Assembly: GCA_001662655.1 (NCBI GenBank)
Contig: KV460230.1
Reading direction: 5' to 3' (one strand)
Length of the DNA: 64,000 nucleotides
Source: Pseudogymnoascus verrucosus
Lineage: Eukaryota
Shown piece by piece: positions 1-64,000 of the stretch; position 1 is the first letter of the stretch, and the number at the start of each line of letters is the position of its first letter. A model generated the notes under the pieces. The model had not been told where the DNA came from and made no database searches. It saw nothing but the letters and a program-made list of their open reading frames with translations. A program made the position numbers and the translations under genes.

Positions 1-1112
1 CGTCAAGAGGCTGGTCAAAATAGAATATGCTGCTTTTTGGTGGCTCAGAAGATTAACCCAGTCTCCTAGATATTCCTACTCATCAGTTAGCCTTGTTTTC
101 TTCTCAGGGACAGAGTGACAGTAATCATTACTTCTATGGTGGCGAGTTGCAAAATGGAATACATCGTATCAACATTTCTCCCTTCGCCTCTCCTCAGTGA
201 CTTCAATAGAAGCTGAACAGATTTGTTGTAATATTGTAGGAAGTCCTGTATCTTTCCTTCTGGATTGTGGAGCGTGCGCTGAAACGCGGAAAATCCAACA
301 ACAGCATACAACAGCGACTTATTCTGTAGTGCTGCTTCTAAAAATGTCGTGTGAAAGAAATTCCCTGCATCCTTCTTGAAATAATAGTGGTGATGCGTGA
401 CATTCGCGACGAAATATTCGAGATAGAACTGTAGATCGCGGGGCAGTCCCGACCAGTCAGGCTTGCCTCCATCAGTGACTGGGGGGAGACGAGAAGGCTT
501 TGCCAGCCTCTGATCAGCTTTATGTAGGTGAGCATTATATCCTATGGATCCTTCAGTGGACGGGGAGGGCGAACTGCCTTTATCTTGGACCAGAGATGGC
601 GTCTCTGAGCTTAAACGGCTTTGATTTTGTTGTTGTAATGTATGGGTTGAATTAGCGAGTGAGTTCATGCCTTGATTTGTATCAAATGGGTCCTCGTCTT
701 CGTCCGGGATGGACTCGAGGCGGTCTACATCAACCTCGTCATCATATTCGTCAGATGGCGGGGTTAGACTTGAGTGGCCAGACTTTGAGCTGCCGGCGCC
801 GCCAGACTTTGATGGTGTTGTTTCCGGATACGAACATTCTCTCGAGCCTTTCTTACATCCTGGACAGTTCAGCTTCCAATTCCTAAGTGGTGAGTCCCTA
901 TCAACTTACTCTCGCATGTGGGGCGGCCTTCGTCGCACTACATATGGTCAGCATCAGACCCAGAGAATGGGATGAGTTCATACTTTTACACGTCTATTCC
1001 TACAGGTAAAGCATCCTGATCTCGTCCTCCTATGCTTCACATGGTCGGCTCCGGGCGCTGGTCGTCGTTGATGTCGCCCCGGCTTCGCCCCGGTCATCTC
1101 CACGCTCTGCAT
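1..1112 (-). CDS. Zn(II)2Cys6 transcription factor with fungal-specific TF (Fungal_trans_2-like) domain; 3' end runs off the window
   Basis: Manual splicing across two GT-AG introns (first donor at 983) gives KHRRTRSG-C-FT-C-RNRRVK|C-DEGRPT-C-E|R-C-KKGSRE-C-SYP, a complete six-Cys binuclear cluster. The downstream ORF 87-668 carries FYLEYFVANVTHHHY...LLYAVVGFSAF...YYNKSVQLL. Start uncertain (ATG at 1112 or 1097, or an upstream exon). Confidence 0.88.
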
Positions 1113-4100
1113 CCAGGAAGATGGTATAGGTCGTCCTACGTGTGGACTGGCCGAACTGGACTTGGGGGACCGGTAGGTCTGGCTTGGCGCGCGTTCGAGC
1201 GTTAATCCAAGCTCCTCTAGTATCCGCGGATATCGTACTCTAGAAGTTGCAGTTGATAGCTCTGATCATTGACTTCTCGGCCACTTCAAACGGGATAGAT
1301 AGGACTGTATAGTCCCGCATGAACGTCTAGTTCGTTGGAGAGAGTATCAAATTCGTGTGGTATGCGCCTCGATGTAGTGGGAAATTGAAGAAGCAGATGG
1401 CAGTGTGTACGTAGATGAGCGCCGACGGGATCGAGTTTGGATGAATGCGGGGTGATTATAACGAGTGACAGCACAGCGAGACTTCTAAACCGGTGGTAAA
1501 TGTATGATCACTGTCAGATATGCAACGAAAGTAAGGCAAGGCGTCGAGCGTTGCAAGAACAAAGCACACAGATGAGGCGCTGCAAGGTTTCTCAATGATA
1601 TGGCGGCCGGTGACTCGAATGACGGCCCGATGCCGCAGTGCAGTGTAGATTGATTCGAGGCTTTACGGCGAAGCTGCGGACTGATCCGGAAGAAATTTGA
1701 TATGTCTGCGCTTAGCCGCGAGGTTACAGCCGCGAGGTTGTAGTGATGTCCACACGGTATTTGTTCCCCGAAGGCAAGTCGAAGCGCGCTCGACAAGGAC
1801 GCGGCCGTACCAGGGCTTCCAACAACTGATTGTGCGGGGTAACGGAGCAAAGTATATTTGTAATTGTAATGATAATTGCTCGTAGAGGACGGTTAGTTAT
1901 TTCGACGCGACAGAAGTTTTTCGAACACAGGCGGGTTGCGACGGGGGTCAAGAAACCGGAGAGGTAGATTTCGATGGAGATAACGGGCGGGCGCCGCGCC
2001 GCGATTGACTCGGGAGAGCTTGGTTGAGGGTGCTAGCGCGATTGATTGGAATACAGGATTGAGCTGACTGCGTTAGCTTTGCGGCCAAACAGCAGAAGAG
2101 ATGAATAGTACAATACAGTCGTTCCCAAGGGATCGGGTGTGGGAAATTGGGAGCAAACAGAGGTCGTCGAGATGCAGAGAAGAATAGGTAGAAGGTAGAA
2201 TGTGTGGGAAATGTATTTCAAGGCGGCCCAAGGGTAGTTGAGTACTCCCGTGCAACAAGCAAACAGCACCAAAACCAAAGTTTAGCAATCAGAAGTAGCA
2301 ACGGTAACGTCGTAGTAGGGCGACGATCAGATTGCGGGCTAGGGGGTCATGCCGTCAGCGGTGGGATTTTTATGGAAGGAGGGGAGGGGGAGGAGGAAGG
2401 AGGGGAGAGAGTGCACAAGCAGTGGAGGGGAGGGAAGGAGGAGGAGGGGAAGGGGGAAATTAATTTGGGTGGATGGAATTGGATCATGGTGCGCTGAGAC
2501 TCACTGCAACTAGAGGATTATAAGTTACTTTTGGTAGTGGAGATGGGCAGATGTAGGAAGATGTGGACGCAACTCAACGCACCCACCTGCGCACGCACAA
2601 GCTACGGAACTATAAACCTAGCAAGCCACGAACAAACAAACCCGCAAATCCACAAAACCCACATGCCCAAGTTCCCCGTTTTATGATCACCGCCGTTGGG
2701 TATATTCCTCCCATCTGTCGATATGACTGGTAGCCCATCTAGTAGCCCACCGGCATCCACGTTGGGCACTTCAAGCAAACGTCCATGATAGGCGCATAAT
2801 ATCTCCGGCTCCAGCTACCACTGTTACAGTACAGTAGCAGTACAGCGATGTCCGGCTGGCTCCACTGCGGTTCAAGAACCAGGACCAACGACCAACGACC
2901 ACTGGTCCCCTCGTACTCGTACGCATCACGTACGTATGTGCGACGAGTTACCCAGGCATACTTGCTTCATACATGGGCAAGCATACATGTCAAGCAAGCA
3001 ACTGTGTTCCGCGGTGCGTCGTGTCGTGCATGGCCTGTGGGGGCGAGCGGAGAAAACCTCCTGCCCTCTCTGGTCGTCCGTGGCTCTCTGTGGCTTTCTG
3101 TGGCCCTCTCTTGCCCTCTCTGGCCCATGGTATTATGCAGGTTCCAAGCAGAAATGTGAGGTATCGTGGGTATTCCTCGGGCAAGTACTCTGCTCATTGC
3201 TGACGTAGAAAACAGTAACTATGGCCCAGAGTTCTCCTGGCAGCGCTCTAAAACTGACTTGGGCTTAGGGCCGTTGATGGATCAGTAACCCGGCACTCGA
3301 AACTTTTCGACAAATCAGCCTGATCCGTTGATTAGGGTTACATCACATGCCAATCACAGGGGACGTCAGAAAGGATACCAAGGGACAACGGGGGACAAAT
3401 GGGGATCAAGGGACAAACTGCCACCAACAAGGGATCTGGCCGAATCTATAAGCTCCGGGCCGTATGGACGTTATGGAGTACGACGAACGACGTACAAAGT
3501 ATGGTCCGCACACCTCTACACACCACCTCCTGTCGGCCGGTATGCTAGGATCGAGCTTAATCTCCGTCTTGTCGCCCTTCTCCTTGCATGGTTCCTCCCC
3601 CAGCGATCGCTCTGGCTTCTCCGCGATTCCGGAGCACGCCTACCCGGCGCTGTACTATACTATCCTGAGTCTGTGTAGTCACTTGTCAGTGTCAATGACA
3701 AGTAACTACAAAGAACAGTGGGCCCTCCCATCCATGTCCATCGCAGCACCTAATATAATATACAGATCAAGCGTTACAGTGGACATCATACGCTACGGGG
3801 CGACTGCGGCCGCATCCCAGGTTTCACTTCACAAAGAATTCTCTGCGAGACAAGCCAATATGTGATGCATTCCCCCATCCCATATCTATTATGGTATATA
3901 CACAAAAAGGATAACTCCCCCCCCGCCAAATACGCCATCCGCGCAAGCCACTCGCACCGGCCCCTACTTCTCGTCCCCGAGACAGAGTCAGTACCAGCCC
4001 AAGCCTATTCGGGAAACGTAAGGCCGAGGCCCCCGATATCGAGATCCTGTCGATCCTGGGGTGGGGCGACACATCAGATGTGCCAGGGACTGACTGGAGC

Positions 4101-5091
4101 CGCATATGGGGATATCGAGAATTGCATCTCTCATGTGCATTGTATTGGAGTCGTTTTGTGGCTTCTTTGTGGCTTCTTCGTGCGTTCGATCACATGCACA
4201 AGCAGGTCCGTCTCTGGGACCAGTGCCACGTACCGGGCTTGCCAGTACGTCGTCAAGACGTCTGGTGTTTGGCAGGTTGCCAGGATATCGGAATCTTCCT
4301 TCTGCGCAGGCGGGCATTGAGTCCTTCCCGCTCGTTACTGCTCTGTATTGTTGGGGGTGCAGGGGCAAGTTTACCTTGAACCGCCTTTGGTGCCAATGAA
4401 TGGGCCACTAAAGGTGTCCCTCCATTCACGGGCAGTCAGTATTGAAGGCATTGTTGCGTGCTGTCCCATGTCAGGTGATTTGTTACATGGTAGAGTAGAG
4501 TACATCAACCCATCTCTGACCTCTTTCTCCGTCGTCAACAACGGCAGCGAGATTCGAGTGTGTAAGTTGGGTAAGTTAAGGTGCTTTATAAAACACGTTA
4601 CTTTAAAAATGCAGCCGTGGAATTTCTTCTCTATTTATTGTATGTTCTTGACGCTCTATGTCCTTTTCCCACCTACCTCATACTCAATCTTGTTCGTGCA
4701 TCTCCCTCGATATTGCGTGGGGTTCTCTGCTGTGTGGACTGTGGCTGTTGTGTGGGGTGCTCCTGTTGCGTGGTGCATATTAACAAAATTATTCTTGAAC
4801 CCAGCGAGCATTTTCAATAACGTAGGCGAGTGCCCGTTAGAAATGTGCTGCTTCCACTCATGCACGCATCTGCGTGTCACGTCTCGCGTCTCGCAGGATG
4901 AGGCTAGGATGCTGTTATACCTATGATTGGCGGTACTGCGATCCTTCACGAGGGACATAAAGCGTTGATCAACAACTGCCCCAATCCCTTCAATATTTCT
5001 CTCCTTCTTACTATTAAATCTGAAGACAACATCGTACACATTTTGATATCACACGATCGCGATCGTCGGTCTGGTCGTTGCTCGAACCCAT

Positions 5092-7670
5092 ATGGATCAC
5101 GTTGATTTGTCGTCGTTGACCCTTGAACCACCCTCGCCCAGCCAGGGCAAGGCGAGGGTATCGACGCCTATAGTTGGTGACATCCTGTTCCCCGTAGGCA
5201 GGAGAAGGGATGTGGCAACAGATAAACCCTACATTGCACGGCCATCATCCCATAGGCATGGGGAGAACGCCGAGGCCAGATTTGCTTGCCCGTTTCACAA
5301 ACATGATCCTAATTCGTTCAATGTGCTGTTCGAGCACTGTGGTGGGTCGTCTTTTACAGGTATTACCAATATATTGTAATGATAAAATAACACTGTTTGC
5401 GCTTCATTAAAGACTTACTTACATGGAATTAGGGAACACATTCGTTGTATGCACTCTGATGAGCTGTTTGTTTGCCGAGGGTGCAGCCAAACGTTTGATT
5501 CTGAACATGATTTGCAATCCCATCAAAAAGAACCAATGGCCTGTGGAAATGGTATCTACCCTCGGGCTATAACATCGTCAAGATTCGTGGCATTGATTAG
5601 GATGCGGAGGTTTCAAGGGACAGTGGAAGAACAATGGCAGGATATATACCAGCTGTTATTTCCAGATGATGATGGCAAAGTCTCGCCCTGTAAGCTAGTC
5701 TCTAAGAGATATTTCATCCCCTGAAATATATACAAAATCGAGATGATCTTGTATATTATAAGTTTTCCACTGATCAATTAGATCATGAATCAGAAAGCGG
5801 ACCTTCGTTGGATGGAGCGCATACTTCACGATTCCCTAAGGATCTATCAATGGAAGATTTGGACAGTCCCCCAAATTATCATTCTCTCGAGGGTCATAGA
5901 ATCTCACTTCCCGAAGACGGCAGCTCTTTTCGCAGAGATCCGCGCTCCCCAGTCATATCCTCCCTACGAGCAGGCGACGGCGTCGGCGCAGAGCTCTCTC
6001 ATACAAACTCTAGCAAAAGCCGTTCAAGCACCAGCGGGGAAAGCGCAGAATTATGTGAAGAGGATGAGACACAGTGCAGTGACTCCGATGACATAGATAC
6101 TAGCTATAAGGCTTTGGATCCAGTTAAGCAGGCACTATTCGACAACTCAACAAGGCAATTTTGGGATTTTTACAATGGGTTATCTGCTCCCAATTGGGTC
6201 GTCTTATGGTCAAAGCATGCAACCTACAAGGGAGCTGCGTCTTCGTCGCAGGGAACCCAAGGGTCAACACGGACAGCTCCAGATTCTCGGACACCATCGG
6301 AATGCCCATCAAACACCGCATCATTGCTAGCACCAAAACGGAAGAAGAGAGATGACGACGATGAAGCTAGCAATAACGGAAACCCTTCAAAACGCTCCAG
6401 CCGTATTTTACCTCAGAAAGAAGGCTTAAATCTTGCTTGCCCTTTCCACAAGCACAAACCGTGGAAGTATAACCATGGCATCCTCCGATTCCGAACATGC
6501 TCTACTACTCCTTTCGATGCTATTTTCCGCTTGAAGTAAGTTAACGAATGGCCATTTTCGGCATGTCCTAATTTATGGCAGGGAACATCTCCGCAGGGTT
6601 CATCCGCCTCCTCTCCATTGCACTCGATGCTGGCTGTCCTTTTCCGATCAGAACAGCCTAGTAAACCATGGGCAAGCTGATATTTCCTGTCAAAGGAGAC
6701 AACCAGTTTCTGTTGAGGGTTGGACTCCCGAAATGGACAAAAAGATAACAAAGCGCAAAGACGAAACAGACGGAGAACGTTGGGAGAGGATATATCGCGA
6801 ACTCTTTGGTAGTACACTAACCACCGTGCCATCTCCATGTAAGTCATGCTTTGGGGATATCACGCCTATGAATAGTGAAACTGAGATGGTCACTTCAGAG
6901 CTAATAAGCAAACAGATTTTGTGCCTTACGACCTTGCATCTGCCAACGAGGCAGATTTGGAAACACTCTTGCAGCAAGAAGTCCCACGAATAGTGCTCAA
7001 TTCGCTGAGCGAGCAAGTCAATAATATGGATATCCCCGATGCGGCACGAGCTCTCTTCGACCCGTCAACCCCTTACTTCCAATTTGAGAATTTGATAGGA
7101 AACGCCATTAGAGAAGTATTTACGATGTATAGGTCGGCCACAGCAACAGCGAATAACTCTACAGCACCTTCAACTACGACGCAACCTTCATCGGATAATG
7201 CGTCTATTGCTGACGACAGTAGTGTTGCTCAGTCTACTTGTTGGGAACGCACAACCGTGAATTCATCACGGAGTTCTCATCATCAGTCGGGTAGTTTTGA
7301 ATCTTTACCGACAGTGGTACCGCCCGTGTTTCCAGATACCACGCAGCGATGGAGCGACCCAATGCACCCGATCGCGGCCGGAGGGCCTTCGTACTCAAGG
7401 AGCATGCATGAACAAGTTCCTCCACCTTCCGCCGAGTTAGTTTCACGCGCCTCGGAAACAACATCGAACATAGTCCATCCAAATCCCTCTGGCCGGATGC
7501 ACAGTGCAGGGGAAGCCATGCAGCAGGGTGGCCAGCACAATGTGATGAATGGTTATGGGACCAGTATGGATGAGTATATGTTTGTTGATTTTGACCTTTT
7601 GGGAGGGTTCGATGCTGAGGCGTTTCCAAGCGTGCCATCTAATACTTATAGCGCTCCAACGCGGTCTTAA
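5092..7670 (+). CDS. Fungal C2H2-type zinc-finger protein with two copies of an (F/L)ACPFHKH...EH..H...CxxC...H...W..IY..LF module
   Basis: Five exons join in frame using GT-AG introns at 5376-5432, 5690-5781, 6536-6581 and 6839-6915. Motifs FACPFHKHDP/LACPFHKHKP, CRGCSQTFDSEHDLQSH and CTRCWLSFSDQNSLVNH; basic NLS-like PKRKKRDD between the modules. Confidence 0.8.
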
Positions 7671-7976
7671 TACCCATAGCATATTTGTTTATATACGTTT
7701 TGTCACAGATATTTGCGCTTGGTTGATATGATTGATATTGATATTGTCTAAAAAGAAGCACAACCATAGTCCCTTGCGTTCAGACATGGGTTCTTTGGTA
7801 ATCCCTCGCCCGGCTCAACCAATGCCTGTTATGAGGAGCAGCAGAAGAAATAGTGCCCAGCTCAGCTCTCGTTGGGAATCGCATACCCCTATCCGATCCG
7901 CAATAATACAGCCCATAGGCAAACACCTCCGACGCCCCATCCGACGCCCTGGCCAAAGTTTCAACGTCCCAGATGC

Positions 7977-8483
7977 TTAGTAATATTCATCATAATAATC
8001 ATAGCCATCTAAAACCTCATTGCAAAGCTGATCAGCATCCTGGTTCTGCTCCCTCGGGATCCAGCGAATCCTAACTTTCCCCAGCCTTTTGAGTTCGTCA
8101 TGATAGCGAACAGCATCTTTGATGAGATCCTGGTTCTTAACTGGCCTGCCCGCCGCAGTGGTCCAGCCATTCTCAAGCCATTTGAACACGAACTCATTCA
8201 TGCACCTAACTGCGTAATCGGAATCGGAGAAGATCTTGACGTCCAGCCTGGGAAATGTGTCCAGGTCTTCATGTTTGTGCAGGGCCTGCTTCAGAGCGAT
8301 GATGATGGCTGTAATCTCAGCTCGTTGGTTTGTTGGGGCTGGGTCGTCAGGTAGGCGATACTTGTGACTCTGGAGTATCTGGTTTTTGCCCCTCTTGAAC
8401 ACTGCTGCCGCAGAGCCCTCTGCGCCTGAATACCCATTATTGCGACATGCACCGTCGACAAAGATCCTCATGATGTACACCAT
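7977..8483 (-). CDS. Stand-alone ribonuclease H (RNase HI fold, catalytic domain only), intronless, 168 aa
   Basis: All four acidic catalytic motifs are present: FVDGACRNNG, TNQRAEITAI, IFSDSDYAV and WIPREQNQDAD, plus W...GW...G.PVKNQDL. Likely start is the ATG at 8483 (MVYIMRIF). Confidence 0.92.
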   Translation of the reverse strand: MVYIMRIFVDGACRNNGYSGAEGSAAAVFKRGKNQILQSHKYRLPDDPAPTNQRAEITAIIIALKQALHKHEDLDTFPRLDVKIFSDSDYAVRCMNEFVFKWLENGWTTAAGRPVKNQDLIKDAVRYHDELKRLGKVRIRWIPREQNQDADQLCNEVLDGYDYYDEYY

Positions 8484-8705
8484 ATCGACGATGTGGGCTG
8501 AAATGAGGGAGGCAGCGCGCCTTGATGAGCTTAGATCTTGAGGATCTATCAACCTCGATGAACGTGGATCTTATGAGGGCTCCAGCCTTTTTAGCACAGA
8601 ACTATCAAGAGGTTTACAAATGTCCAGGAAAGGCTCTGGGTCTTAAACTCACAACACCCGTTTGCACCGCGGCACGACGCAGATGATTCTGTGGGTAACG
8701 AAGTT

Positions 8706-8771
8706 TATATTTCATGTTACAACTTACAAGGTATATAATTATATACCTTGTAAGTTGTAACATGAAATATA
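8706..8771. repeat. Perfect 66-bp palindrome (33-bp arms, no spacer)
   Basis: tatatttcatgttacaacttacaaggtatataa|ttatataccttgtaagttgtaacatgaaatata; the two arms are exact reverse complements. The ORF track shows the same peptide (MLQLTRYIIIYLVSCNMKY) on both strands. Confidence 0.97.
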
Positions 8772-9607
8772 GGCGTTCATTTATTAGTATGTACAAAGCC
8801 ACTCCCCTCCTACCAGGCAGATCTGCGATGAGGTTCCTCAAAGATCGTGCACGGGAATACCTCCAAACGCAGGTTCAGCTACAAGTCCTGTCTCTCTAAT
8901 GCGCTAATGGGGCGTTCTTTCATAATGGCAGGAGCGTGCGTGTTCTGTCACAAAGAGCGCGTTTGTCGTGCAGCTTCATTCCGGGTGGTTGGTTCCTTGG
9001 TCCGTGGGCGATCCCTTGTAGATCCCGAAGGTTAGTGTTGTGGCGGTGGCATTGCCGGTCGGCTGTCCGATAGTGCTGGGAAGGTGCAAAGTATGGCGGA
9101 GAAAAGGATGGGGATTCAATATGCTGGGAACTATCATTTTTAAAATAATTATAGAATTCTTATAACCTGAGAGCTGGGTATTTATTTGCCTGCAAACCAA
9201 AACAATCTATCGCCATTGCGCCCTCATGCCGTTTCTAAATAATCCCAATCCTCAATTCGTAGAATCTTCACACTCTTTCCAGCCCATCGGGTTTCTGCAA
9301 ATGCATTAAACAGCCCAGCAGGCCCCGTCCTTCCAATCGGAAGTCTTCCTAGGCGCTGTACTGCATTGCAGTTATCACATATCCCAAATGTGAGAACCAC
9401 CCCTGCAGCAACAAAGGCTCCCTTACACGATAAATGCCACATGTGGATGATGGCACACTCTCTTGTGAAATAACTGCACTCGTCCGCGCAAGAATATGCA
9501 GCTCTTTGATGCATCTTTGTGGGTAATCCAGCTTTTCAACCAGGCCACGTCCAAATCTCGTTGGGTGATAGTTAGCTTCATCGGTGCCCCAGTCTCTCGA
9601 CCTTTCT

Positions 9608-11127
9608 CTACCTCGCATATGGGTCAATAAGACGCACATGTCGCGACATCCGCTCAAGCTCCGACATCAACCGCTCTTTAGTATATCCCCCTCCAAATTC
9701 TTCCACGTATTCGATCATTTCCTTCTCCGCCTCAGCCTTTACTGACGGGTCATTGGTTCCGATCCAAGCAGCCTGGAAACACAGCATCATGTAACTAGCG
9801 CCAAGAGGTCTGAATCTCTTCCCGTCCTCTGCGAGAGCCATAATTCCGCTTGAAAATGAATTCAAATCAGATATGAGCTCCATGTCTTCAGTGTCGAGAG
9901 CGCTGAGGACACAGCCGAGGATGATACCAACGGTAAGGGCAAAATTGTAAAATCGCTGGACGAGATAATAAGTCTGGGCATCGGAAGCTATCCGTTTAAT
10001 ATCTTCGCCGGTGGGTATCATAGAGTGCATGTACTGCTCGTAAGACGTTATCCCGGCCTTCAATGTCTGGTAGTTAGTCCTTAATTCATCAACAGCCTTC
10101 ATGTCACTGATTTCCCCTTCGAAGAAGTTGCCGTGCCGAATCATAGCCGTGACTTGCGAGACGTAACGCATCATCTTGCCTGGAAACGTGCCTTCATCGA
10201 TATGGTTGTCGACGAGAGTCTTCCATTCCAAAGGAGTAAACTTAATTTTAGGATTGAAAAGTCCTTCGAAAATCTTGTCATCTAACTTAGCTAATGTCCA
10301 GAGCATTTCATACTGGGTATCTTACCACGGGCGCCCGTAGAGAGAGATGCAGTTTGGATTCAAATTCATCATTTGGGTCATAATATCTTCGTGCCTTCAG
10401 TATTTGTGCCGCGCCCTCGCAGTGGCCAGTCCAGCCCATATCATTCAGGCCATGGAAACCCTGAAAATGTTAATAGAGAGTTGTTTAGACTGAAGTCTAT
10501 GTAGCTCACCTGGCATATAAGTAGCAGCATCACTGCACACAGTGTCTCTGATGAGCAGGCCTTGACAGGGTCGTCCAAATAAAATCGGAGAGTGCGAAGT
10601 GCTGCCGAGTATTTCACCAAGGCTTCGGGGGTAGCTCGTTTATACAAACAGTAACTCGAATGTGCTGCTGTCAATGCCTTGACAGCTGAATCCAATGCTT
10701 CGTTTCTCCCAAGACGCGCGGGAATATCTTGTAGAAATTCTCCATACCAATAAACAAGGTTGAACCTCACAGCAGTGGACGTCGTCATCGTACCAACAAA
10801 TTCACTCGTCGCTAGGGTCAATGCACTGCTTGGAGTATGCGGCACTGTCTTTAGAACATCCATGATGTTAAAGCTCATAAAGCCCTTATTGCGGTGTGGA
10901 ATTGCAATGCTGTTCCGTGTCCCATGCTCCTCCTTAAATTTGAACCTTTGCTGTCCCGCGCCAACACAGGCCATTTTTAGACGGGTGCATCGTGAGCACG
11001 ACGGTTTCGCCTGGTCACACTATGGCCAGCTTCAGAAGATGTCTTTATGCGATATGGATGCAAGGCCTACCTTTTTCTTCTGTATGCGACAGCCATCGCA
11101 ACCACGTCCTGACGGCACTCCTGGCAT
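9608..11127 (-). CDS. Zn(II)2Cys6 transcription factor, multi-exon
   Basis: From the ATG at 11127: MPGVPSGRG-C-DG-C-RIQKKK|C-DQAKPS-C-SR-C-TRLKMA-C-VGAGQQRFKF. Downstream exons give IPARLGRNEALDSAVKAL...YSAALRTLR...LCAVMLL, GWTGHCEGAAQILKAR and RFRPLGASYM. Confidence 0.88.
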
Positions 11128-11675
11128 AATTGAAGAAAGACGTTCACCGTCATGAAAATACTACGTCGTCAAGCTCTCAATGTGGGGGATGCAGTGGTAT
11201 GTGCCCGTGGGCAGCTCCTTGAGCACGCCGTATGAAGAGCACCCCAATTCTAGATTCGGACAACAGCAGCAGCCCGCTGAGGAATAGCGGGGAATCCCAC
11301 AGGGGTTGGATACCACGTGAGATTATTAATCAAAAATTAATTGCTTAAGATATATAGCATCAAAAAGTGTATTAGAAGAGACGTTGAAAGAAGTTTAAAT
11401 GGAACATTGATGGAAGTTCTGGCTACGGTAATTGCCACAGGGCTGAGCTGGACTTAGGCACCATCAGCTTAGTGTGGCTTAGCTGCCACCCAGCCCCAGG
11501 GGTGGTGGGGTAAAATCTTACGTCATCGGACATTGCTCGGGGTCCAAATTTGATATCAGAAGAAGCATTATTCAGGTATTTATTTTGCAGACAAATAACT
11601 CCTGGTATTCTAAGTATAAGCATGGCTAATATGCGAACGAATAAAACAAATGAAAAATCTAAATCTACACGGGTT

Positions 11676-12766
11676 TCAAACGGCTCTAACAAACTCGGTC
11701 TGGCTTTCCGGCTTTGTGGCAGCATCTGCCGCGGGAGGATATTCCTCTGGTCGCAGCCAGTATTGCTCGTGGTCCACATTTCCACTCATCCTTCCCCTGA
11801 TATCAAACGGATCAACGAAAGTCATCCACGTAGTTCGGTGATCCTTCCACCCAGGGCCAACACGCTCGACCCCGTTGTAGTCAAGGTAGACCTTCGTATT
11901 GCGAGGCAAGAATCTTCCAGGATGCACAATGTTGAGCCAGTAAGTATATAGGACCATAGGAGCCGCTTCGAATACGTAGATGTACCATTCGTGTCTCAGG
12001 ACAGCTTGGCAGGTTCCATCACAAGTCCCTGAAGATATGACGCTGAGATTGCTGAAGCTTTCAATAGCACGGAAGATGCAGCGAATCAAGACTAATGTCG
12101 AGGTGCCGTAAAGCATGATGCAGATAGTGCGCACCTTAGGCGTGAGCATTTTGGCGCGTGCGCAGCGGATGTGTACTAGAGCAACAAAACTCATGAACAG
12201 TAGCTCCACTACGCCCTGGAGCACGAGAGCGATGGAGATAAAGGTCTCTCCGTTTTTCAGCAGATCCATATCGCCGTTCGCCGCCGACAGTCGCACCGCA
12301 CCTACAGCTGTCAGACTTTCAACTGCGGCACCCACGTAGATGAAAAAGTAAAGAACACGGCTCGGGTTGATAGGTGAATGCATTGGCGTGTAGTGCATGA
12401 GTCGACCAAGGATGTTGTATTCAGCCGCGGAGTATATCGGGGGACCGGCGAGGACAAGGCAAGTCTGGGCGATATAGAGTTTTATGTTTCCTGGATCGTA
12501 GGATGAGGTAATCCGCATTATCCATCCCGCGGTAAAGACAGTGCCGCCATAGAACATGAAAAACGTGACCCTCCAGAAATGGTAGTGGCTGCAAAGGTGG
12601 AAATGTTAGCTACTGTGATTTTGATAAAATGGAGCAACAGGGCGACTAACAAGTTTTGCCATGTATGCATGATCAAAGATATGCCAATCAAGGCAGCAAA
12701 TACAGCTGGTAGAACATGGCTAGGATCGTATGCGTAATACGTTGCGATTTCTGTGCTGGACGACAT
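11676..12766 (-). CDS. RTA1-like (lipid-translocating exporter family) multi-pass membrane protein
   Basis: N-terminal YYAYDPSHVLPAVFAAL, then GPPIYSAAEYNILGRL, LILIRCIFR-type LVLIRCIFRAIE, HEWYIYVFEAAPM and HPGRFLP motifs; several hydrophobic helices; one intron near 12590-12651. Confidence 0.92.
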
Positions 12767-13700
12767 CGTTGAGTGTCGTGCTTACACGGTGTTGTTGCTC
12801 TTGGTAATTGACAGAAGAAAAGGAGTGGTAAGAGAATGATCTGAAGACTGAGTATTGTTCTGCATTCATAGATCTGGGCGCTGTTGACAGTATATATATA
12901 CTATTAACTCTAATGTGCCATTGCACCCAGCCCTGTCGGATTGGCCGACCTGATGATATCTAACTCGTCACTGCACGTCGATATTTGTAGGAGGCTGAGG
13001 CATAATCCAGATGACGGCGGCACATGGGGACAGAAAGGGTTAGTGTTCTGTGCGGTTAATACAAAGGCATACAACGTGGCTCTCCCACTCTGTCTTTCTC
13101 CTATACAGTTTGGCCCATACCTTCAATCATCAGGCAGTAACAATCTGGTGGCGCAGCATTGGCAGAGCCCCCGAGCCTCAGAGTCATTGGCCATCGATCT
13201 AGTAGGATTTAGGGATAGAGTGGTGAGACGATAGTCATTTCCTAATTCGATGTAAACGGTGCGCTATGTGTACAAAAGATCCAGTCTTGACCCATCAAAG
13301 GATCTAGGAAGGGCCCATCAATGATCGGCGGGACGGGGAAGGCTGCGACTGAGCGGCACATTTGACCACAATAGGTTAGTCTAAACTAATTGTCCTGTTC
13401 CACCATCGGCCCGGAAAAAGTGTTGTTGCGCAAATCTCATGAGCGGCAGTTTTAACTACAACAAGTTAGCGTATTTCACCGAATTTGTCTTAGTCAGCCC
13501 TTAGTCAGTTTTCCGGAAAATAGTTATTGTGCTCCGATAAGTGGGTCGAGGCTAAGAGAATTTTTAGTGGCGGCCGCCTAGGGGCGCATGCAGGAGCGGA
13601 CGCACGAGCGGGTTGGGGCGGATGACATAATTTCGTCGGCCGCTCTCCAAAATCACAATTACGGGTCGTAGTAAGCATACTCTAATGCTTTTTAAGCCGC

Positions 13701-13748
13701 TGTGAAGCTTTGTGCAGCTTTGTGCAGCTTTGTGTAGCTTTGTGCAGC
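13701..13748. repeat. 10-bp tandem repeat (TGTGCAGCTT-like), about 4.8 copies
   Basis: tgtgaagctt tgtgcagctt tgtgcagctt tgtgtagctt tgtgcagc, in the divergent RTA1/AIF intergenic region. Confidence 0.9.
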
Positions 13749-14134
13749 GCTTGGTGGGGTAAAATAGGGTTTGAGTTTCTAATCTTCCAATTTCACAATC
13801 AAAGAAGCGGCACAATGGTGGTAGGAAGAGTGTCTCAGAGTCGACCAATTTCCAACCTCGGCTAGTGTGGTGTGGAAACGGCAAGGCTAATGGCGAAATA
13901 TGCCATTCTCCAACCTACTTACAAATATCATATGAAGTGCTTTTCTTACAAATATCAATCCCCTTTATGAATTGGCTCTCAGGATAATTTCTATATAACA
14001 TTGGAATTCTCCCAGTTGTCTCTCTATTTCACTCTACCCTCATCAAGAGATTCTCACAGGCCAATCATCACCCACTCCAATATCATCCATCCATCAATCT
14101 TGCATATTCGCCACCCTCCATCCTAACATCCACG

Positions 14135-15319
14135 ATGGCCACCAAATCCAAAGTTCACGAGATCGTCATCTTAGGGTCTCATTTTTCAGGCCTAGGAACT
14201 GCTCATTCTCTCCTCCGGGACATCATCCCCACCCTCTCCAAGCAAACACCAAATGTCAAGTATCACGTCACAATCGTTGCCCCGCACACCGAGTACTTCT
14301 ATAACATTCCCGGCCCGCGCTACTTGATTGGAAAAGAGTTGATCGACCCAAGCAAGCTTTTCTTTCCAATTGCAGGAGCATTGAAGGAGTACAAGGCAGA
14401 CCAGTATGCCACCGTCCAGGGGAAGGCGACTGCTGTGGACCACCAGAGGAAGGTCGTCAGTGTTGTGTTGCAAGACGGGGCAACACAGGAGATCGAGTAT
14501 CAGAGTCTCGTTGTTGCCACAGGCACAACCTCGAACTCAAAGCTCTGGCAGATAAACGACCACGAGGACGCCACCAAAGCCCTGTATGCCTCAGTTCAGG
14601 CAGCGCTTCCAACCGCAAAGCGAGTCTTGATTGCCGGTGGCGGGGCCGTCGGTGTCGAGACAGCTGGTGAAATCGCTACCCATTTCCCCAAAGCCGAAAT
14701 CACCATCTTATCTGGTAACGACAAACTTCTCCCCCGTCTTGTTCCTGGAAACAGTTCCTCCGCGGAGGCAAGGCTGGGCGCTCTTGGCGTCAAGACTGTT
14801 CACAAGACCCGAGTCAGGTCCGCCGCAGAGACCGCAGCTGGCGCCACAACTGTGGTTTTCAGTGACGGAACCACTCAAACAGTCGACGTGTACATCGATG
14901 CCACCGGCGGCAAGCCAAACACCTCTTTCCTTCCGCCGGCGTGGGTGGACGCCAAGGGCTACGTGATTACCGACGGCGGCAAGACCCTCCGCACCCCCAG
15001 AGCAGGCGTATACGCTCTCGGAGACGTGGCCGACTACAGCAACGGATCGCTTATCGACGCAATGGCATCTATTATACCCGTGGCAACCAGTATCGGCGTT
15101 GATATCGCTACTGAAGCTGGGAAGGGGGAGCTTTTCAAGCAGAAGATTTTCAAGGGCATGAAGGGCACTCAGATTGTCCCGACTGGACCTAGCTCGGGAG
15201 TGGGACAGATTATGGGATGGCGTGTTCCGGGGTGGCTTGTTTGGTTGATCAAGTCGAGGACGTTCTTTTTGGAGAAGGCGGAGCCGAATTGGAAGGGTTT
15301 GGAGATTGCGAAGGCTTGA
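14135..15319 (+). CDS. AIF/AMID (FSP1)-like FAD-dependent pyridine nucleotide-disulfide oxidoreductase
   Basis: Intronless 394-aa ORF with N-terminal IVILGSHFSG (FAD), LVVATG, NAD-binding LIAGGGAVGVETAGEI, DATGGKPNTSFL and VYALGD motifs. Confidence 0.9.
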   Translation: MATKSKVHEIVILGSHFSGLGTAHSLLRDIIPTLSKQTPNVKYHVTIVAPHTEYFYNIPGPRYLIGKELIDPSKLFFPIAGALKEYKADQYATVQGKATAVDHQRKVVSVVLQDGATQEIEYQSLVVATGTTSNSKLWQINDHEDATKALYASVQAALPTAKRVLIAGGGAVGVETAGEIATHFPKAEITILSGNDKLLPRLVPGNSSSAEARLGALGVKTVHKTRVRSAAETAAGATTVVFSDGTTQTVDVYIDATGGKPNTSFLPPAWVDAKGYVITDGGKTLRTPRAGVYALGDVADYSNGSLIDAMASIIPVATSIGVDIATEAGKGELFKQKIFKGMKGTQIVPTGPSSGVGQIMGWRVPGWLVWLIKSRTFFLEKAEPNWKGLEIAKA

Positions 15320-16704
15320 GAGTCGGTCGTGGTGGGAGTTCTAGGCGTTCTACTTACTATGCTGGGGGTGTTGTCTATCTGTTTTTGTTCAGCGATAGTT
15401 GGTGTGTTGTAACTTGAATAATCGCGCTTCTACTACGGTGGAAATAATAGAGTCTACTTTGTTCACCCATACGAATCAGTATCCAAATCCGATCGTGTAC
15501 TACCTGGGATGAGTGATTTTGATTCGTGCACAGTTCCTTGTGATGATAGCTCCCTGGCAACAATGCCTTCATTTACACGAGTGATTTTACTCGCCCGTGG
15601 CCATTTTCTAGCCAAGGTAGGCATAGGAAATACTGCGGGCCGTCCCGCACATCGCTGTACATCCACGATAATCTTACCCCTTTCCCGCCAGAGTACTCTC
15701 ACTTCACACAATACTTCTCAGGCACACAAAAGTAATCAGATGTCCACCCATTCATTACTAACAAAGCAACAAAGACTACGCGGCTAACTTCAAGGGAGAG
15801 ACTGATCGAATAGTATCTCGTCATCAACATCGCTTCACATTTCCCGCAAATCACGTTGGCATTTTGTCCCCCTTTCCTTCCCCATCTCCACTCCGTCTGT
15901 CATTCATCCTGGGGGACTCGCCATGATACGGACCAATCATAGCTTCACTTGGTCCCCGTCGTGTCTGGTATTCTTTGCCTCTCCTCCATTACCCTTCTAT
16001 CGAGCCGTCACACCGGCTTTATCCATGCTGTTGTCGTATCCTAGTATGACTAAAGCAAAAAGCTCGAGTCATCCGAAGCTATTTTCCTTTCCTGATGAAA
16101 AGTCCTGTTTGCACCCCCCACTCCGGTCCCCACCGAAAAACAAAAACAAAAACAAGCTAATTTAGAAATATTGCTGAGCACAAACCTCGCACATCCGGGC
16201 CAAGTATGGCCTTTCCTGTTCCCACCCGTAGACTCCGTGTTTTCTCATTCCGATATTCCCATTTTCCCCCTACTCCTTTCGCCATATTGCGTATGCGCAA
16301 GCTATTTGCCGCGTTTTCCCCTTTGATTTGTTCCATGTTCAATGTTTTCCTACAATCCGATGCCCAGTATCATAGTTGCGAGAGAAATGAGATTTCGATC
16401 TGCTGGATGATATGTAGAGACGCAATAAGAACGTAAAAATAGGCAAGAAATAGTATATTTTTCAAAAATCCGCCGCTGAAGCAAAGTATGAAAGTGCCAT
16501 CGAACCGTGTTGTTGAAGTTGTCGTGGCATAGAGCACTAAAGCGAGCGGCTGATCAAAATACATGATAGTACTCGAACACATCCTCAGGGTCCAAATACA
16601 AGCCAGGGATGCCGGGTTCGAATAGATTGGCCTGAGAGTCAGGCAGTTTCAGGTCATCCGGGATATCACCTCGGTCATTTGACCTACAGGCCATTTGTGA
16701 GACA

Positions 16705-19102
16705 TCATGAAGTATTTATCTCGGAGTGCACTATCGAGGTACTTGGATAGTAGCCCCTGGAGGTTGGCACGCCATCGAAGCGCCCGCAGTTGCGCCCAAA
16801 TGAGTCTTGTGTGCCATTCGAGAGGCTCGGGAGACTGAAGCCGGTGTGGTGCTCCTGCTTTACCCGTCCTGGGTAGCTTGGGGTTGATAAATGGCTGCGA
16901 TCATCCCGGTGAGGTTGGTAAGGCGGTAAAGCGTGAGAGCGCAGAGTGCTGCCAATGCTGCCTTCGTGCACTGAATGTGGGTAATAATAGTACCCCTCAA
17001 GGTCGTGAAAGGATTTTTCCTCGTCTGCACCCATCATCGGCTCATTGGAGACATCGATGCCTGCGCTTGACAGATATCGCCGTGATCTGGAGGCATCATA
17101 TGAGTTGCCGTAGCCACCGCCTGACATCAGACTAGACCCTCCAGAAAGTGATATATCGCCAGAGCGTCCCCCAAGGCTTCCATTTGAACTATAACCGCCA
17201 ATACTACCACCTTGGTCATTGGCGCCCCCTGGGCCTGCGCTGGAATTGCTACCTCTTCTGTCTGCATGGTAATGGCCTGGCGACCGACCACGAACGACCA
17301 TTTGTGCGGATACCCGCCGTGCAATCTTAGCCCACCTCCGGTCACCGTGTTGAGAGCCCAGGTCGGCATACAACTCAATAATTAGATGATAGTATTGCTG
17401 GCGAGCTCGTCTTTTGCCATTATTGGCCGTTGCCTGCTTGAACTGAATACGCTCAAAGGTACATTCTGTAGGTGGGCGGGTTGAGACCTGGGCGTAGTTT
17501 GGGTCGAAAAGCGGGCGCCCTCCACTTGAGAGGGTACCATCGGCATTGATCCCATTGTATAGTGTGGTATTGACAGGGCGAGGCAACAAAACGACGCGAT
17601 CTGGTTTCATTTGAGGTCCTTTGTCGCGCTTCGGTGTATGCTGAACCAACTCGATAGGCTTTCCATGCTCTCCGTCAACGACTGCAGATATCGACATTGC
17701 AAATGCTTGTATTTGTGTTGATTGTCCTTCTTGCATAAGATGCATAGTAGTTCCTGTTGGCACGCTTGGGTGTAGCGTGTATGAGCAACTAATTTGGAAA
17801 TAATTACGCCTGTAGCAAGTCCAGTCGTTCTCTGCCAAAAAGAAGCCTTTGTCTATCTTTCCAATGATTTCTGGTCGGACCTGTTGCCCATCTGCAGTTT
17901 GGATATTTTGGTATAACAGCTCTGTCGGGTTCAATGGAGGGGGGCCGTTTGGATTATTTGCGGGTTGTGGGCTCTCCATGCCTTGCGGGCTAGTAAAACC
18001 ACTACTAGATGTAGGTGACATCTGCATGTTCCTCATTGAGCCAGCTGGCGGCGGCGAACGAGTTAACAGCTCAGAGTGGCGCCGCAGTTGCTGGGAATTA
18101 GTATTGTACGGATCTCGTGCCGACATGGACGAGGAAAGTTGCGGGAGATGGGGAGATCTAGACGGTGGGAGCATATCTGGGTTTGAGCTACAAGTTCAAT
18201 TTATTAGCTTTGCTCTGGATTGGTTAAAGTATAAGTGGCAATATTTGGGTAACGTACAAGGAATTGAAGTTTTGCTTGATGTCGGGCAGGCAATAGCTCG
18301 AGAGGTTTGAGGGGAGGTACGAGGGAGAAGTGTTAGAGTAAGATGAAGAGTTGGTCAGTGCTGGTGGGAAGACGTTCGGATAGAAAGGTACTGTCGAGGG
18401 CGTCGATGAGGCAAGGTTTGGTTCACCAGAGTATACAGGACTATGCTGCGGTGTACCTTCGGAAGTAAATCTTGACGCACGGGTTAGCCCAGGGCCGATA
18501 AAAAAGTATGCAGTTCACCAAAGCTTTCATGGACGAAAATAAAACACCAAAAATGACAACTACGTTGGGTTCGTGATACGACACACAGCCTTAGTCTCTG
18601 TGCTCTCCCGCATGACATACGTGGCTGCATCAGACTGAAAGCGAAGCCCAAGCTGTGCAACAAAGGGGGTGTAAAATGACAAGTTGCCTGGATAGAACTC
18701 GCTGTCAATCCTAACATCTACCAACTGCGGGAAGTCAGGCGGCAGCCGGATGAGATGTCCTATGACGGGACAAGCCTCATGAGGCGGAGCAGGTAGGGGT
18801 AGGAAGTGCGGGAATATCGGCATGTTAATGCCCAATGCCAGATCTATCAGTGTGATTCGGATCGTGGACAATAGCAAACGAGGGTGATAAAAGCCAATCA
18901 ATCAGCGCGCTTACCGTGCATCATCTGAGGCAGGGATGCCCATATACCGCAATCCCATCCCGGATGGCGCTGGTTGTTGTTGGTGTGTAAATTCGTGTCT
19001 GAACGTGCTGTCAGGCTCAGCGTCTGATCCGATGATAAATGATGAAGATTGAAGGCCGGGATAAGCGTTAAGATCTTGTATATTACCAGATTGCGTAGAC
19101 AT
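16705..19102 (-). CDS. NDT80/PhoG-family transcription factor (Ndt80/FSD-1/NdtA-like)
   Basis: IDKGFFLAENDWTCYRRNYF, ELVQHTPKRDKGP, FERIQFKQATANNGKRRARQQYYHL and VRGRSPGHY are hallmark NDT80 motifs. Proposed exons 19102-18915, 18470-18258 and 18187-16705 join in frame; the 5' exon is less certain. Confidence 0.93.
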
Positions 19103-22100
19103 GAGATGATCGTATGCCAGTGCAGCCGGTTGAAGTGCTATATCAAGAGGTCAGCGGGGTTGCGACCGTGGCTTATAAAAATGCAAGGCGAGATGGTCGC
19201 GTTGAGCTGGAGCAAAACTCCGGATCTTCAGCAGCCACGTGGAATATCACACCAATAGACCCAGCGACATGAGTTCTACTCCTCACGGAGCTTAAAAGCA
19301 GACTCCGAGCCCTATTGGCAACACCCGAATGGCTATGAAGCATGAAAATACCGCTGCTAAAAAAACTGATGATGGAGAGTAGAAAACAACCAGGGACGGG
19401 TTACCCAAATCGGCAGGATGCGAGGTTAAATCTGAGGATGCCTAGAGACCCATGCGAACGAAAGCAAGAGGGCTCGAGAGAAAGTACATTGAGTGCGCAT
19501 GGGCTGGGGGGTTCGTTCATAGGAAAATAGATCGTTAACTACTCACTTTCGGTCATTTGAAGCCCTGCTAACCAACGTGACCTAATTCCTGCTCGTTCCT
19601 TGTAGAAACCCAGGCGCGCCAATTTCAACAGATATTGTTTGGCTTCGAGTCAAGGCGTACCGGGCCGTAATGAATAAACGGCGGCGGTATGGGTGGTGTT
19701 TGAGAAGTGATGGTTGTCACCGGTAGGCCGCCAACCCGTAAGCCAGCCGCCTTGAGTGGCTGGAGCCCGGTCCTCTATGGACGGAGGGAAGAAATGTGTT
19801 GTATTGTTGTGGTTTGCGGGTTGCTTATGGACGGCGGATGAGAAGAAAACAAAACAAGTGAGACGATTGGCGGGCCGCGAGGGAGTGATATGAAGGTGGT
19901 GTGGCTTCGAGTTTGACTTGATATTCGCCCAAGGAAACCCTGAAGAGGTTGTATCGGGGCGTCACTCGCGTATTTTGAGGTTGGTCGACGACCTCGACGA
20001 AAAGGTGACGGCGACGAGCCCAGAGGGAGGGGGGCAGCCAGGTCACTTTTTAAGAGTACCGGTACCAGTACACACACACAGTTATGGCAGCTAACCGTCT
20101 AATAGACTTGACAGCCCTGGGTATCAGCAATGTCCCTTATTGTCGCAATGTCACGACGTGTTTGGGTGTTTGGGTGTTTTTGGGCGGCTAATTGGCTGAA
20201 CGAAGACTGGTCGGAAAGTATGGGATCTGGGCCTTCGCCTGTAGCTGCACAGCCCTTCAGCCCAGGTTATCTTGTTGTGTGAACCGGGTTGCCAGAAAGG
20301 GGATCAATCCCAGCAACTCAAAGGCCCCCAAGTACCTTTTGTTTCCCCGCCCCGTCGAGTATAGGGCCTCGAGAAGGGAACGGAGCTCTCAAGAGCTAGA
20401 GAAGCAAGCAAACTTGACGCCAGCTTTCGTTGCCGTACCTTTGGCGAGAAGATGATCGTAGTCGATGGGTTTTAAAGCCAACCCGGCAGAGTATGTGGCG
20501 TGTATGTTAATCGCCCCTTCGCATGTAGTGTTATCCGCCGTGGGAATCTGACCTGTAACTTAATCCTATGACCCTGGCTTCTGTGCCTTTTATGGCTTCT
20601 CTGGCGAGAATGAACAGCCCCTCAATAATAAGGAATGGACAACGATGACGACTATAACTCTTCCTCTCAAAGGTGAGAAGAGAGATGGAAGATGCGACAG
20701 TGGGTCCTCTTTCTTCTTCCCCCTCCACACTGGTGGCGAGATTTCCCCAGCGTAGTAGGTTGGCGATCGACTCGATCGAGAGATTTGAGTGTGTCCGATG
20801 CAGTCCGTCGCACAAAAAAGCCCTCCCTGGGTTTATACCGGGTTTATACCGGGTTTGTTCAATTTTGGGGTTGGGTATTGGCCCCGGGCGAGGTCTAAGG
20901 CTGGCGAATCTAATGGCAGCGAGCGAGTGTGGCTGCAAGGGTTGGAGACCCAATCGTACGTGCTGCAATGTGCGGTACTGTATGCACGTATGCAAAATAC
21001 CAACAGCGGTGTAGAGGTTTTGCTTGCTTTGCTTCTTAAGTCCAAGGCGTAGGCGTCAATACGTTGTTGTTGTTTGTTGGTTTTGAACAGGGTCGAATGA
21101 GTTGAACTGGGTTGGACGGGTTGGGTGGGTTGGTTGAATCCAAATGAAGCCAATACCACCCTTGAGCGATTCGACGAACAGAGGCTATGGTATAGAGAGT
21201 ATATAGACAGAGTATGGATAGTATGGAGAGGGCAAAACTCTTTCCACCAAAACCCGGTCTGAAGGCTTCCGAATAGTCCTCAGATCATATGTTGTTGCTG
21301 TAAGGCTGCGAGTGTGTAATGTGCAATGTGCAATATGCAATATATGCGCCAGCAACACAAGCCTGATACAACAGTGCGTTGGTGAGAAAATAGATATTCT
21401 CAGCCACAAAAGACAAGCGATGGCAGAGATCTGTTGCAACAAAAAAGCAATTGATCAATATCAAGGCGAATCTTTTGTGCAGAATGGAGGATGGCCGTTG
21501 ACTTTATGTTATCCTGGTGCACATCATAAACATCCCCCCCATCCACTAGCCACCCTCTCTCTCAAAAGGCTGCAAATCATAATAGAGGCTAAGCACGTGG
21601 AGCACCGTTCCGTAAATAAATCTTATGCAGGCGTGCGCTTATCTAACTAGCCCCCTTTCTCCAGTCTGAGGGGATTTTATCCATCCCTCGCTCACCGACT
21701 GCCTCAGTTGCGGTGAATCTTCTCGCAATTGGGAAGTCCGACGACAGAAGGGCACAAGAGCGGCAGATGAGACAACCTGAAAACAGAAAACAGCACTAGA
21801 CCGTAACTACGATCTAGAAAGCTTCGTTGCGCAAGATTCAATACTGACACCCACAAATACTGACTGAGACACCGTTTTGAGAATGAGAGTGGATGGGAGG
21901 GGAGGGAAGGGGTTGGATGGATGTGAGCTGAGGCTGAGGGCTGGGGGTGGGGGGGGAGGAGTAGGAGGAATCTGACTGAGATGTCCGTTGACGTTGAGGG
22001 TGATTGAGACCGAGGGGGCAAGGTCGTCTCTTTGCACCCATACCCATGCCATCCATCTCCGATCCACATCCACAGCCTCACCAACGATGAAGCAGTAGTG

Positions 22101-25100
22101 GTACTGCAGCGCAGAGGTATCTGATCTACAAAGCGTAAGATCGTCTTTTGACTGATGCAGGACGAAAAGGCGCGCATGGGGGAAGCATGGGGGGGAGGGT
22201 GGATTTCAGGGTAGCGGGTGCCATCATCCTTGCATTTCGAGTGGATTCGTGATGCCTCCTCATACACACACACCTATGGGGCTAAAAGATCCAAACGCCT
22301 GGTGTCGCTGGCCACTAAGAAAGCATGCACTGTGCTGTGCATAACAGGGCAATGACTCCCTGTACGTGCTGGTTCTGGGAAAACGGAAGGTGAAAGGGGG
22401 GGTGGGGGAGGAGTGCTAGGGCCAACCTAACAGCGGCAACAACAGGTGCTGCTGTATGAACCTTATTCTGGGACTGTATTTGAAAATTTCCATGGGTTCA
22501 TTGTTACCTCACAGCAGTTGGGTCAAATACCAACATTGCTGAGACCGTTAGTGAGCAGTTCAGTGGAAGTTCAGTGAGAGAGAGGCCCTTTCTCCAATTT
22601 GTGCCCTCGAGCACTGGCCAGCTCAACCCTCAGTATTCAGCCCTAACTTTTGATCCAGGTCCACAAAATCTATAGATTCTAGTGTCATTGATCTATGATC
22701 TACGCCTTGCCGTCGCCCACATCATTATTTCCATTTAAATTGCTACCTGGACGTGGGAGTAAAATGGTGGCGCCACTGCCCACGACATTCCATCCTGGGA
22801 GGAAAACTAGGCTATTACTTACCCGTTTTTCAACCAAGCAAATGCCGTGTGTGCATCAAGTGTGCGTCAAATATCCACGTATGCCTAACAACCCGGCAAG
22901 CCCCAACGTGTTCTTTCTCTCTCTTTTCTTACTCCTTACGTGAAAGAATTGGTCGGATCCCGGTTGATAGGCGCCCTGTGAAGTGGGATTTGCCGAGCAG
23001 AGAAACGTTTCCAGGTAGGATCAGACAGGGCCGATTGCTACGAGCCATATAATCCATACGCATATGTCTCTCCCGCTCCAAACTATCTGTTCATTGGCTA
23101 ACTCTGACGGCTCCTGCCAAACTTGCAGGGAGTGGAAAGCATCAAAATCATATCCTACCTGACATGCCTTGACAGATCCGGCGTCATCTTCCAACCTAGG
23201 CCCATTCCAGTCTCTTCTTACCACACATCTGGTACTGATATCTGTGGAGACAGCCCGTATTAATCACTACCCCATTTTTTAGCAGGTATGGCTGCATCTT
23301 AGCCACCCTGATAGATTGCTTACGTCCTCCACTATCATTTCTACTATTGCAACTGGTTTTCCCGGCTACTGGATTGCACCCACATACTACTGAACCTGCA
23401 AGAAGTGGCATTGCGCCTACTATACTTCACAGGGTTTGATTACCGGGAATAGCTGTCGGGTGAGCCTGATTGCCCGGTTATGTCTGAGACTGAGGGAGAG
23501 CTACCCGCACGCCACACTCGTTCTCGTAGTCTCCAGATAGCAAGCTAGCGATTCCAGCAAGCTCAGCAGTTGCCAGAAAGGACATACCGTCCCCTACACC
23601 GCCCTGGTTTGAAACCTCTCCCACAATAGGCGCGGCAGGGTCCCGTCAATGTCTGCATAGTAGCCACGCCAAGATTACAACTCTCAACGATGACTTGGTG
23701 CTGTGTTCTGCATCTCCAGCACCTGCTCTTCGCTGTTTATGCACTGGGGTGGAAATGCACTGCATGGTGTATTTGTTCGGGTCTTGCTACCATCTATCAT
23801 TGTGCCTGTCTGTCTCCATGAGGCCCAGAGCAATTTCCTACACATCGCTCACCTGCTTGCATGATGTTTCTCAGAAGCTTGCCATCCACTGAATGGCAAG
23901 ACATAGCCACCGCACAATGAAACTACCACATCGGTACTATACTATACACTCGGAATGTATTTGTGGTGTTCGGGTATGCGCTGTACCTCAACTCGTCCTC
24001 CACGTGAGCGATAGAGCTGTGACTTTCCTCTCCGCATTCCTACATTGGGAAACGCCCAGCTGCAAACACAAGCACACCAACACATTCTTGACCGGTCGCT
24101 TATAATGATTTGTATACGTTGATAGACAAACAACGGGCCATCTAATCAAAACAATGTAATTCATCAGGCAGAAAAGCGTGGATTTGCAGCCAGCCTTCCG
24201 TCCGACTCCTGTACTCGGTAAACACCCTTGCCTCCTTGCTTACAGGCATACTTACAAAGTACATTTGGCCTCGAGTATGCAGAGAGAAAGTAAGCAGACG
24301 GGAAAGACATACAGACAAAGCCGTCTACAGACCGGACCCGTTGCCCCGATAAAGGCATCCCGACGGGACTACATAGTACTCCCGGCTTATCACACGGAAC
24401 GGACCGTGAGTCCTGCTCATAACGTGGATGTGGTGAGTGCCATGTTAAGAGACTTGGAGGGATTTCAAAGCATGAAGGGTTGACGTGCATGTTATACTGT
24501 CAGATCACGATATGTTCAAATCAGCCTTGGAACTTATTCTGGAATTCTGAACGTCGCACTGCGCCGGCACACTCTCCCCAGCCTCTCGTTGACTTCATTT
24601 AGACCTGTAACCTCAGATCTTGTATGATGCGATCCATCGGAAACTTGCCCCCAACAAGTCTGGTGGACCAGCTCATGGGCCATCCTCCCCCACAGCCATG
24701 CCAAATCACGACCCAGGGATGTTTCCAATACAACGGTGTTTTGGTACAGCTGGAATGCGACATACACACCTCTGCGCGGGCTTCATTGCCATCCAATCGC
24801 AATACATTAAACCAACTCAAGGTGAGGGGGTCTCAGTGCTAGGCTCGGGCGCACCCTTTCAAACAAAACGTCGGGGTTGGCTGCATATCAGCCTACGATA
24901 ACCCTGGCTGGTCCAACACTGTTGCGTGCCCCCGTCCTAAATAGGTAAATCCGTCACATATAGTGGACATTCCGGAGATATTATTATTGAATCACAGCGG
25001 AGCAAGCCTAGGGGATTATTTAGCCAACTGGAGCTTGTGATTGAGAAAAAAAAATGCGGCATGCTACAGGAGATGAGCTATGCAGTGAGCCGTTAGTTTG

Positions 25101-27599
25101 ATTGATTGTACCGATGTAAATTCCCACGGCTCTGGGACACCTGTCCATAATGCCTGCGTGGCTTCGGCAGGTGAGTTGCACAACATTTTCTAGCAGGATC
25201 AACCAGCCACTATGGTGGAGGTGATCTTCTGCTGTCAGCGTTGCTCTGGTACACGGCAAATCACTGCAGGTCTCCTGTGTGATGTGTGTTAACTCGGTCC
25301 TAACAGCTTCATACACAAAATTAGAAATGCAGAGGCATCCTATATTCTGCACGATGGTTGCCTGGATGGCCCGCTGTCAGTGATTTAAGGTAAATGCACA
25401 GTTCACTTCGTGCACCTCTCATTACTGTCTGTGTTTCTCATACCTGTCCGTGTCTCTCATACCCGCCTGTGCATCGTCATACTGTCCTTATTCGGGGATT
25501 ATGGGCACAACATGCTGCTCCAGTATAGACCAAGGCATGACGCGTATCTTGATGCAATTTCCATCGCTCAAGACATCTTTCGGTATACCTGCTTTGGCAT
25601 ACGAATAGATGCATGTGTCTCTCAGTGGCGACGCCCCGCGCGTCGAAGGTTCAGTCCAGCCTGACGCGCGGCTGGACGTTGTTTCGAAATCTCGAACAAC
25701 TCTTGTTCCTTGCCTCTCAACAACAGGGTTTCTGACGGGATAGGAGGGATTGGGAGAATGGCTAAAATGATTGGTGGGAGATGAATATCGGAGCAGCTGT
25801 GTTTATTTGAGAGACGTTTGCAGACGTGTTTGTACGCCCCTATCTACTCCTTTTTCGTTTCTAGTTTTCGTCAGGGGCCCGAGCATGGACAAGTCACTGC
25901 CAAATGCATCAACCGTCCCACAGCAGGACTATATGTGACGGCACTTTCCTTGCTCCTCGAAAGGCAGGTGCAGCCGCCAGAGCCGTGGAAATCATCTTAC
26001 TCGCCCTGAAGCTCCATCTAAGGACACTCCTATGGTCTTCTACAAATCGCCAGCCAGGATGATGGCGAAATCTTCCAACCCTAGCATGAGCGCACAAGAT
26101 AGCGTTTATGGAATCGAGATTATGGCGAACCCTCGGCGAGAAACCAAGCTCAGTTATCGCCCCCGTGTATCCTACAGCCACGAGCAATGGGGGTGACGGA
26201 CAGATGAAGGTTTACTAGACAGAGTACAACGATATAGTTGCATTGTTAGATACGCCGTGTCCAACGGGCGCACTGGCCTCCAGTTCGCAGTTGAACGAGA
26301 CCTGGGCCTCAGTCATCGTTGCTTGTGTCCCCTGGGTGATGATCAAATCCCGAAATGGTTCACGTCAGCTCCACCTTAGGATGCCTTTCCAACCGCTCAT
26401 GATAACCTGCCTTCTTTGGATGCCAGTGGCGCTAGTAATCCAACAATTACCAAAGCACGCTCTATAAGCAGAAAGTTGATTCTAGGCTGCGACCGAAATG
26501 GCTCGCATGACACCCTACCCATCCTTCTACCCGCCACCCTTCCACTCCGAAACAGCATCAAATTGCATCCACTCAGGGTAGTCCCTCAGCCCTCCTTGGT
26601 TGTGGACATCGGGTATGTTCTTGGACAAGGCTCCCACTCAGCGCGTAAGGGTGAGCCCCTCCAATGCGTCTCGAACACATCACAGGTCGATTCTCGTCTC
26701 GGCATCATTTTACACACGTCATGATTCTCTTTCCTATTTGATGAGGTCTCGATCACCAATCCAACATGATGCCCGGCATTGCGAACCAGCTAGTCATGCA
26801 CTCCCTGTCTCAACTGCCGGATCTGACACCTACCCGCGGTTGTGTTACTCTCGCTCTTTCCCTGCCTTGCGTGAGTGATTTGTCAATCTTCGAGTGCTCC
26901 TTCCCGTCCTATTTGTCAACGCTCGAAACCCCGTGTGCTGCTGCTGCAAACGGATGTTGTCATGTGAGGCTAAGGATTGAAAATCAAGAGGACCCATGGA
27001 ACCCAAAGATCTGGTAAGCCCGGGTCAGTCCGAGTATTGACCGTTGCGCTGACGACGGAAACTCCCTCTGTGTTATTCGGGGAAGCTCCAGCTTAGGGCG
27101 CTTCTTCGGGCAAATTGGGCTACTGATGGGGATTTTTGGTTACGGATCCATCACTGTAAGGGAGTTCTGGACTCGATCGATGGGCGTTGCGTCGCGGATG
27201 TGTTGTTGGGGCGACCCAGGCTTCGAAGATTCGTCGGGGATCAGTTGTCGCCGAGATTTAGTTTTTGAAATAGAAGCTTCGTTTTTTCAGGTCGGTCTGA
27301 CTCATTCATCTGCTCGAGAAATATGTTTCTTTATGTATATCCAAGTTGCTGTACCTTTGTGGCTTCTTCCGTTACGATTCCCGGATGATTATCACTCGGC
27401 GTAATATTCGGGCACAATCAACGACGCTCTGCTGGGAATATTTGCTACCCCTTTTATGTTCCTGGCTTACTTGAACCTCGCTGCCAAATAGTTAGGAACC
27501 ATGAGCATGACCTGGTCTTTGCTTTACTCCTGGTATTGTGCCTTTCGTGGCGATAATTGGTGCTGTGTGATAATTCATGGGCAAAAGATCTATATACCC

Positions 27600-27950
27600 G
27601 GCACGACCCTAGACAGATTCGTTTGTCCTGCAAAAATATATATATACACCTTATTACCATGATACCCGTAGTCCTTAAAACCTCAGAAATAGTCTTTCTA
27701 CCTTCACTGTCGCTATTCCCATCGCTATCAGTCCCCCCAAACCTCATTACCATCGTCCTCGCCCTCGCCCTTACCATCATCCTTACTATCACGTATGTAG
27801 TTATGTAGACCATTTAGATAGTTAAGTAGTCTAATTTACTCGTGTATTCTATATTACCTTACAAGGCCTTAATACACGAAAGGGCTCGTTATTACCTTAT
27901 ATTATATATCTAAAAGTCGTCGTGAGCGAGTATTCTAAGGCCTCATAAAC
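27600..27950 (-). pseudogene. Degenerate TpA-rich relic of an acidic low-complexity coding sequence (probable RIP remnant)
   Basis: The minus strand reads DSKDDGKGEGEDDGNEV and then, after a frame change in a G6 run, GTDSDGNSDSEG. Most deviations from a D/E/G repeat are TpG->TpA changes. Flanks are AT- and TpA-rich. Confidence 0.4.
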
Positions 27951-28470
27951 ACGTCAATGGGGAGGTACGTACCTACTTACCGACCAAGCCCGGAGAAGCG
28001 CATTGTTTCCAATAATAATCTTCCATTTCTCGCACACATGCTTCGCTTCCGCCAACCTTAACCGAAGCGAAATGTTGGTCACGACGATTACTGGTTGGCA
28101 CTATCTCGTTGGTGTTGGAGTACTCATGGTGTTGGGGACGAATGGAGAATACGGCCGCGTTTCACAACCAAAAACGTGGTGATAATGCTCGGTATCCCGA
28201 AGAATCCCACAGTGCGAACGGTGCCGACGAATATCACAAGTAAAAACAGTATACAGAATATATAAAACCGATTGAATTATCTACCTATCTTGATGGGCTA
28301 CATGGCTATACACTGGATTTCTAGGGCCTGGCCAGAACCCTGAGTTTCCTGGTCGCTGCTGTTGGTTATCAAACCAGTGAGCCAATGGGATAGGCCTGAG
28401 CGCCCAAAACAGACTTATTAGTTGGTAAATCCCGCATCATCCCCGGAATCTCCAACAATATTGACTAGAT

Positions 28471-28519
28471 GTAAGATTAGAATGCACTCGAAAATGCCCG
28501 GTAAGATTAAAATGCACTC
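28471..28519 (+). repeat. 19-bp direct repeat (1 mismatch, 30-bp period) upstream of the halogenase
   Basis: gtaagattagaatgcactc (28471-28489) and gtaagattaaaatgcactc (28501-28519). Confidence 0.85.
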
Positions 28520-28675
28520 CAACTTATCCCCTTGACCCTCCTACAAATAGATGTCTTTGCCACTGCATAGCCGTTCACCTCATTACACCCGAACAAAGGT
28601 GCACGCTGAGCCTCAATTGCACTTAATTGACTTCACCCTATTTATACGGAATTATTCCATAAAACACGGCTCAAT

Positions 28676-30577
28676 ATGGTGTACGCTCCGATTCGTCGTT
28701 TCGCTAATCTCCGTCATGACTGTCCTGATATTTCTGATTCTATGCTACTGAACTCCAATAATCAAACCGAATTTACAGGAGTTGCTGATGTTGTTGTTGC
28801 TGGTGCTGGGATCATTGGGCTCTGCTACGCAATTCACCTTAAAAACATTTCCCCCCACTTGGAGATAAATGTTTTTGAAAAGAGCTCCTCACCTACGCAG
28901 AAGATCGGAGAGTCGACACTCTCTTCTTTCTCGAGATTTGTCAGTGGAGATATTATTCCTCATGACTACTTTCTTCGTCTGTTTGGCTTGAAAGATGGAT
29001 TGCAGTTTTATTGTGTCGATGAACGTGGTTTATCGGTTACATCAGAGGATATTGGAGGACTTGACCTGTCGTTTCAGCTTGATCGACGAATGTCTGAGTT
29101 GTTTTTGACCATGTGGGCTCAGAAGATAGGAATCAACGTATATCATGGTGTTGGTACTGATTTCAAAGTAATGCCTGAGGATGCATTTGCCATATCTGCC
29201 AATGGTGATAAAGACGGCGTTGCTGCCCCCAACCAAGAGATTGGAACAGCAATGAATCATTTCACGGCCCCGCAGGTCTTGCTAGACGACGCTTCGCAAT
29301 CTCTTGCGACTTCTGTGAAAGCCAAATTAGTTTGCGATGCAACCGGATTTTCGAGGAGATTGACCTCCAAGTTTGGAAATCGAGAGACGTTTAAGGGGGG
29401 GTGGAACTGTGATGCATATTGGGCATATTTCCAAGAGACGGACGTTAAGACAGAGGATCGCCTTGACCATTGGAACTATCCAGCAACCAAGCATATTTGC
29501 TTTCCAGAGGGCTGGGGATGGTTCATCAAGCTCATCTCTTGGGAGAAATCGCCACTGAGTAATCTTATGGATCTGATTTCCTATGTGATCGACAACGCCA
29601 AGCGTAATGTTTCTGCGCGCGACATCCCTTCGACGACGGTTCTATCCGAAATGTTTGATTGTCCTTTCGAGTTTATAACTTCTATTGGGTGGGCGGTTAG
29701 GAACGATCACAAATTCCCCGATAATCTTGAAGAATATGGGGCTACTGAATCCGAGAGAAAATTCACCTACTTCAAGAGGAAATACCCAACGTTGGAGCGC
29801 CTTATGGATAACAGCTACGCTATTCTCCCTAATTACTACGGGAAGAAGACTTACTTTGTAAGAAAGTCCATGGCTTTCCAGAGCCCAGTAGTAGCCGGGG
29901 ACGGGTGGCTTGCTATTGGAAATTCTGCAGGTTTCACAAATCCCCTGATCTCACCTGGGATCAATGCTGGAATTGGTGGCGCATTCTATGCGGCTATGCT
30001 CACCCAAGAAATATTTGCTGCGCCAGAGGAGAGCTCGCGGGCGGTAATGAAGAAAAGTGCCAACGCATTCCAGGCTTATCATCACGATTTCATGATGCCT
30101 CGGCTCAATCAGATGAATAGGTTCTGGTACAGCATGTTTCGAGACCACAGACTATTTGAGGCCATGATTCCATCTTTCTGGGCGGTTGGAGTCCAAGAGA
30201 TTGACCACCTTTACGGAGCTAGTTTTGTAGCTGAGGACGTCAACTGGGTTGTTGGTGCTGGAACCGCCGACTTTCAAACATACTCCAAAGCGGTTTTAGA
30301 TGTCTTGGAGCCGACTTTTGATGGTGTTGCTCCAACTGAGGACGCTGTGGAAAAAGTTCAGGCTCTCAGTAAGCAATTGAGACGTCGTTTGCATGACAGG
30401 TATCCAGGGAATAAGTGGGGATGTTATCTTCGGAAATACGATGATAGTCTTCGTATCGTACCAGGAAAGCATGAGAGGGACATAGGCGGTAAGTACACAT
30501 GTATACAATGCGTTGGATGCAAATATTGGATGCATAATTTCAGCGATTTCTGCCTCATCTGTGGGACTCCCAAGTAG
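28676..30577 (+). CDS. Flavin-dependent halogenase, MalA-like, with C-terminal Cys-rich putative Zn site; intronless, 633 aa
   Basis: FAD motif DVVVAGAGIIG; KIGEST; LRLFGLKDGL (candidate catalytic Lys106); DATG; halogenase signature GWGWFIKL (WxWxI); GNSAGFTNPLISPG (FxxPxxSxG); C-terminal CIQCVGC-x10-CLIC. Confidence 0.9.
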   Translation: MVYAPIRRFANLRHDCPDISDSMLLNSNNQTEFTGVADVVVAGAGIIGLCYAIHLKNISPHLEINVFEKSSSPTQKIGESTLSSFSRFVSGDIIPHDYFLRLFGLKDGLQFYCVDERGLSVTSEDIGGLDLSFQLDRRMSELFLTMWAQKIGINVYHGVGTDFKVMPEDAFAISANGDKDGVAAPNQEIGTAMNHFTAPQVLLDDASQSLATSVKAKLVCDATGFSRRLTSKFGNRETFKGGWNCDAYWAYFQETDVKTEDRLDHWNYPATKHICFPEGWGWFIKLISWEKSPLSNLMDLISYVIDNAKRNVSARDIPSTTVLSEMFDCPFEFITSIGWAVRNDHKFPDNLEEYGATESERKFTYFKRKYPTLERLMDNSYAILPNYYGKKTYFVRKSMAFQSPVVAGDGWLAIGNSAGFTNPLISPGINAGIGGAFYAAMLTQEIFAAPEESSRAVMKKSANAFQAYHHDFMMPRLNQMNRFWYSMFRDHRLFEAMIPSFWAVGVQEIDHLYGASFVAEDVNWVVGAGTADFQTYSKAVLDVLEPTFDGVAPTEDAVEKVQALSKQLRRRLHDRYPGNKWGCYLRKYDDSLRIVPGKHERDIGGKYTCIQCVGCKYWMHNFSDFCLICGTPK

Positions 30578-30984
30578 AATTAAATAGACAGTATTGCTTG
30601 CCGGTAGATTAGTTGTGTTGTGTTTGCCTAAATAAATATTGGAAATAACCCAGAAAATATTAATTCCGTCCAGCCAACTTAACTGAAAATAGCAACTTAT
30701 GGTTGTCCTCTATAACGAATCTGTCGTAAATATATACTCATCAAAAGCCACTCCAAGACCATATGCACAGCATTAATGCTACCCCACTGCCGTGAAATGC
30801 CTTATAATCATCAAGCCCGCTTGTCTCCACAATTCGAGACTCTATCACGATATCATAGAACAGGCAAGGCTATGACGCAGCCTTGCTTACAACCCCCACC
30901 ATCCACCTCGAAGACTGAGTCACTGGCACCTCAATACTTATACTCGAGGATATAGAAACGGAGCATCCATTATCTTGACACCAA

Positions 30985-32406
30985 ATGACCAAAAAACGGC
31001 ACCAAAGCTTGTACTCGAAACCCGCCAGCACAGCTCCTCACTCCTTCTCAACATCCACTGGCGCAACTGGTATTACCCCCACAACCCTTCATGAACCCCC
31101 CATAGACCTCTCACAGCACAGCTTGACCTAACTGCCGATAGCAAGCGATGCACCATCATCTGTCAACGACCTCCTGAAGACGCTGCGGCGATCCTACATC
31201 TCCCCCGAAACCAGCCATGAAACAACCGTCCAAACACCCACACTGCCACCCTCCCTTCGAAACCTCCTCGACCTCCCCAACACCCCAACGCCGAGGCCTC
31301 GTCGGCCGCAGCGCCTAGATGCAAATGGTCGCAGACTACCTGCTGGTCCTGCAGCCCCGCAGAGCTGGCTCGATTCGTCACGACACGCCCCCGAACCCGA
31401 GACAGAGAGCCATGTCATCCAAAGCAGCTGCCGGCCGGCACTGCACCACCTCCCTGGCATAACACGAAAGCCGCGACCAGGGTCGTTGGTAGACTGCAGC
31501 TTGCGGCGCATGGCGGAAGACTGGGACTTCCAGAACGAGTACAACCAATACCATCTAGCGACCCTACCGACGCGACTGCGCACCTTGCTGCTCTCTTATA
31601 TCGCCCACTACGGACCCGTAGACGGGGTGGGATATCTTGGGCTGGAGCGGCTTTTGCAGCTCCCCGAAGACGACGATAGTGGGCAAGAGGTCAACAATGA
31701 GGACTTCACCAGGCTGGATCTGGCATCCGCCGTTGGAAGCTCTGTCAGCCTTAAACATGTTATGCGCCTCATACATCCACCGATCAACGACTCCACTTCT
31801 GCGGCAGTGAGCTGGGATGCTCCATCACTACCTCAAAGCATGCGCGCCTCGCCACTCATAGGACTCACGCACGTCTCACTCGCCAACCCCGGCCTCGCCG
31901 CGTCATGGGTTGCCCTACTGGCGTTTGCAGCCGCAACACCGACGCTCACACACGTATCCCTTGCGTCCTGGCCAGCGCCAAACCTGACTCCGAATGCAAC
32001 GGCGGTTAACGCGAAGATGACAGCGAGGGGCTCACCGGTGGTGAATCTCGCGGCCGAGGACAGGTATGCGCATTCTATCGACCTGGACTACTCAGCTGCT
32101 GCGGCGATATTGCGGAGGCTGGCGAGGAGGTGGTATAGCCTTGAGTATCTGGATGTGGATGGATGCGCGGAGTGGTGGAAGGCTTTGTATTGGGGCACGG
32201 AAGAGGAGGGTATTGACTGGGCTGGTGACTGGGTGAGAGTGAGGTGCATCAGTATGAGGAATGTGGAGGGGAGTCGGAGGGTTCGTACGAGTAGCCCGTT
32301 CGGCAAGTCAGCGGCGGCAAAGACGTTTGTTAGAGAGTTTGAAGCGTATGTGAGGAAGCATAGGGGCTGGATCGATATTATTAAAGATGAGGATAATGTG
32401 GTATGA
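30985..32406 (+). CDS. Conserved fungal hypothetical protein with LRR-like repeats
   Basis: Plausible start MTKKRHQSLYSKPASTAP at 30985, a probable intron, then a long frame with PRRPRRPQR...LPAGPAAPQSW, LTHVSLA (twice), LEYLDVDGCAEW and GIDWAGDW. Exon boundaries not resolved. Confidence 0.65.
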
Positions 32407-32740
32407 GGTTGTTAGTATGGGTATGGTTACAGCCGTAGGCTGTACCCGGAGTGTGGCATGGAACTCTACGTTCATTTTGTCGGAACAGTCGATAATAATA
32501 GCATCAGCGGGGTGTTTGGGATAAGGGGCGATGATAAAATAGGGCTTTGACTTGTGTAGAATATGCATATAGTATAGTTTGAGCGGCATCACTCATATTC
32601 TCCCAAAATAACTCCTGCTATCGATACACAAATATCCTCATTACTCGTTATAATATACCCCATCCCAAGCCTTCGAATGCACCTTCCCACCAATCCAACG
32701 CCCAAGAGCATGCCAACTTTCCAGGCTCTAGCCTTCACAC

Positions 32741-35700
32741 CTACTTGAAATCCGCCGCAGTCAATGCCTGCACCACACTCGTTCCCTCGCTGAAGCGCGT
32801 CCTGAAAATACGGTTCGCGTTTTGAAACATGCCGTCCTTGAGACTGACAACAATGAATTGCGAGCCCTTGAACCTAGTCTTAATCAGACGCCCGATGTTT
32901 TGCGTGTGCGACAGATCCAATGCGGCGTCAACCTCGTCCAGAATGTACATCGGCGCAGGTTTGAACTGAAGTAGAGCCATAATGAGTGAGAGTGCGATGA
33001 GAGACCTATTCTTGAATTAGTGACTGTGTGGCGGATAGAGTAGAACATGTGAGGGATAACATACCGCTGACCACCAGATAACTCTGTTAGGCTCTGCTTC
33101 CATACTTTCCCAAGGCTGACCTTCACCTCCAGCCCCTCGTTAATAGTCTTCCCCTCGGGCGGGTCCAGCTTCGCAAAACTACCAGGTAGTAACTCTGCAA
33201 AGATCGCACCGAAGTCTCCATTAACCTTCTCCCATGTCTCCTGTAGCGCCTTCTTCTTGTACTCATCCAGACTGATGATAGTCTCCTCAATCTTCTTCTT
33301 GTCTCGGATGACAGTCTTCATCATGTTCTTGAGGGCCACTTCTTTCTTCTCGACGGAATCAATCATATTCATCACCTTGGGGTTGATTTTCTTCTTCATT
33401 CCCTGGAAGCGCTCGGTCAGGTTCCGCAGACTGGCTTTACATTCGGCAATATTCTGCCCTTGGAAATCATACGGCGTGCCGCTGCGTCCGAAGTTTGTCT
33501 TTTCATCCGAGATCCAGTCATACTCCTTCTCCATGTTTGAGATAATTTGGACTGCTGCTTGCTGCTCCTTGTTGAATTTCTCAATTTGATGGCCGAGTTT
33601 CTGCATCTCGAGGCCCTCTTCGGTAATCCTTGACGCCTTGGACCGAGAAGCGTCTTCGAGAGAGCGCAGCTCATCATCGAAGCCGGACAATTTCGCTCGT
33701 TCATCATTAAGCTGAGCCTCCGCGGCATCGTGATCGCGTTGTGCTTGGCGGCCTTCCTTCATAAGTGCGTTGATTTCCTCGTCTTGGGTCTTCAATGCCA
33801 GCTCGGATTCTTGAAGTTGCTCCTGTGCGGCAGAGAGTTCTCCACCGATCTGCTCGGAGTCTAACCTCGCCCCCTGGAGTTCTTTCTGCAAAACCTTGAC
33901 TGCTGCCGAATCTTTAGTCAACGCTTTCCTTAACGAATCGAGGCTCTTCTGAAGTTCCACAAGCTTCCCATCCTTGTTATTGTCAAAATCCTTCATATCC
34001 TTTTCGATGCGCTTGACGTCCTTCGTAGCCGTTTCTTGGCGTGCCTTTGCTTCTGATAAGTCGGATTTGAGTTGGACAATAGTTTCCCTCATGTTCTGTA
34101 CTTCTTGAATAATGGAGGAGGAAGAATTGCCACCAATTTGTTCCTCGGTGAGCTTAATTTCGTGGCTCTTCAAATCTAGCTCTTGTCTGATCTTCTTCGC
34201 CTGGTCGAGCTTCTTCTGCTCGCGCGCCATTATAGATTGAAGCTCAGCAAGTCTTTGCTCTGCCATCTTCAGATCCCTGGTCAACTCATTGAGCCTCTGC
34301 AGGGTCAGAAGAACGCCACTGGAGTTCGGAGCGCTTCCACCGGATAGTGTTCCGGAGGGGTCGTAGGAATCTCCTTGGACAGTGATACTCCTCATTCGTA
34401 CAGATGGGTCGAAGGTAACACGCTTGGCTGTCTCGGCATCTGCACAGATCAAAGTATTTCCGAAGACATACTCCATTGCCGTTGACACCTCCTCATCATA
34501 TCCGACCAATGACAGAGCGAGGTGGACCTTCTCCGGCGCAAGTTTCTTTGCTGCGCCAATTTTCTCTGCTGAGGCTTTGAACGCCGCAATCTTATTGAGG
34601 GGAATGATCGTAACACGCTTCTTGAGCTTGCCCTTTTGTAATAACTGTGTGCCCGTAACTTCGGTGTCCACGACAACATTGTATAGGCGGCCACCAGCAC
34701 AAATTTCAAGCGCAGTTCCTGCTTCAGACTTGTCCTTATCCAGAGTAAACAGTTGAGCAACTAATCCCTTTACCTTGGAGCGGTCGAAGTTGGGCGCAGG
34801 GTCTGAATAGTTGAAGTCGATATTTGCTACCTTCCGCCTCACTGTATCCGACTGCTGACGAAGAGTGCGAATTGTTTGCTGAAGCGAGGATTCCTCCTTG
34901 TACATCTCGTCTTCCTTGCCAGCTTCGAACCCAAGTTTGTTCAGATTTGACTCTAACTTTTGGGCTTGGCTCTTCAGCCCCTCGAGATCGTTGAGCAGAC
35001 CTGCGTTCTGTTCCTTTGCCTTTTTCGCTCGCGGTTCTTCTTCCTTAATCCGTTTCTCCAGGTGGGTTATCTTGAGTTTTGCCTGTTCCTGTTCAGTCGA
35101 AGCAGCACTAGCTCTATTCCTGGCGTCTTGGATTTGGCCTTGGTATCCACTCTCCTGGCCTTCTTTCGAGGCAACACCAGTCTGCAAAGTCTGCAAGAGC
35201 TCCTCCTTCGTTTCTACTTCTGTAGACTGCTTCTCTAGTGCATCCTTCGCTTCCACGAATTGGAGTTGTAATTTGTCATAAATTTTCGTCTTCTCTTGCA
35301 GCTGTTTCTCCAACTCAGATACAGTCTTTTGCACTGACAATTTCCGTTCTTTCTCTTCTCCCATGCTCGTTCGCTTCAGCTCGATCACGGTTGACAGGCG
35401 CACAATTTCGTGAGTGTGATCTTTGACTTCTTTTTCGAGTGCTTGTGCCTTTCCACCTTTGCGCAGTTCCTTGTCGCGCTGGCCCTTTACTCTTTTGATG
35501 TCTTCCTCAAGATTTGTGATTTCGGTCTTCATCCTCTCTGCCCCCTTTTCCAGATCTGTCATACGTTGCTTCTTTGCTTCGAGGTCAGATGCGGATAGCT
35601 TCAGTTTCTCCTGGTTCTTGATGTAATCGTGGGCAACAACAACCCTGGTCAGCCTCTCCAAGTCGTTTTGAGTTTGCTGGAAGTCCAAGAATGCCCGCTT

Positions 35701-36505
35701 CTCTGTCCGAAGTTTCTCTAGCTTCGGTTCGATTTCATCCTTGAGCAATTCCGTAATTTCCTGGACTTTCATCTCCTTCTTCGCCATAGTTTTGAAGGCT
35801 TTGTCCCTCCTATCCTCAAACATTCTTGTCCCAGCCGCTTCCTCGATCATAGCTAGAATCTCCACTGCCTTCATGTTCAGGACCTTCGTGATTCGGCCTT
35901 GCATAATGAGGAAGTTGGGGTTATTGATGTTGAGCTGGACTGATTGGAAAAGGTTCTGCACCGTCTGCTGCTGCGCTCGATGGCCATTGATGAGGTATTT
36001 GCTGGTTCCTCCGAGGACAATCTGGCGGGTAACAGAGATCTGCGCATATTCTTCAAAGCCGATGGGCGACTTCTTTTTGTCCTTATTGTCAAATACTATC
36101 GTCACACTTGCCTTGGTGACACCTGCTTGTCCTCGCTTGTATATAAGATCCTACAGTTCGTAAGTTTCCAGTTCCGACTGCTATGCTGTGTCCCACTGGG
36201 TGCCTACCTGTAAATTTTGGGCTCGGACTGTTGTCATGTTGGTGATACCCAGGACAAAACATATTGAATCGAGGATATTCGACTTTCCACTTCCATTTAG
36301 ACCAGTGATGGAGTTGAAGCTCTCGTCCCTATAGGCTATCAGTATATTTGTTGAGGAAATAGTGTCGGTTGCCATTGTTTACCATCCCGAAATGACTGTG
36401 CGTACAGCGTACGACTTGAAGCCCTGTAATGAGGTGTAAGCATGCGCATTAAAAAATCAGCAACGCAAAATAACATACATCTATGATAACTTCTACGACC
36501 CTCAT
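32741..36505 (-). CDS. SMC2: Condensin SMC subunit SMC2 (Cut14)
   Basis: [14 protein letters not shown]; Walker [13 protein letters not shown]; coiled coils; hinge [18 protein letters not shown]; signature LSGGQR; Walker [22 protein letters not shown]. Four introns. Confidence 0.98.
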
Positions 36506-36633
36506 TCTGGCGACTTCGTAGATGTCGTGGGCTGCCTGGTGGGAATGGCTTATCGGGTCGTTGATGGGGGGAACGCGACTTGGAGGTAAACAGACGCGAC
36601 GAATTTCTGTAAGGCTCAAATTAAGGCACCAAT

Positions 36634-36657
36634 ATTACCCCAGTATACTGGGGTAAT
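36634..36657. repeat. Perfect 24-bp palindrome in the SMC2/thioesterase divergent promoter
   Basis: attaccccagtatactggggtaat is its own reverse complement and is flanked by ttaagg...ccttaa. Confidence 0.9.
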
Positions 36658-37090
36658 GCGCCCTTAACGCCCAATATCAACGGCATTTGGCAGTTTATGA
36701 TCAATGCACATATCTATAGATATATTTTCAATCTTTTGACTTACATATAATTTTCTGATACTATATAAATACAACTCTAACCCGTTATCAGATTATTATA
36801 GTGACGATAGTCGAACCCAGATCCCCAGAGTACGGTAAGACTAGAACAGGGGTACAGAAGGTACGTACCAAGCCGCGGGGTTGCGTCCATAGCCTCGGCC
36901 TTTACTGTTTGCAGGGAAGGGGTTGGTTCGGACCTGTCAATCACGGCCCCATTCCTACCTCTATAGTCCATCCTGCCAGATGCGGCTGAACAAGATAGAC
37001 ATCATTTTTCTATATCCTGTGTATTCTGCGTATTCTGTATATTCTTTTATCATTTAACGCTTCTTGTAATTCGAAATACCCCGGTTACCA

Positions 37091-37798
37091 ATGGCTAAAT
37101 CCGATACCTCGCCTTTAGGCGCCAATGCTGCGGCTGATGAAGAGCACCGCCTCCTCGTGCAGGAATTCTTAAAGTCGGCTTCATCAACAGAGTTGGGGAA
37201 TGTAAGCCATTATTCTTAGTCTCCCAGCATCTCCCACCCCGCCGGGGGTCTTAGAGAGGTTCAAGAAATGCCCGGCTCCCAAGCTGTGCCTGAACCTCTA
37301 CCACGCATAGTATTCACATGACTGATTATCATCCAGGTCTGGGGAGAGTCAATCTGCACGACAGACTTGAAAGTCATCTCCGCCACAGCTAAGCCAAACG
37401 GAAGAGTGGTATTTGAATACACCTGCCAGGCCAGCCACGCCAACCGCCTAGGAAACCTGCACGGCGGATGCGCCGCCACCATCTTCGACATCGCCACCAC
37501 GGCAGCGCTGGTTCCCGTCTCGAAGCCGGACTTCTGGAAATTCGTCGGCGTGAGCAGGACGCTGAATGTAACCTACCTGAGGCCTGTCCCGGTGGGCGAG
37601 ACGGTCATTATTGAGTGCGATGTTATTGCCATTGGGAAACGATTGTGTAAGTGAACTCGCTGGCCTTGGATTATATGGCGGTATGAGAAGCTCACTGTGG
37701 TTGTAGCTACAATAACTGGTACTATGAAGCGCAAGTCTGACGGCGCTCTTACTTGCATATGTGAGCATGGAAAGGTCAACATTGACCCGAAGTTGTGA
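37091..37798 (+). CDS. PaaI/hotdog-fold thioesterase (ACOT13/Them2-like)
   Basis: [35 protein letters not shown] and C-terminal CEHGKVN; three exons joined via GT-AG introns. Confidence 0.92.
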
Positions 37799-38302
37799 TC
37801 TGCCTTATATGGTGTCAGAGGTATTATACGGAGTATATAGACGCGCCGCAATTCATAGAATTTAGCGATGATAAACGGGCTTTGTCTGGGTGTATTTAGA
37901 TATATATTAGAAATATATGAGTGTGACTGTTGTTACATATATTCTACAGTATCTCCTCGGGTTGCTTACATAGCGCCTTGGTTTTATAGGCTTAAAATAT
38001 TACAAATGCGGCAATTACGATTTCATAATTGCATGTCACGTGGTTGTGGTCCCGAAATTTGACTGTTCGCGGTCAATTTTTGTGTACGATCCAGATTACC
38101 TCCCGCGGATATCTCGGAGACTCAAAATTCTCTTCGTTCAATTCAATGTTTTTCTATCTATTTCGTGCGTTCCTGTAACCTCGTTCTGAACTGCTTGGGA
38201 ACTGTGGAAAACATACCACGCCAGGTCCGACAACGGCCAATCGATCCAGCAATACCCTGCCAGGTGCTTGTATAGCCCTAGGGGCTCTATTTCCGGTTGA
38301 AC

Positions 38303-39767
38303 ATGTCGTTCCTAAGTTTCCATACCGATACTCTCGATGTCCTTAATGTCGGCCGCTTCTTCAATCCCCAAGAGCACGATGGCAACTACTACCGGCAATT
38401 ACACTCTATAGTAGCACGTGTGCCAATTCCAGCACTTTTTATCACGCTACTCTTGATATGTGCGCCTCTGGTCATCGCTCTTTATGTCTATCAATCCAAC
38501 GCCGCAAAGGCACGAGATGAACAGCCTGCGGGCTGCCGGAAGTTGGGAATAAAGACCAAAAGTAACTTATCCAACGAATTCGACGAGAAATTCGCCTCGG
38601 GATGGCCACTATCCACCACTGCCGCTCCTACAAAGCGATGGACTGTACAGAGCATGTGGATTTACCCCATCAAGAGCTGCAGAGGCGTGGAACTCGATCA
38701 TGCAGACATCATCACCACCGGCATGAAATACGATCGCCAATTCACCCTTGCTCAACTGAAGAACCCAGCACCGGCCGCCGAGACGGAGGAGAAAAGGCAG
38801 ACGGTACGGACGTGGGAATTCATCACCCAGCGCAAGTTCCCGAGACTCGCTACTGTCAAGGTGGAGGTATGGGTTCCTGATCAGAGCAGTGCGGGTTACC
38901 ACCCTGAGGGTGAGTATGTCCAGGGAGGCGGTGCTGTTGTTATACGCTTCCCCTATCAGAAACCTGGGTGGAGAGGAAAGCTCGAAAAGCTGGCCACCAT
39001 ACTCAACGGATCAGTCCCAGAGAAGCAGTTCAAGGTCCCCTTTGACCCAACACCCTCACAGGTGCAAAAGTCTGGGTATAAATACGAAAACGTGATTATC
39101 TGGAAAGACACCGTCAACGCCCTCAACCTCGAAGTGGACGTCCCCAAAGAGCTACAAGAATATCTCGGCGTCAGCAATAAACTGAGCTTAATCAGAGTCG
39201 ACAACTCCACCCTGAGAGAAGTCTACAGATGCGCCCCTAAGGCCGAAGACCTGGGTTACCAGCCCGTAACAGGTTTCCAGGATGCCTACCCTCTGCACAT
39301 CATGAACCTCGCAAGCGTGCGAGATCTCGAGGGGAAATTACCCAAGGTCAAAGGCGTGCCTAGTTTATCAGCCAAGCGATTTCGTGCAAACATCATCGGT
39401 GAGAAAGAATCATCCCAAGCAATCCCCTCCAACCATAGGATAGGACTAATTGATATGCCCAGTTACCGGACCAGAACCGTACGAAGAAGATACCTGGAAG
39501 AGAGTCAGGATCGGCTCCTACGAGTTCGCCTTCTCCTGCCGGACAGCGCGCTGTAAGCTCCCAAACGTCGACCCTGTTTCAGGGGAAGTGCATGCCTCTG
39601 AGCCAGATCGCACGCTGCGGAAACTCAGGAATGTGGATGCGGGAGCTGGGAAGTATGTTGGTTGCCTTGGTATGCAAGTTGTTCCGATAAGTAAGGAGAG
39701 TGTAATGGATGTTGGGGATGAGGTTGTCCCGCTGGAATACGGAGAGCATGTATACATAAACCAATAG
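38303..39767 (+). CDS. MOSC-domain protein (mARC-like) with N-terminal membrane anchor
   Basis: IYPIKSCRG, DRQF, FQDAYPLHIMNLASV, RFRANII|VTG.EPYEEDTW and CRTARCKLPNVDP (conserved Cys). Intron 39399-39462; hydrophobic segment LFITLLLICAPLVIALYV. Confidence 0.92.
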
Positions 39768-40775
39768 CTTGAATAATGATAGAAGTTTGTTAGAATGTTA
39801 GAACTGCAAACTATCATAAGACTTGTATTTTCACATGCTAATTGTTGATGTAATATATGGAGTCTGTGCGCGCATCAGATTTCATTCAACGTCGCCAATG
39901 TGGGGTACCACAAAAATCCAGCAATATTCATTCCAACACAACACAACCCCATACATTCATTGTTGAAACCGTATTCGAGTACATCCCTTTCCCAAAAGTC
40001 TCCACGGAGATTCAACAAGCTCTTCTGGTTTCTGTTGGGAGACCAGGGTGGAGGAGATGGATTATGGATGATGCGGCTAGACGCGTGTGATGGAGGGGCA
40101 TGTGCCTCGGCAGGAACCGGATTTTGCTTGTGAGAGATATTGAGCTCGCTCAACGACATGGATGAGCAACGACGTCAATATACTCCACGCATCGTATATC
40201 GCCAAGTCGTGAATAACGATCTGAGCTAAGTATAGGGGCATTATAGGGGAATAAGTTGATATTGTTACAGTAGTGGGACAGGGCCCGAAGGTAAGGTTGT
40301 CAGTCATGAACATCAATGAACACATGCTAGGTTGGTCTTCAATATTGTCATCAGTGGTGAGATATGGCGAAGGTAGGGTTGTCTGTCACAGTAGTGGAAA
40401 TCAAGTGATACACGCAATGGTTGGTCTTTCAATTTCATATCATTTTTTGATAAGAACCTATCTCTATTTGAAAGGAGAGTCAACTATTCGCTGCTCCAAA
40501 GCCAGCCCGCCACAACCCATTCAAAGGGGATAGTGGTGCCGCCAAGTCATACATCTAAGTACAAGGATTCAATATTCGTGAATTAGCCTTTCCCGAAACG
40601 CCTCCCAGTTCTACGCATTCCAACGCTCAAAACAAATTGTGGGGCCACCATGAGTATCAGTTTCTCAAGTTTGTGCCACCACGTAACTCCTCGCCTCGTT
40701 CGTCCCTGGCCGTTGTCGTCGTTACTGTAGCTCCGCTACATGATCTATCCATGCCGAATATAATCGGTGTGGCGT

Positions 40776-42259
40776 CTAGGCGGCATCTGCTGATGCTACC
40801 GGCTCCGCAATGCGGGTAACCTGGCTGCCAGCGCGGATGATCTTCTTGCCAGCGGAGTCGCTGACGAAAGAGATATCCTTGTTCTCGCGCTGAGCCTGCT
40901 TCCAGATCTCGACCTCAGATCCTCCACGGAGGACACCAACACGCATCGTCGACAACAGGTTGTGTGCCGCGTTGGAGTGGTTGTAGACGCCACCGTTGAA
41001 GATAGCCGTGGCATCCTTTCCAATACCGGAGTTGATCAGAGCCTTGCCACCAGGGTGGTCCTTGATGAAATCGCCAACGTCGTGAATGACACCGGCAACA
41101 GCAACGAGGGCACGCCCATCCTTGGCCTCCTTGACGTAGTCGTCCCAGCTGATGATGGGGAGCTGCTCGAGCGGGATGCCCCAGTTGAGAGTGGCGCGCT
41201 TCTGGTCGAGCTTCTTCTGGAGCTGTTGGACGCGGCCCTTCTCGATCTCGTTGGACTTGAACTGCTTGAGGTCGTAGGCGAGGCCGAGCTGCTTCCACAT
41301 CCAGATGCTCCACTTGGTGGGATCATATTGGTGCCAGGTGATGGCATTGCGGTAATCGGACGGGAACTCGTGGTGGAAGTTGTGGTAACCTTCGCCGAGG
41401 GTGACGATGGCAGTGATGAAGTGATCACGCGGAGAGTTGCGGTCGTCGAATGGCTGGTCACCGAGCCAGTGAGCAAGAGAGTTGACGCAGAAGGTTGCCT
41501 GCTGGACGACGAAGATTCTGAGAATTCCAGCGTAAACGAAACCGCCCATCCAGTCACCCCATCCGAGGCCGCAGACGAGCATGGGGAAGATCATGCCCAT
41601 GGTGATCACGGTCTTGATGTAGTTGCGGTGTTGCCACACGACAATTGGGTCCTCGTTGAGATCGGTGATGTCGGTACGGCCGATACGCTTGGGGTTCTGC
41701 TTCATGACCATCCAGCCGAAATGCGAGTACAGGAGGCCCTTGCGGACGGAATATGGGTCCTTGTCGGTATCGGTGTATCTGTGGTGAGCACGGTGGTCCC
41801 TCGCCCACCATCTGATGGAGCCCTCTACGGCACCGCCACCCATGGCAGCGAGGAAGAGCTTGAGGGGAGTTGTTGCCGAGTACGAGCTATGGGCCCAGAG
41901 ACGATGGTAGCCTGTTACCTGTTAGTTTGGCTGCCCGACCAGAACGGATTTCAACGCTCGTCAAACTTACCAGCAGTGATGCCGAGACCGGTCATGAAGT
42001 AGTAGGCAAATGCCCAGACAGCCGTCTTCCACTGAAGCGGAGTCCAGTATGCCATGACCATGCCGTACAGCGGGATGCCAATGATCATGACAACATTGAG
42101 CCAGTTGATGTGCTTGTACCAATTGGCCGCAGTGATGGGCTCCTCGGTGATATGGGGCTTCTTGGGGTCATATTTGGAGTTGCGGACAGGCTCCGTCGAG
42201 GAGGATGCTGCCATGTTCGAAGGCTGCTGATCAGCGGCCGTCTGAGATGGTTCTGCCAT
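40776..42259 (-). CDS. OLE1: Acyl-CoA delta-9 desaturase with fused cytochrome b5 domain
   Basis: His boxes [13 protein letters not shown] and HNFHH; b5 heme motif HPGG and HSNAAHNLL; one intron at about 41912-41970. Confidence 0.97.
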
Positions 42260-43687
42260 GGTCGTTTTGAACTATCCCTCGTCGGTTGGAGTATCGACAC
42301 AGGTGGTGAGGTTGAAGGAAAGAGAGCAGGAGGAGTGGCGGACCCTCGGGACCTATATACCAGGGAGCTAAATAGTTTTTTGGCGGTGGTGGCCCAATGT
42401 TGAATGATACGCTAGCGGCGGGTGAGAGGAAGGAAGTACTTTTTGGTAAGGCAGAGGAGGAGGACGCCACTTGATTCGGACAAGCAGGCCACGGAAATAG
42501 AAAAGAGGGGAAAGAATTGGGGAATGGGTGGCGATTGGGGGTGTGTAATGGAATTTAATTAAGAAGCCGAGAAGCCTAGGTTCATTTGTGGAATTATACG
42601 TGTACTGGTATACGGATGAGACGTTTTGGTGGGTGAGTGAGTGGGAGTATAGAACATGGATGATGGATGATATGGATATGAATGTTGGTGAATACATACA
42701 AGGCATAAAAAAGAAGGGCCTGGCATGTGCATGTGCAAGTGTAAGTGTGTGTGTGTGGATAGTGGTTGGATGAGTCTGAGTCTGAGTCTGGGGCGGTATT
42801 TGGTGGTATTTGGTGGTATTAGGTGGTAAAATGCAGGTCTGAGGGGTCAAAGTATGATAATTGTTGAGGTTTCGGTGAGGAACCATATGAAGGACGTATG
42901 CGGTACAGACTAGCACAACCCAGTCTCATAGGGTTACAGGATCGTGGGAGTCGAGTGTACATGGGCTGACAGCATAATTGGTGTGTGACTACAGGTACTA
43001 TTACTTTCACCACTGCTAGAATGAAAGTGATTTGCTCATTGAATATAGTCTAGTTTTTGTATATACTTGCAGACAAAGTATTGACACAGCATTCTATGTG
43101 TCTACTTGTACTTACATGCTTGTACCACTCCCCTCGATCGTCCCACCTCCCGCTGCAATGCCGACTCTCCCTTCTCTCTCTCACTGGAATGTTGGGACCT
43201 TCTTCCCCAACAATTCTTTCCGCCCCGCCCCCCGCTCCTGCTTCTTCCGCCCCGCCCGATGACCCTAACACTGGATCAAACCAGATCAACGCAAACCATA
43301 TAACTGTCCGCTGATTGGCCACAGCCACACGACAACTGCCAAGATATTCGAGATATCGTCGTTCAATGCTTCCATTTTGCATATACAGACATACACTGAA
43401 ATACACTGAAATACACAGGCATGTACAGACACATACAGACACATACACCGTCGCGGTACACATATATCCTCGTGGTACCCTTTTTGTAAGAGCAGAGCCT
43501 CAAGTTTCTTTTTGAAATTTTGTAACCCCCCAGGATATGCTATACAATTATACACAATAACAACACAATAAACGCCCCGAATAACGCCCCGCCAAATAAA
43601 TCAAAAGCAAAAATCGCTACTAAATACAATGTGGCGTCCTGTAGTATCGTCCTGAGTATCGTCCTGAAGTATCATCCTGAAGTCTCA

Positions 43688-46600
43688 TCATGGCATGTCG
43701 GTCATTAAATCATCGTCGCTAATTCCCTGAGGAATGTCAGAATGCTCTAGGGTGCTGTGTCCCCCAATACCTGTCAGGTCGCCAATCGCTGCCTCCGTCT
43801 GTTCCAAATTCTTGTCCTGGTGCTGGTGCTCCAGGGTGGCGGTGCCTGTAACATCACGTGTTGCTAATACTCCGTCGTCGTCACCATGCTTCGTCCCCAG
43901 ACCCAACATCACAAAATCATCGGTCGTGACTTCCCCACACTCCTTGGCTTCATCACGTGGGATGGCTGATTGCCCCACAGCTGCTCCAGGGGCAACACTA
44001 TCCCCTGTGATCTTATCGCCCGTGCTGTTGCTTGCGCCTCCAAGAACGGTGTCGTCCTCAATTTTATCCTCTATGGCGTTGTTTGCATCCCCATCCGTGG
44101 TTTTGACGGCAACGCTGTGCGTCTCTTCGATTCCGTCTCCAGCCGCTATGGCGCGATCCTCGGTCACATTTCCAGTAATATAACTGACATCTCCGCTCAT
44201 AATCTCAATATCGTCGCTTCTATACCCAGCTACAGTGCTGTTGTCCTCGGTTGCACTTTGGGCGTAACCTGAATCGTTGCTCGTAGCAATAGTCGCAGCG
44301 TCGAAGGTACTTTTGCCATTATCAGGAGTAACCATGTGATTTTCAGTAGCATCCTCTCTTTTGTCGCCGTCATCTTCATTTGTCACTGTTGCGGTGGGGA
44401 TTTGGATATTTTCGTGGTCCATGGGAACAGTAGTGTTGCTTTCGGTAGCATTCTCGTTTCCGGGAGATCTGAGCACGTCTTCGCTTTTTTCCGTTGGAGC
44501 AATAGCGCTGGTCTCAATTGCATCTCCATTAATTAGGCTTGCACTCTCAGTTGCAACTGCGGTGGCGATGTTTTTGGTGGCCACAATTCCATGTGCAGGG
44601 GAGGTGGTGACATCCTCGGCCGCATTATTGATATGATCCATATCCTCTGGTGAATTTTCCGAAGCGTCGATGGCATGTCTATTCTCCCCTGAGTTAGTAT
44701 GCTCATCATCTCCAATTACATCCTCAATATCAAAATGCACAGTCGCTTCGCCGCCACCAATGGCATCGCTGTCTGCTATGTCATGTGGCACTACAAAATC
44801 GTCGACCACGTTATCTGGCACGCTTTCATTGACCTGGTTTTCATCCAGGTAGTGCCTTCCTGGCGATACGGTGACAATTCGAGGCTCAAACTCAAGCTCT
44901 CCAATGGCACTTCTCGGTGGAGATCGGCCTCTCCTGGGGAAGAAGTAAGCCTCGCCGGACATGTCAGTTGGTGCATTCACATACGTGTGTGTACCAGTTG
45001 ATGGTGCTATTCCGCCTCGCTCGGTTGTTTGCGAGTCCATAAGTCGGAAATTATCAATATCATCCCTCTCCACAGCATGGGCTGGGTCGATATATTGGGA
45101 CTCGGCACGGTCTGATGGCTGGTTGCCGTAATCCCTTCCGTGGTCATCGCCCTCCATTTCCGGGAACATGCTCAAAAGCGACGTCGTGTGACACCGGGTT
45201 CTGGGGTCATCGCTAAGGCATATTCCAACCAAGGCACGATAATAACTCGGGATTTCTTGCGGGGCAGAGGCAAGCGTAAGAGGCCTTGGTTGATTTTCAG
45301 GCTCGTCTTGCTGCATGGCCAGAGCCCATAAAACCATACCGAGCTGAAATATGTCAGACTTGACGCCAATGTACATCGAAATCCTTTGTTTGCTTTCGAT
45401 TAGTGCGGCAACTTCAGGTGGTTCCCATCCGACTGGGCATCCTCGTCGGTTAATGTCAATAATCTTCGCATTATCATCGCCGTCAATGACAATATTAGAT
45501 AGTGTAAAGTCTCCTTGTACAAAGCCAGCTAAAAGCAACGTCAGCGTCAGGCGCAAATGGGTTAACAGTAGCTAAATACCTTCATGAATCTCTGATAATC
45601 CCTGGACGATTTGTTTCGCCCAGCGTTCACGTCGCGGCCATGACAATTCGTCTTTACCATCATAAATAACGTCGATCAAGGCTCCTTTCTCCGCAAAACT
45701 AATCAACAGACCTTTCAGCAGCGATCCATCATTACTTGTAATGACGCCTCCAAATTGGATAACGCTGTCCGAACCGGAAAGGCGATGAAGGGCATTGACT
45801 TCATACAAGAATTCTTCCACCGTGTCAGGCCCCGGAATCTCCTTTTTGATAAACACACGCCCGTTAACCGTGACTTTGTAGACAAAACCCGAAAGATGAG
45901 AATCAAACACAAGGTCCTGCTCCTTGACTCTCTGACAGTACAGATGATTAATGGCTGAGACCGGTGGAAATTGGATGACCTCGTGTATGTCTTCCGTGAC
46001 GTGCACATGCAGCCTATCGCTCTCCGTCTGAAGCTTCAGATTCGTGACAGTATCATAAAATTGGATATCAGGTAGAGACTCCCGAATTGCGTCGTAGATC
46101 CTGGCACTTTTATCCCGTTGATACTGAGTCTGTTGCAGTTCTTCCTCCAATGAGCCTGGTGGTGCATCCCGATAATCAAGGGATATTGTGACTCGGCGCC
46201 AGTGCGTCGGAGTTTCGGCATACGTAACGAAGAATTTTTCTCGGTTCGATCGATCTCGGAAGTGCATACTAAGATTGAGGATCCATTTCTTATCGAGCTC
46301 CTCATCGAGGAGTCCATCGGATCCAGCAATCGAATGTGGTGCAGGGTGCTCAGTAAAATCGTCTCTCGGAATTTCCGGCTCTGCTAATTCAGATATCGCC
46401 TGTTGCTCCTCCGTTGTAACATCAGCATCATCAGTAGCCACTCCTATTAGGGTCGGTGCAGAGTTTCGCGGCAGAGACAATGTGGAGGTTTTCGGCGAAT
46501 CGCAAAGCTGGTCGGCACGATGAGGGTCGACTGAGAAAGCCCGCCTCTCATTCTGTTTGGCCTTCACCGCCTCTAAATTATGCCGGAGTTCAGACTGCTG

Positions 46601-46831
46601 CCTCTTGAAGGTTCCCGGTCTGGGTAGGCCTGGTATGGCCTTCCTTGATATCCTCCTAGCAAGATTGGAACGCGGTGCCGCTGCTGCTTGCTCATCGGGC
46701 CGCGGGGTGAGAGGCTCCTCCTTCGCAAACCACCTCTTCCATGGCCAAACTGACCGGTGATCTGTGTCCAAGGTCTCGTGCGGAAGCAGCATTTGTGTGG
46801 TCGCGTCTTGGAACGGCAGGAATTTGGCCAT
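43688..46831 (-). CDS. Atypical protein kinase-like protein with long acidic low-complexity C-terminal tail
   Basis: SGFVYKV...FIKKEIPGPDTVEEFLYE, LLISFAEKGAL, QIVQGLSEIHE|AGFVQGDFTLSNIVID...KIIDIN, WEPPE, KSDIFQLGMVLW and CLSDDPRTR. One intron at about 45528-45580; 5' end uncertain. Confidence 0.85.
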
Positions 46832-49256
46832 TGGACAGCCTCACCCGTCGGATTCTGTCAGAAGAAGCTCTAGTACTCCAATCATGAGTAGTTCCTGTCG
46901 TTCAGGCGAGTATCTGTAGATGTCGTGAGGGGCTGGCGGCTGTCGGTTTTTGGCTGTTTCGACTATCTCTCGGCTCTGAGCACGTCGTATTTTTCGGAGA
47001 ATTCCCAACGCGCAGGTAGCTCCACGAGGACTGCAGACCCCGCGTGGCGGAGTAGAGCAGAGGCCTGGTGGTGGGACTTGATTTAGCAAGCATCGATGTT
47101 CGATGGGCGGTGAGTGAGGCGGCTGTTCTCGTGTGAACTTGTTCTGTGGACCTAGTTGCGAGCCGCTGCAGCTATCCGATCTGTGGCCGAGCGTGAAGAG
47201 GTTGGAGTGAGATGTCTACAAAGTTATGTAGGAGGATTGGGGGGGCATTATAATTTGAAATTCCGTCTCACGGCGAGCAGAAACGGCATCAGGGCTTGGG
47301 AGGAGAATGGATGACAACGAATTGATTATGGCAGTAGCTAACCGCGAGCCCAATAGACCAAAAAAGAGGCGGCAGCCCTGTATATTTTGAATGGCTAGTG
47401 ATAGAAGAGAGTCACGGAGCTACTGTAAGAGCAGATACTCTTACATGTGCCGCGCATATTGGAGGTGGTTGGGTGTCAATAGTAAAATACTTTCAAGGTG
47501 GCAGGGTAGCAGGGTCCGAACCAAGGGAAAGTAGCAGCGGGAGGAAACTAGAGGGAACCCCACACGGTACAAAACATGAAGACACAACACTAAGGCCGTT
47601 TTGCACTACTCTTACCGCTGTTACCCCTTACCACTACCACTACTACTTACTACCACTCATCACCGCCAGATCTAGTCGTGTGTGTTTGCGTTGGATATGA
47701 GTATGATTGTTTTTGCTGTTTGTACTCTACATACATGCGAGTCGTTATGAATACGGGGGACATTATATTGTGAGCCCATACTGCAAATCTATACCCTAAA
47801 TACACAAACAGGCTCATACTGTGCATACAAAGTATCATCTCACATATCCATATCCTGAACTCCATACATACTAAAGAGCGAAGACCTGCACCGTTCTAGC
47901 TGTATCTTCTCACTATGTCTGCGCCTCAGCGGGGCACGTGTCACCGCTGCTCTGGGGATCAGCGCCATGGGGATTTTACCCACTCGAGTATCTAACTCCG
48001 TAACTGCTCTTGGTCGTCCCTTTGGGCATCATCCTACCCGTTTGGGTGAACGGTAGGTGGTATCATTCATCTTCTAACTGCTCCGAGACCCGCAATGCTC
48101 AAATAGCCCCCGGCTTGCCACGTCTCCCTCCCTTCTCATCTCGGGTCTCAAGCCTCAACTCGGCGGCGGCTCTACTACCCTCTCCTCACCAACGCCTCCT
48201 CGTGTCACGGACGTGTATACAATAATGCCGCTCTTTCCTTCTTCTCTCCCCGGCTACCCTACTACTAGACGGTCTGTTTCCTCATCCAGACACGACCGCA
48301 TCTGTGCAAGTTTCCACCTCGCCAGGTAACATCGATATCGACCTGTAGATCGACATCAAAACGCCAACGATCCAGTCCACCACAGTATGAAACAACCTGT
48401 AACCAAAAACCGTTCAAAACATGCTCACCCCAGCATACCTGCCTGTCCAGCGGTAGAAAAAAGAAAATGGCGCGCGCGGCTTCTCCTTCCGCCCCGTTTT
48501 CCATCACTCAATCTAGGGCCATGTGTAGAACCATGCTCCCAATTAATTACCCTGTGATTGCCACGACGTACCCAGATTACCGAGCTCAGCGGCAGGACAG
48601 GCGGAAATTCGCTCTTTCCTGAGGGGATTAATTTTTTCATTGGATAAAGTCTCTTCCTACATGGGAGTATTGGGCAGCGATGTTGATGCAGTGTACTTCC
48701 CCCAGCGAGGCTTTCGTCTTCCATCCTTTGACGTGTTGTTGTTGCTAAAACCCTAGAGTCGTGCTGCGCTGTACGTGCATGACAAGGCTCATCTTCCCCG
48801 TGAACCCGGAACCAACCACGCTACAGAGAACCATTCGCCTCGTAAATCTCGACGGTTTGACTTACCTTCTTGCATTGAACCCACCTGATCATTCTCCACA
48901 ATCACATCAACACACATTTTTCGTTTTGGTTTTGGTCAAGAAAAGTCTGTGGAGCGCGGGATGTTTGTGGTAAGACGAATGGATTGCACAGATAATATGT
49001 CTTTTTTTACATTGGCGAAATGGGTAAACCAGCTGTGGTTGACTGGTCCGCCCAACACCCCGTTCTAATGGTCTAGATAATACACCAGTATATTACAGAA
49101 ATGCTACCCACGCCATATATATGCAACTCCAAGAGGTGAGGGGGTACTCGTTGCTGAGTCCGCGACGCTACCACGCCGAAGCCGATAGGCGCCAATTTCC
49201 GTGCGCCAAATTTGTCCATCAAGAGGACATTGGTCCGATCATCGAAGATCCCTCAT

Positions 49257-52200
49257 TCAATCATCATCGCCCGAGTCTTCGCTCTTATCTTCCTTCTTTG
49301 GCTTGGATAGCTGCTTCTTCCAGACGTTGTTCGCTTTCTCAACGTCGAGGTCCGCGAACACCAGGCCGAAGACATCCGAGTACCACTTCGCAGGGTGCCC
49401 TTCAATGCCTTCTTTGATGTTCTATAGTCATGTTAGCTTTAGCAGATTGGTGGAAATGAAGGAATGATGCTTACCTCTGGAAGTTCCAGCCAGTCAGACA
49501 GGTTGTCATGAGGGAATATAATCTTCTTCGATCCAGCCCGGCGTGCTGCTACAGTCTTCTCGCGGAGACCTCCGATTCTCAGGACCTTTCCAGTGACAGT
49601 AAGTTCACCAGTCATGGCAATCGTTGGGTCCAGCGGCGTGTCCAAGGCCAAAGACAACATGGAAGTTGCCATTGTAATACCAGCCGATGGGCCATCCTTC
49701 TGAACGGCGCCCTCGGGGCAATGTAAATGTAACTTTGCCTTGTCGAAGAAGTGGTTTTCTGGGAACTCCTTCGCCATAACCGATTTCGCAAACGAATAGG
49801 CGATTGTGGTGGACTCCTTCATGACGGCCTTCAGGTTACCGGTTGTGGCCAACCCAGGTCGAGACTCTGAATTTAATGCACTCTCCAGAATCGACTCAAC
49901 GTACAACGCCGCTCCGCCCATCTGTGTCCACGCAAGACCCATGGCAACTCCGGCCGGTGTAATATCGTAGAGCCTATCCGACGTAAAGACCGGAGCTCCG
50001 ACGTAGTCCTTGAGGTTCGTTTTGTCGATTGTGATGTGAACGCTTTCAGGAACAGCTAGGCTGACACGAGGCACCTCAGTCGTCTCCTTCTCAATGTTGC
50101 CCGACGTCTCTACTGTGTCCGTAGTATCCTTCTTCGAAGCCTCCAGGGCTGCCTTACCCTCCTCGGTAAGGGCCTCAGCCTCGGGGAGAGCATCTTCTCC
50201 CAGATCCTGAACGATTTTCAGTGCCGATTTACGGTACACCTTCTCAATCTGCTTCTTCAGGTTGCGGACTCCAGATTCACGGCAGTATGATTTGATAAGC
50301 TCTTCGATAGCTTCTTTGCTGAGGTCGACATCGACATCCTTCAGGCCTGCAAGCTCCTTGGCAGCAGGGCCGAGGTATCGTTGTGCGATAGCCATTTTCT
50401 CGTCGGAGACGTATCCAGATAACTCGATCATCTCCATTCTGTCGAGTAGGGGGCGAGGGATCGTGTCAGTCATGTTTGCTGTGCAGACAAAGAGCACCTT
50501 GGAAAGGTCAACCGGAACATCCATATAGTGATCCAAGAATGAGCTGTTCTGCTCCGGATCAAGTAACTCCAGTAGCGCTGATGCTGGATCTCCTTGATGA
50601 CCCCTGCCAATCTTGTCGATCTCATCGATTAATATCAATGGGTTCTCGGTTTGACATTTCTTCAGCGCCTGGATAATGCGTCCAGGTAATGCTCCAACGT
50701 ATGTACGTCTGTGACCCTTGATCTCAGCAACATCCGTCAGTCCACCGACACTGAATCTGTAGTATTGCCTATTCAGGGCTCTCGCAATGGACTTTCCTAT
50801 GCTCGTCTTTCCAACACCAGGAGGCCCAACGAAGCAAAGAATCTTTCCCTCCACAGTCCCTCTAAGCTTGCCAACGGCAATGAACTCTAGAATCCTATCC
50901 TTCACATCCTTCAGGCCATAATGGTCCTCGTCGAGGACAGTCATGGCGTTCTTGATGCCGAAGTTCTCAGCGCTACGCTGACCCCAAGGAATTTGGGTCA
51001 GCCAATCCAGGTAGTTTCTTGTGACGTTGAATTCGGACGCAGCAGGCTCAAGATGGGCCAGCTTGTTGAGCTCTTCGTCGAAGACCTTCTTAACCGCCTC
51101 TGGCATTGCCAGTTTCGAGGCCTTGTCCTTGAACTTCTCGACGAGCTTATCTTTCCCATCGGACTCAATTCCAAGTTCCCGTCTAATCCCCTTCATCTGC
51201 TCCATCAACCAGTATTCCCGTTGGCGCTTTTGAATCTTGTTTTCTACATCCTTGGAGATTTTAGATTGTAATTGGGCGTTCATTAACTCCTTCTTGAGCA
51301 CAACGAGGGCCTTCTGCAGGCGCTCCTCGATGTTCAGTGTCTCGAGCACGTCTTGCAGCTCGGCAACCTCACCCGAAGACACAGCAGCGGCGAAATCAGC
51401 AAGTTTTGCAGGCTCTTGCATAACATTCCCTGCAGATTGGCTCATGGAGAAGGTGGAGATTTGGTCCCGGAACAAGCTGTTGAGACTTGCGACCTCCTTG
51501 AAGACATTGACAATCTCGTTGGTCACAGCGCGAATAATAGGGCTCTTGGGGTCGTGGGCCTCCTCAACAAGGTTTTCGACGTTGACCAGGCTGACCGGGT
51601 ACTTTCGTAGAAATGCGGTGGGCTCATACTGAACTGCAGATTCGTCGACGGACTTCGCCTCGGGGGGGATCTCTTCGAAGCTCGCTATGGCGTCACCCTT
51701 CTTCTGGGAAGGTTCGGCGGCCGCCTCCGGCTTTGCTGGAATAACATCCGGAATAATAGGTTCAGCCACTGGAGGTTGTTCTCCAGCGGCCTTTGCATCG
51801 GTACCTGGCCGGTTTGGCGTTACCAAATCCGAGATTCTGATCCTTCTGTGCGGGTATAGAACTGCCGTCAGGGCATCGGGCTCGCCGTGGACAGGGAATG
51901 CGCTGGTGATCTGGGCAAAGACTCCGACGTCGTGCACATCATCCATGTTTTCGATAATGTCCCTGTCCGCGTTTTCATCCTTGAAGAGGAATGCACCGAT
52001 ATAAGGTTGTCCCCGCTTTATCATCTCTTGGATTGCCGCCGCAACGTTGGGATCCCTTATAGTGACTGCCTTGTAGAACCCAGGGAAGAGCGGTCTCTTG
52101 GCGATCGGAATCGCCATAACCTGGGGGTATATTTCGGGAACAGTCGGTTTTTGTAAAGCTCGTTCGTTCGCAGACTTGCGACCTTTGCGGCCGCCATCGC

Positions 52201-52633
52201 TTCCGGATTGCTCGCCACTGCCGCCAGTTGCACTGCTTCCCTTCCCATCTACTGGCCCTGCCCCTGATGCGCCGGCGGCCGGCGTGGAATCGGACCCTTT
52301 GGTCTTTGTCTCCGCCACATCCTCGCGCTCCTTCTTCCGCTCCAGCTCTGCCTTCTCCTTAGCTGCCCGAGCGGCAATCTCCTCAGGAGATATATCTTTC
52401 GAGTCGTCCGAGGAGTCTTTCAGGAGACGGGAGAAGGTTGTGAATGTCGACGTAGAACCTCGGCTCACGAGGGGTACGGCTTGCCTCCGCGAGGCCGACA
52501 ACTGCGTCCCATTAAGTGACAGCCACCGACCGCCTGAGTACGGCCGCAGGGCAACGGTCCTGCTATGCTGTGCTGTAGCCCTGTATACATTCCGAAGCGC
52601 AGGCCGCCATGGCAGGTTTTGGCTGTATAGCAT
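49257..52633 (-). CDS. PIM1: Mitochondrial Lon protease
   Basis: Arg/Ser-rich presequence; Lon N-domain RPLFPG; Walker A GPPGVGKT; LIDEIDK; catalytic KDGPSAG and IGGLREK. The last exon, after an intron at about 49424-49474, ends ...EDSGDDD* at 49257. Confidence 0.98.
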
Positions 52634-53173
52634 ACTCAGCCGAATGGAATCGCGGTCGAGAAACGAGGGCGCTTGTGATCTCGTTTGAAACTATTTCAAA
52701 CCTCGTAAATGGGCGCCTCCAGTCCGGCAGGGGTTGCAGGACAAAATAAAATAAAAAGATAATGCGAATATGCGAATTATGGAAAATTAATTGAAGGAGG
52801 CGGCTACCGAATCCCCAAGGCACGCGCGAGGTGTCATCGAATGGCTTCTTTTTGAATTTCCAATCACTAATCCCGATCGGCGCTTGTACGGATCTGGGCT
52901 AGTTTAGGAGCTCCCAGACCCGAACAACCCGCCAGTCACCATCGGCCTTCCTCCGTATCGGCCGAATTGAAGACAGCGTCAACGTAGAAAACATCAGCTT
53001 TACAGTTACTATTTGAAGGCTTCTACGTAGATAAATAATATATATTTATATGTAATTATACCTGGTCGCTAGAATTTTGTTACTTAATCCAAGAATACTC
53101 GTTTTACCAATGCGAATGCACAATTGCAATGTTAACGTTTAAATGCAGCTTTATATTTATCATGTAATCTAAC

Positions 53174-56100
53174 CTATTTCCACGAATTCAGCCCCGCCCA
53201 TGGATCCTGCGCACCGGACTGCTGGCTCATCCTGGATTGAGAAGCAGGATACCCATCTCGGCCGTTACCCTGTTGATACACCGATCCTGGTGGAGAAAAC
53301 GTCTGTTGAGGACCAAGAGGAGGTGGTCCAGGGGGTGGTGGAGGTGGGACGTAGCCGGCTGGGACGAACTGTTGCTGTTGCATTGGCTGTGCAGTGTGAT
53401 GTTGCTGTTGCTGGTACTGGTATTGATTAGGGGAGAAATGCTGTTGAGTAGGAGGGGGCGACGTGGGTTGTTGATTGTATTCACGGCGAGCAAATGAACT
53501 TGGATCATAGCCACCCTGCTGAGACTGTGATCCCGGCCTGGACCCTCCTTGATTCCCATATTGGTCGGTCCTCTGGCCACCTTGCTGCTGATAATAGTTT
53601 CCTGGCGGTGGGCTACTGTATTTTGGGAATGTCGGTTGTGCTTGCTGTGGAGGAGTCGCCGACGGGACTTGATATTGGCCGGCAAAATTCGTCGGTGGGT
53701 AGTGTGCAGAGGGCGAAATAGACGGTTGACCTCTTGACGAAGGAGGGTTCGCGTTGGATGGGGATGTTGATGGGTCCATCGACATCCTCTCCATCAACCC
53801 TCTCAAACGCTCACGCTCCCTCTCTTGCTGTCCCCCGGCATTGGCAGCTCTGTCTTGCTCAATCTGGTGCAGAAGCTGCGCTCCCTCTGATCGGCGGTTG
53901 TTGACGAAAGTCTCAACATTCTTCTCAAGACTGTTTACAGTATCTTTCATCTCCTTATACCACGTCTGGGCGTCACTGAGGCCGGTTTCCAGCTCCAAGA
54001 ACTCTTGGTATACTCGTTTGTACTTGGCAAGAACAGTGCCTCTTTGCCTCGTGATGGCCTCATATTTGCTTTGCTCGGATCGGACTCTCTTGTCTTGCAA
54101 GAGGCTATTGAAGCTGGTCGTGAGTTCTTTCATTAAGGATGATTGCTTGTGGTTTGCTTGGAGAAGTCGTGTCTGATATGGTCGGAACTTTTCTAGTTCT
54201 GTTTTGAAGAGCTGCGTCTCATGGCTCGAAACAGCCTTTTTATTGAGAATAAGGACCTGCGAGATATCGTCGTTGTGCGCCTAAAACAACATCAATTCCT
54301 ATCTTTCTCTGACAAGGGATATTACGTACCTTCTCCTTCAGATCCTTAAGAACCTGGCCTCGTTCCCGCTTAATCAGGTTGAGTTTCTTCAATACGTCTT
54401 CTACCCTGTTAACTTGGTCCATCACACTGACGTCGTCATCAGCGAAATCGGCGTCCAGAAGATTGCCATCTAGTCCCCCAGATGCTGGGCTTCCAGAATT
54501 ATTCCGCTTGCCGCCTACTTTGATCAATGCTCTTTGAAAGAGCACATCGGCCTCGCCAGTTTCACCCGCTGACCTCATCTCATCAAAGTCGACTTCGTTC
54601 TGTCGCATCTTGGAATATAAAATGTTATCACTCCTTCCTGCCTCCTCCAAAGCATCGCGGTAGTTCTTGATATCATCCCTTAGCGTCATGGTCAACCGCG
54701 AACTTGGTTGTTGTGTCCACTCTCCTTCGTATTTGGAACGCATCTTTTCGCAAACACTTTCTTCCATATCAAGCTGCTTCGTGCTCTTCTCGAGTACGCC
54801 CGTTATGGATTCTCTACTACTAGTTAGGTAGTCAAAGGTTCCACCATATGGCTCATGGCCAGCAAGCTCGTCGCACCACCCCTTAAAGTCGTTGTCCGAA
54901 AACACTTCATTATCAAAGCCACCCTTGATAACCTGCAATGCGCCTGGTAGTCGAAGGTAGTCCAGGCTCGCAGCCATCTCGGAGTTGGCGATTTCTACCC
55001 GCTCTGTCTCTGCACGAACCATCTTTGCCTTCTCCTCATCGTACAGACTGGCGGACTCGGTGACAGACATTGGTATTATCTTTTGGAAAATATCCGGACC
55101 CGTGATGCGCTGGATATCTTGGCCTGCGTACAACTCGCTGACTGGAATTGCTTTTGCCGCAGGGAGCTTTAGAATAGCAGTCAGACCTGCCTCTGCGGGC
55201 ACTGTTTGATGATAAATATAGTCGTTGTCCTTTACCAGCCCTTCCAGCTTCTCCTGGACGGTTGTGAGATGGCGTTTGGTAATATCCACCAAACTGGAGC
55301 CTGTTTCAGAGCTCAGGTTCGAGTTCGCGGGTACGTTATTAGGGAAGCTGTTCGCTGCCCGTTGTGCGTCTTTGGCCATGGTTTCTGCAACCTGAAGTCT
55401 AGCGATCGCAGTACCGTGAGAATTGGCGTCATCATCAGCTAGGGCCTGGTAATATTGCGCCAGAGAAGCCATATAGTGAGATTTGATCTAATTCTGTGTC
55501 AGTCCCAAAGCAACATACTGGCAAGAGCACCTGTTGCACAGGGCTTATGGCAACATACCTGTGTGACAAGCAGCCAAACCTTCTCAAAAATAGCTTTATT
55601 CACATTCTCCTGAACACCCTCCACTGCTTGAGAGTATAAATAGCCAGCTTGGCTTGCGAGCTTAGCCAGCAAACCTACTTTCTTACCATCCGCAATTTGT
55701 TTTTCCAGGAACACCTCTTGCCCCTGTGCAAGCATAATCTGTATAAGCGTCTTCACAGTGTCCCTACTGAGATCCGTAGATGGCGCGTGGAGGAAGTTCT
55801 CGTTTATATATGTGAACATTCCCGCGGATGCTTGGAAGGAGTGGTATGCCGTTTTCAACCCCGTATCCTCAGATCGGGACTGGTGCGCTGCGTGGCATGA
55901 GAGCACGGCAGATATGTTAAAAATAATTGATGCCTTTTCGTATGCCAGAGAATATTGGGATGTCGGCTTGTGGGTGAATGCATCGAACCTGTAATTACAA
56001 TGTTAGAAGTGACTTTTATATGAGCGTATTTCCGCAACATACCATGTAAACGATATCTTGATGTGGTTTTCATCCACCGGGAATCGAAGGTCCAATAGCT

Positions 56101-56320
56101 CCAACTGGCCATAATATCTGTATAGTAGGTCCCTTCCTGCAGCGCTATCCTTCCCAGCACCTCTCATATCCTGTCGCAGGCGATTCAGCGTGGCGCATTC
56201 TTCCGCATATCTCTCCGGGTCATCGCCATACGTCTGACGAATGTAATCCTTCAAAGGCGGCACCCAATCTATTTCATTCGTAGCCTTTAGAGGAGCTGAG
56301 ATCATGGGCGACGAAGCCAT
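53174..56320 (-). CDS. BRO1: ESCRT-associated BRO1/Alix-family protein
   Basis: Bro1 domain RDLLYRYYGQLELLDLRFP...FTW|FDAF...SLAYEKASIIFN; V-domain helices; Pro/Gln-rich C-terminus ending DPWAGLNSWK. Three introns. Confidence 0.95.
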
Positions 56321-57649
56321 CGTGGTTGCTCTGCGTGGCGCTCGCCCTGCTCCTCAAGTGTTGCGACCCGCAGGTGAGAGTGGACGTTGAGCTACAGCCG
56401 GAGCCGGTGACGACGGTTATGACTTAATTCGCGCTTGGCCGCAGCATCTGCCTCCGCGGCTAGGTGGGCTCCCCTCAGGAACTAGACTCTGCAAGCAGCA
56501 TAAGTTTATTGAAGGTGTGAGCGGATAGTCGACGATTGATGTAGCCAGTCCTTAGCTTGGTGCTTATCGAACTTCAGCTGTTTGCTGGCGGTGGGGGCCG
56601 GGGACAGCTGTTGCGGAGGGCCTGGGCCACGTCGGTGGGCGGGGGATCGAGTTGTTCGAAACCCGACACGGACAACGCAGCGATGGGATGAGGCAGCAAT
56701 TTTTCGCTTTGGGATACGGAATCGAGGATGTTGGAAGCTCTGAGTGTACGGACTTTATTGTGGCTGGGCCAAGATGTGGTTTTGGGAAACCGGGGGTGGG
56801 GGGGAGGGGAGGGGGTGTGGATGGAGCCAATATCGATTGCTATCGGGTTTGGTGGTTTGGCGCTGCGGCTTCCAGCGAGTCTCGTCATAGCACTCTAAAA
56901 CCTACAACTTTTCTAAAACCACCATGACAACCAGGCATTATACCCAGTCACTGTTAAAAAACTAGTTGATTGGGCATGAGCAAGGATTTATGCTCAAAAA
57001 GAAAGTAAATAATCCTAATATGCCGTACATAATAACTCCACATATGTATCGCCGTTTACTCTTGAACAGCATGTATGTAATGCACCACGTATGCACCATC
57101 TTGCGCACCCACTTAAGGGGGATATTTGCGCCATATTTCACTGTCCAGAATCACATTCACAGTTAATTCCAATAGATATCAAAGTGGCACTCATGCAAAG
57201 TGATGGGTTGTGATTACTGTCTTGGAGCTGACACAGCATACGATTGGGTGTATCGGCCTCGAACTACCAGCATGGCAACCACACTGGGAAACAAGCCTTG
57301 CCCGTATGACCAGGTGGGGTTGATTGAGAAAATATCAGGGGGGGCTTTCTAGGAAGTCAACCCAACCACACGAGGATTCATTCCGCAACGTTCGTTTTGC
57401 TTGATAAATATATTTTGGTGGTGATTTCTAGGAGTGTCCGTCTAGTTTTGCTACATGATATACATACATTGTTATATACAAGTTATTACAGTGAAATGAT
57501 GGGATGCGACTTGTACGACCGCAAAACCATCATCTTGACCAAGAAAGCGTGCCAGGGAGGCTTTCATGCCCAACCAGCCAATTGCTCTGGCACGCAACTA
57601 GGGCTGCCCACGACTAGAAGTCATAGAGCGCAACGGGTGGTGATCTATC

Positions 57650-59426
57650 TCACAACCCGGAATCGGAGCCCTTCTTGGGCGACTTTCCGTCTTTTTCCTG
57701 AGCGCCGCCGTCTTTGGGGGCATCTTTGGGTTTGGCATCCTTCGAATCAGACGCAGTGGTGGTACTCGACTCGGCGGGTTTGTCAGTCAACTTGTGCCAG
57801 ATCGACTTGAGAAACCCTTCATTCTTCTGAGAAGTTTCGGTTTCGGAGGACCTATTGATGTTAACAAGGCTACCTCCAGGAGTATATCGGGAACTTACTT
57901 GGAGCTGTTGACGTTCATAACCCGCTTCGCCGTCTTATCACCCATCTCATCCGCGAGAATCTCTAGAATAGTTCGCTGCTTCGCGGTGAGAAATTTTGGC
58001 ACCGCAATCTTGAACTCAACCTTGAGATCTCCCGTGCCAGCCCTACGCGCATTAAGCTTTTTCATACCCATGCCGCTGAGGGTAATCTTGTCACCTGCCC
58101 CGGTCCCCGTAGCAACCTTGACATCAACGTGCCCATCCAGAGTTGGGATTCGTACTTCACCACCAAGCAGGGCGGTAGTCAGGGGTATAGTCGCGGTATA
58201 AAGGACGTCGGACCCAGATCGGCTGAATTTCGGATCGGAAGCAACCCGGACGTGGACGTACAAGTCTCCAGGAACCGCTCTCGCTCCAGGAGGTGCAGCA
58301 GCACCTGTAACTGGTGCATCACCCTCCTTGTCGACACGGAGCCTCATTCCATCTTCAATACCGCCAGGTATGTCAATATTAATCGTCTTGCGCTCCCGAA
58401 CAACTCCGTCGCCATCGCAAGTCCCGCACTCTGATCCTCGGGGTATCGTAACACCGCGCCCACCACAGGAGCCGCATGTCGAGGCCATCTGGAAACCTCC
58501 CTGCATGAAGTGAACGCGTGTCCCAGTTCCATCACAAGACTTGCATTCGGTGCGCTTCGTGCCTGCCTTCAATCCATTTCCGGAGCATGTTTTGCAAGTC
58601 GTCATAGGCGTAATAGATATCGTCTTCGTAGCTCCCTTGGCTGCTTCCATAAAAGATATGCTGGCCTGCACTTCGATGTTGTCGCCAACGAGAACCTCCT
58701 CCTGGGAAAATGGCGAGCCGCGTCCTCCTCGCCCCCCTCTCTTTCCAGCTTGTCCACCAAAGGCCTTGAAGAGATCATCGAATGAGAAATCTGCCCCAAA
58801 TCCTCCAGCGCCACCGAATCCAGCTCCCCCACCACCAAAACCGCCAAAGCCACCTCCAAATGGGCTGCCTGCGCCTCCGAAAGGGTCTCCGCCTGGGCTT
58901 GGACCGCCGCCTTGGTTGAACGCAGCTTCGCCATACATATCAAACGACTCCTTCTTCTTCGGGTCCGACAGTAGCTCATACGCAGACTGAGCTTCAGCAA
59001 ACTTTTCTTTCGCGGTCGGGTCTTTATTCGTATCGGGGTGGAACTTCTTAGCCATTCCATAATAGGCCTTCTTTATATCGGAGGCCGAGGCATCCTTGCC
59101 TACCCCAAGAACTTGGTATGGGTTCTTCGCTTGAAGGCTGCGCGATGCGTGGAACGCCTATAGTTTACATGTTAGTAAAGTGCATGATGCTTCAAATATC
59201 ATAGCTGTCAACGTACCCTCCTTGGCGATGACCTCAGACGGGCGTTGGCTGAAGCTGCCAAGTCCCTCCGGACATTTTGCCTGGCGGTGCAGGTTGTATA
59301 GGAGCGCACAGCGGCCTTGTCTAGTGCTCCATCTGGGTATCGTGATCGCCTGCAGACGCGGCTGGAGGCGCGGTAGCGGATCGAAATAGGTGCCTTCTTC
59401 AAAAGGCTGGAAGTGCCAGAGTTCAT
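57650..59426 (-). CDS. MDJ1: Mitochondrial type I DnaJ co-chaperone
   Basis: Presequence-like N-terminus ([12 protein letters not shown]...AFHASR), J domain with HPD, G/F-rich region, four CxxCxGxG repeats and DnaJ C-domain. Last exon [14 protein letters not shown]...SGL*. Confidence 0.95.
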
Positions 59427-60026
59427 GATGATGCCCAAGCCGAGTGCATCAAAGATTGCCGCGCATTCGAGGATCCGGCCGCGAGTAGGTTCTCAAACTC
59501 GTAGTAAATATGGCGCGTATTTGTGAGATATTAATGTGTAGCGGATACCAAAACTCAGCTTGAAGAGACAGTAGAGTATTGAATTGTCCAAGTTCGAGGT
59601 CCGGATTGTCGCCCTTTTTTTTCGGCTGTACGGGATTGGCTGGATGTTACTGTGGAGCCTCGGAATTATCGTTATCGAGGGGCGCCCCAAAACCTCCCAA
59701 GGTTGATAACGCATCATCGGTGCCTGTGAACATACCATAGAACAAAAGAAGTAGATGTTAAATTGAGATTCTGTCATGTCAAGTGTAATGCTATTGTTTA
59801 CTACTTAAGCCTGTTTCAAAAATATATAGAATGTACAGCCAGTATTGCCCCTGCGACAACCAAGCTTATCACAACACCAGACGCCATTTGGCAGCGACCA
59901 ATTCCAAGGGCGCCGCTGCGAATTCGCAGCTATTATGCCTCCTTCCAAAGTATATTATATTATACACGCAATGTAAAATCAATTGGTTCCCTCATTGAGG
60001 GTTGGGTATTCGCGGGGTTGCCTTGT

Positions 60027-60673
60027 TCATCGTGGTTTGTTTGGGGCAAATCGCATGCGAAAGTTTTTGTCTGGACGCTTATCAGCTCTGACCACTCCGT
60101 GGAAGCAAATTACCACTTACCCTGCCACTTCACTTTGTATAGAAACTCAACAATGGCCTCGTTCTCCTGAATACCCAAGCCATTGAAGTGTTTGCGAACG
60201 GTATTCGACAGCTGGTCCTTGCTCTGTCTGCGCTTTTCTCTTCGTCGCGCCATGGTAGGCGAAAAGCGACCAATGCCGGGTCCCGTAAGCATGAGTTGAT
60301 TGTAATCGCTGATAAACGCCGGAGGAGTGTTCAGTTGATAGGCGTGGCTATATGCTTGCAGGATTTCTGGATCTAGAGTCGACCATTGCATCTGAGGAGT
60401 ATCAGCACTCGAGCTCTCATCGCGAAACGTGAATAGGAAGCGACTTACCCCCACATTGGCTTCTTGGGCAGCTCCATTCGGGGCAGACGTTACGCCCGTC
60501 ACTACTGAGCCGGCTGTTGCCACATCTCGTAAAGAGCTGGAGGCAGCACCGGTCCCGCCTCGTCGACCCTTGGTGATCGTAGTAGCATTGCCTGAACCTC
60601 CATGTCTCTCTCTAGTGCTAGACGCCTCAGACCTCGAGTCGTCTGGGGCGGCGCGTGCCTTCGAGGGAGCCAT
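60027..60673 (-). CDS. SAP30: SAP30-like Sin3/Rpd3L histone deacetylase complex subunit
   Basis: QWSTLDPEILQAYSHAYQL...SKDQLSNTVRKHFNGLGIQENEAIVEFLYKVK fits the SAP30 Sin3-binding domain. Start MAPSKAR at 60673, two introns, last exon DKNFRMRFAPNKPR*. Confidence 0.85.
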
Positions 60674-61936
60674 TGCCGTGTATGTGTTAAAGAGTGGCGG
60701 ACCGCATTCGTGACATTCGTAATTGGGTCGTTGAATGCTGGTGATGGGGAGAGGGACGAGGCTATGGGTGAAGCGGATTCGTGTTGGACCGTCCACACGA
60801 CACGACTACCTGAGTGCCGAGGGCGCGGTATCTCGCCATACTCTATCGGCTACATTGAGACTAGTTCATTTTGAGCTATGCCAAGCCATTGGTACCTTCT
60901 TACTTGTGTGTGTACCTTGGAGACGGAAGCCACCTTATGTAATACGACAGCACTATTGGCAGCAACTCAAACAGAGGCACTCGGAACTGAGCACTCCACT
61001 ACAGATATATTGGTTTGGAGAAAGGCTCATCGTCTGTTGTGTCGGTATAGCAAACAATACCGAAGAGTACGGAGTATGACGCACTTCTACTTGTACGGGT
61101 ATTCTGCGGCAAGGACAAACTGGGGAGCCGGAAGAGTCTCCGGTCTGTCCTATCAGCCAAGATGCATACATATCAGCTCCCATCCTCTCATACTCGAGTA
61201 GGAGAAGAAGAAAGCGGATTACTGAGAGGGGCGTGAGGGGCGTGAGGGGCGGCGAGGCATTAATAAAGCAACTTAATAACCACAGCCTTCTGTTGGAGTG
61301 GAAGAGGAGTGGAAGGGGAACGAGTACACCAACCAAAAGTACTCAAAGCCGATGTTGCCGCCGACAATCGACGGAGGCGGGGATGGGTTTGGCCGGGGCG
61401 TAATCGTACTAGTTCCATCAAGGCGTAGCGTCATGCAAGGCACTGTACCGGGGTACATAGGAGTGGACTGGTCTGAGCGGGCCAAAAGCACAACAACACT
61501 CGCTAAGGCATGTACAAAATACAAAGTACAAGATCAGACATCTCCACATTCTCCAGGTTTCCCTGTTGTGTCTGGCCAATAGGAGTGGAGCAGTGCCATC
61601 TGTGAACACCCCTTTCTTCCCTGCGGTTTTCTGTAGCGACGCAGTAGCGACGCGCAAGGGGATAGATGATGATGGGGTGTAAGAAGTGAAAGACAGGGCA
61701 GGCAGACCAGGGACAGGCAGGGCAGGGCAAGGCAGGGGAGGGAAGTGAGAGAGTCCGTTCACCGAGGACGATAATACTTCGGTGTCTTACGGAGTTTTTG
61801 CCGTACGCACGTATACGTATACTAGTAGATTTGAGTAGAGAGTAGTGTAGTGTAGAGTGGCTGGTAGTGTAAGTGGTCGGGGTGTGCGGCCGATGCCGCA
61901 AATTGCATGGAAAGTAGAGTGAGCAAGGCTATCTGA

Positions 61937-62003
61937 TATACAGTAGTCTACTATACAGTAGTCTACTATACAGTAGTCTACTATACAGAAGTCTACTATA
62001 CAG
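61937..62003. repeat. 15-bp minisatellite (TATACAGTAGTCTAC), about 4.5 copies
   Basis: Three exact copies from 61937, a fourth with one mismatch, then a partial copy. Confidence 0.92.
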
Positions 62004-62639
62004 CAAGCAGTCGTCTGCTATACGTAGTCTACTAAGTAGTATCACGATGCTGCACCCTCACCTCACCCACCAGGCACGGCAGTACAGTACTCTATATTAT
62101 TGAATACTTTGACTCTCGCCGGGAATGTAGATGTGCCTGAATCACTTTCTGAATGTGCGTCCCGGGGCGTTGGGTGTCTGTTACCGCCGCCGCAGGTAGT
62201 GGGGTGGAGTTTGTTTTCTATTTGCCACCAAGACACCAAGACAAGACATCTCCAACATCTCCAACATCTCCGCCGAGCGAAGGATCTTCATGAATTCCCG
62301 CTTGCGTACCGGCGATGATTTCCCGCGACGCCTTACTTACTCACTACGATGTCAACGTACGAGTGCGTACCATAGGTTGACACCTCGGCTGAGACCGAGG
62401 GGTCCAGAGAGACGACCAGCGAGCGAGTGAGTGAGCGAGGGAATGATGCTGAGTTGCAACAGTTGGTGCAAGTACTATAAAGTACTGTGTTGGTTGTAGT
62501 CGTATGCACTGAACTGCACTCCCGCACTTGCCGTACCCAGTACAGATGGGTCCCATACTAGGAGGCTAACTAGGAGGCATCTGCAGGTCAGTACTAGGGA
62601 TATTTTGCTGTAGAAGAGCTTTTGCCTCGCTCCGTCCCT

Positions 62640-63430
62640 CGTCGTTCCCTCGTCGCTCCCCTCGCTCCTTCTCCCTCCATGTCCCCAAGCCAAGCCACAA
62701 CATCCCATCCATCTAACCAACACTAACTAACACTAACTAACATCCCTCCTCATATACCCCTGCTCTGCTACTTTCTTCCCTTGCCCTCTCTTCCCTCCAT
62801 CTCTCTCTCCTCTCCCTTCGCTCCCCCCACCTCCTCCTCCTCTCCTCGTCTCCCCCTCTCCTCCTCTCCTCCTCCACCCACCACCAACTCCACTCCACCA
62901 CCCACCCTCCACCCACCTCCACCAAAACCCAAGCCAGTTAGCTGCGGCAAAAGTACTTCTCCGTAGTGGCTGCACCACATATGTACATGGGGCACGCACG
63001 GTTCTAACCCCCAAAATACGACTCCCCCCCCCCCCCAGTTTTTGACTCTGGCAATAGTGCGGTAGACTCCAAGTAGTCCATGTAGTAGAAGTAATACCAT
63101 GTAGAAATGGGCAACACTTGGCCAAATCTGCCAATACTAGAGGCGCTATTATTATTTCGTCGGTGGAAAAGATGGTCCCCCTCTGAGCCTTGGTGGTGGA
63201 TGTCAGTGGATGCGGTGGATGTTGACACGCGGGACGACGGGGAGGCCTAAATATCATCAAGATAGTCCCCACCTCCGTTTTTGTCAAACCCGCCCTCCCT
63301 CTCTCTCCCCCCCCCCCCCTCCCCCCCCCCCCCCCCCCCCCGCCCCAATCCCTCAATCCATATCCGCCTCATTCTCCATCCTCTCTTCTCCCCATCTCCA
63401 TCTTCCCCATCACCATTCCCCTCCTCGTCT
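62640..63430. repeat. Pyrimidine-rich low-complexity region with poly-C tracts
   Basis: CT/CCT/CCA runs, C13 at 63024-63036, and C13-T-C21 at 63307-63341. Confidence 0.85.
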
Positions 63431-64000
63431 CCGTGAGATGAGCGCCTAGTTACATCGTCTCGCCGCCAAAAGCCATAGCTCCCCGGACCCGGACACGCAC
63501 AGTCTCACTACTGCTGTACGCTCCCGCCAGCCGCCGCCCCTCACAATAATTGCTCCTCCATCTGATCTACTTTCGCCAGGCGCCCTTAGCTTCCTCCTCT
63601 CTGGCCGCGACACGCGACCTCTTCTCTGTCGCCGTTAGCGGATCTTCTTCTATACTTTACCTTTCTCCAGGTCCATCTATCATCTACTGTACTCTGTATA
63701 GTAACTCTGGACGTCCGTATACTCCCAAGGCGCTACCGACGTCGCCTCTGTACGCTTCGGCTCTGCATCGACAATTCGATCCACCGCCCGCTGCTAACTG
63801 TTGCTTGAAATCCCCACCATCCGTCCCGTCTACGATAAGAGGCATCTATCACAGCGATCTCTCTCAATTACTGCTGGCGCAGGCAGGTCCGTAACAATTC
63901 ACATCATACCTCTTCTTCCTCCATCATGCTGATTCTGTATTTAGGCGGAGATCCGATTCATAGCTCCCCCCGGAAATTCTCCGGCCTGTAACATCCCGCG

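What the first reader, a model, noticed from the sequence alone, without database searches (positions are those of the whole stretch)
28676..30577. Orphan MalA-class flavin-dependent halogenase with no biosynthetic cluster around it
Seen: an intact, intronless 633-aa ORF with GxGxxG, KIGES, LFGLKDGL, WGWFIKL and FTNPLISPG motifs. Established: WxWxI and FxxPxxSxG mark flavin-dependent halogenases. From memory, the N-terminal pattern (LNSNN...DVVVxGAGIxGLxYA, LRLFGLKDGL, MSEL...AQ..G.NVYHG) follows MalA, the late-stage indole-alkaloid halogenase of malbrancheamide biosynthesis, rather than the Rdc2/RadH phenolic halogenases. MalA lies in an NRPS/prenyltransferase cluster. Here there is no NRPS, PKS, DMATS, transporter or flavin reductase for about 28 kb upstream or 33 kb downstream. 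Inference: a free-standing halogenase acting on a substrate made elsewhere or taken from the environment, so possibly an undescribed halometabolite pathway or biocatalyst.
Basis: partly seen in the sequence, partly recalled or inferred. Interest (0 to 1): 0.85.

Follow-up and report, generated by a model that had tools for sequence, protein, structure and literature searches.

The report
Unclustered zinc-binding halogenase, MalA sister clade
This is an intact fungal gene for a flavin-dependent halogenase built like the known enzyme MalA but belonging to an unstudied sister branch; it sits among ordinary housekeeping genes rather than in a biosynthetic cluster, and what it halogenates is unknown.

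Summary
Window 28676-30577 (+) is an uninterrupted 633-aa ORF with all the motifs quoted.

It belongs to the zinc-binding flavin-dependent halogenase (FDH) class typified by MalA/MalA'. Sequence match to PDB 5WGR-5WGZ is E about 1e-120. A confident model (pLDDT 87) superposes on MalA' at TM 0.87, against 0.59 or less for other halogenases. The catalytic Lys (K106), WxWxI, FxxPxxSxG and four C-terminal Cys are kept.

It is not a MalA orthologue. It is about 37.6% identical to the MalA clade and falls in a separate, well-supported clade with Pseudogymnoascus, lichen fungi, Mycena and Lentinula; oomycete, chytrid and bacterial groups branch beside it. MalA's H253, C112, S129 and F489 are replaced.

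None of 257 of 261 reading frames of 80 aa or more in the 64 kb hits a PKS, NRPS, prenyltransferase, P450 or MFS/ABC family. The gene is conserved next to the same downstream gene in the genus. In a relative it is covered by unspliced transcript-like contigs.

Unclustered fungal FDHs and 277 uncharacterised MalA homologues are already in print, so this is a new member of a known kind. Interest is moderate.

The parts
28676..30577 (+). Halogenase coding sequence, 633 aa, single exon, stop included
   Evidence: full-length match to MalA' and to 635-aa Pseudogymnoascus homologue P0002; unspliced contigs of a relative cover it
28802..28819 (+). GAGIIG (residues 43-48), GxGxxG flavin-binding motif
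   Evidence: G43 and G45 invariant in alignment A1
28991..28993 (+). Codon of K106, equivalent of the catalytic Lys108 of MalA
   Evidence: aligned to K108 (K in 84 of 85 family rows); coordinates
29177..29254 (+). Variable surface loop, residues 168-193, absent from MalA'
   Evidence: pLDDT below 50; unaligned insertion against MalA'; a related strain carries a 30-nt in-frame deletion at 29204 (run X3)
29513..29527 (+). WGWFI (residues 280-284), WxWxI halogenase motif
   Evidence: W, W and I each in 84 of 85 rows
29933..29959 (+). FTNPLISPG (residues 420-428), FxxPxxSxG motif
   Evidence: F420, P423, S426 invariant in A1
30509..30562 (+). C612, C615, C626, C629: Cys4 cluster aligned to MalA' C597, C600, C613, C616 (the C-terminal cysteines of the zinc-binding class)
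   Evidence: 85, 85, 85 and 83 of 85 rows keep Cys; coordinates
30369..30370 (+). Cryptic GT (CA|GTAAGC) inside the ORF, used as splice donor by the 984-986-aa fused gene models of three other Pseudogymnoascus annotations
   Evidence: no contig of runs X17 or X20 shows this joint
30985..32406 (+). Separate downstream gene, 449 aa, no Pfam family. Exon 1 is 30985-31069, the intron 31070-31141 (GT..AG, 72 nt), exon 2 is 31142-32406
   Evidence: splice joint in contigs of X17 and X20; open spliced frame; 92.7% identical to the tail of P0004; no Pfam hit

Best explanation
The ORF encodes an active two-component flavin-dependent halogenase of the zinc-binding (MalA) structural class. It belongs to an uncharacterised sister clade of MalA.

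**Inferred mechanism**, by homology to MalA' and FDHs in general:
- FAD binds at GAGIIG 43-48.
- FADH2 comes from a non-dedicated cellular flavin reductase.
- FADH2, O2 and chloride or bromide give hypohalous acid at the flavin.
- The WGWFI wall keeps the substrate away from the flavin.
- K106 captures or positions the halogenating species for electrophilic substitution of an electron-rich aromatic substrate.
- That substrate is bound as a free molecule in the helical C-terminal half.
- C612/C615/C626/C629 hold a structural zinc.

**Role.** The gene lies among housekeeping genes, so the enzyme works in trans. Most likely it is a remotely encoded tailoring enzyme for a metabolite made elsewhere in the genome. 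The substrate is not expected to resemble premalbrancheamide, because the MalA residues at the pocket are replaced.

**Shown:** gene integrity, class membership, clade placement, lack of a cluster in 64 kb, conservation in the genus, and transcript-like contigs in a relative.

**Inferred:** catalysis, zinc binding, the halide used and the substrate.
For: **Family and fold.**
- Pfam Trp_halogenase is above cutoff.
- phmmer E = 4.5e-120 to MalA' chains over residues 13-630.
- The AlphaFold model has pLDDT 87.2 and pTM 0.90.
- It matches 5WGR at TM 0.87 and rmsd 2.8 A. The next best are PltM 0.59, CtcP 0.56 and RadH 0.50.

**Catalytic and structural residues** across 85 family members:
- K in 84 of 85 rows.
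- W, W and I of WxWxI each in 84 of 85.
- The four Cys in 85, 85, 85 and 83 of 85.
- The window protein has all of them.

**Constraint.**
- 88-91% identity to other Pseudogymnoascus proteins.
- In a related strain (run X3), the indels shown inside the ORF are 3, 30 and 3 nt, while the six shown just upstream of it are 1-2 nt (16 further indel rows were not displayed).

**Synteny.** The downstream gene is the same in the species of P0004.

**Transcription in a relative.** Runs X17 and X20 come from two studies.
- Each has one contig (2323 and 2137 nt, about 94% alike) covering 28512-30762 and 28512-30597 without a joint.
- Separate contigs of the same runs carry a GT..AG splice in the downstream gene. 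So the runs hold spliced RNA.

**No cluster.** 257 of 261 frames were scanned and none hit a core biosynthetic family.

**Precedent** for remote fungal FDHs: ArmH1-5 and PloN (PMC9144378, passages); A3428 (PMC10501868, abstract and passages).
Against: - No activity, halide or substrate was or could be tested.
- No member of the window's clade has a described function in the papers searched.
- MalA's Glu494, described as the active-site glutamate near the indole NH (PMC8407142), has no secure equivalent. HMMER and a 10-row MAFFT alignment put Q507 there with E508 beside it. The 85-row MAFFT alignment puts I509 there.
- The published remote fungal FDHs are RadH-type, not MalA-type.
- The rest of the genome is not held. 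A partner pathway is therefore assumed, not seen.
- Expression evidence comes from a relative about 6% different in DNA. It rests on assembled contigs of runs whose RNA status is a guess supported only by the splice joint.
- Two other members with usable flanks are also unclustered (L001, L005). That fits a stand-alone role as well as a remote-tailoring one.
Confidence: 0.6

Rival explanations
1. Stand-alone halogenase without a dedicated pathway. The clade is a cluster-independent lineage that halogenates a common or exogenous aromatic compound (chemical defence, detoxification or signalling). It has spread patchily, partly by horizontal transfer.
For: **Context.** All three members with usable flanks lack core biosynthetic neighbours:
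- the window, 64 kb;
- the fungal contig L001, 10 kb each side, 30 of 32 frames scanned;
- the bacterial contig L005, 41 of 64 frames scanned.

**Distribution.**
- Patchy: Leotiomycetes, lichen-forming fungi, Agaricales, oomycetes, chytrids and a 65%-GC bacterium at 42% identity.
- Several paralogues sit on single Mycena contigs.

**Composition.** Halogenase GC3 is 0.47, against 0.53-0.63 in four neighbouring genes.

**Distant bacterial relatives** sit in regulatory or stress-type settings:
- an OsmC-methyltransferase cassette behind an ECF sigma factor and a kinase;
- cNMP-binding fusions.
Against: - Only three contexts were examined, two of them with 6-10 kb flanks.
- Fungal tailoring genes are known to lie remote from their clusters.
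- The bacterial cassettes belong to relatives only 27-34% identical.
- The GC3 difference is modest and was not tested against genome-wide variation.
Confidence: 0.2
2. True MalA-like late-stage indole-alkaloid halogenase serving a mal-like NRPS/prenyltransferase cluster elsewhere in the genome.
For: - Same fold and zinc-site cysteines as MalA'.
- Conserved N-terminal LNSNN and LFGLKDGL segments.
Against: - 36.2-38.7% identity to all 23 MalA-clade rows. MalA is a median 64% identical to its own clade.
- Separate deep clade with starred support.
- Bogoriella has one gene of each clade, so the two are paralogous lineages.
- H253 becomes Ala, C112 becomes Gln, F489 becomes Val, and the S129 segment is deleted.
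- No NRPS or prenyltransferase in 64 kb.
Confidence: 0.05
3. Not a halogenase in vivo. It is a flavoenzyme of the same fold that has taken on another reaction, such as hydroxylation, or modification of a protein or peptide residue.
For: - No curated NCBIfam model reaches its cutoff. Weak sub-threshold similarities include the flavin-dependent maturases LodB, GoxB and QhpG.
- The position equivalent to MalA Glu494 is ambiguous.
Against: - The Lys and the WxWxI wall that distinguish halogenases from monooxygenases are kept in 84 of 85 family rows and in the window protein (role of WxWxIP from PMC8407142).
- The NCBIfam hits are far below cutoff (21-40 bits against cutoffs of 240-900).
- The best of them is itself a halogenase, CmlS.
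Confidence: 0.08
4. The real product is a roughly 985-aa fusion protein, as annotated in three other Pseudogymnoascus genomes. It would lack the zinc module and be joined by splicing to the downstream protein.
For: - Gene models P0004, P0005 and P0006 (984-986 aa) cover 90-91% of the query.
- A good donor-like site, CA|GTAAGC, lies at 30369. It joins in frame to the genuine acceptor at 31141.
Against: - In runs X17 and X20 the contigs run straight through 30369 to 30597 and 30762. No joint from 30369 is reported.
- The downstream gene has its own first exon, with ATG at 30985, and a 72-nt intron.
- Two other Pseudogymnoascus models (635 and 621 aa) and all other clades end with the Cys4 module, which is invariant.
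- Caveat: contigs drop rare isoforms.
Confidence: 0.04

Closest known systems
MalA / MalA' of Malbranchea aurantiaca (PDB 5WGR-5WGZ), the zinc-binding FDH that dichlorinates premalbrancheamide
   Same: - Full-length homology (E about 1e-120).
- Same fold (TM 0.87).
- Same GxGxxG, catalytic Lys in LFGLKDGL, WxWxI and FxxPxxSxG.
- Same four C-terminal Cys.
- Similar size, and no fused reductase.
   Different: - 36-39% identity.
- Different deep clade.
- H253 is Ala270, C112 is Gln110, F489 is Val504, and the C128/S129 segment is absent. The Glu494 equivalent is ambiguous, with Q507/E508 nearby.
- An extra disordered loop at 168-193.
- No NRPS/prenyltransferase cluster around it.
- MalA's 50-residue C-terminal tail after the Cys4 module is missing.
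Remotely encoded fungal FDHs: ArmH1-5 (Armillaria mellea), PloN, A3428 (nornidulin)
   Same: They are encoded outside the cluster whose product they halogenate, and they act on free substrates (PMC9144378; PMC10501868).
   Different: - A3428 is reported as 47% identical to RadH and 52% to AclH, i.e. the phenolic RadH type.
- RadH matches the window model only at TM 0.50 and 15% identity.
- It is absent from the sequence hits at E <= 1.
CHEESY1, an FDH mined by motifs and not embedded in a cluster
   Same: [quoted passage not shown]
   Different: The authors place it next to Rdc2 and Bmp2, with catalytic K79 and a shared flavin/substrate entrance. The paper does not mention zinc (0 occurrences).
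Uncharacterised fungal MalA homologues (277 MycoCosm hits, 38-77% identity to MalA)
   Same: The window protein, at about 38% identity to MalA, falls at the lower edge of the set reported in PMC9144378 (passage). All of them are uncharacterised.
   Different: In the passages read, that review gives a count only, with no clade structure, context or residue analysis.

Membership tests
Flavin-dependent halogenases (Pfam PF04820 and relatives) | Score above the Pfam gathering threshold | tested here: met
   43.3 bits against a cutoff of 21, E = 3e-11
Flavin-dependent halogenases (Pfam PF04820 and relatives) | GxGxxG flavin-binding motif | tested here: met
   GAGIIG 43-48
Flavin-dependent halogenases (Pfam PF04820 and relatives) | WxWxI(P) motif that separates halogenases from monooxygenases | tested here: met
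   WGWFI 280-284. The sixth residue is K, where MalA has R.
Flavin-dependent halogenases (Pfam PF04820 and relatives) | Fx.Px.SxG motif | tested here: met
   FTNPLISPG 420-428
Flavin-dependent halogenases (Pfam PF04820 and relatives) | Conserved catalytic lysine | tested here: met
   K106 aligns with MalA K108; K in 84 of 85 rows
Flavin-dependent halogenases (Pfam PF04820 and relatives) | FADH2-, O2- and halide-dependent halogenation of a substrate | not testable with these tools
   needs an enzyme assay
Zinc-binding FDH class (MalA type) | Full-length sequence and fold similarity to MalA', including the C-terminal domain | tested here: met
   Residues 13-630 aligned, E about 1e-120; TM 0.87
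Zinc-binding FDH class (MalA type) | Four C-terminal cysteines (MalA' C597, C600, C613, C616) | tested here: met
   C612, C615, C626, C629; 83-85 of 85 rows keep them. That these four are the zinc ligands of MalA' is recalled, because the primary paper was not held. Zinc binding of the class comes from PMC8407142.
Zinc-binding FDH class (MalA type) | Bound zinc ion | not testable with these tools
   needs metal analysis or a structure
MalA orthologues (premalbrancheamide-type indole halogenases) | Placement inside the MalA clade | tested here: not met
   Window side 60 rows, MalA side 25 rows, both starred. The MalA clade stem is 1.08 changes per column. Identity to the MalA clade is 36.2-38.7%.
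MalA orthologues (premalbrancheamide-type indole halogenases) | Active-site Glu494 near the indole NH | tested here: inconclusive
   Aligned to Q507 with E508 adjacent, or to I509. 43 of 48 core-clade rows have D/E at 507 or 508, against 0 of 23 MalA-clade rows.
MalA orthologues (premalbrancheamide-type indole halogenases) | His253, the residue mutated in 5WGS and 5WGT/5WGX | tested here: not met
   Ala270 here. Ala in 46 of 48 core-clade rows, His in 15 of 23 MalA-clade rows.
MalA orthologues (premalbrancheamide-type indole halogenases) | Location in an NRPS/prenyltransferase (mal-like) cluster | tested here: not met
   No such Pfam family in 257 of 261 frames of the 64-kb window. The rest of the genome is not held.
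Rdc2/RadH-type phenolic FDHs | Closest similarity to RadH/Rdc2 | tested here: not met
   RadH (8gu0) has TM 0.50 and 15% identity. It is not among the 19 PDB sequences at E <= 1.

The most novel reading that the evidence does not exclude
The window gene represents a cluster-independent lineage of zinc-binding halogenases shared by fungi, oomycetes, chytrids and bacteria. Its job would not be tailoring of a dedicated natural product. It would be regulated halogenation of a common or environmental aromatic compound.

The bacterial relatives point that way. Some sit in OsmC-methyltransferase cassettes behind an ECF sigma factor and a kinase. Others are fused to cyclic-nucleotide-binding domains, and one is also fused to its own reductase.
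Probability: 0.15. Interest if true: 0.65.

Novelty: new member of a known kind. Interest (0 to 1): 0.35.

Why it matters
MalA is the only characterised zinc-binding FDH, and it is valued for late-stage C-H halogenation of complex molecules.

The sister clade described here has its own pocket signature: Gln110, Ala270 and an acidic pair at 507/508. It should therefore have a different substrate scope, which would widen the biocatalyst palette.

Its consistent position outside clusters means cluster-based genome mining overlooks it. It could account for halogenated metabolites whose clusters lack a halogenase.

The practical gain is a defined candidate and controls (K106A, Cys4 mutants), not a new principle.

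Tried and rejected
**Resources not available**
- Whole-genome search for a partner cluster: no genome is held for this window.
- Primary MalA structure paper (PMC5595095): not held. Residue roles were taken from reviews and PDB titles.

**Sequencing runs**
- Runs for the exact sequence: no RNA holder listed.
- Parts without cover in the RNA-like contigs of X17 and X20 (about 28161-28482 and 30763-30950) look like transcript ends. They are not used as evidence.
- Run X12 gave only short pieces.

**Searches that gave nothing**
Frames of 80 aa or more were scanned instead and none hit Pfam.
- NCBIfam: nothing reaches a curated cutoff.
- Earlier notes of this scan, by place and by sequence: nothing.
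- Literature on Pseudogymnoascus halogenases or chlorinated metabolites: only cluster-borne phenolic-type FDHs of group V polyketide clusters, nothing on this gene.
- Search for 'cyclic nucleotide-binding' with 'flavin-dependent halogenase': 0 papers.

**Readings rejected**
- Pseudogene. The frame is intact, the residues are conserved, indels are in frame, and there are transcript-like contigs.
- The 984-aa fusion product (see rivals).
- A partner flavin reductase as a criterion, because the reductase is reported as non-specific.

**Not attempted**
- dN/dS, because no relative's DNA sequence was obtainable.
- Residue-level inspection of the model's pocket, because coordinates are not returned.
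Full report
**1. The observation.**
Window 28676-30577 (+) is a single open frame of 633 codons starting at ATG. An in-frame TGA lies 48 nt upstream.
- LNSNN at residue 25
- GAGIIG 43-48
- KIGES 76-80
- LFGLKDGL 102-109
- WGWFIKL 280-286
- FTNPLISPG 420-428

Pfam assigns it to Trp_halogenase (PF04820, 43.3 bits, cutoff 21).

**2. Which halogenase class.**
- A phmmer search of all PDB chains returned 19 distinct sequences at E <= 1. The five best are the MalA' entries 5WGT, 5WGV, 5WGR, 5WGS and 5WGU (E 4.5e-120 to 4.1e-119). They align over query residues 13-630.
- The next hit, CmlS, has E = 9e-4, and RadH is not listed.
- An AlphaFold2 model built on a 20-sequence alignment is confident (pLDDT 87.2, pTM 0.90). 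Only residues 1-3 and 168-193 fall below pLDDT 50.
- Foldseek against the PDB puts the MalA' structures first (TM 0.86-0.88, rmsd 2.7-3.6 A, 35-36% identity). PltM (0.59), CtcP (0.56) and RadH (0.50) follow at a distance.

**3. Catalytic and structural residues.**
I aligned the 85 of 121 retrieved proteins that are 590-780 aa long; 36 shorter or longer ones were left out.
- The Lys equivalent to MalA K108 is present in 84 of 85 rows.
- The two Trp and the Ile of WxWxI are each present in 84 of 85.
- The four cysteines aligned with MalA' C597, C600, C613 and C616 are present in 85, 85, 85 and 83 of 85. Here they are C612, C615, C626 and C629.
- That these four are the zinc ligands is my recollection of the primary paper, which was not held.

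**4. Not a MalA orthologue.**
- The closest proteins are from Pseudogymnoascus species (88-91% identity). The window therefore most likely comes from a member of that genus.
- Next come lichen-forming fungi, Mycena, Lentinula, Mucidula and Favolaschia (51-69%), oomycetes (43-46%) and chytrids (33-36%).
- MalA itself is 38% identical.
- A maximum-likelihood tree of the 85 rows (IQ-TREE quick search, LG+G4, SH-aLRT support) splits them into a MalA side of 25 rows and a window side of 60 rows. Both are starred.
- The 23-row MalA clade sits on a stem of 1.08 changes per column. The tool warns that some long branches meet, so the placement of the chytrid, oomycete and odd environmental rows is unsure.
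- The window protein has a median identity of 58.7% to the 47 other core-clade rows, 43.0% to 12 basal rows and 37.6% (36.2-38.7) to the MalA clade. MalA is a median 64% identical to its own clade.
- Bogoriella megaspora has one protein in each clade (P0042 and P0102), so the clades are paralogous lineages.

The clades also differ at the positions singled out in MalA:

| MalA residue | Window residue | Core clade (48 rows) | MalA clade (23 rows) |
|---|---|---|---|
| H253 | A270 | Ala in 46 | His in 15 |
| C112 | Q110 | Gln in 44 | Cys in 12 |
| F489 | V504 | Leu 28, Val 10 | Phe in 15 |

- The segment holding C128/S129 is absent in 60 of the 85 rows, including the window protein.
- Glu494, the glutamate near the indole NH, has no secure counterpart. 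Two alignments put Q507 there with E508 next to it. The 85-row alignment puts I509 there.
- The core clade has its own mark here: an acidic residue at 507 or 508 in 43 of 48 rows, against 0 of 23 in the MalA clade.

I conclude that the substrate is unlikely to resemble premalbrancheamide.

**5. Surroundings.**
Of 261 stop-to-stop frames of 80 aa or more, 257 were scanned against Pfam (60, 150, 47). The other 4 lie within the halogenase ORF region.

Identified genes:
- a fungal transcription factor fragment (90-905 -)
- an RNase H (7980-8570 -)
- an RTA1-like membrane protein (11679-12605 -)
- a Pyr_redox_2 oxidoreductase (13988-15316 +)
- an NDT80-type regulator (16708-18195 -)
- SMC (32744-36150 -)
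- a 4HBT thioesterase (37322-37651 +)
- a MOSC protein (38282-39764 +)
- a cytochrome-b5 fatty-acid desaturase (40779-41921 -)
- Lon protease (49442-52690 -)
- a Bro1/ALIX protein (53177-56353 -)
- a DnaJ chaperone (57898-59157 -)
- a SAP30-like protein (60113-60805 -)

No polyketide synthase, NRPS, aromatic prenyltransferase, terpene synthase, P450, MFS or ABC family was hit. No frame between 18.2 and 28.6 kb hit anything. The claim of no cluster in the window stands, within the limits of a Pfam scan of frames of 80 aa or more.

**6. Conservation, gene structure and expression.**
- *Fused models.* Three Pseudogymnoascus annotations give 984-986-aa proteins. tblastn shows that residues 1-573 of one of them (P0004) match 28676-30397. 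Residues 563-984 match 31138-32403 at 92.7%. The same downstream gene therefore follows the halogenase in that species.
- *Cryptic donor.* The fused model uses a donor-like CA|GTAAGC at 30369 inside the halogenase ORF and an acceptor at 31141.
- *Contigs of a relative.* Contigs of four public runs were laid on 28000-32800 at 80% likeness or more. Runs X17 and X20 are the same related organism from two studies, and their RNA status is a guess.
  - One contig in each (2323 and 2137 nt; 147 and 126 differences) covers 28512-30762 and 28512-30597 without any joint.
  - Separate contigs cover the downstream gene and skip 72 nt with GT..AG ends.
  - The DNA-like run X3 does not skip this stretch. 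X17 and X20 therefore contain spliced RNA.
- *Downstream gene.* With ATG at 30985, exon 1 to 31069, intron 31070-31141 and exon 2 to 32406, the gene reads open for 449 codons.
- *Conclusion.* The two genes are separate. The halogenase keeps its zinc module in the transcript-like contigs. The fused models are probably annotation artefacts, although contigs can miss rare isoforms.
- *In-frame indels.* In run X3, a variant contig differs inside the ORF by indels of 3, 30 and 3 nt. The six indels shown just upstream of the ORF are 1-2 nt (16 further indel rows were not displayed). This fits a constrained coding frame.
- *Variable loop.* The 30-nt deletion falls in the loop 168-193, which the model predicts poorly and which MalA' lacks.

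**7. Relatives elsewhere.**
- *Family size.* An exhaustive phmmer search of 1.84 billion cluster representatives found only 262 at E <= 0.001 and 91 at E <= 1e-30. The family is compact.
- *Metagenome contigs.* The scan gave 9 loci from 181 pattern matches. Two have useful flanks.
  - L001 is fungal and 58% identical. I scanned 30 of its 32 frames of 110 aa or more; the two antisense frames inside its halogenase ORF were dropped. It has a thiamin pyrophosphokinase, a sulfotransferase, a Zn2Cys6 regulator and an NB-ARC/TPR protein within 10 kb. It has no core biosynthetic enzyme.
  - L005 has 65% GC, and I scanned 41 of its 64 frames. Its neighbours are TetR, AraC, a Na+/H+ exchanger and a glyoxalase, so it is bacterial. 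It encodes a full-length homologue 42% identical to the window protein.
- *Bacterial and archaeal genomes.* The scan gave 4 loci from 20 matches, at 27-30% identity. All four keep the Lys, WxWxI, FxxPxxSxG and the C-terminal cysteine pairs. The zinc-binding class is therefore not confined to fungi.

**8. What is already known.**
- A 2022 review reports that BLASTP of MalA on MycoCosm found 277 fungal homologues of 38-77% identity, none characterised. It also describes fungal FDHs encoded outside their clusters, ArmH1-5 and PloN (PMC9144378, passages).
- A3428, the nornidulin halogenase, is remotely encoded and RadH-like (PMC10501868, abstract and passages).
- CHEESY1 was chosen by motifs and lies in no cluster (PMC12645471, passages).
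- The review also says that the flavin reductase partner does not seem specific to FDHs. Its absence here carries no weight.
- No paper characterising a member of the window's clade appeared in the listings of seven searches. I opened only some of the listed papers, and these searches cover only open-licence PMC papers and bioRxiv.
It is not independent evidence.

**9. Verdict.**
- The gene is real, intact and conserved, and very probably encodes an active zinc-binding FDH.
- It is a member of the MalA structural class but not of the MalA orthologue group. Nothing links it to indole alkaloids.
- Its unclustered position is real but has precedents.
- The most likely role is halogenation in trans of a free aromatic metabolite made elsewhere (confidence 0.6).
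- A stand-alone, pathway-independent role is the main rival (0.2). It is also the more novel reading.
- Novelty: new member of a known kind. Interest 0.35.

Noticed in passing
window 30369-31142; proteins P0004, P0005, P0006: Three public Pseudogymnoascus gene models of 984-986 aa fuse the halogenase, minus its zinc module, to the downstream gene. They use a cryptic donor inside the ORF. RNA-like contigs of a relative show two separate genes, so these models look like annotation errors.
   Followed up: yes
window 30985-32406 (+): The downstream gene has a 72-nt GT..AG intron (31070-31141) and encodes 449 aa with no Pfam family. It is conserved at 92.7% in another Pseudogymnoascus species. Its function is unknown.
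   Followed up: partly
L010:146-4855, L011:4403-8541, L013:4322-7728: Three of the four distant bacterial homologues share a cassette of OsmC-like protein, SAM methyltransferase, then the Cys4 halogenase homologue. They come from two Ignavibacteria-type MAGs and one alphaproteobacterial MAG. DUF4395 follows in L010 and L011. An ECF sigma factor plus a Ser/Thr kinase-TPR protein lies upstream in L011 and L013.
   Followed up: partly
proteins P0143, P0151, P0152, P0154, P0158, P0160, P0161, P0165, P0166, P0193: - 10 of 18 long family members (690-1196 aa) carry an N-terminal cyclic-nucleotide-binding domain fused to the halogenase.
- P0165 adds a C-terminal FNR-like reductase and a 2Fe-2S ferredoxin, which could make it a self-sufficient halogenase.
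- 9 of the 10 keep the catalytic Lys. All 10 keep WxWxI or a close variant (WxWxV in P0193). Eight keep CxxC...CxxC; P0160 and P0193 have C-x-C for the first pair.
- No paper pairs 'cyclic nucleotide-binding' with 'flavin-dependent halogenase'.
   Followed up: partly
L005:6223-8181 (+): A bacterial contig (65% GC, with TetR, AraC and Na+/H+ exchanger neighbours) encodes a full-length homologue 42% identical to the window protein. That is closer than MalA. Its first cysteine pair is C-x-C and not C-x-x-C. This hints at transfer between bacteria and eukaryotes.
   Followed up: partly
window 28676-30577 compared with 31144-32406, 32887-36150, 49442-52690 and 57898-59157: The halogenase has lower third-position GC (0.47) than four neighbouring genes (0.53-0.63). 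Its overall GC is 0.461, against 0.50 for the window. This was not tested against genome-wide variation.
   Followed up: no
window 18200-28600: About 10 kb upstream of the halogenase, no frame of 80 aa or more hits any Pfam family. GC content is ordinary (0.49-0.50). This could be genes without known domains, or non-coding DNA.
   Followed up: no
window 29177-29254 (residues 168-193): This is a disordered, clade-specific loop. A related strain (run X3) carries a 30-nt in-frame deletion at 29204 inside it.
   Followed up: partly
window 7980-8570 (-): An isolated frame has RNase H (E = 1.8e-21) and RVT_3 similarity. It could be a cellular RNase H gene or a retroelement remnant.
   Followed up: no
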